Part shown: positions 1-64,000 of the stretch, piece by piece
How positions within the stretch are numbered: the stretch's first letter is position 1
Layout: each line of letters begins with the position of its first letter
Origin: Candidatus Thiodiazotropha sp.
Lineage (GTDB): Bacteria > Pseudomonadota > Gammaproteobacteria > Chromatiales > Chromatiaceae
DNA length: 64,000 nt
Direction of reading: 5' to 3'
Assembly (NCBI GenBank): GCA_040506775.1
Contig: JBEVWC010000027.1
Coordinates: 159,801 to 223,800, forward strand
Notes under the pieces: generated by a model
The model's input: the letters and a program-made list of their open reading frames with translations, nothing else
What the model was told of the DNA's origin: nothing
The model's database searches: none
Made by a program: the position numbers and the translations under genes

Positions 1-85
1 CAGGGGAACGTAATCTGGCCCTGATCGAAGGTTTTCACACTAATAATCAATGACCTGCTCCCTCGTGCATTATCCCTGGACCCAT

Positions 86-409
86 TCATGGCATCGGCAT
101 CATATGACGGTTGAGATCCTGCATGATCCAAACTGTGCCGCCCACCATGATGAACAGGATCAGCACCGAGAAGAGCACGCTCACCAGGATCCAGCTGTTT
201 TCTGAGCTCAGGCGAAGATGCAGAAAGAACCGAAAGTGCACCAGGATCTGGATCACTGCCGCGCTGGCAATGATGATCTGAATCGTCCCTCCCGTGGTAG
301 GCGTGAACAGGAGTAAAGAGAAAGGTATTGCGGTCAATGTCAGGGCAAGGAGATAGCCCGCGAGATAGGACCGGACACTGCTCGAAATATCGCTGTCTGG
401 TTGATTCAT
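86..409 (-). CDS. cyoD: Cytochrome bo3 ubiquinol oxidase subunit IV
   Basis: 107-aa, three-TM protein with YLAGYLLALTLT, QILVHFRFFLHL and GTVWIM; last gene of cyoABCD, 4-bp overlap with cyoC. Confidence 0.93.
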   Translation of the reverse strand: MNQPDSDISSSVRSYLAGYLLALTLTAIPFSLLLFTPTTGGTIQIIIASAAVIQILVHFRFFLHLRLSSENSWILVSVLFSVLILFIMVGGTVWIMQDLNRHMMPMP

Positions 410-1020
410 GAGAGTACTCCCGGCAGATAGACGAAGGAGAAGATGCTAACCCAGACGATGTCGAGAAAGTGCCAGAACAGGGACCATCGCTGCAACCGGG
501 AAAGCACCGGAGCCGTGGTGCCTTTCAACATCAGTTGCAGGACCATCGTGATCAACCACACCAACCCCATGCTGACATGCAGACCGTGGGTGCCGACAAG
601 AGTGAAAAAGGCCGACAGGTAGCCGCTGCGATCCGGCCCGGCGCCTTGCGCGATCATGTCGCGGAACTCCATCATCTCCAGAGTCAGAAAACCCAGCCCC
701 AGCAGCAGCGTAACGACAAGCCACCCCAAGGCTTGTACGCGCCGATGATGCAAGGCATACAGGGTGGCGAGTCCACAGCTGAGACTGCTGGTCAGCAGAA
801 GTCCGGTCTCTGCGAGGGTAAAGCGGATATCGAACAGCGTCTTTCCACTCGGGCCTCCGGCGAAGCTGTGACTCATGGAGGCGTAGGTGGCGAACAGCAG
901 TGCAAAGATCACTGCATCACTCATGAGATAGAACCAGAAACCGAGCTGACGGGCTTCATCAAAGGTTGATGCGCCATGCTCGCCGTGAGTGCTTTGGTTT
1001 AGCGAGAGGGTTGCTTGCAT
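406..1020 (-). CDS. cyoC: Cytochrome bo3 ubiquinol oxidase subunit III
   Basis: GFWFYLMSD, SAFFTLVGTHGLHV and FWHFLDIVW motifs typical of CyoC/COX3. Confidence 0.95.
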   Translation of the reverse strand: MQATLSLNQSTHGEHGASTFDEARQLGFWFYLMSDAVIFALLFATYASMSHSFAGGPSGKTLFDIRFTLAETGLLLTSSLSCGLATLYALHHRRVQALGWLVVTLLLGLGFLTLEMMEFRDMIAQGAGPDRSGYLSAFFTLVGTHGLHVSMGLVWLITMVLQLMLKGTTAPVLSRLQRWSLFWHFLDIVWVSIFSFVYLPGVLS

Positions 1021-1021
1021 G

Positions 1022-3040
1022 TTACACCTCGACCATGGATTGTCCGGTTATGCCAGTGGACGGAGCAGCTTGAGATTGGGATCGTGATCCGCGTGCACGC
1101 TCAATGCGCGCCACTTCGGCGGCGGGGATCCTGAACTCCGTCTGATCATTGAAACTGCGTGCAATCACCCCAGCGACGATTCCCAACAGGGAAATGAGCG
1201 CCATCCAGTCGATATGCCAGATCAAGGCGAATCCCAACAGAAAGGAGAACACCCCGAGATATACGCCTACAGCGCTGTTCCTGGGCAGCCAGATATCACT
1301 GTATTCATCCGGCGTCGGGGTTCCTGCACCCCGTTGCTTCATCGCCCAGAACGCATCGATCGCATCCACCCGTGGAATGATGGCGAAGTTGTAAATCGGC
1401 GGTGGCGAGGCGGTGGCCCATTCCAGGGTACGTCCGTCCCAGGGATCACCGGTGGTATCGGCCAGCGCTTCACGCCGACGAACACTGACGATCAACTGAA
1501 TGATCAGACAGACAATGCCATAGAAGATAAGCGCCGCACCCAGGGCCGCAACGATGAGCCAGGGTTGCCAGGCAGCATTACCGTAGTGTTCCATGCGCCT
1601 CGGCATACCCATGAGTCCCAGGGCGTAGAGGGGCAGGAAGGCCAGTTGGAACCCGATCAGCCAACTCCAGAAGGCCTGCCTTCCCCAGCGTTCGTCGAGA
1701 CGAAAACCAAAGGCCTTGGGAAACCAGTACATGTAACCGGCCAGATAACCGAACAGAGCGCCAGGGATGAGCATGTTGTGAAAGTGTGCAACGAGGAACT
1801 CGCTGTTGTGCATCATGAAGTCCACCGGCGGCACCGCCAGCAACACACCCGCTGCGCCACCGATCGCGAAGGAGGGAATGAAGCCGAGGGTGAACAGCAT
1901 GGGTGTGCTGAAACGGATGCGTCCGCGGTAGAGCGTGAGCAACCAGTCGAACAGTTTCACCCCGGTCGGTATGGCAATGAGCATGGTGGCGATACCGAAC
2001 GCCGCGTTCACGTTGGCGCCGGCGCCCATGGTGAAGAAATGGTGCAACCAGACGGTAAATGAGAGCAGTGCGATGACCATCGTGGCCCACACCAGCGAGT
2101 GGTAACCGAACAGGCGTTTGCTGGAAAAGGTGGCAACGATCTCGGAGAAGATGCCAAACGCGGGCAGGATCAGGATGTACACCTCCGGATGTCCCCAGAT
2201 CCAGAACAGATTGGCATAGTTCATCATGTTGCCGCCGGCCCCGTTGGTGAAGAAGTGCATGTCGAGATAACGATCGAGGGCCAGCAAACCGGTCGCCACG
2301 GTCAGACCGGGAAAAGCCAGTACCATGAGAATGCTTACGCAAAACGCAGTCCAGGTGAACAGCGGCATGCGCATCAGGGTCATCCCGGGTGCACGGTTCT
2401 TCAGAATCGTGACGAGAAAGTTGATACCGGTGAGGGTGCTGCCGACACCACTGATCTGCACCGCCCAGATCCAGTAGTCCACACCTACCGAGGGGCTGTA
2501 GCTCAGTTCTGAATAGGGCGGATATCCGGTCCAGCCCGCCGTGGAGAACTCACCGACCCCCAGGGAGAGCATCACCAGCATGGCGGCGGATGCGGTCAGC
2601 CATAGACTCACCGAGTTGAGGAACGGAAAGGCCACATCCCGGGTGCCGATCTGCTGCGGCACCACGATGTTGATCAGCCCGGTGAGGAAGGGCATCGCCA
2701 TGAAGAAGATCATGATGGTGCCATGGGCGCTGAAGATCTGGTCATAGTGATGAGGCGGAAGATATCCCTGCGCCTCGCCCACGGCCAGTGCCTGCTGGAC
2801 CCGCATCATGGCGGCATCCGCAAAACCGCGCAGCAGCATGATCAGGGCCAGTACGATATACATGATGCCAATGCGTTTGTGATCCACACTGGTCAACCAT
2901 TCGAGCCACAGATAGCCCCAGCGCCGCTGCCGGGTGATGTAGCCAAGGATTGCGGCGGCGCACAGCAGCATAAAGGCTACCGCGCCCATTACAATCGGGT
3001 TGTCATAGGGAATCGCCTGGAGGGTGAGTTTACCTAACAT
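1022..3040 (-). CDS. cyoB: Cytochrome bo3 ubiquinol oxidase subunit I
   Basis: Heme-copper ligand motifs [15 protein letters not shown] and AHFH; quinol-site residues in LRGFAD and PHHYDQ as in E. coli CyoB. Confidence 0.97.
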
Positions 3041-3062
3041 TGCTTGATATCCTCGGATTGTT

Positions 3063-3941
3063 TCATGTGGCCGGCGGCTTGTTCATGTATTGGTTCATGA
3101 TGCGATCGAACAGCCCCTGATCCACGTGGGCAAATGTCTGCACCGGCTCACGCACACTGGGTTTTTGCAGACGTTCATAGCGAGACCAGTCGAGACGTTC
3201 AGTGTGTGCTCCGACCTGTTGCACCCAGTGCTGAAAATCCTCCGGTGCTTTGGCGATCACCTTGAAATTCTGATAGGGAAAGCCCCTGCCGCTGTATTGC
3301 GTGTTCTCACCGAAGTAGGTGCCGGCATGATCGGCGCGCAGATGCAACTCGGTGCGCATCCCCGCCATGGCGTAGATCTGTCCTCCCAGTTGTGGGATGA
3401 AGAAGGCATTCATCACCGTGTCCGAAGTGATATCGAAACTCACCGGTCGGCCCACAGGTATCACCAGCTTGTTGACGCTGGCCAGGCCCTGCTCCGGATA
3501 GATGAAAAGCCATTTCCAATCCAGGGCTACGACCTGGACCTTGAGGGGTGGCTGAGTCGATTCGAGGGGAGCATAGGGATTCAGCCGGTGGGTGTAGGTC
3601 CAGGTCAGGACCGCAAGCACGGCGACGATCAGTGCCGGCACCACCCACACCCACACATCCACGCGTACAGAGGACCACTCGGGCATGTATCGGGCTTTGT
3701 GGTTACCGGCCCGGTAGTGCCAGGCAAACCAGAGCGTCATGGCCAATACCGGTATGACCACGATCAGCATCAGCCCGAGTGTGATCAACAGCAGGTGATC
3801 CTCACGCTGGGCAATGACACCCTGAGGGTCAAGCTCGAGCCAATTGCCTGCCTGAACAGGACTGGCCAGAGAAAGCAGTACAAAGACCCCGCTAAACGTA
3901 CCGGGTATTTTTCGCCTTGTGATGAATCTGGGCATCCGCAC
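3063..3941 (-). CDS. cyoA: Ubiquinol oxidase subunit II
   Basis: LDPQG, two TM helices, WKWLFIYP and [16 protein letters not shown]; no CuA Cys/His ligands ([11 protein letters not shown]), consistent with a quinol oxidase. Confidence 0.93.
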
Positions 3942-3976
3942 ACCTTGACTGTTCGCAGCTATTGAATGACTGAGAG

Positions 3977-3993
3977 TTCAAGATGCATGCCAG
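3977..3993 (-). promoter_or_regulatory. Possible imperfect sigma54 -24/-12 element upstream of cyoA
   Basis: Minus strand CTGG-CATGCATCTT-GAA: GG-N10-GA rather than GG-N10-GC, ~35 bp upstream of the start. Confidence 0.25.
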
Positions 3994-4487
3994 GCAGGCA
4001 AAGGGCCAAGAAAGCGCCCATTGATCAGGGGTATCGAAGGGTTGTCAGGCTGACAGCTGGTTCACAGCAACCAGCTTGCGGGGAAATGGACCCATTGGGT
4101 TTTGGGGAATATCAACCAGCCAGGTGAGATCGGCGTTCATCGGCACTTCAAGCCAACAGCACCGGACCGGGTCAACAAAAGAAGGCTGGCAGCCCGGATT
4201 GTCAAAGCAGCGCTATCAAGGGATAGCGACCAGTCAGGGGGTGATTTGATTCCAACCTCACAGGCTGTTTGACAGGAATAAAGTCAGTCTCATATCCGAA
4301 ATCTAGTTCATTGATTGACTGCTTAAACTATCTCGTCGATAGTTCATCATGGATTTGTTGAGGCACATCAACTGCAGCACCCTCTGTAGCCGGTTTCGGC
4401 CAGAAGCAGAAGATGGAACAGTATATGGCGTGCGAAATATGGCGCCATAAAGCAGACCTAAGTTTTGCAGCGGATAGACCGCAAGGC

Positions 4488-4652
4488 ACCCAAAGCATGC
4501 ACAGCGGGCGAGTTGTTCTCGGCCGCTTCCCGCAGACATCTATAGAGAAATCGAAAATCTTCGTGGCGAGCAAGAATCGGATCACGGTTATGTCCGCGCA
4601 CCACCACATGCTGTGGCTGATCCGGCAGGAATAGCCTGGGCTTTCTTGGCAT
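4488..4652 (-). pseudogene. 5' fragment of a RAYT/Y1 HUH transposase
   Basis: MPRKPRLFLPDQPQHVVVRGHNRDPILARHEDFRFLYRCLREAAE is nearly identical to the N-terminus of 33448-34200; same AAGGAGG RBS; +1 frameshift at AVHA/W, and similarity ends before the HUH motif. Confidence 0.88.
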
Positions 4653-4681
4653 GACAACCTCCTTGGTGTCCATTGATCTCC

Positions 4682-4779
4682 GGGGTCGGAGTCGAATCAA
4701 GAACGGTGTGTTTGCCCACAACACGCTCTTGTCTGTTTTCGAGGTGATGCACGATGCGGGCACTCTCGACTCCGACCCC
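4682..4779. repeat. 98-bp TIR-bounded palindromic element, type A, copy 1
   Basis: GGGGTCGGAGTCGA...TCGACTCCGACCCC 14-bp terminal inverted repeats; directly upstream of the RAYT fragment. Confidence 0.95.
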
Positions 4780-4796
4780 TTAGGGCGGGGATCTCC

Positions 4797-4894
4797 GGGG
4801 TCGGAGTCGAATCAAGAACGGTGTGTTTGCCCACAATACGCTCTTGTCTGTTTTCGAGGTGATGCACGATGCGGGCACTCTCGACTCCGACCCC
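4797..4894. repeat. 98-bp TIR-bounded palindromic element, type A, copy 2 (tandem, 115-bp period)
   Basis: Reads identical to 4682-4779, including flanks GATCTCC and TTAGGGCG; ends just before the hydrolase stop codon. Confidence 0.95.
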
Positions 4895-4902
4895 TTAGGG
4901 CG

Positions 4903-5817
4903 CTACATCTTTGACTGAAAAAAAGGTGCAAGTACGCTCACGGCCTCGCTGATCTCCGCTTCGCCATCATAAAGACTCATATGATTCGCACCGGAGACGA
5001 TGTGCATGCTCTTGTCGGTGGTCGCGGCCCTTTCCATCAGATCGTCACTCATCCATTTACTGCCCGCCTCGCTGCCAACGATTGTTTGAAGCGGTTGTGT
5101 CAAGAATGCTTCAGCCTTGTGGAAAGCGTCGTACGTGATAATTTGGTTCAAGCTCCGCGCCGTTGCAAAACCCGGTGCCGTGCAATACTTAGCGCGATTT
5201 GTATGGTAGTACTCCCATGCTTGGCGCAACTCTTCATTCGGTGCGTCAGCCTCATTTAGAGGGGCCATGGGAATCGTCACAATCTCTGCACCGCTGGCGT
5301 CTAACGTTCGCGCGTCCGATCCTGCTTGCAGATATGGAATGGCATCACTGTCTTTGACGTTATTGTCCCAGCCATTACGGAACATCTGACCGATGTTCAC
5401 CAAGCTTACGGTACCTACGGCCTTGATACGACGGTCGTTGACCGCCGCGTTGGCGGTATACCCGGCTCCCGCACAGATGCCCATCGCACCAATTCGCGCC
5501 TTGTCCACGTAAGGCAGGGTTGTCAGGTAGTCGATGACTGCACTTACGTCTTCGGTACGGATATGAGGGTTCTCCAACTGGCGGGGTTCGCCCGTACTCT
5601 CGCCCTGATAAGACGCATCGTAGGCAATAGTGACGAAACCTTCTTTCGCGAGCTTTGCCGCGTAGGTGCCCGCCGTCTGTTCCTTTACACCACCGCCGGG
5701 GTGAGAAACGACGATGGCTGGATACTGCTGGCTTTCATCGAATCCCTCTGGAAAGTAGATAACCGCAGCCATTGTGATGGTGTAATTGTTCGAATTGGGG
5801 AAATTAACCTTGTTCAT
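4903..5817 (-). CDS. Alpha/beta hydrolase (YcjY/FrsA-like, S15-like)
   Basis: HPGGGVKEQ, DASYQGES, nucleophile elbow GICAGAG and C-terminal GANHMSLYD. Confidence 0.85.
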   Translation of the reverse strand: MNKVNFPNSNNYTITMAAVIYFPEGFDESQQYPAIVVSHPGGGVKEQTAGTYAAKLAKEGFVTIAYDASYQGESTGEPRQLENPHIRTEDVSAVIDYLTTLPYVDKARIGAMGICAGAGYTANAAVNDRRIKAVGTVSLVNIGQMFRNGWDNNVKDSDAIPYLQAGSDARTLDASGAEIVTIPMAPLNEADAPNEELRQAWEYYHTNRAKYCTAPGFATARSLNQIITYDAFHKAEAFLTQPLQTIVGSEAGSKWMSDDLMERAATTDKSMHIVSGANHMSLYDGEAEISEAVSVLAPFFQSKM

Positions 5818-5940
5818 GTGTGATCTCCTGAAACTTGTCCGGTTAGAAGGTGTTGTTCAAATCGCGTGAAAAAAGCATAGGCACGCTCCGATTAATCTAC
5901 AATGCGTTTAAAATGATTGTATTTATTATTGAGGTGATTA

Positions 5941-6831
5941 ATGAAAAGGGACGAGATTGCCGACTTGGCCGCCTTCGTAGCCGTTGCAGAGGAAAAGAGT
6001 TTCACGCGAGCCGCAGTAAGACTTGCCATGTCTCAGTCTGCGCTGAGTCAGATTATCCGCCGGCTAGAAGAGGATGTGGGCCTGCGACTGTTGTCCCGTA
6101 CGACACGTAGCGTTGCGCCGACCGAGGTCGGCAAGCAGCTGCTTGATTCGCTTGCTCCACTCTTCAAGGACATCGATGCAAGTATCGCAGGGCTCGCGGA
6201 GTATCGCGACAAGCCCGTTGGCACATTCCGCATCACCACCGTTGAGCATGCTGCAAAAGTCTACATACTGCCTAAATTGACAAGATTGCTTTCAGAATAT
6301 CCGGACATAAAGGTCGAGATCGTCACTGAGTACGGCTTGGCTGACGTCGTTTCAGATCAATATGATGCAGGTGTCCGCCTTGGAGAAGAAGTCCACAAGG
6401 ACATGATCGCCGTCCCGATCTCTCCTGAGATCCCAATGGCTGTGGTTGGCTCACCGGAGTATTTTTCCCGATATCCGGAGCCAAATAATCCAAAGCAACT
6501 GGTTGACCATCTCTGTGTAATTCTATCGCTGCCTTCTCGCGGCGCCATCAACGAATGGCGTTTCACGAGACACGGGGAAAACAGCCACGTCCGCGTCAAC
6601 GGGCCGCTCACGTTCAACACTATCGACCTAATACAAGACGCAGCAGTCAGTGGCATGGGTTTGGCCTATCTGCCACTGGATCAGGTTCAGAAGGATTTGG
6701 ATGCTTGCCGTCTTTCCTCTGTCCTCGACACTTGGATGCTGCCATTACCACCATACTACCTCTACTATCCCAATCGGAGACACTCTTCCCCGGCGTTCAG
6801 GTTAATCGTAGATGCTTTGAAGTATTTCTAA
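5941..6831 (+). CDS. LysR-family transcriptional regulator (CrgA/PgrR-like), divergent from the hydrolase
   Basis: N-terminal HTH SFTRAAVRLAMSQSALSQ, RLLSRTTRSVAPTE, DAGVRLGE and YLYYPNRR. Confidence 0.93.
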   Translation: MKRDEIADLAAFVAVAEEKSFTRAAVRLAMSQSALSQIIRRLEEDVGLRLLSRTTRSVAPTEVGKQLLDSLAPLFKDIDASIAGLAEYRDKPVGTFRITTVEHAAKVYILPKLTRLLSEYPDIKVEIVTEYGLADVVSDQYDAGVRLGEEVHKDMIAVPISPEIPMAVVGSPEYFSRYPEPNNPKQLVDHLCVILSLPSRGAINEWRFTRHGENSHVRVNGPLTFNTIDLIQDAAVSGMGLAYLPLDQVQKDLDACRLSSVLDTWMLPLPPYYLYYPNRRHSSPAFRLIVDALKYF

Positions 6832-7198
6832 CCATAGCGTCAATCGGGGACAGACCACGGTTACTATGTCAGCAATTGACCTAACTGCTGTCTTTTTTGA
6901 AAAACAGCGCTATTGTCTCCTTCGGTCGCGTTTCGGACATACTAGTAGCAACGACGGGTGACGCTTTACGTCTAAAGCACCCATTTTGATGGTACGGCGC
7001 GCGGAATCCGCCGACCTTTTCTCTAACAATGTCATACTCATCCACTGCCGTGACGGACTTCTCTCCGCCGAACGCGTATTTGTGACGGGCTTTACCCACA
7101 CACAACAAGGCAGCATCCAGGCCGAATAACAGATCCGTCGTTCGACCTGGCGCAAAGCAGGCGGTGTCCGATAAACCTCCTGCTGGTTTTTATTCTGT

Positions 7199-7582
7199 CT
7201 AACGATAGGAAATGCGCACTACATCCACATCATGCGGCAGCGAATCAACCTGGACCTGGAAGCTGGCCCGTTGCGAGTGTTTGGCCGGCCCCATCCGTTG
7301 CGGTTTTGCCTGCTCCACAGCGACCACTTCACCGTCTTTGTCGAGCATTTCCACATACACCGTTCCGTAAAACCGGCGGCTCGGATTGGAGGCTGATTTC
7401 ATCAGTCTGCCGGAGATGGAGACCCCGGAATCGAGCTCGTGAATCTCGACCGCATAGGGCACAGCCCATACGTTTTTCTCTGTCACGACTTTGAGTTCCT
7501 CTGCCTGGGCATTGGCCCACTGCGGCCAGATCACGCAGATCATCAGAGTGATCAGTCCCATGCGTCGAAGCGAATATCTCAT
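7199..7582 (-). CDS. Hypothetical exported protein (~127 aa), divergent from the RND operon
   Basis: AGGAG RBS before ATG 7582; signal-peptide-like MRYSLRRMGLITLMICVIWPQWANA; beta-rich mature part. Confidence 0.6.
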   Translation of the reverse strand: MRYSLRRMGLITLMICVIWPQWANAQAEELKVVTEKNVWAVPYAVEIHELDSGVSISGRLMKSASNPSRRFYGTVYVEMLDKDGEVVAVEQAKPQRMGPAKHSQRASFQVQVDSLPHDVDVVRISYR

Positions 7583-7668
7583 GTGTTGACTCCTGAACCT
7601 TTCGAATAACGTCACTTGCAAGTGTTCAAGTGCGGTTGATGTCTGCGTTACATCCTGCCAGCACCAAC

Positions 7669-7707
7669 CTGACAATTCGCTGAACGACCCCGTCAGGTAT
7701 CTGTCAG
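7669..7707. promoter_or_regulatory. Four-box, 11-bp-phased dyad operator, candidate OmpR-family binding site
   Basis: CTGACA-N5-CTGAAC-N5-CGTCAG-N5-TGTCAG between divergent starts at 7582 and ~7763. Confidence 0.55.
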
Positions 7708-7762
7708 TCCGCGGGTGATTCAATGTCATCAACATCAGCAATCACCCGGACAATCACGACCG

Positions 7763-9004
7763 ATGGCGTACCACAATCCTCACCTCCCGACATCCCTTTC
7801 CCAGCGGGCGAGGCAATTTACATTGGCAACCCTGCTGCTGGTAAGCACGGCTACCTCGGCCCAGAACGGGCTGACGGACGCGGTCAAAGCAGCCATATCG
7901 CTGGATCCGCTCGCTCAGCAGATGGAAAGCCGGAAATCCCTTGCCAGTGCCCGTGAAACCCGTGCCAGTCAATGGCTGGCGGGGGATCCGGCCTTCAATC
8001 TGAAGTACCAGACCGACGCGATCGGCAGCGATCTTGGTTACCAGGAATGGGAAGGCGGCGTGGAACTGCCGCTCTGGTGGCCAGGTCAGCGCGACGCCCT
8101 CGCCCGGGAAGGCGAGCAGACCCGAATTGCGGCCGAAGCCTTTGCCCAGTCGCGAGAACTCGACATCGCCGGTGAAGTGCGTGAGCGCCTCTGGGAGCTG
8201 GCCCTGGCTCGCAGCGCCCGCCAGGAGGCACGGCTTGCCTACGACAGCGCCAGGGAGCTGGAGCACGATATCAACCGCCGTATCGAAGGCGGAGAACTGC
8301 CACGCAGTGACCTGCTGCTGGCGCAGAAGGAGGTCGTCGCCCGGGAGGATGCGCTGCAACAGGCTGATAACCGGGTGCAACAGGCCGAACGGCGTTTCAG
8401 CCGTTTCACGGGAATGGCCGTGCCGCCCCCGGCGACCGCCGAACCACTGGCGCAACCAGGTGAATTGTCGGATCAGCACCCGAAGCTGCAACTGGCAGCG
8501 GCCGAGGTGGCGATGGCTCGTGCCCGTCGCGACCAGGTGCAGGCAGAGCGGTTCAGCGGTACCAGCCTGTGGCTGGGGGGCAAGACAACCCGCGCCGCAA
8601 GCGGTGATGACTACGACTCCGCAGTCGGTCTTGAGGTCACTCTGCCATTCGGAAGTCGCTCGCAGTCGGCCCCCGCGCAGGCGGAAGCGGAAACCGCCCT
8701 GACCCAGGCCCTGGCCGATCAGGACCGTACCCGACGCGAGCTTCAGGAATCCATCGACGTCGCAACCCTGGCCTATCAAGGGTCCCTGGACGCGCTGCGG
8801 CGATCCCAGCGCAAGCAGAGTCTCGCCGATGAGAGCCTCGGCATGAGCCGGCGCGCCTTCGAGCTGGGCGAGACCGATCTGGTGCGCCTGCTGCAGGCCC
8901 GCAGCGACGCCATGACCGCACATCAAGAACTTGAAGCCAGACGCCTCGAAGTGGGTCGGGCAACGGCACGCCTCAATCAAATCCTAGGAGTCATCCCGCA
9001 ATGA
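7763..9004 (+). CDS. TolC/CzcC-family outer-membrane efflux protein
   Basis: Signal peptide, helical OEP repeats, AFELGETDLVRLL; first gene of the RND triad; start approximate. Confidence 0.88.
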   Translation: MAYHNPHLPTSLSQRARQFTLATLLLVSTATSAQNGLTDAVKAAISLDPLAQQMESRKSLASARETRASQWLAGDPAFNLKYQTDAIGSDLGYQEWEGGVELPLWWPGQRDALAREGEQTRIAAEAFAQSRELDIAGEVRERLWELALARSARQEARLAYDSARELEHDINRRIEGGELPRSDLLLAQKEVVAREDALQQADNRVQQAERRFSRFTGMAVPPPATAEPLAQPGELSDQHPKLQLAAAEVAMARARRDQVQAERFSGTSLWLGGKTTRAASGDDYDSAVGLEVTLPFGSRSQSAPAQAEAETALTQALADQDRTRRELQESIDVATLAYQGSLDALRRSQRKQSLADESLGMSRRAFELGETDLVRLLQARSDAMTAHQELEARRLEVGRATARLNQILGVIPQ

Positions 9005-10086
9005 AAAAACATATCGCATCGCTGTTACTGGCGGTCGCTTTGCCGGCATTCGGCGAGTCGGGCGCTTCGTTGACCTTTACCCCTGAACAGGTCGCCGCCT
9101 TCGGTATCCAGACCGGAGCGGTTGAATCCGTGTCCCAGGCATCGAGCAAGAACTACCCGGCCAAGGTCACTGTGCCCAACAGCCGCTTGCGGGTGGTCGG
9201 CGCACCCCTGGAGGGGGTCATCGAGGCACTGCTGGTGGCCGAAGGCGAGCAAGTGGTCGCAGGTCAGCCCCTGGCGCAGATCCGCAGTACCCAGCTGCTG
9301 GAGCGGCAGGCGGGATTTCTCGAAACCCTGACCCGGCGACAGCTCAGTGCGGCAAACCTCAAACGGGATCGCAAGCTACGTGCCGACGGCATCATCGCCG
9401 AGCGCCGTTTATTGGAGTCGGAAGCCCAGCACAAGGAGTTGCTGAATGCCGAGGCGCGGGACCGTCAGGCCCTGCATCTGGCCGGCATGTCGGACGAGGC
9501 GATCGCGGAGTTGGAACGGACTCAGGAGTTACACGCGGTGCTTCAGGTCGAGGCCCCTCTCGACGGTGTGGTTCTGGAACAGATGGCGACGGCAGGTCAG
9601 CGCCTGGCCAGCGCCGATCCGCTCTATCGGGTGGGCGATCTGACCACCCTCTGGGTCGAGGTGCATGTACCGCTTGAGAACCTGGGTGAGATCGCGCCCG
9701 GGGGCCAGGTGGACCTGCCCCAGCAGGGTATTCGGGGTGAGATCATCACCGTCGGACGCATGGTGCATGGCACCGACCAGGGAGTGCTGGTACGCGCGGC
9801 GGTCACCGAAGGCGCCGGGCAACTGCGTCCCGGTCAATTCACCGAGGCGCGGCTGCAACATACTACCGGCGTATCCGCCTTGCGGGTTCCTGCCAGCGCC
9901 ATCGTGCGCAGCACGGACAAGGCCTATCTGTTCGTCCAGCAGCCGGACGGTTTCCACGCGGTGTCGACGGAACTGCTTAATCGCGAAGGCGACTCGGTCG
10001 TGATCAAGGCTTCGCTGCCGGCTGATGCCCAGGTAGTGGTGCGCGGCACCGCAGCCCTGAAGGCGGCCTGGGGAGGCGCAGAATAA
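9001..10086 (+). CDS. RND periplasmic adaptor (CzcB/CusB-like membrane fusion protein)
   Basis: Lipoyl-like halves APLEGVIE and APLDGVVLE, LYRVGDLTTLWVEVHV and LRPGQF; overlaps neighbouring genes. Confidence 0.9.
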   Translation: MKKHIASLLLAVALPAFGESGASLTFTPEQVAAFGIQTGAVESVSQASSKNYPAKVTVPNSRLRVVGAPLEGVIEALLVAEGEQVVAGQPLAQIRSTQLLERQAGFLETLTRRQLSAANLKRDRKLRADGIIAERRLLESEAQHKELLNAEARDRQALHLAGMSDEAIAELERTQELHAVLQVEAPLDGVVLEQMATAGQRLASADPLYRVGDLTTLWVEVHVPLENLGEIAPGGQVDLPQQGIRGEIITVGRMVHGTDQGVLVRAAVTEGAGQLRPGQFTEARLQHTTGVSALRVPASAIVRSTDKAYLFVQQPDGFHAVSTELLNREGDSVVIKASLPADAQVVVRGTAALKAAWGGAE

Positions 10087-13000
10087 TGCTCGCACGTCTC
10101 ATCCAATTCTCTCTCACCCAGCGGCTGTTGATGCTGCTGGTGGTGGTACTGGTTGTCGGGGGTGGCTGGTACAGCTTCCAGAACACGCCGATCGATGCCT
10201 TTCCGGACGTCTCCACCACCCAGGTGAAGATCATCGTCAAGGCGCCCGGCATGACCCCCGAGGAGGTGGAGACCCGGATCACCGCCCCCATCGAGGTCGA
10301 GCTGCTGGGATTGCCGCGTCAGTCGATGCTGCGCTCGGTGGCCAAGTACGCCCTCACCGACATCACTGTGGATTTCGAAGAGGGCACCGACATCTTCTGG
10401 GCGCGCCAGCAGGTCGCTGAGCGCCTCAACGCCATCTGGGCGGATCTGCCCGCCGGCGTCAGCGGTGGCATCGCACCGATGACCACACCCCTGGGCGAGA
10501 TGTTCATGTTCACCATCGAGGGTGGCGATCTGAGCGCCATGCAGCGGCGTGATCTGCTCGACTGGGTGATCCGCCCTGCCCTGCGCAGCGTGCCCGGAGT
10601 CGCGGACGTCAACGCCCTCGGTGGCGAGGTACGCACCTTCGAGGTGATACCTGACAACGCCCGCATGACCGCCCGGGGCATTGAACTGGATCAGCTGCGC
10701 AGCGCACTGGAAAACAACAACAGCAACGACGGCGCCGGCCGGCTCAACGACGGTGAGGAGGTGCTGCTGGTGCGCAGTCAGGGCAGCATCCAGACCCTCG
10801 ATGACATCGCCGGCATCGTGGTCAGACCCGATCCGGCCCAGCCGGTACGCGTAGGCGAACTGGCCGAGGTCAGGGTGGGCTCCCTGACCCGTTACGGCGC
10901 GGTGAGCCATGATGGCAAGGGGGAGATCGTGCAGGGGTTGGTGCTCGGTCTGCGCGGCGCCAATGCCCGGGAAGTGGTCAGCGGTGTACAGTCAAAGCTC
11001 GATGAACTCGCGGAGAGCCTGCCCGAAGGGGTGAGCACCCGGGTCTTCTATGATCGTGGCAAGCTGGTGGACCGGGCCGTGGGCACCGTGGCCAAGGCAC
11101 TCGCCGAAGCCATCGCCCTGGTTTTGATCCTGCTGGTGCTTTTCCTGGGTGACCTGCGCGCGGCATTGACCGTGGCCCTGATTCTGCCCCTGGCCGCACT
11201 GGTAACCTTCACCCTGATGTACAGCTTCGGCCTCTCGGCCAACCTGATGTCCCTGGGGGGACTGGCGATTGCCATCGGCATGCTGGTGGATGCCGCGGTG
11301 GTGGTGGTGGAGAACGTGGTCACCTACCTGGGGCGGCAGGGCAACAACGGCAAACTGCCGCGACTGCATCTGATCTACCGGGCGGTGCGCGAGGTGGCGC
11401 TGCCGGTCACCTCGGGCATTCTCATCATTGTCATCGTGTTTCTGCCGCTGCTGACCCTGCAGGGCCTGGAAGGCAAACTGTTCGTACCGGTGGCCCTGAC
11501 CATCGTGTTCGCCCTCACCGCTTCGCTGCTTCTGTCTTTGACCGTGATTCCGGTGCTCTCGTCCTACCTGCTGCACAAGGTGAAGCACGAGGACCCCTGG
11601 CTGGTGCGGCAGATCGTCCGTGGTTACCTGCCGCTGCTGGAGTGGAGCCTGCGTAACAGCCGCAGTGTGATTCTCGGTGCACTGGCGCTGCTGGTCGGTG
11701 CCGGTCTGCTGTACACCCAGGTCGGCAAGGCCTTCATGCCATCGATGGACGAAGGGGACCTGATCGTGCAGCTGGAAAAGCTGCCGTCGATCAGCCTGGA
11801 GGAGTCGATCAATCTGGACCAAAGGGTACAGCAGGCAATACTGAACAAGGTACCGGAGGTGACCGGTATCGTGGCGCGCACCGGTTCCGACGAACTCGGC
11901 CTCGATCCGATGGGATTGAACCAGACCGACTCGTTCCTGATTCTCAAACCCAGAGCGCAGTGGGGGGTGGCCGACAAGGCGGAACTGATCGAGTCGATTC
12001 GCAAGGTTCTGGAGGATTTTCCAGGTGTGGATTACGCCTTCACCCAACCCATTGAAATGCGTGTTTCGGAGATGTTGACCGGTGTGCGCGGCGATCTGGC
12101 AATCAAGATCTTCGGCGATGATCAGGAGGATCTTAACCGCACGGCGGAGGCCATCGTGGCGGCAGTGGAGCAGATCCCCGGCGCCGAGGATGTCTATACC
12201 CCGCGCAACGAGGGGGCTCAGTACCTTGAGCTGGAGATCGACCGCCTCGCGGCGGGCCGTCTTGGCCTGGATGTCGCGTCACTGCAGTCGATGTTACGCA
12301 CCCAGGTCGAGGGCGTCGCCACCGGTACGGTGTATGAAGGCGCCCGACGTATCCCTGTGGTCATGCGCGGGCAAAAGTCGGTGCGCGAGTCCGCTGCCAT
12401 CTTCGAGGGTCTCAACCTGACCGCCCCCGACGGCCAGGTGGTACCACTCTCCTCCCTGGTGCAGGTGGCGCGCAGTGAAGGCCCGGTCTCGATCCAGCGC
12501 GAGCGGGGACATCGCATGGCAGTGGTGATCGCCAACGTCAGCGGCCGGGACCTGGTCGGCTTCGTCGAGGAGGCGAAACAACGGGTCGGTGAACAGGTTC
12601 AGCTGCCGACCGGATACTACTATGAATGGGGCGGTGAATTTGAAAACCAGCAACGGGCTGCTCAGAGACTCTCGATCGTGGTACCGGTTGCGGTGGGTCT
12701 GATCTTCCTGCTGCTGTTCAGTACTTTCGGCTCGGTACGTCAGGCCACCCTGGTGCTGACCAACGTACCCTTCGCCATGATCGGCGGCATCGTCGGACTG
12801 TGGCTGACTGGAGAATACCTGTCGGTGCCCGCCTCGGTCGGGTTCATCGCGCTGCTCGGTATCGCCGTGCTCAACGGGGTGGTGATGGTGACCTACTTCA
12901 ACCAGCTGCGCTGTCTCGGCCGGCCGGTTGCGGAGCTGGTCATCGAAGGCTCCAAACGCCGTCTACGCCCGGTGCTGATGACCGCCAGCATTGCCGCCTT

Positions 13001-13160
13001 CGGTCTGGTGCCCCTGCTGTTCGCCAGCGGCCCGGGATCCGAGATCCAGCGTCCCCTGGCGGTGGTGGTGATCGGCGGGTTGATCTCGTCGACCGCCCTG
13101 ACCCTGATTCTGTTACCGATCCTCTATCGCCGGTTCGGCGTCGAAAAAGCGGGAGTCTGA
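10086..13160 (+). CDS. CzcA/CusA-family heavy-metal efflux RND permease
   Basis: PIDAFPDVS, GGLAIAIGMLVDAAVVVVEN, RLRPVLMTA and QRPLAVVVIGG; 1024 aa. Lacks the CusA Met relay, so more CzcA-like. Confidence 0.93.
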   Translation: MLARLIQFSLTQRLLMLLVVVLVVGGGWYSFQNTPIDAFPDVSTTQVKIIVKAPGMTPEEVETRITAPIEVELLGLPRQSMLRSVAKYALTDITVDFEEGTDIFWARQQVAERLNAIWADLPAGVSGGIAPMTTPLGEMFMFTIEGGDLSAMQRRDLLDWVIRPALRSVPGVADVNALGGEVRTFEVIPDNARMTARGIELDQLRSALENNNSNDGAGRLNDGEEVLLVRSQGSIQTLDDIAGIVVRPDPAQPVRVGELAEVRVGSLTRYGAVSHDGKGEIVQGLVLGLRGANAREVVSGVQSKLDELAESLPEGVSTRVFYDRGKLVDRAVGTVAKALAEAIALVLILLVLFLGDLRAALTVALILPLAALVTFTLMYSFGLSANLMSLGGLAIAIGMLVDAAVVVVENVVTYLGRQGNNGKLPRLHLIYRAVREVALPVTSGILIIVIVFLPLLTLQGLEGKLFVPVALTIVFALTASLLLSLTVIPVLSSYLLHKVKHEDPWLVRQIVRGYLPLLEWSLRNSRSVILGALALLVGAGLLYTQVGKAFMPSMDEGDLIVQLEKLPSISLEESINLDQRVQQAILNKVPEVTGIVARTGSDELGLDPMGLNQTDSFLILKPRAQWGVADKAELIESIRKVLEDFPGVDYAFTQPIEMRVSEMLTGVRGDLAIKIFGDDQEDLNRTAEAIVAAVEQIPGAEDVYTPRNEGAQYLELEIDRLAAGRLGLDVASLQSMLRTQVEGVATGTVYEGARRIPVVMRGQKSVRESAAIFEGLNLTAPDGQVVPLSSLVQVARSEGPVSIQRERGHRMAVVIANVSGRDLVGFVEEAKQRVGEQVQLPTGYYYEWGGEFENQQRAAQRLSIVVPVAVGLIFLLLFSTFGSVRQATLVLTNVPFAMIGGIVGLWLTGEYLSVPASVGFIALLGIAVLNGVVMVTYFNQLRCLGRPVAELVIEGSKRRLRPVLMTASIAAFGLVPLLFASGPGSEIQRPLAVVVIGGLISSTALTLILLPILYRRFGVEKAGV

Positions 13161-13468
13161 TGATGAGCGAAAACTGTCTGTTCAACCTGGTGGTGACGCC
13201 GGAAGTGGAGGACGCGGTCACAGACTGGCTGCTGGAGCGGGACGAGGTGGCAGGGTTTTCCAGCCATCCGATCGCCGGTCACGGCAGTTCGGTGCACGCC
13301 ATGTCGCTATCCGAGCAGGTGGCGGGCAAGCGCCGCCAGGTGCTGTTCAAATTTTATCTGCCGGTGTCCGAGGCGCAGCAACTGCTGACCCGGATCAAAC
13401 GGGACTTTCGCGGCAGCGGCATGCACTTCTGGGTGGTGCCGGTGCTCGATTCCGGACACTTGGATTGA
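13160..13468 (+). CDS. DUF3240-family (PII-like) protein accompanying the czc operon
   Basis: ATG overlaps the czcA-like stop; EDAVTDWLL, GHG, EQVAG and FWVVPV pattern. Confidence 0.75.
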   Translation: MMSENCLFNLVVTPEVEDAVTDWLLERDEVAGFSSHPIAGHGSSVHAMSLSEQVAGKRRQVLFKFYLPVSEAQQLLTRIKRDFRGSGMHFWVVPVLDSGHLD

Positions 13469-13504
13469 TGCAAGACTTTGGTTTATGGTTGATGTATTGA
13501 TCGA

Positions 13505-13867
13505 TTGACTATGCACACGACTTCCATGCCGACGTTTCACTCCTCTGCCAGATGGTTACTCACGCTCATCGCGCTCTGCGCGCTGTCCGCGCCCGTGGCT
13601 CTCTCGGATACCCCGCGCAACTGGGAGGACGATGATCACTCCTATGACAAGGCGCGACGTGCGGTGGAGCGCGGAGAGGCACTGCCAGTCACCGAAGTGA
13701 TGAAGCGTTTAAGGGCCCAGGTACACGGGGATATCGTTGCCACCGAGTATGAGTTCGAGTTCGAGCGCTGGGTCTACGAGTTCAAGGTCCTGGACGGATT
13801 GGGGCGTCTCTACCGGGTGCATCTCGATGCCGCCACCGGGGAACGCATCACGGAGACCCATGACTGA
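13505..13867 (+). CDS. PepSY-domain exported protein
   Basis: Signal peptide; ARRAVERGEALP, WVYEFKVL and VHLDAATG; typical partner of a FeuPQ-like two-component system. Confidence 0.8.
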   Translation: MTMHTTSMPTFHSSARWLLTLIALCALSAPVALSDTPRNWEDDDHSYDKARRAVERGEALPVTEVMKRLRAQVHGDIVATEYEFEFERWVYEFKVLDGLGRLYRVHLDAATGERITETHD

Positions 13868-14532
13868 TGCGTATTCTGCTGGTTGAAGACGACGACAAGG
13901 TGGCCGCAAGCGTCACATCAGCCCTGGAAGGCGCCGGTTATGTGGTCGAGCGGGTTGTGGATGGCGACGCCGCCTGGTTTCAGGGCGGCACGGAGTCCTA
14001 CTCGGCGGTGATACTCGATCTGGGACTACCTGGAATGGACGGGCTTAGCGTGCTCAAACGCTGGCGTTCCGAGGGTTGTACCTGCCCGGTGATGATTCTG
14101 ACTGCCCGGGGCGACTGGAACGAACGGGTGGAAGGCATCGATGCCGGCGCTGACGACTATCTGGCCAAGCCGTTTCAGGTCGAGGAACTGCTGGCGCGCC
14201 TGCGTGCCATTCTGCGCCGCAGCGCGGGGGTCGCAAACCCGGTGGTGAACATCGGTGCGGTAACCCTCGATCCACGCCAGATGCGGGTCAGCGTCAATGG
14301 AACTCCGGTCCATTTCTCACCCCAGGAATACCGTCTGGTGAGCTATCTCATGACCCATGCCGGACGGGTGGTCTCACAGCTGGAGCTGAATGAGCAACTC
14401 TATGCCCGGGATTTCGAACGCGACTCCAACTCGATCGAGGTATTGGTGGGCCGGGTGCGCCGCAAGTTGGGTACCGATCTGATCGAAACCCGGCGGGGAT
14501 TCGGCTATATCATCGAGAATCTGCCATTGTGA
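13867..14532 (+). CDS. OmpR-family response regulator (FeuP/QseB-like)
   Basis: ILDLGLPGMDG, GADDYLAKPF and winged-helix SNSIEVLVGRVRRKL, IETRRGFGY. Confidence 0.93.
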   Translation: MRILLVEDDDKVAASVTSALEGAGYVVERVVDGDAAWFQGGTESYSAVILDLGLPGMDGLSVLKRWRSEGCTCPVMILTARGDWNERVEGIDAGADDYLAKPFQVEELLARLRAILRRSAGVANPVVNIGAVTLDPRQMRVSVNGTPVHFSPQEYRLVSYLMTHAGRVVSQLELNEQLYARDFERDSNSIEVLVGRVRRKLGTDLIETRRGFGYIIENLPL

Positions 14533-15902
14533 GCATTCGTTCGCTGCGCTTCCGGCTGCTCAGCGCCGCGACGGTTTTCATGCTCCTGGCCTTGATCCTT
14601 GCCGGGTTCAGCCTGGTCAAACTTTTCGAACACCATCTTGAGCGTCGCTTCGACAGCGAATTGGAAACCTACCTCAATCAACTCATCGGCCGCCTCGACA
14701 TCGATCGCAACGGCCGTATTCATGTCACCGGAAATCTGGTGGATCCCCGTTTTGAGGAACCCCTCAGCGGCCTCTACTGGCAGGTTCAGGATGATGCGCG
14801 GCCCACCCTGTTACGTTCCCGTTCTCTATGGGACAACGTCATCAAACTGCCGCAGGATCAACTCCAGGTGGGCGAGGTGCATCACCATCGCCTGCCCGGC
14901 CCAGCCGACCAGGAACTGATGGTGCAGGAACGCCAGATCATTCTTGAACCCGATACCCTGGCGCGCAGGTTGCGAGTTGCTGTGGCCAGGGACAGCAGTG
15001 ATCTGCACGTGGCGCGACACGCCTTTGCCGCTGACATGCTGCCCTATTTCGTACTGCTGGCGCTGTTTCTGACGGCGGCCAGCTGGGTTCAGGTACGCAT
15101 GGGACTGTCACCTCTTGAACTGGTGCGAAACGGCGTGCTGGCGATACGCGGAGGACGGGTACAGCGTCTGCAGGACCCCTACCCCGACGAGGTCATGCCC
15201 CTGGTGGAGGAGATCAACGAACTACTTGAAGCACGGGATGCCATGGTCGAGCGGGCGCGCGCCTGGACCGCCGACCTGGCGCATGGATTGAAGACACCGC
15301 TGTCGGCCCTGGGGGCGGATGCCCAGCGTCTTCGAAATATCGGGCAACCTGAACTGGCCAACGATCTGGATGAGCTGGCCCAGTTCATGCGTCGGCGGGT
15401 CGACCGGGAACTGATTCGCGCGCGCCTGCGCAGCGCCGATACGGCGGTTACCAACCAGTCGGACCTGGTCCGGGCAATTCGTCGTGTGCATAAGACCCTT
15501 GAGCGCACACCTCAGGGTGAACATCTGCAATGGGATCTGTTTTTACCTGAGCAGATCAACGTCTGCCTGCGCGACGACGACCTCACTGAACTGCTTGGCA
15601 ATCTGCTCGACAATGCGAGCAAATGGGCCAACAGCAGAGTGCGGGTCAGTATCGAAACAACAGAAACCATTGATATCCTGATCGAGGACGATGGCCCCGG
15701 AGTAGCGGAGACACAGTTAGAGAGACTCGGCGAGCGGGGCATACGGCTTGACCAGCAGACCCATGGTTATGGACTGGGGTTGGCCATCGTTCGGGACATC
15801 GTGGAGGCTTACCATGGAGTGATTGATTTTTCGCGCTCACCATTGGGCGGTCTGGCGGTCAGGGTTCGCCTGTCAGGTCAGGAAAGTTCTGAATCAATCT
15901 GA
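14529..15902 (+). CDS. Sensor histidine kinase (FeuQ/QseC-like)
   Basis: Two TM helices, H-box DLAHGLKTP, N-box GNLLDNASKW, G-boxes DDGPG and GYGLGLAI. Confidence 0.93.
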   Translation: MSIRSLRFRLLSAATVFMLLALILAGFSLVKLFEHHLERRFDSELETYLNQLIGRLDIDRNGRIHVTGNLVDPRFEEPLSGLYWQVQDDARPTLLRSRSLWDNVIKLPQDQLQVGEVHHHRLPGPADQELMVQERQIILEPDTLARRLRVAVARDSSDLHVARHAFAADMLPYFVLLALFLTAASWVQVRMGLSPLELVRNGVLAIRGGRVQRLQDPYPDEVMPLVEEINELLEARDAMVERARAWTADLAHGLKTPLSALGADAQRLRNIGQPELANDLDELAQFMRRRVDRELIRARLRSADTAVTNQSDLVRAIRRVHKTLERTPQGEHLQWDLFLPEQINVCLRDDDLTELLGNLLDNASKWANSRVRVSIETTETIDILIEDDGPGVAETQLERLGERGIRLDQQTHGYGLGLAIVRDIVEAYHGVIDFSRSPLGGLAVRVRLSGQESSESI

Positions 15903-16126
15903 CACCCGCCGGCCGATTTTGCGATAGCAATCTGATTCGGTACTGTTAACCCTGTATCAGCTTCTTTCCGACAATATCCCGGCCCAGGCTTCACTGGGGC
16001 CCGCAGCCATCCACGACCACAAACAGCGAATTTGAAAGCATTTCTACACCGCATAACAAAGAGATCGACACAACCACTCCATCAAGGCAGGATACAACCT
16101 GGTAAGCAAATCACAGGCGCCAAAAG

Positions 16127-16591
16127 ATGTTTTTTTCCAAGTCGAAATCATCGCCGCTTTATGTCTCGCGCAGCGATCCATTGAATATCCTCTCAAGCTA
16201 CTCAAAACACGAATTCGATCTTGACGGGGACACCTGGCCCTCCGTGGAGCACTACTATCAGGGGATGAAATTTGAACCCGGTACTTTGCGCAGCGCCGTT
16301 CGTGATGCTGACCATCCCTTGAAGGCGGCTAAACTGGCAGCAAAAAATAAAAAACAGATCAGAAATGACTGGAATGAAGTGAGGGAAGTCTATATGACAC
16401 GCGCCATATATATCAAATGCCGAACTCACCCTGAAGCCGCCGAGGCCTTACTCGCAACTGACGACAAGACGATCGTTGAAAACAGTCAATACGACTACTT
16501 CTGGGGATGTGGGCGCGACGGACGCGGTCACAACACCTTTGGCAAACTGTTGATGGCGGTGCGGGAGAGGCTCAAGAATGAGAGGGCCTAG
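16127..16591 (+). CDS. NADAR (YbiA-like) family protein
   Basis: WPSVEHYYQGMKF, IVENSQYDYFWGCG and GHNTFGKLLMAVR. Confidence 0.9.
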   Translation: MFFSKSKSSPLYVSRSDPLNILSSYSKHEFDLDGDTWPSVEHYYQGMKFEPGTLRSAVRDADHPLKAAKLAAKNKKQIRNDWNEVREVYMTRAIYIKCRTHPEAAEALLATDDKTIVENSQYDYFWGCGRDGRGHNTFGKLLMAVRERLKNERA

Positions 16592-16650
16592 CACCTTTTG
16601 ACGTAGACCCTGAGACAGTGTCGTCTTCGAAACATTTCAGTCTTGATCGC

Positions 16651-18948
16651 TCAGAAAAAAGAAAACGTCCTCCCCAGATAAAGGTAAGTTTCTGTTCGTC
16701 CACCCTCAGCAAATCCTTGGGCAAGATAAACTGGTCCCAAGGGAGAGTCGATGGCCAAATTGACAGTACCGGCATAGATCAGCGAATCGAAACGAATATC
16801 CTCTCGCCGGTTCCAGACATTTCCGGCCTCCAGTGAAGCGCCGAGGTAGACCGGCAGTTTGAAGATCGATCGGCTGTTACCGATCTCCCGCAGGTAGATC
16901 ATGCGCATGATTCCGGCATAGCGACCCGACAATTCCGACTCATGGTAACCGGAGAGATTGAATAGCCCTCCCACTGAAAATGCATCAGTGACCGGTTCGT
17001 CAGTGTTGGCCGCACCTGCAATACCGGCCCATAACATGACGGTATTTCTTCCCCAGCTGTTTGCATTAAGGCCTTCTACCGTATAGGTATCGAACTCACG
17101 ATCCGCCCCCAACTCATCCCTGTGTGCCGTCCATACCACACTCGCCATCGAACCTGACCGGGGCAGATTGATACTGTCCAGATTGTCATACATGAATCGT
17201 GCGACCCAGGCGCCAATTTTGATATCCCGATTGGGGGCTGACATATCACCGATGAAGGTACCCGTATCACCGGAACCCGTGTAGGCGCCCAGTTCAAGGG
17301 TTCCCCAGTTCCCGAAATGCCGGCCTGCAGCCAATCCCAGGCTCGAATAACTCACTTCCATGTCCGCAATCTGATGTCCCGATTCGTATATACCCACATG
17401 GTTCTTGTAGTAGCCGAGAGCGGTTCGGAAATAGTATCTGAGTTGATCATCGATCGGTTGGTACAGTTCAGTGGTCAGCCTCTGATCATGGCCGATGGCA
17501 ATTTCAGAGCGCCACTCCCCACCCATGCTGTTGATCGGATTCAGGGTATAGCTGGTCGCCAGATTGAAGGACCCCATTTCCTCAAAGTTGGTCTGCATGA
17601 TCATGCCAAAGCGGATATAGTGCGGCCCCCAGTCCTTCTCTTCAGCGTGAATCATCAGCTCAGTATCTTCCTCCCCACGCATCAGGTCATAATCGATCCG
17701 TTTGAAGATATTCATACCAAACAACTGATTGAAATCGTCTTCCAGGCCCGGAAGATCCAATTCATCACCCGCATTGAGTGTGATATGGGCTTTCAGAATA
17801 TCCGTATCCAAAGGGGTTTGATTATCAAAGCTTATCTTATCGATGATCACAGGTACGTCATGTCGTTGCCTGAGATTCGAAACGTAGCTTCTATACGCAT
17901 TTTCAGTCAGGGAGAGTCTGCTGAGTTGTTGATTTTTGAGGTTGGCTGCAGTGGCGCCATGATCGATCATCTCGCCTGCCTGCCAGAAATCAGTCGAGGA
18001 GTATCCACTCAAATCGGGTTGGATCAGAATATCGGATGGTGTGAGCAGTGCGCGCTGTTCATCCGTATTCTTCTGAATGGTAAAACCCAAGGTCTGATTG
18101 AGGATACTGAAGGGTGATCCCAGTCCTTTTTTGGACTGCATTTCACTGCTCAAATCGACCGCGATGATGATATCGGCACCGAGATCGCGGGCCAGTTGAA
18201 CAGGAAGATTATTCGCCACCCCACCATCGACCAGCAACCGGTTGTGCCACTCCACCGGTGCGAAGACACCTGGAATCGCCATACTTGCAAGCATGGCATC
18301 AGACAGCGAACCACGCTGCAATGCAACAGCCTCTCCCGACTCGATATCCGTGGCTACAGCCCGAAACCTGATCGGCATATCATCGAAATCATCAGGCGCT
18401 GAGAGGGTTAGGGATTTCAGCCTCAGCGATAACTGTTGGCCCTGCAACAGTCCTTTCGGAATGATGAACTTCCCATCCTTGATGCCCGCTTCCAGTTTGA
18501 TGAGGAAATTATAGTCATCCTGTTTACGCCGCAAACTTCGCTCAGACCGGGGTGCTTCGTCACGAAATACACGATCCCAGTCGGTCTCTGCCAACAGTCG
18601 CTCTATCTCATCGACCGAGTAGCCATAGGCATACATGCCGCCCACAATAGAGCCCATGCTGGTACCGGTGATGATATCGATCGGGATCCTGTGTGCCTCC
18701 AACACCTTTAACACTCCTATGTGCGATGCACCCCGCGCGCCGCCTCCGCTCAGCACCAAGCCTATCTTGGGCCGATGATTCGACCGATCTGCGCTCAAAT
18801 CATCCGCATAGGCCAGATCGACTCCATAAACAAGAATCACTAACGCAAACAGACAAGTGATTGGGAACAACGAGGCGAATGGAGATACGGTGATTCGTTC
18901 AGCGTTCATCATGGGGTGCATTTCCAGTTGCCTGAGGATTGGCATCAA
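16651..18948 (-). CDS. Patatin-like phospholipase with POTRA and C-terminal beta-barrel (PlpD-like, type Vd)
   Basis: GGGARG, GTSMG and DGG catalytic motifs; C-terminal barrel ending YLYLGRTFSFF. Confidence 0.9.
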   Translation of the reverse strand: MMPILRQLEMHPMMNAERITVSPFASLFPITCLFALVILVYGVDLAYADDLSADRSNHRPKIGLVLSGGGARGASHIGVLKVLEAHRIPIDIITGTSMGSIVGGMYAYGYSVDEIERLLAETDWDRVFRDEAPRSERSLRRKQDDYNFLIKLEAGIKDGKFIIPKGLLQGQQLSLRLKSLTLSAPDDFDDMPIRFRAVATDIESGEAVALQRGSLSDAMLASMAIPGVFAPVEWHNRLLVDGGVANNLPVQLARDLGADIIIAVDLSSEMQSKKGLGSPFSILNQTLGFTIQKNTDEQRALLTPSDILIQPDLSGYSSTDFWQAGEMIDHGATAANLKNQQLSRLSLTENAYRSYVSNLRQRHDVPVIIDKISFDNQTPLDTDILKAHITLNAGDELDLPGLEDDFNQLFGMNIFKRIDYDLMRGEEDTELMIHAEEKDWGPHYIRFGMIMQTNFEEMGSFNLATSYTLNPINSMGGEWRSEIAIGHDQRLTTELYQPIDDQLRYYFRTALGYYKNHVGIYESGHQIADMEVSYSSLGLAAGRHFGNWGTLELGAYTGSGDTGTFIGDMSAPNRDIKIGAWVARFMYDNLDSINLPRSGSMASVVWTAHRDELGADREFDTYTVEGLNANSWGRNTVMLWAGIAGAANTDEPVTDAFSVGGLFNLSGYHESELSGRYAGIMRMIYLREIGNSRSIFKLPVYLGASLEAGNVWNRREDIRFDSLIYAGTVNLAIDSPLGPVYLAQGFAEGGRTETYLYLGRTFSFF

Positions 18949-20303
18949 ACCGATACAGGCTCAGGTAACCATACCTAAATTCAGACATCGATCTGTTAAC
19001 TATAACAAATGCGGTGGATATCGATGCAACAAGTATGCCGCAAATTGGTCAAATACAGGATTGATATTGACAATCGGTCGATTTTGCCGGCAATCCCACT
19101 TACCGGTTTTCTGCACACAATGTCAGGACATTCAAGTGAACCGATCAACCATGGAAAACCAGGGTCTGCTGTTACGAATCCAATGACCATCAGAGGTCCT
19201 GATAAATCCCGACCGATACCATCAGGTATTCCTGAAGTAGGTACCCTTTGCAATGCCACCCTCAAGTCAGTTTCAAAAATGCGCATAACGTGACTGACAA
19301 ACCGAATGCTATACCTTTGATATTCGTCATCTGATTGAGCATACTTCAGTGTATTCAAGCAAAAGTTCAACGAGTTATACTGTTAATCTGACGACCCGAT
19401 ATGTTGTCTTCATCGGAAACGTGCCACACCTCGATCATGGACATGCTTGATGTACTGAAAATTATAAGCCAAGCCAAGATAGCATCCGCTGGAAGTCAGT
19501 CCGTCTCATTTGACGTCTGTATTCCGCCGCTATTGGTGTCTGCATCCTGAGCGACGGTATCACCGAGTGACGCATTTTCAGAGCTGACCCGGAGGGTTGT
19601 GGCTGATTTTTCACCCAGCGGCGTTTTCTTGTGTAGTTGAGCTACACCACGTTCCTTAAGCGCGCAACCGCACTTAAGTCATAATTTTCATGAATATACA
19701 CAAGCACACTCATAAACCGGTTCGCTTGTTCATAAACCCCTATGCGTAACCAGATTAATCGTTCATGTGATTTAATTTGGACACGGGAACGCTTCAATAA
19801 CCGGAAAATCCCTTACTCTACCCCTCGTTATCCCCACACCCCTGCAACTCTGAAACGTTAGTTTCGGTGCCGTACTTGTAAAGCGCATTAATTGTGAATC
19901 GCTTTATTTAAAAGCATGGGTTCGTCGGTCGATCTTTGCCGTGATCGTTATGTGCTGATAATGGGAGACATACCGTCTCGACGTATATAAATAATTCAGG
20001 CTAAAAGGAACAAAAGTACTCAATAGGCAACAGTAGTGATACACAAAGGCCGCAATGGCCACGACTGGAAAAGTAAATCACAGGAAAGCGGCTATTCTTA
20101 AATTGTCATAGCAGCGTTGCATCACGTCTTTGCCATTATCAGACGAACAATACTTGATTGCAGTCTGCACAGAGTATGCACAACCCTATGACTCGTAAGT
20201 TTCTGCCAGTAGAATGAGATCTGCTTCTGAATATTATAACGGGTACGGAAGCATCTCTGGTTGAGATGCGAGGAATCTTATCCCAGTAATTGGATCAGGT
20301 TTT

Positions 20304-22970
20304 ATGAAACCACTGTTGTCGATTAAGCGACATCTCTATTTCATGTTCGGCTCCTTAGCCTTTATTGAAGCAGGTATCATTGCCGTATGTATGTGGCTGC
20401 TCACACCAGAATCCCCTACCCCAGCAATCATCTTCAGTCTGGCGCTTGCACTGGCACTCACGCTCGCATTGACCTGGATCGTGACAACTCGACTGTCCGA
20501 TTCCCTGTCGGACTATTCCAAATGCGTGGAAATGATTACTGCTGGTACGTGGGTAAAGCAATGGCCCATCCCATTTAGCAAGGAATTTGATCGACTGAGG
20601 GACAATCTCCAGGGAATGGCTGTTAAATTTCAAAATCGTGAAAATGCCTTTCGTGAGAATGAACAACGACTCAAAGAGCTTGTATCCAATGTACCCGGCG
20701 TTGTTTATCAGTTCATGGCGACTACTCCCGATGCAGTCGAAAGCCAAAGTTCTGTTATAACAGTCATACGTGAAAAGTGCCCAGAAATACTGGGCATCGA
20801 CCCGGAGCCCGAGCGGTTTTTCGATGAGTTCGTCGCTTGCCTTCCGGAAGCCGATCAACCCGGCTTTCTATTGTCTATCCAACAGGCGGTAGCAAATCAG
20901 AGCGCCTGGCATTACGAAGGTCAATTCATAAAACCCGGCGGTGACAAGATTTGGTTCGAAGCCCACTCAGTTCCCAGACAGGTGGGAAATCAAACAGTAT
21001 TCTATGGCTTAGTGACCGATATCACGGAACGCAAACACATGGAGCAGGCTCTTAGTGAAAATCAACAACGGCTCGATCTTGCTCTCTCCGGCGCCAACGA
21101 AGGGATCTGGGATTGGGACCTCATACGCAATGAAGTCTATTTCGATACACGCTACTACACCATGGCGGGTTATCTACCCTATGAGTTCCCAAGTGCGCTC
21201 GAAGAGTGGGAGCAACGCACGCATACAGATGACTTAGAACGAGTCAAATCAGTTGTAGATAAATATCTGACCGGTGAACTCGAGAGCTTCGAGGTGGAAT
21301 TTCGCTTCCTACGCAAAGATGGCAGATACATGTGGATACAGGGCAGAGGAAAGATTGTAGACCGTGACGAAGCAGGGAAGCCACTTCGCTTCATCGGCAC
21401 TCACACGGATATTTCTCATCGCAAGAGCATGGAAAAGTCACTCCGACTCACCCAGTTCATTTTCGACAAAGCACCGATCGGCATCTGGAAAATGGGGAAA
21501 GGTGGCGAGGTCCTCGACGTCAATGAAATGGGATGCTCAAGCCTTGGCTACACCCGAGATGAGCTCCAGCAGATGACCGTATTCGATTTCGCTCCCGGCT
21601 TCGAAAAGGAAGATTGGAAGTACGGCATCAGCGTGTTGAAGAAAGAAAATACCAGAACGGTGGAAGCCCAGCATCAGCGCAACAATGGCGAAATCTTTCC
21701 AATCCAGGTGATCGAGAACGTCATGCACTTTGAAGGCGAAGAATTCCATGTGGCCTTTGTTCAGGACATCACAGAACGTAAGCGTGATGAAAAAGAGCTC
21801 TATCGATTACGTAACTATCTCACCAATATCATCGATTCCATGCCATCCGCTCTGATAGGCGTTGACAGCGAAGGTCGCGTTACCCAATGGAACAAAACCG
21901 TGGAACACGCCACTGGCGTCGACGCCGACAGCGCCCGGGGCAGTAAAATCGTCGATCTGCTGCCCTGGATGTCGACGGTTACTGAGAAGATCATCCATAG
22001 CATCCGTACACGGGAGGTCATCCACGAGCAGGCCAATACTCGCCCCTGTGATAACCACGCCTGTTACGAAGATGTCACCATCTATCCACTGGTAACGAAC
22101 GGCGTCGAGGGCGCGGTTATCCGGATCGACGATGTCTCTGAGAAAGTAAAACTTCAGGAAATGATGATTCAAAGTGAAAAGATGCTATCGGTAGGCGGTC
22201 TTGCTGCCGGCATGGCGCACGAGATCAATAACCCGCTTGCCGGCATCCTGCAGACTGCGAATGTGCTGTCCAACCGACTGGTGGATAAACTGGACAACTC
22301 CATCAGCATCAAGGCAGCAGAAGTGGCTGGCACCACAACAGAGGCCATCCAGACCTTCATGCAGGATCGTGGGATTCCACGCATGCTCGATGCAATCAAG
22401 GACTCAGGCAGTCGTATTGCGGAAATTGTAGACAACATGCTCAGCTTTGCGCGAAAAGGCAGCGCCACGATCACCTCCCATTCCCTCAACGAGCTTGTGG
22501 ACAAGTCCATCAAACTGGCCATGGCGGACTATGACCTAAAGAAGGAATATGATTTTAAGCAAATTGAGATTCTCAGAGAGTATGATGATCAACTGCCTGA
22601 CATACCCTGCGAAGGCGCAAAGATACAGCAGGTTATCCTGAATCTACTGAGTAACGGCGCGCAGGCCATGGCACAGAACGAAACAGCGCCATCTCGATTC
22701 ATCCTGCGTACCTATCTCGACCAACCGGCCAAGCAGGTTTGCCTGGAGATCGAAGATAATGGACCAGGCATGGACGAGAGCACACGCAAGCGGGTATTTG
22801 AACCCTTCTTCACCACCAAACCGGTTGGGGTCGGTACCGGTCTGGGTCTGAGCATTTCCTATTTCATCATTACCGAAAACCACCATGGCCACATGAGTGT
22901 TGAATCGTTGCCAGGAAAAGGCTCACGCTTCAAGGTCTGCCTGCCGTTACACCGGGAGAGCTCAGCATGA
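20304..22970 (+). CDS. Multi-PAS sensor histidine kinase
   Basis: Two TM helices, several PAS/PAC repeats, H-box GMAHEINNP, DNGPG and GTGLGL. Confidence 0.93.
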   Translation: MKPLLSIKRHLYFMFGSLAFIEAGIIAVCMWLLTPESPTPAIIFSLALALALTLALTWIVTTRLSDSLSDYSKCVEMITAGTWVKQWPIPFSKEFDRLRDNLQGMAVKFQNRENAFRENEQRLKELVSNVPGVVYQFMATTPDAVESQSSVITVIREKCPEILGIDPEPERFFDEFVACLPEADQPGFLLSIQQAVANQSAWHYEGQFIKPGGDKIWFEAHSVPRQVGNQTVFYGLVTDITERKHMEQALSENQQRLDLALSGANEGIWDWDLIRNEVYFDTRYYTMAGYLPYEFPSALEEWEQRTHTDDLERVKSVVDKYLTGELESFEVEFRFLRKDGRYMWIQGRGKIVDRDEAGKPLRFIGTHTDISHRKSMEKSLRLTQFIFDKAPIGIWKMGKGGEVLDVNEMGCSSLGYTRDELQQMTVFDFAPGFEKEDWKYGISVLKKENTRTVEAQHQRNNGEIFPIQVIENVMHFEGEEFHVAFVQDITERKRDEKELYRLRNYLTNIIDSMPSALIGVDSEGRVTQWNKTVEHATGVDADSARGSKIVDLLPWMSTVTEKIIHSIRTREVIHEQANTRPCDNHACYEDVTIYPLVTNGVEGAVIRIDDVSEKVKLQEMMIQSEKMLSVGGLAAGMAHEINNPLAGILQTANVLSNRLVDKLDNSISIKAAEVAGTTTEAIQTFMQDRGIPRMLDAIKDSGSRIAEIVDNMLSFARKGSATITSHSLNELVDKSIKLAMADYDLKKEYDFKQIEILREYDDQLPDIPCEGAKIQQVILNLLSNGAQAMAQNETAPSRFILRTYLDQPAKQVCLEIEDNGPGMDESTRKRVFEPFFTTKPVGVGTGLGLSISYFIITENHHGHMSVESLPGKGSRFKVCLPLHRESSA

Positions 22971-23125
22971 ATTCTAATACTAGCTTGCGCTACTTGATGA
23001 TCATTTCTCTATTACCTGTCTGCACTTAACTGATAAGGCCAGAAACGATGTTCATCACACTTCAATCCCCAGTAGACTGACATATTCAGCGACGAATACG
23101 ACCCTATTTCCGGATAAAGTTAGAC

Positions 23126-23506
23126 ATGACTACAATTCTTATTCTGGACGATGAACACATAATCCGACAGAGTCTGAGCGATTATTTCGATGACCAGGAC
23201 TGGCAAACACATGTGGCCGAATCCGCAGAGATAGCGCTCGACCTATTGAAACAGCATACGTTTTCAGCAGCCATCGTGGATATCCGCCTCCCCGGCATTG
23301 ATGGGAATGAGTTCATCCGCCGGAGTGCACCCCATCATCCCTCGATGGGTTTTCTGATCTGCACAGGATCACCGGACTTTTCAATACCTCCCGAGCTACA
23401 CGAATTGCCCAATGTGTCTAGCTGGCTGTGCAGGAAGCCACTCAGAGATCTGACCGAACTCAAGCAACGGCTTGTTCAATTAATGAGTTACTTGAACACA
23501 GACTGA
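23126..23506 (+). CDS. Single-domain response regulator (receiver only)
   Basis: ILILDDE, IVDIRLPGIDG and RKP; 126 aa with no output domain. Confidence 0.88.
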   Translation: MTTILILDDEHIIRQSLSDYFDDQDWQTHVAESAEIALDLLKQHTFSAAIVDIRLPGIDGNEFIRRSAPHHPSMGFLICTGSPDFSIPPELHELPNVSSWLCRKPLRDLTELKQRLVQLMSYLNTD

Positions 23507-23515
23507 GTCATTACG

Positions 23516-26161
23516 ATGCAACCCCCCTCACCAATAGTCCGAATTCTCGTTGTTGACGATGAGGCGGTTATCCGTCATAGCTTTCAGGATCACCTTGAAG
23601 ACATCGGCTATGAGGTGATCACAGCTGATAACGGTCAGACAGCCATCGAGCTTATCCGTCAATCACCGCCTGATCTGGTACTGACCGATCTACGTATGCC
23701 GGTAATGAACGGACTCGATTTAATACGCCAATCCCGGCAATTGGCACCGGATCTTCCGATCATCGTGATCTCCGGCGCCGGCGTAATCGGAGACGCGATC
23801 CAGGCATTGCGCTTGGGCGCCTATGACTACCTGATCAAACCTGTCGCAGGACAGGACATACTCGAACATACCATCGATCAGGCCCTTGAAAATACCCGTT
23901 TGATCCGGGAGAACCGAAACTATCAGGAACACCTGGAAAGTTTGGTCAATGAACGCACTCAAGAACTGGATGACATCAATACAAAGTTGGCCAACATCAA
24001 CGCCCGTCTGCGTAAAATCGTGGATACTGCCCGTGGCTTTTCAACCTGTAAGGATGTGGACAGCCTGACATCCCGCATTCTGGACGAGTTTGCCGACCAT
24101 ATGTCCGCCGCAGGCGGCAGCTTCTATATTGTTCATGAAGAGGGTCTGCGACGCACCCATGTAATCGACGAAGGGCACACAGCCGAGTTCATTCCCTTTC
24201 CACTCGCAGTGCACTCCGTTTTCCATCAAATACTCAAATCCGGCAAACCCCTGCTCATCCAGGACATCAGCAGTCAGCCCGATCTGTCACCAAGCGGTTG
24301 GGAAGCGTATCGTGATGCATCACTGCTGGCCTTCCCCCTGCTCCGCAAGGATGGAGCCGTCATGGGTCTGCTTACACTGCATGGTAAAGCGTCTGCGCCT
24401 TTCGCAGAAGAAGACAAGGAGATAGGAACTATTCTCGCCTCCTACAGCAGCGAAGCGATTCAATCGGTCAGCGTTACAGAGATCCTGCGCGTCAGTGAAC
24501 AGCGTTTCAGGGAACTCGCCGATATGCTTCCGCTGACAATCTGCGAAATAGACACACAAGGTCTGATTACCTACACCAATCGTCAGGCATGTCAGTCATT
24601 CGGCTACAGAGATACCGACCTGAGCGGGATGAACATCACAGATATCGTAACCCCTGAATATCACGACAAGGTGACTTCTAACTCAACCAAGATCATGCGG
24701 GAGCTTAGGGCAAATACTGAAGGTAACGAATACCAGGCACTACGCAAGGATGGCACCACCTTCCCGATACTCACCTATTCGTCCCCCATCGTCAGCAACG
24801 GAAATGTGATTGGCATTCGCACTGCAGCGGTAGACATCTCGCTACTCAAGAGCCAGCAGGAGCAGATCCTGAGGCATGCCCATTTCGACAGTCTGACCCA
24901 GTTGCCCAATCGTTTTCTCGTCCTTGATCGTCTATCCCAACTGATCAAAGAGGCGCGCCGGACCGGCACCCAGGTCGCTGTGCTGTTTCTCGATCTGGAC
25001 GATTTCAAGAAGATCAACGACACGCTCGGACACGACACCGGCGACCGCCTTCTGATCCAGGCCGCTGAGCGGCTGAATCAATCACTCCGCGATGGCGACA
25101 CAGTCGGACGGCTGGGTGGCGATGAATTTGTGGTCTTACTCGGTGGACTGAACACTCCTGATGACGCCCGTCCCGTGGCGGTCAGTATCCTGCAGCAGTT
25201 TCGCCAGGTATTCCAGCTCAACGGCCGTGACTTGCTGCTCACCTGCAGCCTGGGCATCGCCATCTATCCAACAGACAGTCAGACACCCAACGAGTTGCTT
25301 CGCAATGCAGATTCGGCGATGTACTTCTCAAAAGACGAGGGCCGCAACACGTTTAACTACTACACCAAAGACATGAACTCAGCCGCCCAACGGCGGCTCC
25401 TGCTCGAGGAACATCTGCATGGCGCACTCGAACGCAATGAGTTATACATCCATTTCCAGCCACTGGTTGACACACGTAACCTGAAGGTGGTCGGCGCTGA
25501 GGCGCTGCTACGCTGGCACTCACCGGTGCTTGGCCAGATCTCGCCCGATGAGTTCGTACCGGTTCTGGAACAGACCGGACAGATCATCCCAGTCGGGCGT
25601 CATGTGTTGCGGGTGGCCCTTGAATTGACGGCACAATGGCGTGAATCAAGAGATTTCACCATCGCCGTCAACCTATCACCTCGTCAGTTCCGTGATCCGT
25701 CCCTGTTGACCTATGTGAACGAGTTACTCGAATCCAACCAGTTACCCGGTGACACCCTCGAACTTGAAATCACCGAAGGTGTGCTCATGAGCGCGAATGT
25801 CTTTGTCGAGCATCTGCTCACGGACCTGAGTGAAGCTGGAATCAAACTTTCCATGGATGATTTCGGTACCGGCTATTCTTCACTTAGCTATCTTCGCAAC
25901 TATCCGTTCAACACACTCAAAATCGATCGCAGTTTCATCCAGGACATCTCCACCGATCCAGCCGATCGCGAACTGGTCAATGCCGCCATCACCATGGGAC
26001 GGAATCTTGGTCTCAATGTTATTGCCGAAGGTGTCGAAACTCAGGAACAACTGGAGATTCTCAGATCACTCGATTGCAATCTGGCCCAGGGCTACCTGTT
26101 CAGCCAGCCGGTTTCCGCTGACTCATTCACCGACTTGCTGGCAAACATGAATGAGCTTTGA
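23516..26161 (+). CDS. Receiver-GAF-PAS-GGDEF-EAL c-di-GMP enzyme
   Basis: TDLRMP receiver; RDGD I-site plus GGDEF; intact AEALLRW, DDFGTGYSSL and AEGVE. Confidence 0.93.
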   Translation: MQPPSPIVRILVVDDEAVIRHSFQDHLEDIGYEVITADNGQTAIELIRQSPPDLVLTDLRMPVMNGLDLIRQSRQLAPDLPIIVISGAGVIGDAIQALRLGAYDYLIKPVAGQDILEHTIDQALENTRLIRENRNYQEHLESLVNERTQELDDINTKLANINARLRKIVDTARGFSTCKDVDSLTSRILDEFADHMSAAGGSFYIVHEEGLRRTHVIDEGHTAEFIPFPLAVHSVFHQILKSGKPLLIQDISSQPDLSPSGWEAYRDASLLAFPLLRKDGAVMGLLTLHGKASAPFAEEDKEIGTILASYSSEAIQSVSVTEILRVSEQRFRELADMLPLTICEIDTQGLITYTNRQACQSFGYRDTDLSGMNITDIVTPEYHDKVTSNSTKIMRELRANTEGNEYQALRKDGTTFPILTYSSPIVSNGNVIGIRTAAVDISLLKSQQEQILRHAHFDSLTQLPNRFLVLDRLSQLIKEARRTGTQVAVLFLDLDDFKKINDTLGHDTGDRLLIQAAERLNQSLRDGDTVGRLGGDEFVVLLGGLNTPDDARPVAVSILQQFRQVFQLNGRDLLLTCSLGIAIYPTDSQTPNELLRNADSAMYFSKDEGRNTFNYYTKDMNSAAQRRLLLEEHLHGALERNELYIHFQPLVDTRNLKVVGAEALLRWHSPVLGQISPDEFVPVLEQTGQIIPVGRHVLRVALELTAQWRESRDFTIAVNLSPRQFRDPSLLTYVNELLESNQLPGDTLELEITEGVLMSANVFVEHLLTDLSEAGIKLSMDDFGTGYSSLSYLRNYPFNTLKIDRSFIQDISTDPADRELVNAAITMGRNLGLNVIAEGVETQEQLEILRSLDCNLAQGYLFSQPVSADSFTDLLANMNEL

Positions 26162-26179
26162 ACGGATAGGGTCATTACA

Positions 26180-26800
26180 TCATCCGTCGAGAATCATTAC
26201 GATCGTCTCCAGCATCGTCTGAGCGGAAAGATAGTCAATCGGGATTGGCCAATGCCCACTGCCCACTTCAAGCACCAATGAAGGAAAGCTGTGTACACCC
26301 AGGTCCCGGCTATGTTTGATCTCCTCTTCCAGCGTCCGCTGAGTTGAAGTGTTCCGTAGCGCTTCGGTGAATCTCTGGCGGTCGAGTCCGATTGCTTCGG
26401 CCAATGAAACAAGCACAGGCTCATCAGAGGGGTTGCGTGCCTCGAGGTAGTAGGCCTGCTGAATCGCCAGAATCATTTGCTCCTCTGCTTCAGGCATCAG
26501 GCTGCGCGCGGCTATCACCGCTCGGCAGGCAGGGTAGGTGGCGCGCCTCGGTGTCGTCTGCTTCCAGAATTCAAAATTGAATTCGGTGTCCGGCACTCTT
26601 TCCTGGATTCGCCGCCAGGTCGTCTGCAGGTGGTCGCGCATCGCTTGCGGCATCGGCTCATCGGTATCCGGCGCGAGTCCGCCGAGCAACCGGCTGTGGC
26701 TGATACCCGCAGGCAGGCATTGCCGCAGGGTCTGGAGTTGCGTACGAAAGGCCCAGCACCAACTGCACATGGGATCGTGTACATAGTAGAGGTGAGGCAT
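26180..26800 (-). CDS. DsbA-family thioredoxin-fold protein
   Basis: YVHDPMCSWC, TYPACRAV and cis-Pro motif GVHSFPSL. Confidence 0.88.
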   Translation of the reverse strand: MPHLYYVHDPMCSWCWAFRTQLQTLRQCLPAGISHSRLLGGLAPDTDEPMPQAMRDHLQTTWRRIQERVPDTEFNFEFWKQTTPRRATYPACRAVIAARSLMPEAEEQMILAIQQAYYLEARNPSDEPVLVSLAEAIGLDRQRFTEALRNTSTQRTLEEEIKHSRDLGVHSFPSLVLEVGSGHWPIPIDYLSAQTMLETIVMILDG

Positions 26801-26955
26801 CTTGATTCACACGTTGCGGGAATAAATGGTTGGAACCCGCCTCCAGATAAAAGGTTCTATTATGGAAAAGCGGGATGTGCTTCGCGAACCCTCAGCTAAC
26901 AAGCCATGATGTCCGCGCCCAACGGTCTTGGGTCGCCCCGTTCCAGGAGAGCGAT

Positions 26956-27873
26956 ATGGTAACACGACGCAAACTGCTACAGATGACGGCCGCTTTAGCG
27001 GCCTGTGCCACACTGCCCTTACCCGCAAAACCCCGAACGGGTCTGCCGAAACGGACGATTCCCGTCAGCGGGGAAAAGATTCCCCTGCTCGGCATGGGCA
27101 CCTGGCTCACCTTTGACGTGGGCGATTATCCCATGCAGGTCGAACGCCGAGCCAGGGTGCTGAAGACCTTCCTGGATGGCGGCGGCGGTCTGGTCGACTC
27201 CTCGCCCATGTATGGCACCTCCGAGAAGACCGTCGGCCTCGCTCTGAAGCAGATCGAGCATCACGGTGAACTCTTCACCGCAACCAAGGTATGGACACCG
27301 ACCCGCTGGTTGGGTATCGAACAGATGGAGAACTCCCTGGGCCTCTGGGGTGTGGCTAAGTTCGATCTGATGCAGATTCACAATCTGCTCGACTGGAAAA
27401 CCCATATGCAGACACTGAAAGAGTGGAAGGCCGAGGGGCGGGTCCGCTACATCGGTGTCACGACCTCTCATGGCCGACGTCATGAGGAACTGGAACAGGT
27501 GCTGCGGCAAGAACCCCTGGATTTTGTACAGTTCACCTACAATCTGCTTGACCGGGAGGTGGAGTCACGGCTGCTGCCGCTCGCTGCGGATCGGGGCATC
27601 GCGGTGATCATCAATCGACCCTTCAGACGCGCTGCCCTGCTCGACGCACTCTCCGCCAAACCCCTGCCACCCTGGGCCGCTGAACTGGACTGCACCAGTT
27701 GGGCCCAGTACTGCCTGAAGTTTATCCTCTCCCACCCGCATGTGACCTGTGCGATTCCCGCCACCACCCGGGTCGATCACATGCAGGAAAACCTGCAGGC
27801 CGCCTCTGGCGTGTTGCCCGACCAGGCCACCCGCACACACATGCTAGACTACGTGAATGCTCTTTTGAGCTGA
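26956..27873 (+). CDS. Aldo/keto reductase with twin-arginine signal
   Basis: AGGAG RBS before ATG 26956; TRRKLL; LGMGTW, DSSPMYG, ATK and QIHNL; IPAT...HMQEN. Confidence 0.9.
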   Translation: MVTRRKLLQMTAALAACATLPLPAKPRTGLPKRTIPVSGEKIPLLGMGTWLTFDVGDYPMQVERRARVLKTFLDGGGGLVDSSPMYGTSEKTVGLALKQIEHHGELFTATKVWTPTRWLGIEQMENSLGLWGVAKFDLMQIHNLLDWKTHMQTLKEWKAEGRVRYIGVTTSHGRRHEELEQVLRQEPLDFVQFTYNLLDREVESRLLPLAADRGIAVIINRPFRRAALLDALSAKPLPPWAAELDCTSWAQYCLKFILSHPHVTCAIPATTRVDHMQENLQAASGVLPDQATRTHMLDYVNALLS

Positions 27874-28063
27874 GCCGCTGAGGTACGCAAAGTATCGCGC
27901 CGGGTTAACGCCCTCTTATTCTGTGCTACGCCTGTGACTGTGTATCACAAAGGTCTTCGCCAGATCCGAGGTTCAGGGGCATTTGTACTGACGTCAGGAG
28001 ACGCAAAGGCAGCGCTATGGCCACTCCCTATCAGGAGATTTAAGCCGCTTGCTCCAGAGGCTT

Positions 28064-30295
28064 TCAATGTCTTTCCAGTCGTTTCATCTCCGACTGGGCC
28101 CATCGCAACTGTTGGGATAACGACCTGGCCACATTACACAATACGGCCCATCGTGCGTCTCTGAATCCCTCTTCATGCAATGATTCGAAGCTGTTTCTGC
28201 TCAATACCAAGAGTTTTGCATCTCGAGTTGCGATAGCCGTAGCCGTCCTTGGTGCCGGATCTAAAAAGGCCTCCTCCCCAAAGAAGGAACCGGGCCCTAA
28301 CTTCGCTAAACGTTTGTAGTGATAGATTCTGGTGGGAAGCCTGATCTCAACCTGCCCGCTTTCGATAAAATATAACTTATCGCCAAATTCCCCATAGGCA
28401 TATACCACCTCCTTTCTCTTTTTTGAGTCGGCACACATGACCGCCTTTAAAGCTTCGCGAGTTTCCTGGTTCAAATGCCTGAAGAGTTCTGTTTCGGTCA
28501 GTTCCATCTCATGCATCATCGAAGCAGGCTTACAGCCCAGGCTCTTCAGCAATTCGTTTTCAACGAACTCCAATGCACCATCCGTACTCTTGAAGGTTTT
28601 GACTTTCGGCAAACCCTTTGCGGGACCCAGCCACTGCATCAACTTTCTCATCTTGCGACTTCGGGCAACACTATTTCTGACGTTCGAAAACACCATATGC
28701 CCGCCATGCGCATCCAGCCTTTTTATCATTTGCCTGAACAGATTGAGACCCGATATGTCCATGGACTGAACACGCCGCATATTAAGCACCATCCAGACCG
28801 GCCGGTTCAGATCGGGAAGCAATTCCGTGAACAGTCTGTCCACGGTACCAAAGAACAGATTACCCCGCAGTTCGATATAAACGATTCGATCCCCGTATTG
28901 ATCCAGTAAAGCGCTCTCTTCCTCGGTTCGATGCAAGAGGGAATGACGCTCTTTTCCCGTTGAATATTCGTGGACTACCCGCGCAGACACCAGGAGACGC
29001 ATGAACAACAGGACCGCGCCAACAACTCCTACACCAACACCGATCATAAGATCAAAGCTTAGCGTTGCAGTGAACACCAACAAGGCAACCACCCCATCGA
29101 TACGGGTTTCGCTTCTGCGCAACCAGCGGGCAATATTCCATTCGATAAGCCCGGTGCCGACGAAGATGATCACACCCGCAAGCGCGCTGATCGGCAACCA
29201 CTCACCCGCCGGCCTGAGAAACAGAATCAGCATGACAAAGGTTATGCTGGTAATCACCGCCGACCAGCGTCGCCCACCGGATTTTATCGCGACCAGCGTG
29301 GCACCTTTGGTGCCGCCGCCTCCCAGCCCACCGAGCAGACCCGCAACAAGCTGCCCAATGCCCTGCGCCGCCAACTCTCTGTTGGCAGAGTGCCGCTCAC
29401 CGGTTTGTTCATCCGCGACGACAGCCGTCAGAAGACAGTCGACAGAAGCAATCATTACAAGGGTCAACGCCGAGATGACGATAAATCCCCATGGCAACCC
29501 GCTGAACGAGATTGTGTCAGTGCTGATATGACTGAAGTTGAATCCCGGTATGGTACCTACGACCCATGATTCGGGTATTGGACCCGGTGCAGCCAGCATC
29601 AGCAGATGAAACACCGCTACTCCAACAACCAGCCCTGTGAGGACTGCGGGAAGTTTCGGCATAACCCGACTTACGATTAAACTTGAGGTGAATGTCAGCA
29701 GTGCGGTAACCACCGGGATTGAGATCCACCAACCTCCCCAACCCCCTGCTTCCACTCCGGAAAGGGATTTGAGCTGTGACACGACCATGAGAACGCCCAC
29801 GCCACTGACGATCCCCGCGACAACCGGGTAAGGAATAAACTTAACCAGTTGCCCCCCTCCAATAGCTCCCAGCAGAAACTGGAAGACTCCCGTCAATCCA
29901 ATCACAAGCGCGAGAACCAGGAGCAGGTCACTATCCTGCACGCCCAGCACTGCCACCGACGCCATGCAGCTCGAAAGAAAGATCGTGACAGGACCATTAG
30001 GCGCACTGATCATCCCGATGGTCGCGCCCCCCAAGCCGGAGATCAGTGACAGAGACGCCGCTCCGACCAGGCCGGCAAATGCACCGGTGGAGGCATCGAA
30101 TCCCATCGCGAGAAACAGGGCGACTCCAAGCCCCATGGCCTGAGGCAAGGCAACAGCCGCTGCGGTAACGCCACCCAGCAAATCCCCGATCTTAAAGCCG
30201 GTGATCGCCGATCCTCGTCCACCCGGGTCGTGCACCACCTGCCCCGCTTTACCCGCGTCAACCTGGTCGGTGCTTACTGACGGGCGCATACACAT
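28064..30295 (-). CDS. SulP/SLC26 anion transporter with STAS and cNMP-binding domains
   Basis: GDLLGGVTAAAVALPQ, GNLFFGT STAS region and LGPGSFFGE...PRTATA cNMP domain. Confidence 0.9.
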   Translation of the reverse strand: MCMRPSVSTDQVDAGKAGQVVHDPGGRGSAITGFKIGDLLGGVTAAAVALPQAMGLGVALFLAMGFDASTGAFAGLVGAASLSLISGLGGATIGMISAPNGPVTIFLSSCMASVAVLGVQDSDLLLVLALVIGLTGVFQFLLGAIGGGQLVKFIPYPVVAGIVSGVGVLMVVSQLKSLSGVEAGGWGGWWISIPVVTALLTFTSSLIVSRVMPKLPAVLTGLVVGVAVFHLLMLAAPGPIPESWVVGTIPGFNFSHISTDTISFSGLPWGFIVISALTLVMIASVDCLLTAVVADEQTGERHSANRELAAQGIGQLVAGLLGGLGGGGTKGATLVAIKSGGRRWSAVITSITFVMLILFLRPAGEWLPISALAGVIIFVGTGLIEWNIARWLRRSETRIDGVVALLVFTATLSFDLMIGVGVGVVGAVLLFMRLLVSARVVHEYSTGKERHSLLHRTEEESALLDQYGDRIVYIELRGNLFFGTVDRLFTELLPDLNRPVWMVLNMRRVQSMDISGLNLFRQMIKRLDAHGGHMVFSNVRNSVARSRKMRKLMQWLGPAKGLPKVKTFKSTDGALEFVENELLKSLGCKPASMMHEMELTETELFRHLNQETREALKAVMCADSKKRKEVVYAYGEFGDKLYFIESGQVEIRLPTRIYHYKRLAKLGPGSFFGEEAFLDPAPRTATAIATRDAKLLVLSRNSFESLHEEGFRDARWAVLCNVARSLSQQLRWAQSEMKRLERH

Positions 30296-30380
30296 CCTGG
30301 AAGGCTATCCGCATGACTCCGACATTGGGAACCAGGCCGTCCGCCGGGCAATGCAATGAAACAGACGCGCACCAGTTGTG

Positions 30381-31139
30381 TCAGAGCTGCTCGAGCCAGG
30401 CGCTGACGATCTCAACCAGTTCGGCCTCCTTACCGTCGAAAAAGTGGTTGGCACCATCAACCTTTCGCTGGGTGAACGCCAGCTTGCCAGCAGCCTGGGC
30501 ACGTTGCTCGACGCTATTGAGGACACCCTCCAGATCATCACTGCCATACAGATCGAGCACCGGCAGATTCATCATGCCCAGCGAACGCACGCCATCCTGT
30601 ACCTCGCTGCCGAAATTGCCGGACATGCCGATACTCACGAAACCCGCGAAGCCTTCCGGGTGGGTGCGCAGGTAATACGCGCCCATGGTCGCGCCCTGGC
30701 TGTGAGCAACCAGCACGATGCGCTTGATACCCTGATCGTGCAGATAGGCAATGGCTGCATCGATTCGCGGATTCACTTCCGGGTAGAGCGGCACGTATTC
30801 CTTGTAGTCGGCCTCATTCGCCAGCACCGGCATCTGGATCGACAAGGTATGCCAGCCGTGCCCGGGCAGGTCGACCCGCAGGGGTTTCACCACCTGCGGC
30901 CAATCCGGGTGCACGCCGGTGCCGTGCAGGATGATCGCCGCCTGACCCTTGTCCTCTTCGGCCTGGGTATAGATGCCGAGATAATCGGTACTGCCATCGT
31001 TGAGCCACACCGCCTCGCCGTCGATCAGTGCATCCACGATCTGTTCGGCCCAGCGTTTTTCCTTGGCCAGATCGGAAGCCAGCACCCAGGTGCTCGTACA
31101 GAACAGGACGATCAGCAGTACGCGGGAAAAACGATTCAT
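30381..31139 (-). CDS. DUF3530-like exported alpha/beta hydrolase
   Basis: Signal peptide from ATG 31139; LHGTGVHPDW, AHSQGA and GANHFF. Confidence 0.75.
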   Translation of the reverse strand: MNRFSRVLLIVLFCTSTWVLASDLAKEKRWAEQIVDALIDGEAVWLNDGSTDYLGIYTQAEEDKGQAAIILHGTGVHPDWPQVVKPLRVDLPGHGWHTLSIQMPVLANEADYKEYVPLYPEVNPRIDAAIAYLHDQGIKRIVLVAHSQGATMGAYYLRTHPEGFAGFVSIGMSGNFGSEVQDGVRSLGMMNLPVLDLYGSDDLEGVLNSVEQRAQAAGKLAFTQRKVDGANHFFDGKEAELVEIVSAWLEQL

Positions 31140-31685
31140 GAAAGAGCTCCGAAATGCAGTTTGAGAAAGGCACCCGAGAACCCGGGTATGACGAACCACG
31201 GATTGCTGAGGAAAGCCTCGAAACAGGCGTCCGCGTCGCGGTGGCGTATCAACTATTGTTGTCAAAGAATGACAAGGGTGCAAGCCGTGGTGGGCCGTGT
31301 GATGTCAGGCTGACACCGGGATACCCCGCAGAGGCATCCACCGGTTTGGGCTTCAGCACATCCCGGATTCCACGAAGCCGAATCCGGCACAAGGTCTGCC
31401 AGGTCATTCACGACCTGGACAACAACAGCACCCTGCGGACCGACCACCTGCTGACACGGCGTATCATGAACTCCACAGCCTGGTTATCGCGAAGGGTAAC
31501 ACCCTGTTTTCCGGTGGGTTTCTGATTCGATTCCAACCTTTACCTGGCAATGCCTATTCTCAGCCTGCATAAGCAGGCCATCGCCTTGGAGATTCCTACC
31601 ATCCTGTCACTGCATTGGACGCCAGCGAGTCGGTTTTCCCACGATTCGGGTATACTTGCTGGAAATTTGCAGTTAGGGGGCAACC

Positions 31686-41344: not shown

Positions 41345-42922
41345 TTATTCCCACTCAATGGTGGCCGGTGGCTTGCTGGAGATATCGTAGGCCACCCGGG
41401 AAATCCCCGACACCTCGTTGATGATGCGTCGCGAGACCTCTTCGAGAAATTCGAACGGCAGATGCGCGAACTTGGCGGTCATGAAGTCGATGGTCTTCAC
41501 CGCACGCAGGGTCACCACATATTCGTAGCGGCGTGCATCCCCCACCACACCGACTGAGCGGACCGGCAGGAACACCGCGAAGGCCTGGCTGACCTCGTCA
41601 TAGAGGTTGTGCTTATACAGCTCCTCGATGTAGATGTGATCGGCCTGGCGCAGCAGGTCGGCGTACTCCTTCTTCACCTCGCCGAGGATCCGCACCCCGA
41701 GACCCGGTCCCGGGAAGGGGTGACGGTAGACCATTTCGGAGGGCAGTCCGAGTTCGATGCCGATCTTGCGCACCTCGTCCTTGAACAGCTCCCGCAGGGG
41801 TTCGACCAGTTCCAGTTTCATGTACTCAGGGAGGCCGCCCACGTTGTGGTGGGACTTGATTACATGGGCTTTGCCCGACTTGGCGCCGGCGGACTCGATC
41901 ACGTCGGGGTAGATGGTGCCCTGGGCGAGGAATGAGACATCTTCGAGCTTGCCCGCCTCCTCTTCGAAGATGTCGATGAACAGGTTGCCGATGATCTTGC
42001 GTTTCTGTTCCGGATCGGAGACCCCGCGCAGGGCCTTGAGGAAACGATCCTCGGCGTCCACCCGGATCACCTTGACCCCCATGTGCTCAGCGAAGGTGGC
42101 CATCACCTGATCACCTTCATGCAGGCGCAGCAGGCCGTTGTCGACAAAGACGCAGGTCAGTTGCTCACCGATGGCCCGGTGCAGCAGCGCGCCCACCACC
42201 GAGGAGTCCACCCCGCCGGAGAGCCCCAGCACCACCTGACGTTTGCCCACCCGGGCCTTGATCTGGTTGATGCTGTCTTCGATGATCTGGCCCGGTGTCC
42301 ACAGCACCTCGCAGCCGCAGATCTCGAACAGAAACCGCTCGATGATGCGCTTGCCCTGACGGGTGTGGGTCACCTCCGGATGGAACTGCAGTCCGTAGAA
42401 ACTGCGGGACTCGTCCGCCATGCCCGCCACCGGGGCGTTCTCGGTCTCGCAGATCACCTGGAAGCCCTCGGGCAGGGTTTCGACCCGGTCGCCGTGGCTC
42501 ATCCATACATCCAGCAGGCCGTAACCTTCCGCACTGGTGTGGTCCTCGATGTCCCGCAGCAACCGGGAGTGTCCCCGGGCGCGAACCTTGGCATAGCCGT
42601 ATTCGTGTTTGTCGGAGGAGATCACCGAACCGCCCAGCTGCGCGGCCATGGTCTGCATGCCGTAGCAGATACCCAGTACCGGCACCCCCATTTCGAACAC
42701 CATCCCGGGCGCGGCCGGCGCGGCATCGGCGGTCACGGTCTCGGGACCACCGGAGAGGATCACACCCGCCGGGGTGCCACCGGCGAGCCCCTCGTCGGCG
42801 TTGTCGTAGGGATAGATCTCACAATACACCCCAGCCTCGCGCACCCGCCGGGCGATCAGCTGAGTGTACTGGGAACCGAAGTCGAGGATGAGGATGCGGT
42901 GGGCGTGAATATCTGTGGTCAT
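41345..42922 (-). CDS. guaA: GMP synthase (glutamine-hydrolysing)
   Basis: [38 protein letters not shown] and [10 protein letters not shown]. Confidence 0.99.
41349..41377 (-). other. guaA-proximal att-like repeat containing the GAGTGGGA core
   Basis: Last ten codons of guaA; partner of 33296-33324. Confidence 0.8.
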
Positions 42923-42936
42923 GGTTTTCAACTTCC

Positions 42937-42980
42937 AAAAAAACGAACAGGGGCAACCGGGTGGACCCGCGATGCCCCTG
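42937..42980 (-). terminator. Terminator-like hairpin between guaB and guaA
   Basis: CAGGGGCA...TGCCCCTG stem with an inner CGGGT/ACCCG stem, followed on the minus strand by TTCGTTTTTTT. Confidence 0.55.
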
Positions 42981-43004
42981 GATTGACACGATCAGTGTGG
43001 CTCA

Positions 43005-44468
43005 TCAATCGCGCCGATAGTTGGGCGCTTCCTTGGTGATCGTAACGTCGTGAACATGAGACTCGGTGACACCCGCGTTGGTGACCCGCACGAACTCCGG
43101 TTTGGTACGCATCTCATCGATGCTGGCGCAACCGGTGTAACCCATGCTGGAACGGATGCCGCCGATGATCTGGTAGATGATTCCCATTACCGGGCCTTTA
43201 TAAGGCACCCGGCCTTCGATGCCTTCAGGGACCAGTTTCTCTTTCTCGTTGGTCTCCTGAAAATATCGATCGCTGGAACCGTCCTTGCCGGACATCGCAC
43301 CCAGGGAACCCATGCCGCGATAGGACTTGTAGGAACGGCCCTGGTAGATCTCGACTTCGCCGGGAGCCTCGTCGGTACCCGCGAACATGCCGCCGATCAT
43401 CACCGAGTAGGCGCCCGCCGCCAGCACCTTGGCGATATCTCCGGAGTAGCGCAGACCGCCGTCGGCGATCAGCGGCACCCCGGTGCCTTCCAGGGCCTTG
43501 GCCACATTGGAGACTGCGGTGACCTGGGGCACGCCGACACCGGCCACGATGCGGGTGGTGCAGATGGAGCCGGGGCCAATGCCGACTTTGACCGCGTCAG
43601 CACCCGCCTTGACCAGATCGAGGGCCGCTGCCGCTGTGGCGATATTGCCGCCGATCACCTGTACCTCGGGATAGTTTTTCTTCACCCAGGCCACCCGGTC
43701 GAGCACGCCCTGGGAGTGCCCGTGGGCGGTGTCCACCACGATCACATCAACCCCGGCCTTGACCAGCGCATCGACCCGTTCCTCGGTACCCGCACCGACG
43801 CCCACCGCCGCGCCTGCGCGCAGCCGTTCGTGCTCATCACGGCAGGCATTGGGATTGTCTTTGGCCTTCTGGATATCCTTGGCGGTGATCATGCCGCGCA
43901 GGGCGAACTGGTCATCCACCACCAGCACCTTCTCGATGCGGTGCTTGTGCAGCAGACTCATCACCTCGTCACGGCTGGCACCCTCTTTCACGGTAACCAG
44001 TTTATCCTTGCGGGTCATGATGTTACGCACCGGGTCGTCCATGATGCGCTCGAAGCGCAGATCCCGGCCGGTGACGATGCCCACCAACTCCTTGCCGTCC
44101 ACCACGGGGACACCGGAGATGTTCCGCGAGCGGGTCAGCTCGAGCACTTCGCCGATACTCACATAGGGTCCGACGGTGATCGGGTCGCGAATCACCCCGC
44201 TCTCATATTTCTTGACCTTTTCCACTTCCCGGGCCTGTTGCTCGGCGGTCATGTTCTTGTGAATGATGCCGATGCCGCCTTCCAGGGCCAGGGCGATGGC
44301 GAACCGGGACTCGGTCACCGTGTCCATGGCCGCCGATACCAGCGGGATGTTGAGATCGATACCCCGGGTCAGCCGGGTCCGCAATTCGACATCCTTGGGC
44401 AGGACCTGGGAATGGGCAGGCACCAGGAGAACGTCGTCAAAAGTGAGGGCTTCCTCGATCACACGCAT
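43005..44468 (-). CDS. guaB: IMP dehydrogenase
   Basis: [14 protein letters not shown] pair, [21 protein letters not shown] and [10 protein letters not shown]. Confidence 0.99.
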
Positions 44469-44708
44469 AGCAGTATTTCCGGCTGGAGGGATAAAGTAGC
44501 CGCGCATTATAGAATTTGCCGTGGGGCCGGTAAACCGGCAGCCTCAAATCCGTCACGGGTCAGATGATCAGGTTGACCGGTTTCCAGGGTCGATATTTCA
44601 GTCGAATTAGGAATTTATTTCATATTTCGACCAACAATCAACCTTTCTAGGCAGAGTTCCTTTAACAAGGCTCAATGCACACCACAAAAATGGCATTTCA
44701 TCCCATAA

Positions 44709-47700
44709 ATGCCCTCCCCTGATCGGCGCGGGACCGCTATGCTTTACCACTGGGACATGGAAACAAAGTCAGGAAGTGCAACCGTGCACAGATACGCCCT
44801 CAGAAGTGGCTTACCGCTCCTTTTGGTGCTGATCCTGCTGGTTCAATGCGGTATGGCGCAGGGGGCAGTTACCGCGATCCGGGTGGGGATCTACGACAAT
44901 CCACCTCTGGTCAGCACCGATCCGTCGGGGCACCCGGAGGGGCTCTTCATCGACCTGCTCGAACAGATCGCGAAGCAGGAAAGCTGGCAACTTGTCTACG
45001 TGGTCGGCAACTGGAGCGACCTGCTCTCACGCCTGTCCCGGGGCAAGATCGACATCCTCCCGGGAATCGCCTACAACGAGGAGCGGGGCCGGCGGTTCCT
45101 GTTTTCCGACCAGACCGTGCTGGCCAACTGGGGCCAGATCTACGTCCGGGAAAACTCCCCGATCCAATCCATCCCCGACCTAGACAACAAGAACATCGCG
45201 GTGTTGCGTGACGATGTGTACGTGTCGGGACACGATGGGTTAACCGGGCTTTGCCTCGCATTCAAGATCGACTGCCATTTCACGGAATACCCCACCTACG
45301 AGATGGTGCTGCGGGCCGTAGGTCAGGGCTATGCGGACGCGGGCCTGGTGAATCGGCTGTACGGAGCCTCCCGCAGCCACAGCAACAACACCGTAGCCAG
45401 TCCGATCATCCTGATACCTCTGGACATCCGTTTCGCCTTCTCCCGCAACACACCCCAGGCAAAGTTCCTCAAGGAGAAACTCGACTACCGCCTCGAACAG
45501 CTGAAACGGGACGAGTTGTCGATCTATCATCAGCGGCTCAACACTTTGTTCGAACCCAAGACCGACCCGGGCCCTCCACCCTGGTACTACCAGTCCCTGA
45601 TCGTGATTGGTTTGATACTCGTCACGCTGTTGCTGATCGCTCAGTTCCTGAGATGGCGCATCAAGGTCACGACCCGGGAACTCAAAGCTACGGAAGCCCA
45701 GTATCGTGGGTACTTCAACGGAGTCTCCATCGCCCTGGTCGAGGGCGACACCTCCGCGGCGCTGAGCAGGCTGGATGAACTGATCGATTCAGGCGTGGAG
45801 GATCTGAAGGGTTATTTCGATCTGCACCCTGATCGCCTGCACGCCTTGCTTATGCAGATACGCGTGGTCAACGCCAATCCGGCCACGCTCAGGATGTTCG
45901 AAGTCGGCAGCCTGAGCGAGTTGCAAAAGTGGTTACCCAAATGCATCACCCCCGGAGTCACCGAGGCCTTCCTTGAGTTCCTCATTGCCGCAAGCGAAAA
46001 CAATGCGGATTTTTTCTGCGAGGTGCCGCTGCTGACATCGAAGCGCAACCTGATCCAGGTGCTGCTGAATTTCCCCCTCTCTCACCTGGAGGAAGCCAAC
46101 CGGCACACCCCGATCACCATGCTCGACGTGACGCTCCAGCGCGAGACCAAAAAACAGCTCTCATTGGTCGTCAAGGGCGCGTCCCTGGGTTTCTGGGACT
46201 GGAATCTGGTTACCGACGAGCTGCGGGTCAACCAGCGCTGGATGGACATCCTGGGACTGGAGGCGGAAGACCTGCACAACACCATCGAGGACTGGACCTC
46301 CAGACTGCATCCCGATGACAAGGAGCGGATCCTGCCGATCATCGACGAGCACATCAAATCCGGCACAACCTACAATGTGGAATTCCGCATGCAGCACATC
46401 AGCGGTCACTGGATCTGGATCGAAGGCTCCGGCGGTGTGGTGGAATACGACCCGCTCACCCGCAAGGCGACCCGGGCCTGCGGAACCCACCAGGAGATCA
46501 CCGAGCGCAGACGTACCTCTGAAACCCTGCACACCCTGATGCAGAGCATGGTCGGTATCACCGGGGAAAATTTCTTCGAACATGTCGCCCAGGAACTGTG
46601 CCGCTGGTTCGAGGCCGACGGCGCCAATATCGGAGAACTTGAGGGCAATGCCCGCATCAAGGGCCTCACCACCCTGATCGACGGTGAGCCGGTATTGAAT
46701 TTCGACTATCCCCTGCGCGGCACACCCTGTGAGAACGTCATCCGCCAGGGACCCAGTCTCTACCCCCAGGGGGTGCAGAATCTCTTCCCCACGGATCAGA
46801 GCCTGATCATGCTCGACATTCAGGGCTACGCGGGGGTTCCCATCCGCAACCGGGACGGGGACCTGATCGGCGTGATCTGGGTGATCTCCCGCAAACCCAT
46901 GTTCATGCCCCCGGACTGGGCGGATGTGCTGAACATCATCGCCGCCCGGGTCAGCGCGGAGATCGAACGCATGCGCGCCATGGACCGGCTCGAATACCAG
47001 GCCACCTACGACGCCCTGACCGAACTGCCGAATCGCCGCCTGCTGCTGGACAGGCTCAATCAGGTGCAATCGACCTGCCGCCGTCACAACCGCCACGGGG
47101 CCGTTCTGTTCATGGACCTGGACCACTTCAAGACCATCAACGACGCCCTCGGCCACAAGGCGGGCGATCTGCTCTTGCAAGAGGTGGCCGCGCGCCTGCG
47201 ACGTCAGATCCGCGACGAGGACACCGCTTCCCGACTGGGAGGGGACGAGTTCGTGGTGCTGTTCTCGGAGCTCAGCGGAGATGCCACTGCGGCCGCACAA
47301 CAGGCCCGCCAGGGCGCGCGCAAGATTCAGAGAGCCCTGTCCAAGCCGTACAACATTCAAGGCAACGAACTGCACATCACGCCCAGTATGGGCGTGGTCA
47401 TCTTCCCCATGGACAGTGAGGATGCGGACGACATCCTCAAATTCGCCGACACCGCCATGTACCGTGCCAAGGACGCCGGACGCAACACCATCCGTTTCTT
47501 CATGCCCGGCATGCAGGAGACCGTGGAGCAGCAGGTACAGTTGCAGAGCGACCTGCGGCATGCCCTGCAGAACCATGAACTGATCCTCTTCTACCAACCG
47601 CAGATCGACAGCGACAACAACCTGATCGGCGCCGAGGCCCTGCTGCGCTGGTTCCATCCGCAACAGGGCATCGTCGACCCCAAGACCCTGATCAACGCCG

Positions 47701-48308
47701 CCGAGGAATCGGGCCTGATCCTCTCCCTGAGCGAATGGATCCTGAACCAGGCGATGAGTCAGAGCCAGGCCTGGATCAAGGAGGCGGACGAGTTGCAGCG
47801 GGTCGCGGTCAACATCAGCGCGGTGCATTTTCACCAGGTGGGCTTCGCTGACCAGATCATCCAGATACTGCAGCAGACCGGGTTGCGTCCGGAGTGCCTG
47901 ATCCTGGAAATCAGTGAGAGCACCCTGGTGGAGAATTTCGAAGAGACCTACGACAAGGTGGTGAAACTCAAGCAGCTGGGGGTGCGCTTCGCCATTGACT
48001 GTTTCGGTATCGGTTATGCCTCACTCGCCAACCTGCGACGCCTGCCGGTGGACCAGATCAAGATCGACCGCAGTTTCGTGCGCGACATTGCCACCGACCC
48101 CAAGGATGCCCAGCTGGTTCAGACCTTCCTCACCATGGCGCAGTTGATGGAGATCGAAGTGGTTGCGGTAGGTGTCGAGGATGAGGAACAATTGCAGTTC
48201 CTGCGTGACAAAGGTTGTCACATCTTTCAGGGATACCATTACAGCCGGCCCCTGGCAGCGAACCAGTTCCAGACCTACCGGCACAACTGGCACAAAGAAA
48301 CCGCTTGA
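44709..48308 (+). CDS. Periplasmic binding-PAS-PAS-GAF-GGDEF-EAL protein with a degenerate EAL domain
   Basis: PBP-type N-terminus; RDED I-site plus GGDEF; AEALLRW present, but DCFGIGYASL and VAVGVE replace DDFGTGYSSL and AEGVE. Confidence 0.9.
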   Translation: MPSPDRRGTAMLYHWDMETKSGSATVHRYALRSGLPLLLVLILLVQCGMAQGAVTAIRVGIYDNPPLVSTDPSGHPEGLFIDLLEQIAKQESWQLVYVVGNWSDLLSRLSRGKIDILPGIAYNEERGRRFLFSDQTVLANWGQIYVRENSPIQSIPDLDNKNIAVLRDDVYVSGHDGLTGLCLAFKIDCHFTEYPTYEMVLRAVGQGYADAGLVNRLYGASRSHSNNTVASPIILIPLDIRFAFSRNTPQAKFLKEKLDYRLEQLKRDELSIYHQRLNTLFEPKTDPGPPPWYYQSLIVIGLILVTLLLIAQFLRWRIKVTTRELKATEAQYRGYFNGVSIALVEGDTSAALSRLDELIDSGVEDLKGYFDLHPDRLHALLMQIRVVNANPATLRMFEVGSLSELQKWLPKCITPGVTEAFLEFLIAASENNADFFCEVPLLTSKRNLIQVLLNFPLSHLEEANRHTPITMLDVTLQRETKKQLSLVVKGASLGFWDWNLVTDELRVNQRWMDILGLEAEDLHNTIEDWTSRLHPDDKERILPIIDEHIKSGTTYNVEFRMQHISGHWIWIEGSGGVVEYDPLTRKATRACGTHQEITERRRTSETLHTLMQSMVGITGENFFEHVAQELCRWFEADGANIGELEGNARIKGLTTLIDGEPVLNFDYPLRGTPCENVIRQGPSLYPQGVQNLFPTDQSLIMLDIQGYAGVPIRNRDGDLIGVIWVISRKPMFMPPDWADVLNIIAARVSAEIERMRAMDRLEYQATYDALTELPNRRLLLDRLNQVQSTCRRHNRHGAVLFMDLDHFKTINDALGHKAGDLLLQEVAARLRRQIRDEDTASRLGGDEFVVLFSELSGDATAAAQQARQGARKIQRALSKPYNIQGNELHITPSMGVVIFPMDSEDADDILKFADTAMYRAKDAGRNTIRFFMPGMQETVEQQVQLQSDLRHALQNHELILFYQPQIDSDNNLIGAEALLRWFHPQQGIVDPKTLINAAEESGLILSLSEWILNQAMSQSQAWIKEADELQRVAVNISAVHFHQVGFADQIIQILQQTGLRPECLILEISESTLVENFEETYDKVVKLKQLGVRFAIDCFGIGYASLANLRRLPVDQIKIDRSFVRDIATDPKDAQLVQTFLTMAQLMEIEVVAVGVEDEEQLQFLRDKGCHIFQGYHYSRPLAANQFQTYRHNWHKETA

Positions 48309-49681
48309 ATCCATTCGACACCCCAGCCCCATCCATCGATAGGGATATCTACTCTGTCTCGCGTCTGGTGCGTGAAACCCGCGCTGTGCTCGAAGCCAGC
48401 TTTCCCCTGATATGGGTCAGCGGCGAGATTTCCAATCTCGCGCAACCCGCCTCCGGCCACATCTATTTCAGTCTCAAGGATGAAGCCGCCCAGGTCCGCT
48501 GCGCCATGTTCCGCATGAAGCGTCAGCTGCTGCGTTTCAAACCCGCCAACGGCCAGCAGATCCTGATGCGCGCACGCATCAGCCTGTACGAGGCGCGGGG
48601 TGAATTCCAGCTGATCGCAGAGCATATGGAACCGGCGGGGGAAGGCGCCCTGCAACTCGCCTTTGAACGACTCAAGCAGAAGCTGGCCGCAGAGGGACTG
48701 TTCGACACCGCATTGAAACGGGAGATTCCCATCCCGCCACGCCGCCTGGGCATCATCACCTCTCCCAGCGGCGCGGCCATCCGCGACCTGCTCACGGTGT
48801 TGAAACGCCGCTTCCCGGCCCTCCCGGTGGTGATCTACCCGGTCCAGGTGCAGGGCGAAGACTCAGCCCGGCAGATCGTCCGCAAACTGCAGCTGGCCGC
48901 CCAGCGGGACGAGTGCGACCTGCTGATCCTCAGTCGGGGCGGCGGCTCCATCGAGGACCTGCAGGCCTTCAACGATGAAGCCCTCGCCCGGGCGATCCGC
49001 AACAGTCCGATCCCGGTGGTGACCGGCATCGGTCACGAGATCGATTTCACCATTGCCGACTTCGTCGCCGACCGGCGCGCCCCCACCCCCTCCGCCGCCG
49101 CTGAGCTGGTGACGCCCGATGAACAGGAATGGCGGCAACGCCTGATGACTCTCGAGCGGCGCCTGCGCCAGCGTCAGCAACAGCGCCTCGCACAACTTCG
49201 GGAGAGCTGCCGCAACCTGGAAAAACGTCTGCACATGCAGCACCCCCGGCAACGCACCCAGCAACGCGCCCAGCAGCTCGACGACCTGGGATTGAGGTTG
49301 CGCAACGCCCTGGAACGACGTCTGCTGCAATACCGGCACCGCCTGTCTCAGGCGCAACACCGCCTGATCAGCCATTCACCGGAAAAACGTCTGACCCAGC
49401 TGAAGAACACCTACCTGCAACTTCAGGAGCGACTCAACCGCAACATCGGTCAGCAGCTTGATCACCGACGCAATCGCCTGCATCAACTGGCCCGCGACCT
49501 GCACACCCTCAGCCCCCTGAACACCCTCGGGCGGGGCTATGCTCTGGTGCTGCGGGACCGGGACGGAAAGATCCTGCGTTCCCATGAAGAAGTCGATCCC
49601 GGTGAACGGATCACCGCCCGACTGTCACAGGGCCGACTGCGTTGTGAGGTGATTGAAAGCAAAGCGGATAGCAAGGAGTGA
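48305..49681 (+). CDS. xseA: Exodeoxyribonuclease VII large subunit
   Basis: WVSGEISN, SGHIYFSLKD, SRGGGSIEDL, GIGHEIDFTIADFVADRRAPTPSAAAE and LSPLNTLGRGY; probable TTG start overlapping the upstream TGA. Confidence 0.97.
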   Translation: MNPFDTPAPSIDRDIYSVSRLVRETRAVLEASFPLIWVSGEISNLAQPASGHIYFSLKDEAAQVRCAMFRMKRQLLRFKPANGQQILMRARISLYEARGEFQLIAEHMEPAGEGALQLAFERLKQKLAAEGLFDTALKREIPIPPRRLGIITSPSGAAIRDLLTVLKRRFPALPVVIYPVQVQGEDSARQIVRKLQLAAQRDECDLLILSRGGGSIEDLQAFNDEALARAIRNSPIPVVTGIGHEIDFTIADFVADRRAPTPSAAAELVTPDEQEWRQRLMTLERRLRQRQQQRLAQLRESCRNLEKRLHMQHPRQRTQQRAQQLDDLGLRLRNALERRLLQYRHRLSQAQHRLISHSPEKRLTQLKNTYLQLQERLNRNIGQQLDHRRNRLHQLARDLHTLSPLNTLGRGYALVLRDRDGKILRSHEEVDPGERITARLSQGRLRCEVIESKADSKE

Positions 49682-49687
49682 CGGCCC

Positions 49688-49769
49688 GTAGCCCGGGTGC
49701 AGCGCAGCGGAACCCGGGATGCCCCCACCGCTCGACACCCTGGATTACGCTCCCCGCCATCTAGGCTAC
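49688..49769. repeat. GTAG-family REP doublet, second arm degenerate
   Basis: GTAGCCCGGGTGCAGCGCAGCGGAACCCGGG at 49688-49718; inverted variant CCCTGGATTACGC...CTAGGCTAC at 49738-49769. Confidence 0.8.
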
Positions 49770-49809
49770 CCATGTTCCATGCAACCGACTAAGAAATGTA
49801 GTGTCGCAA

Positions 49810-50040
49810 TTACTTGAATTTATCCAAAAACAACCATTCCCAGGGAAAAAATATTGCGGTCAGTAAAATCCCAGCTACGGGTATATCTCCCGATTCATGA
49901 CGACCGCCGGCAAGACTGTACATAACACCACCGAGCAACAGGATTACGAAAATGAGAATAATCCGGCGGATGACATAATATTTTTTGTCACCTGCTTTTA
50001 CTTTATCCCTGGTGAATTTCATAGACCGATGTATATCCAA
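49810..50040 (-). CDS. Small two-TM hypothetical protein between REP doublets
   Basis: 76-aa AT-rich ORF with basic N-terminus and two hydrophobic segments. Confidence 0.45.
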   Translation of the reverse strand: MDIHRSMKFTRDKVKAGDKKYYVIRRIILIFVILLLGGVMYSLAGGRHESGDIPVAGILLTAIFFPWEWLFLDKFK

Positions 50041-50058
50041 ACATCCCTATAGAGCGTT

Positions 50059-50158
50059 GTAGCCCGGGTGCAGCGCAGCGGAACCCGGGGAGATCGGTGA
50101 GGCGTGTTACGGAGCGCGAGGAGGCATCCCGGGTTCCGCTGCGCTGCACCCGGGCTAC
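50059..50158. repeat. GTAG-family REP doublet (REPIN-like)
   Basis: Two identical 31-bp REPs in inverted orientation at 50059-50089 and 50128-50158. Confidence 0.92.
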
Positions 50159-50201
50159 CTGTGCCCCCACGAGACGCACTCAATGCGCCCATAACCCGTA
50201 T

Positions 50202-51614
50202 TCAAACATCCAGATTGTAACGTTTGATCTTACGCCACAAGGTCGACTTGTCGATGCCAAGAATCTCAGCAGAGAGAGTGCGATCACCATGGGTTTCGCG
50301 CAATGTCTTGCGAATGAAAAAGGCCTCCACATCTTCCAGGCTTTGAGGCGGCAGATGATCGAGAGCCTTGCCCCCCGCCTCACCCAACGGGCTCATCTTG
50401 GCTGGCAGCACATCGGTATCGAGCTTGTCGGATTCCGTCAGAATCATCATGCGTTGAATGACATTTTCCAGCTCCCGCACATTACCGGGCCAATCATGAC
50501 GCATCAATGCACCAAGCGCTGAGGTTGCGATCCCTTTGACCGCCTTGTCGAGCACCTTGGCAAAGCGGTTAATGAAAAAGTAAACCAGTAGCGGGATGTC
50601 ATCACGTCGCTCGCAAAGCGGTGGAATCTCCAGTTCGACCACGGCCAGGCGGTAGTAGAGATCCTCGCGGAATTCACCGTTCTCGATCAACTCTTTCATG
50701 GATCGGTTGCTGGCGGCCAGCAGCCGCACATCGACACTCCTCGCTTCGGTATCACCCATGGGATAGAAAGTACCGTTCTGCACCACCCGTAACAGTTTCG
50801 CCTGCAATGACAGAGAGGCATTGTTGACCTCATCGAGGAACACCGTTCCGCCATCGGCGACCTGAAACAATCCTGGCTTACTGCGTTCGGCCCCGGTGAA
50901 TGCACCTTTCTTGTATCCAAACAACTCACTCTCGATCAAATGCTCAGGTATAGCGGCGCAATTGATAGCGACAAATTCCTTGTCACGGCGCTGACTCTGA
51001 GCATGGATTTGATGTGCCACGACTTCCTTACCCGAACCGCTTGGGCCGGTAATGAGTACCGGACAATCATATCCGGATGTGGCATTGATCATACGCCTAA
51101 CCTGCTGCATGGCCACTGACTGCCCCACCAACCCAGTACCTTCGACGAATAGCTGATTTTCCTTCACCAGTCGCCGGTTCTCCCGACTCAGCTGGTAGTG
51201 TTCCAGGGCACGCTCCACGGTGCAGCGCAATTCAACGTTTTCAAAAGGTTTCCGAATATAGTCGAAGGCACCCGCTTTTAGCGCCTCGATGGCGGATTCC
51301 ACGGTGGCAAATCCCGTTACCAGAATCACCTGGGTCATGGGATCACACTGCTTGGCAAACCTGAGCACATCCATGCCATCGGCTCCCGGCATTTTTAGAT
51401 CGGTGACCACCACGGAGATCTGATGATTCTCCATGTAGTCCATGGCATCGTTAGCCGAGTCCGCGGCGACGATCTCGACCGGAGTTTCGATTGCCGAGAG
51501 CACCTGTACCACCAGGTCGCGCATTCGGGGATCATCCTCGGTAATGAGAATTTTCAAGGTGTTGTCCATCACCGGTTGCTGCTCCTCACATGGTTGCTTT
51601 TCGGCCGCTATCAT
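50202..51614 (-). CDS. NtrC-family sigma54-dependent response regulator
   Basis: Receiver TDLKMPG; Walker A GPSGSGKE; intact ESELFGYKKGAFTGA; WPGNVRELEN; Fis-type HTH. Start may be 51569. Confidence 0.96.
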   Translation of the reverse strand: MIAAEKQPCEEQQPVMDNTLKILITEDDPRMRDLVVQVLSAIETPVEIVAADSANDAMDYMENHQISVVVTDLKMPGADGMDVLRFAKQCDPMTQVILVTGFATVESAIEALKAGAFDYIRKPFENVELRCTVERALEHYQLSRENRRLVKENQLFVEGTGLVGQSVAMQQVRRMINATSGYDCPVLITGPSGSGKEVVAHQIHAQSQRRDKEFVAINCAAIPEHLIESELFGYKKGAFTGAERSKPGLFQVADGGTVFLDEVNNASLSLQAKLLRVVQNGTFYPMGDTEARSVDVRLLAASNRSMKELIENGEFREDLYYRLAVVELEIPPLCERRDDIPLLVYFFINRFAKVLDKAVKGIATSALGALMRHDWPGNVRELENVIQRMMILTESDKLDTDVLPAKMSPLGEAGGKALDHLPPQSLEDVEAFFIRKTLRETHGDRTLSAEILGIDKSTLWRKIKRYNLDV

Positions 51615-52999
51615 GAGCTTTCAATCTCCAGGTATTCCGGCAACTTCACCACGAAGCGGGCCCCCTGTTCATATTCATGGTCAAGCCGAATTTCGGCCCC
51701 TCGTTTCGCCAGCATGGCCTGGCCAATGGACAATCCCAGACCACTGCCTTCTCCAACCTCCTTAGTGGTGAAGAACGGATCGAATATGCGGCTTCTATTT
51801 TCTCTGGACACACCAGGGCCATTGTCTTCGACGCTGACATACACCGAGCCATGGTCGTCGCGCCATGATCGAATGGATATCTTCGCCTGGGTGGTCTGTC
51901 GCAAAGCCTGCATCGCATTCAGCATCAGATTGGTAAGGACGATTTCGAACTCTCCGCAGCCCCCCTGCACTAGCAGAGTGGCAGGATCGAGATCAATCTG
52001 AAGGTCGATCTTCATACGCCGTAAACGGCAACTGATAAAGGTCTCCACCACTTCACCAACAACCTGATTGACATCACAGGAATCGTTGTCACAACGCTCT
52101 CGTCTGGCATAGTTCAGAAGGTCCTGGATGATCCTTGAGCAACGTTTTGCTTCATCGGCAATGATCTCGAGGTACTGAGTCTTCTGTTCGTTATTGTTGC
52201 CCTGAGTATCTCCGAGCAATCGGGTGTAACCGAGAATATTGCCCAATGGAGTATTCAGTTCGTGCGCCACACCAGCGGCAAACTCACCCATTGCCACCAG
52301 CTTCTCACGCATCGCGACGCTCTCTTGGAGTTGACGGTACTCGCTCATGTCCTGCAATGTAATGACCGCACCCATGTCTGCATCCTGCTGGGTCAGAAAC
52401 GAGAGGTTGAGTGAAAAATAGTGCCGCTTGCCATCGATCATCAGGTCGATCTGCTGGTTATACAAAACGCGCTTATAGAGGAAGGTATCGCGAAGGATAT
52501 CCCGGTCACCTTCTTCAAGTTGCAACAGATCGAACAGGTTCTGCCCGACCAGCCCGCCATTTGTAAAATGGAACAACTCCTCAGCCTGACGGTTCACCGA
52601 GTTAATCTTAAGATTGTCGTCGACACTCAAAAGTGCACCAGGAAGACTCTGTAACAAGGCATTGATCTTGTTACGTTCATTCGCCACCCGTCCCTGACAC
52701 TCTTCAACTGTCGAGAACATCGAAGTCAGGATGGCAAGCATGCGATTGTAATCGGTGATGACTCGTCCGACTGCCCCTCCCCGGGAAACATGGGGCGAGA
52801 GGGGTTGCAGCAACCCCTCCTGAGCCTGGAGAATGTTCTCTCGCAAGGCATTGAGTTGCCAGCGTTGATAGAGATAACCAACGATCGCCAGCACGATGCT
52901 CAATACCGCGGCAATACGTAACCAGAGCTGGTCGTCTATGAATGCGACCAGCAACAATACGACAACGACAGCGGCGAAGCCAATCGCCGCTGTCGTCAA
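51611..52999 (-). CDS. PAS sensor histidine kinase cognate to the sigma54 regulator
   Basis: Two adjacent TM helices with no periplasmic domain; PAS; AGVAHELNTP, DNGPG, FDPFFTTK and GSGLGL; ATGA overlap with the regulator. Confidence 0.93.
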   Translation of the reverse strand: MTTAAIGFAAVVVVLLLVAFIDDQLWLRIAAVLSIVLAIVGYLYQRWQLNALRENILQAQEGLLQPLSPHVSRGGAVGRVITDYNRMLAILTSMFSTVEECQGRVANERNKINALLQSLPGALLSVDDNLKINSVNRQAEELFHFTNGGLVGQNLFDLLQLEEGDRDILRDTFLYKRVLYNQQIDLMIDGKRHYFSLNLSFLTQQDADMGAVITLQDMSEYRQLQESVAMREKLVAMGEFAAGVAHELNTPLGNILGYTRLLGDTQGNNNEQKTQYLEIIADEAKRCSRIIQDLLNYARRERCDNDSCDVNQVVGEVVETFISCRLRRMKIDLQIDLDPATLLVQGGCGEFEIVLTNLMLNAMQALRQTTQAKISIRSWRDDHGSVYVSVEDNGPGVSRENRSRIFDPFFTTKEVGEGSGLGLSIGQAMLAKRGAEIRLDHEYEQGARFVVKLPEYLEIESS

Positions 53000-53093
53000 G
53001 CCATGGCCTCCTGGCAGTTCCGGGTGACGCTCCTCCCGAGCGGACCGTGTGGATACTTGTTCGAGAATATGGTTTTCCTCTTTGAATTCTGCC

Positions 53094-54263
53094 TTAAAAG
53101 ATCAGTTGCAGACCCAGAGTCGCCTGATCATAGTCCTGCAGTGAATGGATGCTGGGATGTTCCTCCTCATAGCTAACATTTGCATATTCAAAGGTCACCT
53201 TCAACCTCTGGCCATCGATATAGTAGTTGGCGCCAATACTGTTCCACTGGTTATCGTAGTAGGGACCATCGGTGTCGTAGTCGAGGGCCTCATGGCGATA
53301 GAACAGCTGCAGACGGCCTGGACCCACCGGACTCGGGAACAGGTAACCGAACTTCGCATAATAACCGTCCAACTGGGTGTTGACGGTCAGCTCAGGATCT
53401 GGATTCTGGTTGATAGCATCCCCCACGTCGTAGTCGAAGGCCGCTGCTGAGGCGGTCACCGTTCCAAAATCAAAGGGATATTCGTAAAACACATCCGCCG
53501 TCCAGGCCGTATAGTCCTGAGGATCGGATCGGGCGGGATAATCGGCATAGGCGACGTCTCCCTGGTAATCGTACGCCACACCAAAGGTCAAGACCTTGCG
53601 GGTGCCGAGATAAGTACCCCGGTAACCGTAATCATATTCAGGGTCCAGCATAGTGTAATGGAGGCGGGTGGTGATCCTGGGGGAGTCCTTTACCACTTCG
53701 TCCCCTTCTCGACCGTCGGCGATCATCAGACGATACTGAAGCTTGGCATCTGCCAGATTACCCCAGACTGCCACGCCAGTATCCCGCGTACCACCAAAGG
53801 GTGTATAGGAGAGAACCTCGGACCGATCCAGGGTCAACGGTTCCAGACAGGCCTCAAGATTCTCACGCGAGAAGGTGTTCTTGAAACGACCCACAATGAA
53901 GCGCAGCGGATCCGAGTAGTCCAGGGTAATGTAGGCATCCCGATAATAAACCGAGCGGTCATCGTTCCCGGCACGACTGTCGCTACCCGCTTCCAGTTGA
54001 GCATAGAATCCAATGCTGTCGTTGTATTGACCACTGAGCGTGATCCGATTGCGCCGCAGAAACATATCGGTCTGACTGCCGTCATCCGTGTTTGAAGTGA
54101 AGCTGCGGTACTGGCTCCAGCCCTGAACTGCGTAACTGAGCGTAAGGGAGCCCTGTTCTCCAAACTCTATGGTGGGCCCTGCCTGTGCCGAACCTGCAGC
54201 TGCCAGAGTAACCGCACCGGCTGCCAGCAGGCGCACATATTGCGAATGCTTATTGTTTTTCAC
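53094..54263 (-). CDS. Outer-membrane porin, OprO/P-like (ExtI-like)
   Basis: Signal peptide; FLRRNRITL, YRDAYI, GRFK...SRENL and GRDTG-like motif; terminal LGLQLIF. Confidence 0.82.
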   Translation of the reverse strand: MKNNKHSQYVRLLAAGAVTLAAAGSAQAGPTIEFGEQGSLTLSYAVQGWSQYRSFTSNTDDGSQTDMFLRRNRITLSGQYNDSIGFYAQLEAGSDSRAGNDDRSVYYRDAYITLDYSDPLRFIVGRFKNTFSRENLEACLEPLTLDRSEVLSYTPFGGTRDTGVAVWGNLADAKLQYRLMIADGREGDEVVKDSPRITTRLHYTMLDPEYDYGYRGTYLGTRKVLTFGVAYDYQGDVAYADYPARSDPQDYTAWTADVFYEYPFDFGTVTASAAAFDYDVGDAINQNPDPELTVNTQLDGYYAKFGYLFPSPVGPGRLQLFYRHEALDYDTDGPYYDNQWNSIGANYYIDGQRLKVTFEYANVSYEEEHPSIHSLQDYDQATLGLQLIF

Positions 54264-54771
54264 TGCTTACCCCCTTGCTTGCAACGTACTTGCTCAACAA
54301 TGTGCTGCCCTCATCCCCAGCGTGACACTTGAAACAGAATTTATCGGGTTGAGAGAGCGAGTCGCCCACCATGCCACCATGAGCAATACTCTCCTTCATG
54401 AGACGCGGGTTGCCACCATGACAACCAACGCAGGAGTTGTTGACCCGATCGTGGTCCTGATGCCAGGGCTGACTGGTCGGGGCACCGGCACGTTTGCCGT
54501 TATGGCACTTGAAACAGCTCGAAGCACCAAGACCGCAGGCATTTGCCAGGCGGATGGGTGAAAGTTGAGACAAGCTGTCCTGCAGGGATACGATCGCTGA
54601 ATCGCCCCAACCCTGCGTCGGCTCGGACATCTGCTTGGATAGCGAATCAGGCATTTCTGATGCAGGGGTTAATAACACCGACAGCACCAATCCACTTACC
54701 AAGAGCACCCCGGAAAGCAGTGTGATTCGTCGCAAACCCTGGGTAAATCTGGACAGCAACTTCTTTATCAT
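54250..54771 (-). CDS. Membrane-anchored or exported triheme cytochrome c
   Basis: CFKCH, CVGCH and CFKCH; N-terminal hydrophobic helix; extra Cys in ACGLGASSCFKCH. Confidence 0.88.
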   Translation of the reverse strand: MIKKLLSRFTQGLRRITLLSGVLLVSGLVLSVLLTPASEMPDSLSKQMSEPTQGWGDSAIVSLQDSLSQLSPIRLANACGLGASSCFKCHNGKRAGAPTSQPWHQDHDRVNNSCVGCHGGNPRLMKESIAHGGMVGDSLSQPDKFCFKCHAGDEGSTLLSKYVASKGVSSEKQ

Positions 54772-55010
54772 TGGTTTTCTCCTCCTCGTGATCGATTCTC
54801 TTGTTCTGATTCATTGTCGCCTTTCGAGCCGCCGTTGCGTTCGCGTTCCGCACGACGGATATCCGCCTCGCTGAGTCCGCCGCTGCACATGCACACCGGA
54901 CCACTCTTGAAACGCAGACCAGAGGGACTTGCCGCACCCCCGCTCCGCTCATCCAGCCCGGCACACATGGCGGTATTCCACCCAACCGCCAAACCCCAGA
55001 CAGCCACCAT
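54768..55010 (-). CDS. Small CxC-containing protein (~80 aa)
   Basis: GGGAGG RBS upstream of ATG 55010; PVCMCSGGLSEADI; ATGA overlap with the triheme gene; start uncertain. Confidence 0.55.
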   Translation of the reverse strand: MVAVWGLAVGWNTAMCAGLDERSGGAASPSGLRFKSGPVCMCSGGLSEADIRRAERERNGGSKGDNESEQENRSRGGENQ

Positions 55011-55087
55011 GAGAAAAGTTACCTCCCTGAACTGATGCGGCAATCTTGTGGAGTCAGGTTTCATGGATCTTTTCATAGATCTTCTAG

Positions 55088-55104
55088 AGCATTTCCTATG
55101 CCAA
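55088..55104 (-). promoter_or_regulatory. sigma54 -24/-12 promoter 3
   Basis: TTGG-CATAGGAAAT-GCT; IHF-like TAACAACGAGTTA in an AT-rich tract just upstream. Confidence 0.75.
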
Positions 55105-55190
55105 AGATATATTTCTCTTATTAACAACGAGTTACGATATTCCATCCGAGCACACTGGATTGCACAAGGCCTTCCGGGGCGGATTTGCTC

Positions 55191-56417
55191 TCAATTTGCA
55201 ATCCGCCCGTTAACCGGTAGCGACTTGTCCATGCGAATCAGCTCGTAGCGGGTTGCACGGGCATCCGTATAGGCCGTTTCGAGCAGGCCGAGGGAAGCGG
55301 CCGGTAATCGCTCCGGCCGCTCAAGCATTTGTTTGAACATCCGTTCGTAGTGTTCCCTGGGCACTACCGCAACATCCAGGGTCACCACACCGGAGTTCGC
55401 CTCGGTCCATGCCTGCAAACGATGGCTTTCACCGGGGGCTATACGGGTGTCAGCCAGTTCCCGGTTCAAGTCGACATTCACCTGCCAACCGATGGTCGAC
55501 TGCGCAAGACGCTCCGTCTGACCGTCTGTCCTTAGCAGATTCAGGGTCAATACAACCTTCGGCACCATGTAGGTGGGAAAAAGGTGTCCTACATCCACAT
55601 TGGTCAATGAGGCGGAAATCCGATAACGTCCATCCACAGGTGTCACATGCAACTCGGCGCGCACAGCATTGCGCACCATCTGCGGATCATGGATACCGCG
55701 CCAGAGATGCCGGCGGTCGGGCATATGGCAATCCTGACATTGGCGCTGCTCAGCGGCAGCCGGACTTGCCAGCCACTGAGCATAGGTATCCTCCTGCAGC
55801 TTGCCGTTGACGCGTGGGCCCTCCTCCGGAAACTGATGGCAGGACGCACAGAAGCGACTGTCTGAGAACGCCTCGTGAACCGTGAATCCCGCATGCGGCA
55901 GGCGCCCCGTAGGCAGCTCTGCTCGAGGTTCTGGACCGAAGCGTTGATGTCGACGCACATGACAGGCGGCACAAACCAGCCCCTGTTGGTCAAGATCCCC
56001 GCCGACATAGTCCGGTGGTGCTTGCTTTGGCGCGCCCGGCCAGTCAAAACGCAACGCCATCAACGCCTTCTGCTCCGCCAATGGCGCATGACAGTCAAGA
56101 CATTTGTTGGCCTGGGACTGATTCATGAGATGCAGCTGCCACATCAGGCCTGCAGAGACCGTACGGCTATGCAGACTGGTCTGCCAATCCTCCCACTGTC
56201 GCGGGTGACAACTGCCGCATTCGCCAGGTGCCAGGGAACCCTCACGATCTGTGAATCCCTCAGGCAAAGGACCTTGCGGGGCAATAGGGCGTTGCCAGTG
56301 ACGATCGACAAAGGTGTCTATGGTGATCTCTTCACGCGCAAGAAGATAGAAAGCGAGCAACAAACACAACAGCGCCAGAATCAAACCAGACACAATCAAT
56401 CCCACACGCCCATTCAT
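55191..56417 (-). CDS. Pentaheme cytochrome c (c554-like family) with N-terminal membrane anchor
   Basis: CGSCH, CLDCH, CAACH, CASCH, CQDCH and GHLFPT; start moved to 56417 because the longer ORF begins inside a terminator. Confidence 0.88.
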   Translation of the reverse strand: MNGRVGLIVSGLILALLCLLLAFYLLAREEITIDTFVDRHWQRPIAPQGPLPEGFTDREGSLAPGECGSCHPRQWEDWQTSLHSRTVSAGLMWQLHLMNQSQANKCLDCHAPLAEQKALMALRFDWPGAPKQAPPDYVGGDLDQQGLVCAACHVRRHQRFGPEPRAELPTGRLPHAGFTVHEAFSDSRFCASCHQFPEEGPRVNGKLQEDTYAQWLASPAAAEQRQCQDCHMPDRRHLWRGIHDPQMVRNAVRAELHVTPVDGRYRISASLTNVDVGHLFPTYMVPKVVLTLNLLRTDGQTERLAQSTIGWQVNVDLNRELADTRIAPGESHRLQAWTEANSGVVTLDVAVVPREHYERMFKQMLERPERLPAASLGLLETAYTDARATRYELIRMDKSLPVNGRIAN

Positions 56418-56523
56418 GGGAGATCCATCAGCGAAGCCCTGTAGCACTCGCACAATCGACTCGTTTCCGCCAAGCGCATCCTCCGTCGTACCACCACGGG
56501 TTTCAAAGCATGACCCCAGTGAG

Positions 56524-56551
56524 AAAAAAAGGGCCCGCACATGTGCGGGCC
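56524..56551 (-). terminator. Rho-independent terminator after the rhodanese gene
   Basis: Perfect palindrome GGCCCGCACATGTGCGGGCC followed on the minus strand by a T7 run. Confidence 0.8.
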
Positions 56552-56616
56552 ATAATACACATCGAAATAATCAATCCGATTGAATAACACCCAGCCGGAT
56601 TGATACTACCCGCAGC

Positions 56617-58107
56617 TTAACCGCCACAGGGGTTTGGGGGAAGCACGCCACCTCCGCTGCTGCCGTTGTCCGGGGCTGGAGTGGTGGAAGAGTCAGAACT
56701 ACCCGAATCGATGATCACACCCTTGTATTCCAGATCCGCAACAATGACGGCATCAGTGCTCGGGGCGTAGGCATTCACGATGTTACGCGGGGTAATCGCT
56801 GCTGGGTCGCCCTGCACACGAAACATACTGACCGTACTCTTATCCGTGCGCCAGGGGGAATCCCAAGGCAGTATCGCATTGCCATCACTCGCCACAACAT
56901 TGGCCATCGAATGCCATTCAGTCATTGCGCCGTCATAAAAACGGGTCGGTAATCCCAGGATGACGCCTGAAGCGACACCCGTGATCATGGCACGAAACGT
57001 GGTTTCGCAGTACGTATAAACCGTATCACCTGCCTGGTAGGCGTTGCCAGCACCGACCCCCTGCAGGGTACCATCGACAAAACCGATCCCCGAGCCGTCA
57101 GTATATCCATCAAGATAGGACTGAATTTCAGCCTTGCTCTTGAAGGTATATCCGGCATCGGTATGCAGCAGATTGGTATAGGCCAACATCAGCGCACCAT
57201 TCGGATGGCCTTGAGTCGCACCGCCATTGCGATAATCTGCATCATCATCCGGACTGTACTCGTCACTACCGCTGGTCGGAAGACTGGTTGGCAGATTGTT
57301 GCCGCGGGCATCCCAGATGAATACCCCGTCACCGAGCAGATTGACATCCTGAGTCGGAGCGATGTTGATCATATCCTCCAGCGTGGCCTGCAGAGCCATG
57401 TTGGCCTCCGGCAGATCAATCACACTCGTGGAACCGTTCATCGGCGGGGTACTGCCCGCTGCGGAGAAATCGGCCGCTGTCATGGCCGTATTGGTACCCA
57501 CCCATTGGTTCCCGCCGTTGAGAATTGCCAGATGTTCTTTCGCAGTTCCCCAGTAACGGAACATATACCAGCATCGTCCGGCACGCATCGTCTGTCCGGC
57601 ACCTGCCGTGCCCTGAGCACAAACCACCATGTCCCGGGTGGGATCTATACCGTATTTGGACATAAAGGTGTCCATACCCCGACCGCTCGGTACCATGCTC
57701 ACGGTTTCGGTCACACCGTTGGAACGGGTCTCAACCCACTCACTACCATCCACCGCATAGGTGAAGATATTGGCGCCGTCCGGTGCAACAAAGTCGTACC
57801 CGGCCTCACCCGCCGATGTCTGCAGAATGACCAGTTTGCCGGTGATGCCTGCGGGTTTGTTGGTAGACCAGCTGTCCAGCCAGCGTTTCAGGGTATTACC
57901 CGTGATCAGACCGTTGACGTTGTCGTCATAGTTGTCAGCAGACTGCTGAGCGATATCGGACGGCATCTGCTCCGCGGTCGCCGACGATGCGCTGACCGTG
58001 GCTCCACTGTCATCGGCGGAACCGACACAACCGGCAAGTCCCAGTGACAGCAATCCAGAGGCCACTAGTGGCACCCCCATTCGGACGAATAGTGTACGTC
58101 GCTTCAT
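56617..58107 (-). CDS. Tandem-rhodanese lipoprotein (ExtH-like sulfurtransferase)
   Basis: Lipobox LAGC; WDARG, GHPNGA, active-site-like YCETTFRA and YDGAMTEW; Ser/Gly linker ending PNPCGG. Confidence 0.82.
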   Translation of the reverse strand: MKRRTLFVRMGVPLVASGLLSLGLAGCVGSADDSGATVSASSATAEQMPSDIAQQSADNYDDNVNGLITGNTLKRWLDSWSTNKPAGITGKLVILQTSAGEAGYDFVAPDGANIFTYAVDGSEWVETRSNGVTETVSMVPSGRGMDTFMSKYGIDPTRDMVVCAQGTAGAGQTMRAGRCWYMFRYWGTAKEHLAILNGGNQWVGTNTAMTAADFSAAGSTPPMNGSTSVIDLPEANMALQATLEDMINIAPTQDVNLLGDGVFIWDARGNNLPTSLPTSGSDEYSPDDDADYRNGGATQGHPNGALMLAYTNLLHTDAGYTFKSKAEIQSYLDGYTDGSGIGFVDGTLQGVGAGNAYQAGDTVYTYCETTFRAMITGVASGVILGLPTRFYDGAMTEWHSMANVVASDGNAILPWDSPWRTDKSTVSMFRVQGDPAAITPRNIVNAYAPSTDAVIVADLEYKGVIIDSGSSDSSTTPAPDNGSSGGGVLPPNPCGG

Positions 58108-58213
58108 GATCTTCTTATCCTCCACCTTTGGTTGATAGCTCTCGCAACATGCATTGAGACGCCGGGCCCGGGGGCGATGGTCATCCAAGCTTGCGAACTC
58201 GCTATTGGCTGTT

Positions 58214-58230
58214 TGCAGTTTCTATGCCAC
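58214..58230 (-). promoter_or_regulatory. sigma54 -24/-12 promoter 2
   Basis: GTGG-CATAGAAACT-GCA; AT-rich tract immediately upstream. Confidence 0.75.
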
Positions 58231-58365
58231 TCGTTACGGCAGCCAATTTTTCTTATAAAACAATAAATAAAGCGTAACGCAGCTGTTCTTTCGAATTGCA
58301 GTCCATTGCAGCTTTACCACGCATGACGATCGAGTGCGTATTTTGCAATGTCGCGAATTCTTTCT

Positions 58366-58560
58366 TCACATCGTCTGCCGAATCACCAGCGGCACCGCAC
58401 CGGATGCCAACTGGTCAAGCAATCCCTGATAGTCGTCAGTCAGAGTGACCTCAGCCACCTCCGCGCCACGCTGTTGTAAGCCGTTACGCATACCTTCGAT
58501 CAGGGGGCCGCGTTGCGCATCATTGACATAGATCAGGACAAACGTTTTCTTCTCGCTCAT
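58366..58560 (-). CDS. Small conserved hypothetical protein, last gene of the YeeE-TusA-DsrE block (DsrH/TusB-sized)
   Basis: 64 aa; ATGA overlap with the preceding gene; beta-alpha-beta-alpha-beta pattern. Confidence 0.6.
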   Translation of the reverse strand: MSEKKTFVLIYVNDAQRGPLIEGMRNGLQQRGAEVAEVTLTDDYQGLLDQLASGAVPLVIRQTM

Positions 58561-58802
58561 ATCAGGAACACCACGTTGGAATCCATCAGCCAGTCCGCAA
58601 GCAAGTCGCCACTTTGTGCCGAGACTGTTTCCAGAGGCACTTCAGCGAAATCCAGTGCGTCGAGTTGTTCCTGAGCCGCATCGGACGAATCCAGGTCGCC
58701 ATACACAGCGACACGCACCGCGTCATCCAGCAAGGTCAACCCGGTAGCCATACGCAACGCCTCGATACGATCATGCATGGCCAACATCAGTATGTTTTTC
58801 AC
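58557..58802 (-). CDS. Conserved hypothetical protein, DsrF/TusC-like
   Basis: Probable GTG start 58802 after GAGGA; EALRMATGLTLLDD motif; no Cys. Confidence 0.65.
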   Translation of the reverse strand: MKNILMLAMHDRIEALRMATGLTLLDDAVRVAVYGDLDSSDAAQEQLDALDFAEVPLETVSAQSGDLLADWLMDSNVVFLI

Positions 58803-58833
58803 TTCTGCCAATTCCTCTCTCCTCTCAAACCGC

Positions 58834-59145
58834 TCAGAACACCAGTACCCGATCGCTGTTGTGCACCATCTCCGCGTCCTGATACTGACCACCGATAACG
58901 ACCCGCTGCATCAATTCTTCATCTGTCGTCGTTGGATGGTCATGTCGCTCCATACTCAGTTCACAGACCGCGACATTCAGATCCTGTGTTTTCATCAGAT
59001 CGCAGAAGCCGTCATCCTTCAGCAGCAGTACACCCCGGTCGGTGAGAAAGCAGCGATTGCCCCATCCACGCTCGAAAGATGCCTTGATGACACCAATGGC
59101 GTGTCCGGCCAGCGTCTCGTCGGTAATCACGATACCCAACTGCAT
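58834..59145 (-). CDS. DsrE-like sulfur-relay protein
   Basis: LGIVIT, CFLTDRGV, VCELSM and GGQYQDAEMVHNSDRVLVF; about 100 aa. Confidence 0.75.
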   Translation of the reverse strand: MQLGIVITDETLAGHAIGVIKASFERGWGNRCFLTDRGVLLLKDDGFCDLMKTQDLNVAVCELSMERHDHPTTTDEELMQRVVIGGQYQDAEMVHNSDRVLVF

Positions 59146-59149
59146 GGGA

Positions 59150-59401
59150 TCAGCCCTTTCGGATCTGCCAGGTGAAGGTGCCGCCGCCCTCCTCCCGGTT
59201 CATCAACTCATTACCGGCTGTCTCACACATGGAAATGATGGATTCGCCGGACGAGGGGTTGTCGAAGATCAGGGTCAGCACGTCGCCACTGTCCATCTTC
59301 TGTAGTGCCTTTTTGGTGTACATTTGCGGATGCGGGCAGACGTAACTGGTCACATCCAGCAGATATTGTCCTTCTGCGGTCTGTTCAAATTTCACGGCCA
59401 T
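59150..59401 (-). CDS. TusA/YeeD-family sulfur carrier
   Basis: LDVTSYVCPHP, GDVLTLIFDNPSS; GGAGG RBS before ATG 59401. Confidence 0.92.
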   Translation of the reverse strand: MAVKFEQTAEGQYLLDVTSYVCPHPQMYTKKALQKMDSGDVLTLIFDNPSSGESIISMCETAGNELMNREEGGGTFTWQIRKG

Positions 59402-59469
59402 GGTCGTTGTTCCTCCCAATGATCAATGCTTTCGAAACGATGTCTTGTTCTCTCTGCGTTGCAGCGGCT

Positions 59470-60933
59470 TTAGAAATCGAGTCCGCCTTGACGTGCGGCC
59501 TGCCATTCGACCCACCAGTTGAAGACCTTTACCCCCACGTATCCGCCACCGATCATACCGAGCAAAAAGAGCCAGCCGGTCAGATCGCCGTTGGTAACAG
59601 TGGCGAAAAATGCCCCTACATTGCAGCCCATGCCTACACGGGCACCTATTCCCATCAGCGCACCACCGATAATGGCGAATACCGCAGTTTCAAGATTCGG
59701 TACTTTCCATTTGAACTCCCTACGCAGGTGCGCGATTACAGCAGCACCAAGAATGATGCCGATGGACATAAAACCGGGTGCGTTCAACAGTGGATTCGGT
59801 AGCCCGTAATCGAGGCCGAAGAAGATGGTATCCATGTTCTCCACGCCAAGCTTGTTCAGCAGCCAACCACCCCACTGTGCCTCCTGGGTGGTGATGTACC
59901 AGTAGCCGGGATCGAATACCGTATCCTGAATGGAGAGCCCGCTGCGGTAACCCATGTCCGCCAGCAATTCACCAAAGTTAAAAATACCGTAGTGGTCTCG
60001 CAACGCGCCGATAACCCACATGTGAAGTCCCGCGAAGATGCCCAGTCCAAGACCGGCCCAGGCGGTGTTCTTGGACGAGGTGAACATGGTCCATATCGCC
60101 TTGGAGTGTTGACTAAGGCTCGGTCGATCGATGCCGTTGCGGCGCATATAACCCTTGCGGTAGGTCACGGCATAGAGCGCAAGCAAAATCGCCAGAGCCG
60201 GTAGAATTGCGCCCAACAGAGCATTACCGAAAAACGCCGACCAAACCGGATCCTCAAGTCCCAGACTCTGCGCCACGGTTCCCCCCTTGAGGTCCCACAC
60301 GTAACCCGCCATGAACTGATCGAACCAGCCATCGGTCACGCTCAGTTCTTCCGGCATGCCCTTCTCCATCGCTGAGGCCGTCCAGGAGGCTGGCGCAAGG
60401 GCGTTGCTCCAACTGTCCATGGCGACGAACAGCGCCTGAGAGAAAGAGATCGACACCAGCACCAGCATGGAGCCAATATTGCCTTCACCACTCTTGTACA
60501 AAGAACTGGATGCGCAACCGCCCGTGAAGACGATGCCAAAACCGAAGATCAGACCCCCGATCAGGATATGCCAACCCAGTGGATGAGGGTGAAAGGTATT
60601 GAAGCCACTGACCTGAACGGCTGCAGCGGTTAATGAAAACAGCACCACTGCGATCATCACACCGACCGCCATTCTCGGCACACCCACGGCAAACAGATCG
60701 CGCACAGCGGACGCCATACAGAAACGGCCGTACTGCAACAGCACGCCATAGATCAGACCAAACCAGATATAGACCAACATATAGATAAAACGCTGATCTT
60801 CATTCAGCGCCAGGAGTGAACCCAGCGCGACCAGCCCGAGAATCAATGCGGCATATCGATTGCCTGTTTGACTCAACCAACCACTTTTGGTCCGCGATGC
60901 ATCTAATGTTGTGGTGCTTTCTTGACTGTTCAT
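59470..60933 (-). CDS. YeeE/YedE-family sulfur-compound transporter
   Basis: Three conserved Cys motifs GRFCMASA, GGCASSSLYK and GCNVGAF; multi-TM; AGGAG RBS. Confidence 0.92.
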   Translation of the reverse strand: MNSQESTTTLDASRTKSGWLSQTGNRYAALILGLVALGSLLALNEDQRFIYMLVYIWFGLIYGVLLQYGRFCMASAVRDLFAVGVPRMAVGVMIAVVLFSLTAAAVQVSGFNTFHPHPLGWHILIGGLIFGFGIVFTGGCASSSLYKSGEGNIGSMLVLVSISFSQALFVAMDSWSNALAPASWTASAMEKGMPEELSVTDGWFDQFMAGYVWDLKGGTVAQSLGLEDPVWSAFFGNALLGAILPALAILLALYAVTYRKGYMRRNGIDRPSLSQHSKAIWTMFTSSKNTAWAGLGLGIFAGLHMWVIGALRDHYGIFNFGELLADMGYRSGLSIQDTVFDPGYWYITTQEAQWGGWLLNKLGVENMDTIFFGLDYGLPNPLLNAPGFMSIGIILGAAVIAHLRREFKWKVPNLETAVFAIIGGALMGIGARVGMGCNVGAFFATVTNGDLTGWLFLLGMIGGGYVGVKVFNWWVEWQAARQGGLDF

Positions 60934-60965
60934 ATCTCCTCAACCTTGGCAGAGTGCCTCGTGTT

Positions 60966-61307
60966 TTATTCTTTTCCCGGCAGCATCAATCCCTTGCATA
61001 GGTAGATCCTCCACTGTCGCTGCTCCTTAAGCGTCGCCAGGTGCGTGCTCTCCAGCACCTCCATCAACGACCCCAGCGACTCCACCGAGCTCGGATTGTC
61101 CGAAATCACTTCAATGACTTCACCCTCATGCAGCTGTTCCAGGGCTTTGATCGCCAGCATCTGAGGTCTTGGGCAACTGGCTCCAATGCAATCGATTGTG
61201 ATCGACACCGAAAACTCACCAATACCGGGCAGCGTGACTTGATAATCAACACAGCGACTCATGGCCGATTGGGGTCGACCCGGTCGTCTGAACCATTTCC
61301 AGAACAT
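60966..61307 (-). CDS. Second TusA-family protein with an N-terminal extension
   Basis: IDCIGASCPRP, GEVIEVISDNPSS; GGAGGAG RBS before ATG 61307. Confidence 0.85.
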   Translation of the reverse strand: MFWKWFRRPGRPQSAMSRCVDYQVTLPGIGEFSVSITIDCIGASCPRPQMLAIKALEQLHEGEVIEVISDNPSSVESLGSLMEVLESTHLATLKEQRQWRIYLCKGLMLPGKE

Positions 61308-61449
61308 CTTCTCCTCCACACAGCCGTTATCGCTGCGAGTCGTGTATGTCCCGTTGGCATCCGCTGATCTCATGGTTCTGATTTCGCCTACCCAATCTCT
61401 CCGCGAAACTTTGCAAACGCACGCATACGCATGCAGTCATATGCTAAAT

Positions 61450-61466
61450 AGCAGAGACCATGCCAA
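61450..61466 (-). promoter_or_regulatory. sigma54 -24/-12 promoter 1
   Basis: TTGG-CATGGTCTCT-GCT; AT-rich tract upstream, then several TTGCA motifs. Confidence 0.72.
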
Positions 61467-61783
61467 CTTAATATTTCTTTTAATACAGTTAGTTAGGAAA
61501 CACCCGATCGAAACCTGCATGGGCAAATTGCAATACGGGCCGATTCGGCGGGGGTAGAAAGGTATTTTGCAAACACCTCTGGAAAGCCGAATTCGTTGCA
61601 CAAGAATGAACACCTTTTGCAACCAGGTCCAGAGCAACTGAACAGGGTTCAGACCTTCTCAGATGCCCCGCCCCTGGGTTAAGCGGCATCGACAACGGTA
61701 GAAACAGAGCGGCCAACCGGTGCATCGCCCGGCGTTCAGGAGGTCGATAGTGAATTGTGGTAAATGAAGGGTTACCCGTACCT

Positions 61784-61884
61784 GTAGCCCGGGTGCAGCG
61801 AAGCGGTACCCGGGAAGTCTCCTCACGCTCCGGAACGCGCCCAACCAAATCCACCCGGGTTCCGCTGCGCTGCACCCGGGCTAC
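61784..61884. repeat. GTAG-family REP doublet (REPIN-like)
   Basis: REP variant at 61784-61814 and inverted canonical REP at 61854-61884. Confidence 0.9.
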
Positions 61885-61942
61885 TAGTGCTCTGGTTTAC
61901 TGAGTGATAGACGACTTCACAACTCCGGCGAACGAATCACCC

Positions 61943-64000
61943 TCATCTTCTCAAAAGGAGCTGTTCGTACCGACCAGCGCGTGATCGGTCATGGCGATTC
62001 CGATACAGCACCAACAACGCCAGGAGCAGCAGACTCCAAACCGTGACAGCACCGCCGCCACCGCCACCTGAGGAGGTGCCGGTATCCGCATCCCCATCTT
62101 CGGATGATGCGGCAAGCGTCACGCCGCCGGGATCCGAGATACCACCGTCCGTCTCTCCGTCCGCATCGTTGGGACCACCATCCTGCACGGTTAACTCAAC
62201 ACACCAGTCCCCCGGGTTCAACCCATCCACATAGGCACTGTCCCCCGGGGAGGGGCAATGTCCTTGAGATCCCCGGGCCGACTTGAGCGTATTGGCGCTA
62301 TCGACAATAAACTCCTGCCAAGCTGTGGGCATCTGTTTGCGATAGACCGCGTCAGCGGCAATCGGCTGTAATTGGGGAAGCACCACCTTCACGCTCGCAC
62401 CAACCCCGGCAATCCCTTCGATTCGAAAATCAAACAGCCCCGCTTCGTAGACATAGTCATCTGAATCCAATACGCCACCCTGCCCGCTCGCGATGTAATG
62501 CTCGATGTCGCTCACGCTAATCCCCGCGCCGCTGTGCTGATTGAAAAATGCCACATCGCCCAGACTCAGACTCAAACCCGGTTCCGTTTCGATGAGATAT
62601 TCCGTTGGACTTGCACTGCTCTGAGCCAGGACATTACCCGGCAAGCCATCAGGGTCCAGATAATCCACGATACCGTCTCCATCCTGATCGCCAGCACCTT
62701 CATCGAGATCGGAGATCCCATCGCCATCCTGGTCGCTTCCAGGCTCAAGCGCGGGGGCTTGATCCACAACAAGAAGCGTCAGTTCAGATCTTGCGAGCGC
62801 GGAACCGTCGCTAACCTGCACCCTTACCCGATACAACCCGGAGGCCATCTGCTCAGGATCGAGGGTCAGACTGCTTGGCTCATCGTCGATATCCTCCAAC
62901 AATACGTCAGTGCCGCTCCAGTCATAGGTATGGGTGTCATCCGCATTCAGATCCTCCACAGAGGCGCTGACCGTAACCGGACCGTTGGTCTTGGCCACGA
63001 TGCGGTGTACGGTCCCATTTTGTTCTGCGGCCAAGCTGACATCCGGTGCGAAATTCTCATTGCTTAAGGCAATGCGACAGGTTGGCTTCTCACCCAACAC
63101 CGCATTCGTGGGTTGATCCATGCTCAACAGCAGACTTTGGTACTCCGTTAAACGGGGCAGCATATAATCCGGTATGCGGATTGTGGGGGGCTGCTCTTTG
63201 CCATCGATTATCAGGACGTCATGACGTAGCGTGTGCTGAGTCTGGTCAGCGGCCAATACCGCACTCAGCGTATAGGGCACGCTAACAGGATATCGGGCCG
63301 GTGCGCCATTCATCAGCAGGGAACACTCGAACGGACCCGCCGGAGACGCGGCGCGGTCCCGGTCGAACTGAATGAGCGGATCGACTCGTACGATCTGGAT
63401 CGCCTCTCCCGAGCGAACCTCCCCATCATTGACCGACCAGGTGAGCAGATGCGTCCCGGGGACCAAATAGAGCCGGGTCGGATCAGAGGGCAGCGCCTGT
63501 TCGACGCCGTTGCTGACCAGACGCTTCAAATAGGTCTCCAACTCATCGCCCTGATCATCCTGGGCGGTCGCCCTACCCGCATCGACCTCGGTCAGCGTTC
63601 CGCTTGCGGGGCGGGTAAAGTCGTCCGGCGCGACCACCACCGGTTGTCCCGCGGACACAACCGGTCCCGTGTTGATCGCTTGCGGGACAAAATCACACCT
63701 CCCCGTGCCTCCCGAGCGATATTGGACAGTCGCCGAAATCAGGTGATTCACATCATCTACGGTCGGCACATAGGTGGTGCTGTTCGCGGCAACTAAAAAT
63801 CTGTTGTATGAGTATATAGGGGAAGCCCGTTCCCACAGAAAAGCCACCAAACAATCGTCCGCGAGATATAAACTGCTGGTATCGATGCTTAACACGGCAT
63901 CTTCGGCGACCGAACCTCGAAGGTAGATTGCGCCAACCGGCGTATCGTCGACGTTCACGACGGGATCCATCGTACGCAGCGAACTCAGCTGTTCCCGATT
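61943..64000 (-). CDS. Large cell-surface protein (5' end outside the window) with Ig-like repeats, TSP3-like Ca-binding repeats, a choice-of-anchor-U-like domain and GlyGly-CTERM
   Basis: Frame open to the window edge; DQDGDGISD/DQDGDGIVDYLD; CVELTVQDGGPNDADG; GGGGGAVTVWSLLLLALLVLYRNR tail. Confidence 0.85.
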   Translation of the reverse strand, partial: NREQLSSLRTMDPVVNVDDTPVGAIYLRGSVAEDAVLSIDTSSLYLADDCLVAFLWERASPIYSYNRFLVAANSTTYVPTVDDVNHLISATVQYRSGGTGRCDFVPQAINTGPVVSAGQPVVVAPDDFTRPASGTLTEVDAGRATAQDDQGDELETYLKRLVSNGVEQALPSDPTRLYLVPGTHLLTWSVNDGEVRSGEAIQIVRVDPLIQFDRDRAASPAGPFECSLLMNGAPARYPVSVPYTLSAVLAADQTQHTLRHDVLIIDGKEQPPTIRIPDYMLPRLTEYQSLLLSMDQPTNAVLGEKPTCRIALSNENFAPDVSLAAEQNGTVHRIVAKTNGPVTVSASVEDLNADDTHTYDWSGTDVLLEDIDDEPSSLTLDPEQMASGLYRVRVQVSDGSALARSELTLLVVDQAPALEPGSDQDGDGISDLDEGAGDQDGDGIVDYLDPDGLPGNVLAQSSASPTEYLIETEPGLSLSLGDVAFFNQHSGAGISVSDIEHYIASGQGGVLDSDDYVYEAGLFDFRIEGIAGVGASVKVVLPQLQPIAADAVYRKQMPTAWQEFIVDSANTLKSARGSQGHCPSPGDSAYVDGLNPGDWCVELTVQDGGPNDADGETDGGISDPGGVTLAASSEDGDADTGTSSGGGGGGAVTVWSLLLLALLVLYRNRHDRSRAGRYEQLLLRR

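Follow-up and report, generated by a model that had tools for sequence, protein, structure and literature searches.

Probable sigma-54 promoters with paired TTGCAA sites in a sulfur gene cluster of Candidatus Thiodiazotropha sp.

The gene cluster and its sigma-54 promoter motifs

The window (the whole stretch of 64,000 nucleotides analysed) contains a sulfur-handling island of a clam-symbiont genome. According to ORF translations and profile searches the island consists of 13 genes, all on the minus strand, and the cluster is syntenic in 41 loci of Gamma- and Betaproteobacteria. Its genes are listed by unit in Table 1; unit 1 is described after published accounts of the YTD block (PMC12998232, PMC13047784). 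The PAS histidine kinase (HK) spans the membrane with two helices whose connecting loop is ~6 residues long, and therefore lacks a periplasmic sensor domain. The NtrC-type response regulator (RR) contains Response_reg (87.5 bits), Sigma54_activat (228.7 bits) and HTH_8 (39.6 bits) domains. Its GAFTGA motif is intact, as a preliminary description of this DNA had stated, and reads KKGAFTGAERS in the translation.

Three minus-strand sigma-54 motifs named in the same description (P1, P2 and P3) were found where it had placed them. All have the GG-N10-GC spacing and a TGGCAT start, and all match TGGCAT-N6-TGC(A/T). Tested against the consensus TGGCAC-N5-TTGCW, with GG and GC exactly 10 nt apart, each scores at least 18.5 of 20 in our own weighting, a value which also served as the threshold for orthologue matches. 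The motifs are far above chance expectation: the window contains TGGCATN6TGCW 5 times versus 0.48 expected (5 were reached in 0 of 100 shuffles) and TGGCAYN6TGCW also 5 times, versus 0.94 expected. The remaining two window matches (24811, 37472) are deep within genes, while P1, P2 and P3 are all located in intergenic gaps or at their 5' edge, in the same orientation as the genes, which agrees with the earlier claim. Across the genome 29 of 64 TGGCAYN6TGCW matches fall outside crude gene calls, where intergenic DNA amounts to only ~10%, and further matches lie at most 100 nt from the 5' end of an ORF. The genome possesses rpoN, on contig C37, in an open frame of 510 aa with a Sigma54_DBD match of 235.9 bits. 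It is quite likely that P1, P2 and P3 are genuine sigma-54 (RpoN) promoters and make up the whole local regulon of the cluster's NtrC-type pair. The transcription start sites in Table 1 are predicted (~11-13 nt downstream of the GC dinucleotide), as is RpoN dependence.

No known RNA element was detected in the leaders by an Rfam scan of 49500-62100, which returned, besides a single weak sRNA match, only sub-threshold miRNA-like matches on REP palindromes. The P2 leader is highly conserved and its predicted fold is no stabler than shuffles (z 0.49).

Table 1. Genes, predicted promoters and candidate regulatory sites of the cluster (window coordinates; distances of enhancer sites are from the T of TGGCA)
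Feature	Position	Strand	Remarks
Unit 1 genes	58366..61373	-	six genes, downstream of P1; YTD-like block
tusA1	60966-61373	-	unit 1; likely start 61307
yeeE/yedE-family permease	59470-60933	-	unit 1
tusA2	59150-59419	-	unit 1
DsrE-like	58834-59145	-	unit 1
Two small DsrF/H-like proteins	~58557-58805 and 58366-58560	-	unit 1
Unit 2 genes	55191..58110	-	ExtH-like gene and multihaem cytochrome
ExtH-like rhodanese lipoprotein	56617-58107	-	unit 2; ExtH model 116.6 bits, under the cut-off of 200
Intrinsic terminator GGCCCGCACATGTGCGGGCC, then T-run	56532..56551	-	directly past ExtH-like gene
Multihaem cytochrome	55191 to ~56420	-	unit 2
Unit 3 genes	50202..55064	-	small CxC peptide and the four genes listed below
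Trihaem cytochrome	54250-54771	-	unit 3
ExtI-family porin	53094-54263	-	unit 3; 352.8 bits versus ExtI cut-off of 150
PAS histidine kinase (HK)	51611-52999	-	unit 3
NtrC-type response regulator (RR)	50202-51614	-	unit 3; 3' end of cluster
P1, probable sigma-54 promoter TTGGCATGGTCTCTGCT	61450..61466	-	GG 61464-61463, GC 61452-61451; predicted start near 61439
P1 distal candidate enhancer site TTGCAAAATACCT	61560..61572	-	-107; PWM 11.4, 7th in window
P1 proximal candidate enhancer site TTGCAATTTGCCC	61521..61533	-	-68; PWM 13.5, 5th in window
P2, probable sigma-54 promoter GTGGCATAGAAACTGCA	58214..58230	-	predicted start near 58203
P2 distal candidate enhancer site TTGCAAAATACGC	58336..58348	-	-119; PWM 13.7, 4th in window
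P2 proximal candidate enhancer site	58306..58318	-	conserved half CTGCAAT, TGCAA 58310..58306
P3, probable sigma-54 promoter TTGGCATAGGAAATGCT	55088..55104	-	predicted start near 55077
P3 distal candidate enhancer site TTGCAAATTGAGA	55189..55201	-	-98; PWM 19.5, window's best
P3 proximal candidate enhancer site	55160..55172	-	conserved half GTGCAATC, TGCAA 55164..55160
IHF-like site TAACAACGAGTTA	55124-55136	+	between P3 enhancer and promoter; one mismatch to WATCAANNNNTTR

Conservation of the promoter motifs and paired TTGCAA sites

The promoter motifs recur at orthologous places in the 41 syntenic loci, where motifs scoring at least 18.5 have a background rate of 0.023 per kb per strand. P1 was found in 27 loci and P3 in 26, and the two recur in most evaluable loci; P2 was found in 18 and is missing from about half. 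In addition to the 27, three loci (L010, L014 and L025) have a P1 in which TTGT replaces TTGC at -12, and L023 has a P1 with a weak -24 element. The number of sigma-54 promoters in an orthologous cluster varies from one to three, with some loci having P1 only. In L032, L033 and L037 the first operon is inverted and has its own sigma-54 motif on the opposite strand; in the two that were inspected (L032 and L037) it also has its own enhancer-like sites at ~-108 and -69.

TTGCA or TGCAA motifs are present upstream of all three promoters, as previously noted. Their interpretation as enhancer half-sites is retained, but they are not loose repeats: each promoter has exactly two sites. In the conserved arrangement a distal cATTGCAAA(A/T)T is followed by a proximal TGCAAT, with cores 36-40 bp apart. 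TGCA-core pairs 36-41 bp apart occur in 73 of 74 promoter regions (0.36 expected), and TTGCAA in 69 of the 74 upstream regions (3.2 expected). The distal cores cluster at -84/-85, -94 to -96, -105 to -109 and -116 to -118 from TGGCA, in steps of ~10-11 bp, or roughly one helical turn. The full form is TTGCA-N3-TGCAA, of which each site is a degenerate version. L012, L018, L020 and L034 have this dyad in perfect or near-perfect form; each site in the window combines a strong TTGCA or TGCAA half with a half that matches at only 2-3 of 5 bases. A position weight matrix (PWM) prepared from orthologues only ranked window sites 1st, 4th, 5th and 7th of the ~128,000 window positions scored. Its best window hit, the P3 distal site, is the second best TTGCA-core site genome-wide and is located inside a local hairpin just past the multihaem gene stop. 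In comparison with L008, which is 87% identical, the enhancer, IHF-like and promoter blocks form conserved islands amid diverged spacers. Extra TTGCA copies at 61622, 61600, 61416 and 58300 were rejected as conserved sites because they are absent even from L008. The pairs are probably enhancer sites for the activator, with the binding protein assigned from the conservation patterns described below.

Upstream of the motifs the previously claimed AT-rich tracts were confirmed: between enhancer and promoter A+T is 63-65%, versus 41-46% farther upstream. The IHF-like tract proposed earlier likewise holds (Table 1), and L008 and L040 have a site with 0-1 mismatch at the corresponding offset. Sites with at most one mismatch to WATCAANNNNTTR are found in 34 of 74 promoter regions versus ~6 expected, and perfect ones in 12 versus 0.2 expected. 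There are four HU/IHF-family genes in the genome. By its sequence P3 has the features of an IHF-assisted promoter.

The preliminary description would have been abandoned if the motifs were not kept in homologous loci. Its core reading stands, since homologous loci keep the promoter motifs as well as the TTGCA sites at fixed positions.

The regulator, overlapping units and rival explanations

The helix-turn-helix of RR (ILGIDKSTLWRKxKRY) is nearly invariant in orthologues which are only 55-66% identical overall. Within the genus, RR (95% identity) and the cluster were found together in 2 of 41 genomes; the remaining 39 contain neither, their best regulator match being at most 45% identical. In the rearranged loci L036 and L039 there is no HK or RR in the 21 kb covered, no sigma-54 motif and no TTGCAA. 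RR and HK are the only regulator genes in the conserved gene set of the cluster. TTGCAA-N29-35-TGCAA occurs 15 times in the genome. None of the ten other best genomic PWM sites is followed by a sigma-54 motif, and no further RR targets were found in these searches. The cluster's own NtrC-type regulator is most likely the driver of P1-P3, as the earlier description had proposed; co-inheritance and the near-invariant HTH point to binding by RR. Elsewhere in the genome, a PAS-bEBP paralogue on contig C19 adjoins a c554-like cytochrome.

The proposed division into three units stands in that three promoters are present here, but the count is lineage-specific and the units are not discrete. A terminator is located past the ExtH-like gene and none was found after unit 1 in the window, so the three units overlap. 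The multihaem gene, following that terminator, therefore appears to have no start point of its own and to be reached only by read-through. A terminator-like hairpin follows the ExtH-like gene in 20 of 37 loci, mostly those bearing P2. Positive autoregulation, also proposed earlier, is plausible in this genome, where the porin gene and HK are only 94 nt apart with no intervening terminator (likewise in L008), but it is probably not conserved across loci, as a terminator-like hairpin is present in this gap in 14 of 33 orthologous loci. A sigma-70 scan yielded 7 sites versus 8.9 expected, none positioned for HK-RR or the multihaem gene, and no basal promoter was recognised for HK-RR. A supply of activator from sigma-54 transcription only would require some basal promoter.

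The promoters could be real but activated by another enhancer-binding protein (bEBP), with the cluster's regulator acting elsewhere or partially. The genome encodes 15 bona fide bEBPs, and the recognition helix of the contig C19 paralogue (AAQILGVDRSTLWRRMQRL, STLWRR) resembles that of RR. The paralogue's sigma-54 motif is preceded by TGCAAC motifs at distances of 58 and 76 nt, so cross-talk is possible. However, the cluster RR and its HTH accompany the promoters and enhancers through at least 30 loci of two classes, in the genus the regulator was found only in genomes that have the cluster, and the loci without visible HK/RR also lack the promoters. This explanation is considered improbable. 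Somewhat less probable still is that a repressor or nucleoid protein binds the TTGCAA pair and the activator works from other DNA or from solution. The strictly conserved core is indeed short, TTGCAA being a 6-bp palindrome, and the window's sites have a weak second half. Against this, two helically phased sites ~60-120 bp upstream of -24 are traits of bEBP enhancers, the dyad form appears in several orthologues and matches the LuxO site, and the syntenic loci conserve no other regulator gene in the cluster.

The least credible explanation, to which hardly any weight is given, is that P1-P3 match the consensus by chance or bind sigma-54 unproductively, with no promoter function. The two further window matches within genes look like chance, and E. 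coli reportedly shows widespread, conserved sigma-54 binding inside genes. The positional conservation of P1-P3 over 41 loci, set against the low background rate, and the coupling of the motifs to a conserved enhancer and AT-rich spacer both argue otherwise. Productive promoters under the cluster's own regulator are preferred.

Proposed mechanism and comparison with known systems

In the proposed mechanism the PAS kinase would respond to a putative inducing signal by phosphorylating RR, which would assemble on the distal and proximal sites of each promoter. The distal core would lie on one helical face, ~85, 96, 106 or 117 bp upstream of -24. The AT-rich, IHF-like spacer would bend the DNA, and the AAA+ ring would open the closed sigma-54 complex via its GAFTGA loops. 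Transcription from P1 would cover the TusA/YeeE/DsrEFH-like block and, with no terminator after unit 1, probably continue beyond it. P2 would boost the ExtH-like lipoprotein gene, which ends at the strong terminator. P3 would start the CxC peptide, trihaem cytochrome and ExtI porin genes and probably continue into HK-RR, creating a putative positive feedback.

A more speculative extension, doubtful when its two parts are taken jointly, concerns the signal and the wider family. In its first part the system would be an import-coupled feed-forward switch, in which the PAS domain senses sulfane sulfur (or selenium) imported by the cluster. Sensing would be cytoplasmic, since HK lacks a periplasmic domain, and the compound would enter the cytoplasm only through YeeE/TusA under P1 and the outer-membrane ExtH/ExtI proteins under P2 and P3. 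If true, uptake and sensing reinforce one another. In its second part, bEBPs with an STLWRK helix, including the contig C19 paralogue, would form an undescribed LuxO-like specificity class recognising TTGCA-N3-TGCAA.

YTD-like and ExtHI-like blocks are widespread in sulfur bacteria and their substrate and role are debated (PMC12998232, PMC13047784, PMC6148476). A literature search found nothing specific on sigma-54 control of YTD or Ext clusters. The putative regulon described here is compact, with a single kinase and a single activator, a 13-bp site and at most three promoters, and is conserved from Thiodiazotropha to Thiobacillus and Rubrivivax. Its conserved promoters offer a direct handle on the inducer of an uncharacterised cluster, which is the shortest route to its function. 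They also illustrate regulatory evolution: a single cluster has one to three sigma-54 starts, and the enhancer geometry survives operon inversion.

The architecture is standard for sigma-54 systems and therefore unsurprising to a specialist. NtrC-activated glnAp2 and IHF-assisted promoters have GG and GC spaced by 10 nt, two activator sites ~100 bp upstream and a bent AT-rich or IHF region. The promoters of the window share the spacing, the two sites and the AT-rich, IHF-like region, and in both cases the regulator genes are found downstream and are transcribed in the same direction, so feedback is possible; the site sequence differs, however, and no accompanying sigma-70 promoter was recognised here.

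LuxO of Vibrionaceae is likewise an NtrC-type receiver-AAA+-HTH regulator, with two sites of the TTGCA-N3-TGCAA form ~60-175 bp upstream of a sigma-54 promoter; its enhancer TTGCAWWWTGCAA occurs twice upstream of that of qrr1 (PMC10162802). The LuxO 13-mer is matched at 13/13 positions by TTGCAAATTGCAA of L018 and at 12/13 by TTGCAACATGCAA of L012, but the window's own sites match at only 10-11/13. LuxO targets are small RNAs and its partner is the LuxU phosphorelay, whereas RR would control protein-coding sulfur genes with a PAS histidine kinase as its partner. RR was rejected as a LuxO orthologue: NF041946 scores 357.1 bits versus a cut-off of 800, and the alignment ends before the DNA-binding domain.

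TspS/TspR of Acidithiobacillus caldus is also a sigma-54-dependent two-component system beside a sulfur-compound oxidation cluster, and it activates sox-II via an upstream activator sequence (PMC6335251). Its enhancer TGTCCCAAATGGGACA differs from the TTGCAA sites and its targets are Sox rather than YTD-like and ExtHI-like blocks; unlike there, the regulator here lies 3' of the genes that it would control, which have up to three promoters. The extHIJKL cluster of Geobacter sulfurreducens shares an ExtI-family porin, a rhodanese-like lipoprotein and multihaem cytochromes with the island (PMC6148476, PMC5877670). In Desulfuromonadales the ext cluster is flanked by a divergent gene for a LysR-family (or TetR-family) regulator, whereas here the ExtHI-like genes are joined to a YTD-like block and are probably controlled by a sigma-54 two-component system.

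Sigma-54 motifs in the window and across orthologous loci

The three matching sigma-54 motifs proposed in the preliminary description (P1, P2 and P3) were all found at the places it gave. Within the 64-kb window TGGCATN6TGCW has 5 matches (0.48 expected), and the looser TGGCAYN6TGCW also has 5 (0.94 expected), a number reached by no shuffle. The remaining two window matches, at 24811 and 37472, lie deep within genes. The source genome (4.47 Mb) contains rpoN and only 64 matches to TGGCAYN6TGCW. By a crude longest-ORF caller, 29 of the 64 fall outside gene calls and others no more than 100 nt from an ORF 5' end, although the same calls leave only about 10% of the DNA as intergenic. A match to the motif is thus a good guide to where sigma-54 promoters lie in this organism. 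Transcripts beginning 11-13 nt past each GC would have their predicted starts near 61439 (P1), 58203 (P2) and 55077 (P3).

Features of the sulfur cluster and its edges (window coordinates)
Feature	Sequence	Position	Strand	Remark
P1 sigma-54 motif	TTGGCATGGTCTCTGCT	61466..61450	minus	pattern match
P2 sigma-54 motif	GTGGCATAGAAACTGCA	58230..58214	minus	pattern match
P3 sigma-54 motif	TTGGCATAGGAAATGCT	55104..55088	minus	pattern match
YTD-like block		58366-61373	minus	complete; YeeE, TusA, DsrE-like and two small proteins
Leader of ExtH-like gene		58107-58181		
Strong intrinsic terminator	GGCCCGCACATGTGCGGGCC + T-run	56551..56532	minus	after ExtH-like gene
Imperfect hairpin	GGGCGGATTGCAAATTGAGAGCAAATCCGCCCC	55175-55210		directly 3' of multihaem gene stop
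Hairpin, 15-bp stem		52963-52998	minus	opening of histidine-kinase ORF
REP-like palindromes	GTAGCCCGGGTGCAGCGCAGCGGAACCCGGG (arms)	50059-50158, 61784-61884 and 49688-49726		about 100 bp, 31-nt arms

A search with the ExtH-like gene retrieved 41 orthologous loci from Gamma- and Betaproteobacteria, nearly all of which have the same 13 genes in the same order; carriers with cultivable isolates include Thiohalomonas, Thiogranum and Thiobacillus. With a weighted sigma-54 score of at least 18.5 (genome background 0.023 hits per kb per strand), a motif stands at the orthologous position of P1 in 27 loci, of P2 in 18 and of P3 in 26; many loci without a scored motif end at a contig edge. This recurrence supports the three proposed promoters. 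The proposed division into three units fits the window's own group of loci, which has P1, P2 and P3, and does not extend to the others: promoter number differs between loci, the Burkholderiales-type loci having P1 and P3, and L012, L018, L020 and L034 having P1 only and no gap ahead of the small-peptide gene. In L032, L033 and L037 the first operon is inverted, with a sigma-54 motif of its own on the opposite strand.

Some P1 copies are altered. The -24 element is weakened in L023. In L010 (~6768-6783), L014 (~2790-2805) and L025 (~6955-6970) P1 reads TGGC(A/G)T-N5-TTGTA, so that the near-invariant GC at -12 is GT (TTGT for TTGC), with the enhancer pair and IHF-like box intact upstream.

Enhancer sites and the protein that may bind them

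Of the 74 promoter-upstream regions pooled over the loci, 69 contain TTGCAA (3.2 expected). The position of TTGCAA, counted from the T of TGGCA, is fixed: about -107 to -111 at P1, -118 to -120 or -98 at P2, and -96 to -98 at P3. In anchored alignments each promoter has a conserved distal site, cATTGCAAA(A/T)T, and a conserved proximal one, (A/C)TGCAAT; 73 of the 74 regions contain two TGCA cores at a spacing of 36-41 bp (0.36 expected). The distal cores cluster at -84/-85, -94 to -96, -105 to -109 and -116 to -118, in steps of roughly one helical turn. At P1 of the one-promoter loci, the distal site forms a clean dyad (ATTGCAACATGCAAT, ATTGCAAATTGCAAT, ATTGCAAGATGCAAT); the window's sites each have one strong and one weak half. 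When about 128,000 positions are scored with a matrix built from the orthologues alone, leaving out the window and its 87%-identical relative L008, the window's own sites come 1st, 4th, 5th and 7th. The earlier reading of the TTGCA repeats as candidate enhancer half-sites is supported for the two conserved sites of each promoter, but not for the extra copies at 61622, 61600, 61416 and 58300, which are not conserved in L008. The distal P3 site lies inside an imperfect hairpin common to the window and L008 and absent from more distant loci.

Enhancer sites, IHF-like box and promoter form conserved blocks between the window and L008. In the window, A+T content is 63-65% over the 62 bp that separate proximal site and promoter, compared with 41-46% farther upstream, in agreement with the AT-rich tract described before. 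The tract singled out as IHF-like, TAACAACGAGTTA, has indeed only one mismatch to the consensus and the same offset in L008 and L040. Over all regions, 12 contain an IHF-consensus match with no mismatch (0.2 expected) and 34 one with at most one (about 6 expected); the high-GC Burkholderiales loci are without such sites. The source genome has four HU/IHF-family genes.

The source genome encodes 15 bona fide enhancer-binding proteins, and among these the cluster's own response regulator is favoured as the binder on several lines of sequence evidence. Its helix-turn-helix, ILGIDKSTLWRKxKRY, matches the invariant TTGCAA in being almost unchanged among orthologues whose overall identity is only 55-66%. 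Among 41 genomes of the genus, the cluster co-occurs with a 95%-identical regulator in two; the other 39 have neither, and their best regulator match is at most 45% identical. The rearranged loci L036 and L039 lack the kinase and regulator genes in the 21 kb fetched, and also the sigma-54 motif and TTGCAA. None of the ten best-scoring enhancer-like sites elsewhere in the source genome has a sigma-54 motif after it, and the regulon therefore seems limited to the cluster. An enhancer-binding paralogue on another contig (C19:22534-25886; 466 aa as scanned, with an N-terminus that looks PAS-like by eye only) resembles the regulator in its recognition helix (...STLWRRMQRL) and may share its DNA-specificity class, as a second member. 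Its gene diverges from that for a 527-aa c554-like cytochrome, which has a sigma-54 motif (C19:24302-24317, minus) with TGCAAC motifs 58 and 76 nt upstream. Given the helix and these motifs, cross-talk with the cluster's sites is conceivable.

REP-like palindromes flank the whole cluster, close behind the stop codon of the regulator gene at one end and close ahead of the P1 enhancer at the other; Rfam returned only spurious miRNA-like matches for them. Since the cluster is present in only two of the 41 genus genomes, they may delimit an acquired island.

Predicted transcription units and possible feedback

By its predicted genes, unit 1 has the composition of the 'YTD' block (PMC12998232, PMC13047784). 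P2 is followed by a 497-aa lipoprotein with distant similarity to ExtH, the rhodanese lipoprotein of Geobacter (116.6 bits, short of the ExtH cut-off of 200), and then a multihaem cytochrome. Over the leader of this ExtH-like gene, window and L008 are about 97% identical, far more than over the adjoining spacer; the leader has no Rfam match, and its predicted fold does not stand out from shuffled sequences (z 0.49).

Under a simple stem-plus-T-run rule, a terminator-like hairpin follows unit 1 in only 2 of 37 loci, so P1 transcripts probably run on into the ExtH-like gene, with P2 as a booster. The terminator after the ExtH-like gene is kept in 20 of 37 loci, mostly P2-bearing ones (both present in 13, neither in 13, mixed in 9). 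It would leave the multihaem gene without its own start point and reliant on read-through.

Downstream of P3 lie, in order, a small CxC peptide, a trihaem cytochrome, a porin scoring well above the ExtI model cut-off (352.8 bits against 150), a PAS histidine kinase and the NtrC-type response regulator. The last has receiver, AAA+ and Fis-type HTH domains, and the expected intact GAFTGA is present. In its 470-aa frame the receiver aspartate is Asp72 (VVVTDLKMP), and the C-terminal domain takes up about residues 405-470. Transcription from P3 is predicted to start near 55077, which would leave almost no leader ahead of the ATGs that open the small-peptide ORF (55076, 55064); translation more likely begins inside the ORF, at the ATG at 55010, which follows GGGAGG. 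The translated kinase begins with two hydrophobic helices about six residues apart, and therefore has no periplasmic sensor domain. A hairpin spans its TTG start and first codons, and might limit translation or work as an attenuator.

The porin-kinase gap is only 94 nt long, without a terminator, in the window and L008. P3 transcription probably reaches the kinase and regulator genes, which would give the positive autoregulation suggested earlier. However, a terminator-like hairpin stands in this gap in 14 of 33 orthologues, and a search for a basal promoter found none; autoregulation is accordingly plausible here but not general.

Comparison with known systems

A literature search found no paper on YTD-like or ExtHI-like clusters under sigma-54 control. 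In a 2026 survey, only Desulfobacterota and Nitrospirota were reported to have the complete YTD cluster, and only these two phyla and Acidobacteriota the YTD DsrE and CHP proteins (PMC12998232). A block that is YTD-like by gene composition is also found in many Gamma- and Betaproteobacteria (loci L008-L048). The cluster yields a portable set of promoter, enhancer and regulator, and a route to the inducer of a widespread uncharacterised sulfur cluster.

In architecture the cluster resembles no other so closely as the classical NtrC-type sigma-54 systems, to which it conforms. The closest solved relatives of the regulator are Aquifex NtrC4 and NtrC1, followed by LuxO, of which it is not an orthologue (357 bits, cut-off 800). 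The full site, TTGCA-N3-TGCAA, has the form of the described LuxO enhancer, TTGCAWWWTGCAA, two copies of which lie upstream of the qrr1 sigma-54 promoter (PMC10162802). TspS/TspR of Acidithiobacillus caldus is a sulfur-related precedent with a different enhancer (PMC6335251), whereas the Geobacter ext cluster has a LysR-type regulator alongside, unlike the sigma-54 system here (PMC6148476).

Follow-up and report, generated by a model that had tools for sequence, protein, structure and literature searches.

The window, i.e. the whole stretch of 64,000 nt analyzed here, derives from a Candidatus Thiodiazotropha sp., a clam-symbiont sulfur oxidiser. It carries a cluster of 12-13 genes retained in approximately 70-78 of 80 species and composed of YeeE/TusA/DsrE-like genes, a rhodanese gene, genes of a pentahaem and a trihaem cytochrome (cyt5 and cyt3), the gene of an ExtI porin and a sigma54 two-component pair (Table 1). 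The gene order Rhd-cyt5-cyt3-ExtI is fixed in 74-78 of the 80 species. The rhodanese, designated P0001, has 603 homologues; relatives have been counted in 176 species and synteny has been examined in the best 80 loci, which include those of Thiobacillus, Thiohalomonas, Thiohalobacter, Thiogranum, Sideroxydans and Ca. Thiodiazotropha, and at the protein level a homologue has also been found in Thioalkalivibrio sulfidiphilus (strain HL-EbGr7, ACL71172.1). Counts for orthologues refer to 80 species or 81 sequences and those for the wider family to an alignment of 142 members. A literature search returned no description of either the C-terminal tail or the proteobacterial cluster dealt with below.

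Table 1 Features of the P0001 gene, its product and the surrounding cluster (positions in the window)
Feature	Position	Strand	Basis or remark
Sensor kinase and NtrC-type sigma54 activator	50202..52999	-	Present in 68-70/80 loci
ExtI porin with Cys139 (ENLEAC; nt 53847-53849) as its single invariant Cys, in the strand 5/6 loop	53094..54263	-	NF040900 match
cyt3, trihaem cytochrome, extra Cys79 (C-x6-CxxCH; nt 54535-54537)	54250..54771	-	Gene in 75/80 loci
cyt5, pentahaem cytochrome, MccSep/ExtKL-like	55191..56417	-	Adjoins the rhodanese gene in 78/80 loci
Intrinsic-terminator-like hairpin and T-run, 65 nt past the stop codon	56532..56551	-	8-bp stem, 7 G-C pairs, then CTTTTTTT
ExtH-like tandem-rhodanese lipoprotein gene (P0001), 496 aa	56617..58107	-	ORF translation; TAA stop included
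Terminal motif L-P-P-N-P-C-G-G, Cys494 = 56626-56628	56620..56643	-	Conserved in orthologues
Low-complexity flexible linker, residues 463-488	56644..56721	-	AlphaFold pLDDT 40-54
Folded tandem-rhodanese core, residues 45-462	56722..57975	-	AlphaFold pLDDT ~97, pTM 0.86
Rhodanese active-site loop C367-E-T-T-F-R-A	56989..57009	-	Cys367 kept in 81/81 orthologues and 124/142 family members
Disordered N-terminal tether, residues 28-44	57976..58026	-	AlphaFold pLDDT <50 at residues 26-35, climbing by residue 45
Signal peptide and lipobox L-A-G-C (residues 24-27, Cys27)	58027..58107	-	Cys27 kept in 140/142 family members
sigma54-type -24/-12 element TGGCATAGAAACTGCA upstream of the rhodanese gene	58214..58229	-	Pattern match
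YTD block: TusA, YeeE/YedE, TusA, DsrE-like, two small conserved proteins	58366..61373	-	Pfam/NCBIfam; beside the rhodanese gene in 73-77/80 loci

A preliminary description of the locus had read this gene as encoding a rhodanese lipoprotein in which a YCETTFRA loop is followed by a low-complexity linker and a final CGG, and translation of the reading frame confirmed these elements. The product starts with MKRRTLF...LGLAGC, a GGAGGA ribosome-binding site being located 8 nt 5′ of the start codon, and its C-terminal residues are ...KGVIIDSGSSDSSTTPAPDNGSSGGGVLPPNPCGG, followed by the stop codon. The N-terminus conforms to the lipobox pattern [LVI][ASTVI][GAS]C of bacterial lipoproteins, and the residue after the lipobox Cys is Gly in 67 and Asp in only 2 of the 80 orthologues, which suggests sorting of P0001 to the outer membrane. 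An extracytoplasmic, outer-membrane-sorted protein also fits the perfect co-variation of Cys163 and Cys179, both present in 41 orthologues and both absent in 40.

The rhodanese assignment rests on the fold, at the level of which the two rhodanese domains of the preliminary description are borne out. Searches of the P0001 sequence against Pfam and PDB gave almost nothing, and no Pfam model matched even at E≤10, PF00581 (Rhodanese) included; some homologues do carry a precomputed PF00581 match. Structure prediction gave a model with an overall pLDDT of 89.2, in which the core is folded as a tandem rhodanese and the tail is disordered. Foldseek placed RhdA (1e0c, E 2.4e-11) and bovine rhodanese at the top of the matches to this model, which also comprise 3-MST and YnjE; the matches to 1e0c, 1rhd, 8q5z and 4jgt have E values from 1e-9 to 1e-11. 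Cys367 lies in the context YTYCETTFRA, in agreement with the C-x4-R-[A/S/T]-type loop of a C-terminal rhodanese domain, and phmmer aligned this region with the active-site region of a sulfur transferase (PDB 8k55). P0001 is a lipoprotein of tandem-rhodanese fold with the active-site Cys intact, and sulfurtransferase activity is predicted for it.

The linker that follows the core is free to vary. Measured from a conserved Tyr-Lys to the tail Cys it spans 16-31 residues in the orthologues (median 19; 31 in P0001), and its sequence is unconserved, with an overall composition of 38% Gly, 18% Ser and 12% Thr. Its tip, on the other hand, reads N-P-C-G(G) in the orthologues of 79 out of 80 species: NPCGG in 61, a form ending in Cys-Gly (mostly NPCG) in about 15 and one with three glycines in 2. 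Strict conservation holds for a Cys no more than three residues from the C-terminus and does not extend to the Gly-Gly pair of the CGG in the preliminary description; the Cys-tipped end is strongly conserved, so that lack of conservation, named there as a refutation, is not observed. Synonymous changes occur across the orthologues at each of the eight tail codons. An RNA or DNA element behind the conservation was rejected on this ground, and a tip kept despite codon turnover next to a freely varying linker indicates that the tail is under selection. When the ORFs of the 4.47-Mb genome ending in CG, CGG or CGGG were inspected by eye, one other plausible protein was found, the true SoxY (...VTIGGCGG). 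Judged from these sequence comparisons, the CGG ending of P0001 is not a product of chance.

Two special readings of this ending have been rejected. Selenocysteine read-through past CGG was considered on account of 'PCGU' and ExtKL selenoprotein matches (cf. UshA-like PCGU and the GCUG of TrxR). The stop codons in the 80 loci are TGA (64), TAA (15) and TAG (1), with TAA in P0001 and its closest relatives, and no conserved sequence was found 3′ of the stop codon in these loci; the TAA stop and the lack of conserved read-through argue against Sec in the P0001 tail. Known C-terminal sorting tags of the GlyGly-CTERM or PEP-CTERM type have a hydrophobic helix downstream of the motif, whereas the P0001 chain stops at the motif itself. 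A genuine GlyGly-CTERM is borne by the product of a neighbouring gene (61943-63970). The same observations weigh against a broader proposal, that the tip binds a metal or metalloid (Se, Te, Cu, Fe, Hg) or acts as a sorting or modification signal apart from any sulfur transfer. Named relatives have been placed in a 'selenite/tellurite reduction operon' and the YedE/YedF-type neighbours are also tied to selenium; however, the hosts are sulfur oxidisers and the cluster contains TusA and DsrE-like sulfur-relay genes, so that we regard such a role as very improbable.

The tail Cys might instead serve the rhodanese itself, forming a di- or trisulfide with Cys367 and thereby releasing the product or gating or protecting the active site, with no transfer to a partner. 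Thioredoxin reductase, which has a C-terminal redox arm, is the model for such a resolving or regulatory Cys. The linker, always at least 16 residues long, would in principle be able to fold back on the core, and Cys367 and the tail Cys are both kept in 80-81 of 81 orthologues. However, in the class of family members with 1-4 residues beyond the tail Cys, 7 of 10 have Asp in place of the rhodanese Cys and still retain the tail Cys. Moreover, the proline-rich conserved peptide around the tail Cys suggests recognition of a partner, and an internal role leaves the strict linkage to the cytochrome and porin genes unexplained; we consider it improbable.

The closest described counterpart of P0001 is ExtH (GSU2940) of the Geobacter extHIJKL(MNOPQS) cluster. 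Both are lipoproteins with a tandem-rhodanese core, and both are encoded together with an ExtI porin and a pentahaem cytochrome of the MccSep/ExtKL type. P0001 scores 116.6 bits against the ExtH equivalog model NF040901, below its cut-off of 200, whereas a true member of the family (P0252) scores 280.5; its sequence identity to a true ExtH is only 27%, and its group forms a separate clade, sister to Geobacter ExtH. True ExtH proteins also carry a Gly/Ser-rich thread, with Cys as the final residue (...GGGC) in 96 of 100, that of Geobacter metallireducens included, so that no Gly follows the Cys, in contrast to the N-P-C-G-G end of P0001. Cys-tipped tails occur in three of the main clades and are a family-wide ExtH trait; this hallmark is an observation of the present work and not a published criterion for ExtH. 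The P0001 cluster lacks ExtJ, ExtM-S and Rieske/cyt b and is joined instead to the YeeE/TusA/DsrE block and the sigma54 two-component system. The hosts differ as well, those of P0001 oxidising sulfur and those of Geobacter ExtH reducing sulfur or metals. Membership in an ExtH-family clade, the identity of the porin as a true ExtI and the spread of Cys-tipped tails within ExtH had not figured in the preliminary description.

The cytochromes, porin and YeeE named there as neighbours are real and conserved, and one invariant spare Cys is found in the porin and another in the trihaem cytochrome. The porin scores 352.8 bits with the NF040900 porin_ExtI model (cut-off 150), and in 74 of 80 loci its gene keeps this place in the cluster, two genes downstream of the rhodanese. 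AlphaFold models it as a 16-strand barrel, for which OprP and OprO are the top Foldseek matches. Cys139, kept in 75 of 75 sequences, is located in loop-3 (residues 129-159), and its RENLEAC motif recurs in the ExtI proteins of locus L087 and G. metallireducens; on this point the published ExtI paper remarks only that ExtI has 'one cysteine'. In cyt3, the spare Cys79 is invariant in all 76 sequences. A tail-less relative, P0146, is solitary, with neither porin nor cytochrome alongside.

The presence of exactly one invariant porin Cys, at a loop-3 position, raises the possibility that the tail is a tether, its Cys being bridged by a disulfide or polysulfide to ExtI and so plugging the porin or anchoring the lipoprotein rather than carrying sulfur. 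A thin Gly/Ser thread could pass into the porin lumen, and Geobacter ExtH requires ExtI for its outer-membrane localisation, according to PMC8981825, which cites Jahan 2019. Mere anchoring, however, would have no need of a conserved P-x-N-P-C-G-G peptide, and membrane fixation is already given by the lipid anchor. In addition, two loci of a distant lineage, L090 and L093, encode two rhodanese paralogues, of which the tailed one (…GGGNACGG) lies directly upstream of a Cys/Sec-less pentahaem cytochrome of the cyt5 type; no recognisable ExtI is present at either locus and the adjacent 315-aa putative barrel is Cys-free. We hold a tether to be unlikely.

The adjacent cytochrome offers a different partner. 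The cyt5 family profile matched MccSep (PDB 9wt8) with E 3.6e-11, and alignment with ExtKL of G. metallireducens matched all five haem motifs in 79 of 79 sequences; the GH-x-x-P motif of the Ig-like domain is also shared with MccSep/ExtKL of Geobacter sulfurreducens. On the ExtKL model, though, cyt5 reaches 40 bits, far under the cut-off of 250. MccSep possesses a haem-ligating Cys239 and a Sec325, whereas cyt5 has Q/L/H/R/M at the former position and M/L/V/S at the latter, with Cys at either in 0 of 78 sequences. The tail Cys could then be supplied in trans, taking the place of Cys239 and/or Sec325 in cyt5 either in catalysis or as an axial ligand of the haem, so that the two proteins would make up a composite enzyme. 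N-[P/A]-C-G-G tails co-occur with a Cys/Sec-less cytochrome in two separate clades, while the plain GGGC tail is paired with a Sec-containing MccSep in G. metallireducens, and entry of a carrier Cys into the active site of a haem protein has its precedent in SoxAX-SoxY. A parallel between MccSep and SoxAX has been drawn (PMC13510729), in a work from 2026 describing MccSep as a periplasmic polysulfide reductase and stating that its sulfur route and any sulfur-transfer components feeding it are unknown. The support for a composite enzyme is nevertheless correlative and comes from few lineages, and the site may be completed by another cyt5 residue, e.g. the Met that is mostly conserved where MccSep has Sec. 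A composite enzyme of this kind seems unlikely.

We favour, with a probability of about 55%, the reading of P0001 as a putative sulfurtransferase of the ExtH superfamily, anchored in the outer membrane and facing the periplasm, whose tail would be a mobile sulfur-carrier arm, a putative persulfide carrier resembling SoxY by analogy and not by descent. In its favour we count the lipobox and rhodanese fold, the conserved Cys tip on a disordered tail, the fixed order of the rhodanese, cytochrome and porin genes, the spare cysteines of ExtI and cyt3, the lack of Cys and Sec at the catalytic positions of cyt5, the tailed paralogue of L090/L093 next to a like cytochrome and the solitary position of tail-less P0146. 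Of the SoxY-like arm suggested in the preliminary description the analogy is retained. In both proteins a Cys third from the C-terminus is followed by Gly-Gly, although about 15 of 80 P0001 orthologues have a single Gly, and in both a flexible extracytoplasmic arm works with c-type cytochromes, a partnership read for P0001 from its genes. Homology has been rejected since P0001 lacks the SoxY domain: PF13501 gave no match, its sole match in the genome being a gene on contig C3, and no SoxZ-like gene was recognised within the cluster with Pfam and NCBIfam models. Furthermore, the tail Cys is preceded by N-P and not by the G-G of the SoxY GGCGG end, the thread of 16-31 residues contrasts with the short arm of SoxY, and the arm of P0001 is part of a chain that brings its own putative sulfurtransferase core and lipid anchor. 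The host genome also encodes a true SoxY ending in GGCGG. Periplasmic rhodaneses acting as sulfur suppliers of respiratory sulfur enzymes, the role proposed for P0001, are known: Sud supplies polysulfide sulfur to sulfur reductase and SbdP reportedly does the same (Aussignargues 2012, cited in PMC6148476). Both are soluble single-domain proteins, with neither a lipid anchor nor a C-terminal Cys arm, unlike P0001.

In the carrier-arm reading sulfur is probably passed by the tail Cys among the porin with its thiol, the rhodanese and the neighbouring cytochrome. A reduced sulfur species, e.g. polysulfide, S0-derived sulfane or thiosulfate, would enter the periplasm via the ExtI anion porin, where Cys139 may transiently bind the incoming sulfur. 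A persulfide would be formed on Cys367, and its sulfane sulfur would be swapped onto Cys494 at the tip of the Gly/Ser/Thr thread. The [L/A]-P-x-N-P-C-G-G end would then dock in a partner, the likeliest being the adjacent cyt5 without catalytic Cys/Sec, at which the Cys-bound sulfur may be oxidised or reductively cleaved, and the product would pass onward to YeeE, TusA and the DsrE-like complex in the cytoplasm. Several points speak against a carrier arm. In the AlphaFold model the tail is not docked on the active site. The two cysteines need not cooperate, given that 29 of 142 family members keep the active-site Cys but have no tail and that the tail Cys persists in the proteins with Asp at the rhodanese site mentioned above. 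The MccSep of true ExtH systems retains both its own Cys and Sec, so that a tail can exist without their loss from the cytochrome. Free thiols in an oxidising periplasm may, moreover, simply form a disulfide.

Thiols of the outer membrane that activate extracellular elemental sulfur have long been postulated. It is conceivable, if rather unlikely, that ExtI and the Cys-tipped thread together represent these 'outer-membrane thiols'. With its 16-31 residues the thread would in principle be long enough to span the barrel; inserted into the lumen of ExtI, it would expose a thiolate to S8 or polysulfide at the cell surface and attack these, alone or via Cys139. The polysulfide chain thus bound would be pulled back into the periplasm and processed in a composite active site of the rhodanese core and the Cys/Sec-less cyt5 before import by YeeE. 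If so, sulfur oxidisers (the P0001 clade) and sulfur reducers (Geobacter ExtH/ExtI) would have in common a relay of covalently bound sulfur between thiols across a beta-barrel.

The carrier-arm reading bears on how bacteria bring reactive or insoluble sulfur over the outer membrane to periplasmic enzymes, for which four invariant cysteines of one conserved cluster (porin loop, rhodanese site, tail tip and trihaem cytochrome) constitute a candidate system. It would extend the carrier-arm principle of SoxY, by analogy, to another fold. Through the cluster, sulfur oxidisers are linked with the Ext system of Geobacter; it also includes, in cyt5, an MccSep-like cytochrome family without catalytic chalcogens of its own.

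The window contains 5 sigma54-type promoter matches against 0.94 expected; three of them (58214, 61450 and 55088) are located on the minus strand within the cluster.

The open reading frame of P0001, a 496-aa ExtH-like protein, is preceded by a GGAGGA ribosome-binding site, and in its translation every element that the preliminary description had named is found where it was placed. The protein has an N-terminus (MKRRTLFVRMGVPLVASGLLSLGLAGC) made of a signal peptide and a lipobox (Cys27), the motif YTYCETTFRA with Cys367, and a C-terminal end ...YKGVIIDSGSSDSSTTPAPDNGSSGGGVLPPNPCGG followed by TAA. Of 142 family sequences, 140 retain the lipobox Cys and 124 the rhodanese Cys. In E. coli the residue following the lipobox Cys tells the destination of a lipoprotein; since this residue is Gly in 67 and Asp in 2 of 80 orthologues, the rule suggests the outer membrane for P0001. 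Cys163 and Cys179 co-vary perfectly (both in 41 orthologues, neither in 40), as expected of a disulfide in an exported protein. An insert close to residue 284 contains two more Cys columns (C-x6-C), filled in 41 and 44 of 81 orthologues, which possibly form an alternative disulfide.

A Pfam search of P0001 gave no match even at E<=10, and phmmer against PDB sequences gave only a weak one, of the Cys367 region to the sulfur transferase 8k55. The top curated family was NCBIfam NF040901 (‘selenite/tellurite reduction operon rhodanese-like protein ExtH’), on which P0001 scored 116.6 bits, far short of the cut-off of 200; it is ExtH-like, yet under the equivalog threshold. The AlphaFold model, resting on a 142-sequence alignment (pLDDT 89.2, pTM 0.86), is confident at residues 45-462, with residues 1-35 and 463-496 disordered. 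Foldseek grouped the core with tandem rhodaneses, the best match being RhdA of A. vinelandii (1e0c, E 2.4e-11), followed by bovine rhodanese, 3-mercaptopyruvate sulfurtransferases and YnjE; the proposed two rhodanese domains therefore hold as a fold, and P0001 is, as modelled, a divergent, enlarged tandem rhodanese.

The best-supported explanation is that P0001 is a lipid-anchored sulfurtransferase with the disordered thread serving as a mobile carrier arm. Nearly all of the 120 closest database homologues (51-86% identity) end in [L/A]-P-x-N-P-C-G-G, preceded by a Ser/Gly/Thr-rich stretch of unconserved sequence. In a survey of one genome per species, relatives were found in 176 species, and among the best 80 loci analysed the N-P-C-G(G) end was kept in 79, 61 as NPCGG and about 15 as other Cys-Gly-ended forms, mostly NPCG. 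The linker between a conserved Tyr-Lys and the tail Cys is 16-31 residues long in these loci (median 19; Gly 38%, Ser 18%, Thr 12%), and synonymous variation at 8/8 tail codons shows the selection to be on the peptide. The lone tail-less orthologue, in a Burkholderiaceae MAG (L065), has a rhodanese ending ...QEQRP, a loss for which a frameshift or faulty assembly may be responsible. The stop codon is TGA in 64 of the 80 loci; selenocysteine read-through of the tail was ruled out by the TAA in P0001 and its nearest relatives and by the unconserved sequence past the stop across the 80 loci. The preliminary description had likened the tail to the swinging arm of SoxY. What stands is a Cys near a free C-terminus on an arm predicted to be flexible, by which P0001 would work alike; it is not SoxY itself, as PF13501 matches only the true SoxY gene, once in the genome. 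Among the listed ORFs of this genome ending in CG, CGG or CGGG, that SoxY (...VTIGGCGG) was the sole other plausible protein seen.

A homologue search over 1.8 billion cluster representatives returned 265 relatives. By simple end-of-sequence patterns, which may count some truncated metagenomic proteins, 142 sequences fall into tails ending C-G(G) (77), Cys as last residue (16), Cys then 1-4 residues (10), ...PGY-type ends (10) and none, the chain stopping at a DKAYK motif (29). When a tree was built from the core region alone, without the tail, P0001 fell in a sulfur-oxidiser clade with the CGG type in 67/71 members; true ExtH forms a separate clade, a third clade has tails of its own (GNACGG/GNPCG), two more are tail-less, and the tree calls for at least 10 gains or losses of the Cys tail. 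P0252, which ends in Cys, scores 280 bits on NF040901 and is thus true ExtH, and 96/100 of its full-length relatives, including Geobacter metallireducens, Geobacter sp. M21, G. grbiciae, Trichlorobacter lovleyi and Desulfuromonas thiophila, have a terminal Cys after a Gly-rich linker. Judged from these sequences, the Cys-tipped thread is a hallmark of the ExtH superfamily and NPCGG the variant of the sulfur-oxidiser clade. Some ExtH-clade relatives (P0199, P0235, P0241, P0242, P0257, P0260, P0262, P0332 and P0350) end in ...A/T-P-G-Y(-G-G/N) without Cys, a Tyr-tipped tail at the place of the Cys tail. Metal or selenium binding by the tail is a rival to the carrier arm.

All neighbours lie on the minus strand in the order YTD block (TusA, YeeE/YedE, TusA, DsrE-like and two small conserved proteins), rhodanese, pentahaem cytochrome cyt5, trihaem cytochrome cyt3, ExtI porin, and a sensor kinase with an NtrC-type sigma54 activator. 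Such a YTD block is known from cable bacteria and from sulfur disproportionators (PMC13047784). The cytochromes, porin and YeeE, first proposed as recipients of the sulfur, are confirmed as neighbours, and this fixed partnership keeps its order in about 70-78 of 80 species (best 80 of 176), with carriers in Ca. Thiodiazotropha (86% identical), Thiohalomonas, Thiohalobacter, Thiogranum, Thiobacillus, Sideroxydans, Rubrivivax and other Burkholderiales. Five -24/-12 matches were observed in the window against 0.94 expected, and three of them, on the cluster strand, split the cluster into parts. With its own -24/-12 element and a strong terminator, the rhodanese gene looks like a transcription unit of its own, which suggests separate, possibly higher, expression. 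Just upstream of the cluster lies a gene for a 675-aa secreted protein that combines a choice-of-anchor U domain with a sorting tail of the GlyGly-CTERM (rhombosortase) type.

Features of the rhodanese cluster in window coordinates
Feature	Position	Strand	Remark
675-aa secreted protein	61943-63970	-	
sigma54-type element	61450-61465	-	TGGCAT-N6-TGCW
YTD block	58366-61373	-	
sigma54-type -24/-12 element	58229-58214	-	TGGCATAGAAACTGCA; TGGCAT-N6-TGCW; upstream of rhodanese gene
P0001 gene	56617-58107	-	ATG at 58107; GGAGGA 8 nt 5' of ATG
P0001 Cys163 codon	57617-57619		
P0001 Cys179 codon	57569-57571		
Strong hairpin and T-run	56551-56532	-	65 nt 3' of rhodanese stop
cyt5 gene	55191-56417	-	
sigma54-type element	55088-55103	-	TGGCAT-N6-TGCW
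cyt3 gene	54250-54771	-	
cyt3 Cys79 codon	54535-54537	-	
ExtI gene	53094-54263	-	
ExtI Cys139 codon	53847-53849	-	

With 352.8 bits on NF040900 (cut-off 150), the porin is a true ExtI; it has exactly one Cys, Cys139 (ENLEAC), in 75/75 sulfur-oxidiser orthologues. Its AlphaFold model (pLDDT 84.9) is a 16-strand barrel with OprP and OprO as top structural matches, in which strands 5 and 6 are joined by a long loop, residues 129-159, that includes a short helix and bears Cys139; counted by strands, the loop falls at the predicted loop-3 constriction position. RENLEAC is common to ExtI of the true Ext locus L087 (40% identity) and supplies the single Cys of G. metallireducens ExtI, for which ‘only one cysteine’ has been given merely as a typical outer-membrane-protein trait (PMC5877670). 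In a rival explanation the tail Cys would be a disulfide tether to this porin. A further spare Cys, invariant in 76/76 cyt3 orthologues, is Cys79, seven residues upstream of the first CxxCH (C-x6-CxxCH), which could ligate haem as a thiolate or carry a persulfide. ExtJ (NF040942; L087:10709-11020, L094:8696-9010), a small protein of true Ext clusters absent from the cluster of the window, ends ...QGC-stop and so has a C-terminal Cys too.

No conserved Cys beyond the ten haem cysteines is found in cyt5 at orthologous loci. Its family profile matches MccSep (ExtKL, PDB 9wt8, 2026 structure; E 3.6e-11), a periplasmic polysulfide reductase in which Cys239 ligates haem 2 and Sec325 is the nucleophile, and for which, its authors state, neither the route of entry nor any component that transfers sulfur is known (PMC13510729). 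When 78 cyt5-type sequences were aligned with G. metallireducens ExtKL read through its TGA, all five haem motifs aligned in 79/79. The Cys239 position is Q/L/H/R/M in the cyt5 family and the Sec position (GH-x-F-P-T-Y-[M]-V-P-K) Met in 59, Leu in 9, Val in 7 and Ser in 2; because Cys is absent from both positions in all 78, cyt5 is an MccSep-like scaffold without catalytic chalcogens of its own, a distinct, apparently undescribed branch of this enzyme family. Alternatively, the tail Cys might serve cyt5 in trans, as a catalytic residue or as a ligand.

As a carrier arm, the thread would take up or hand over sulfane sulfur among Cys367, the ExtI loop Cys and cyt5, the adjacent cytochrome being its most plausible partner, and YeeE, TusA and the DsrE-like proteins would then receive the product. 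Cys494, the tail Cys, would carry a persulfide exchanged with Cys367, and the tail would dock into cyt5; we infer a redox direction of sulfide/persulfide oxidation in these sulfur oxidisers, as opposed to polysulfide reduction in Geobacter. Against a carrier arm, the 29 tail-less relatives keep the active site, Asp replaces the rhodanese Cys while the tail Cys is kept in 7/10 of the class with 1-4 residues after Cys, and the partner cytochrome of true ExtH has its own Cys and Sec. The tail Cys as an intramolecular resolving Cys is a further rival. The cluster of the window differs from the Geobacter Ext cluster in lacking ExtJ and ExtM-S, in its Cys/Sec-less cytochrome, in the fused YTD block and in its control by sigma54. 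A literature search covering few subscription journals found no paper describing the tail, a functional ExtI Cys or the proteobacterial cluster. Outer-membrane thiols have been postulated for sulfur activation (PMC3440390; PMC10045233), and the tail is of interest in that testable candidate residues can now be named for them.

Tail type was also compared with cytochrome type. In a distant lineage (L090:4103-9666, L093:7001-12550) one operon encodes a pair of ExtH-like lipoprotein paralogues: a tail-less one, followed by two small proteins, and then one ending GGGNACGG, whose gene comes immediately before that of a pentahaem cytochrome with GAGH[K/F]FPTYSVPK and no Cys or Sec. The products of this operon, in which no ExtI is recognisable, include a 122-aa protein and a 315-aa one that lacks Cys and has an OMP-like C-terminus (NFPFNL). 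The tail-less relative P0146 stands alone, with neither porin nor cytochrome nearby, and G. metallireducens has ExtH (...GGGGGGC), ExtI (one Cys), ExtJ (...ELQGC) and Sec-containing ExtKL together. In these loci, a small sample uncorrected for phylogeny, two clades pair the N-[P/A]-C-G-G tail with a Cys/Sec-less cytochrome, and the Sec enzyme goes with the plain GGGC tip. Elsewhere (L092:7001-10055) an ExtH-like protein whose rhodanese active site has Asp and whose chain ends ...DNPCIL adjoins a tail-less paralogue within an aryl-polyene/LolA-like lipid gene cluster.
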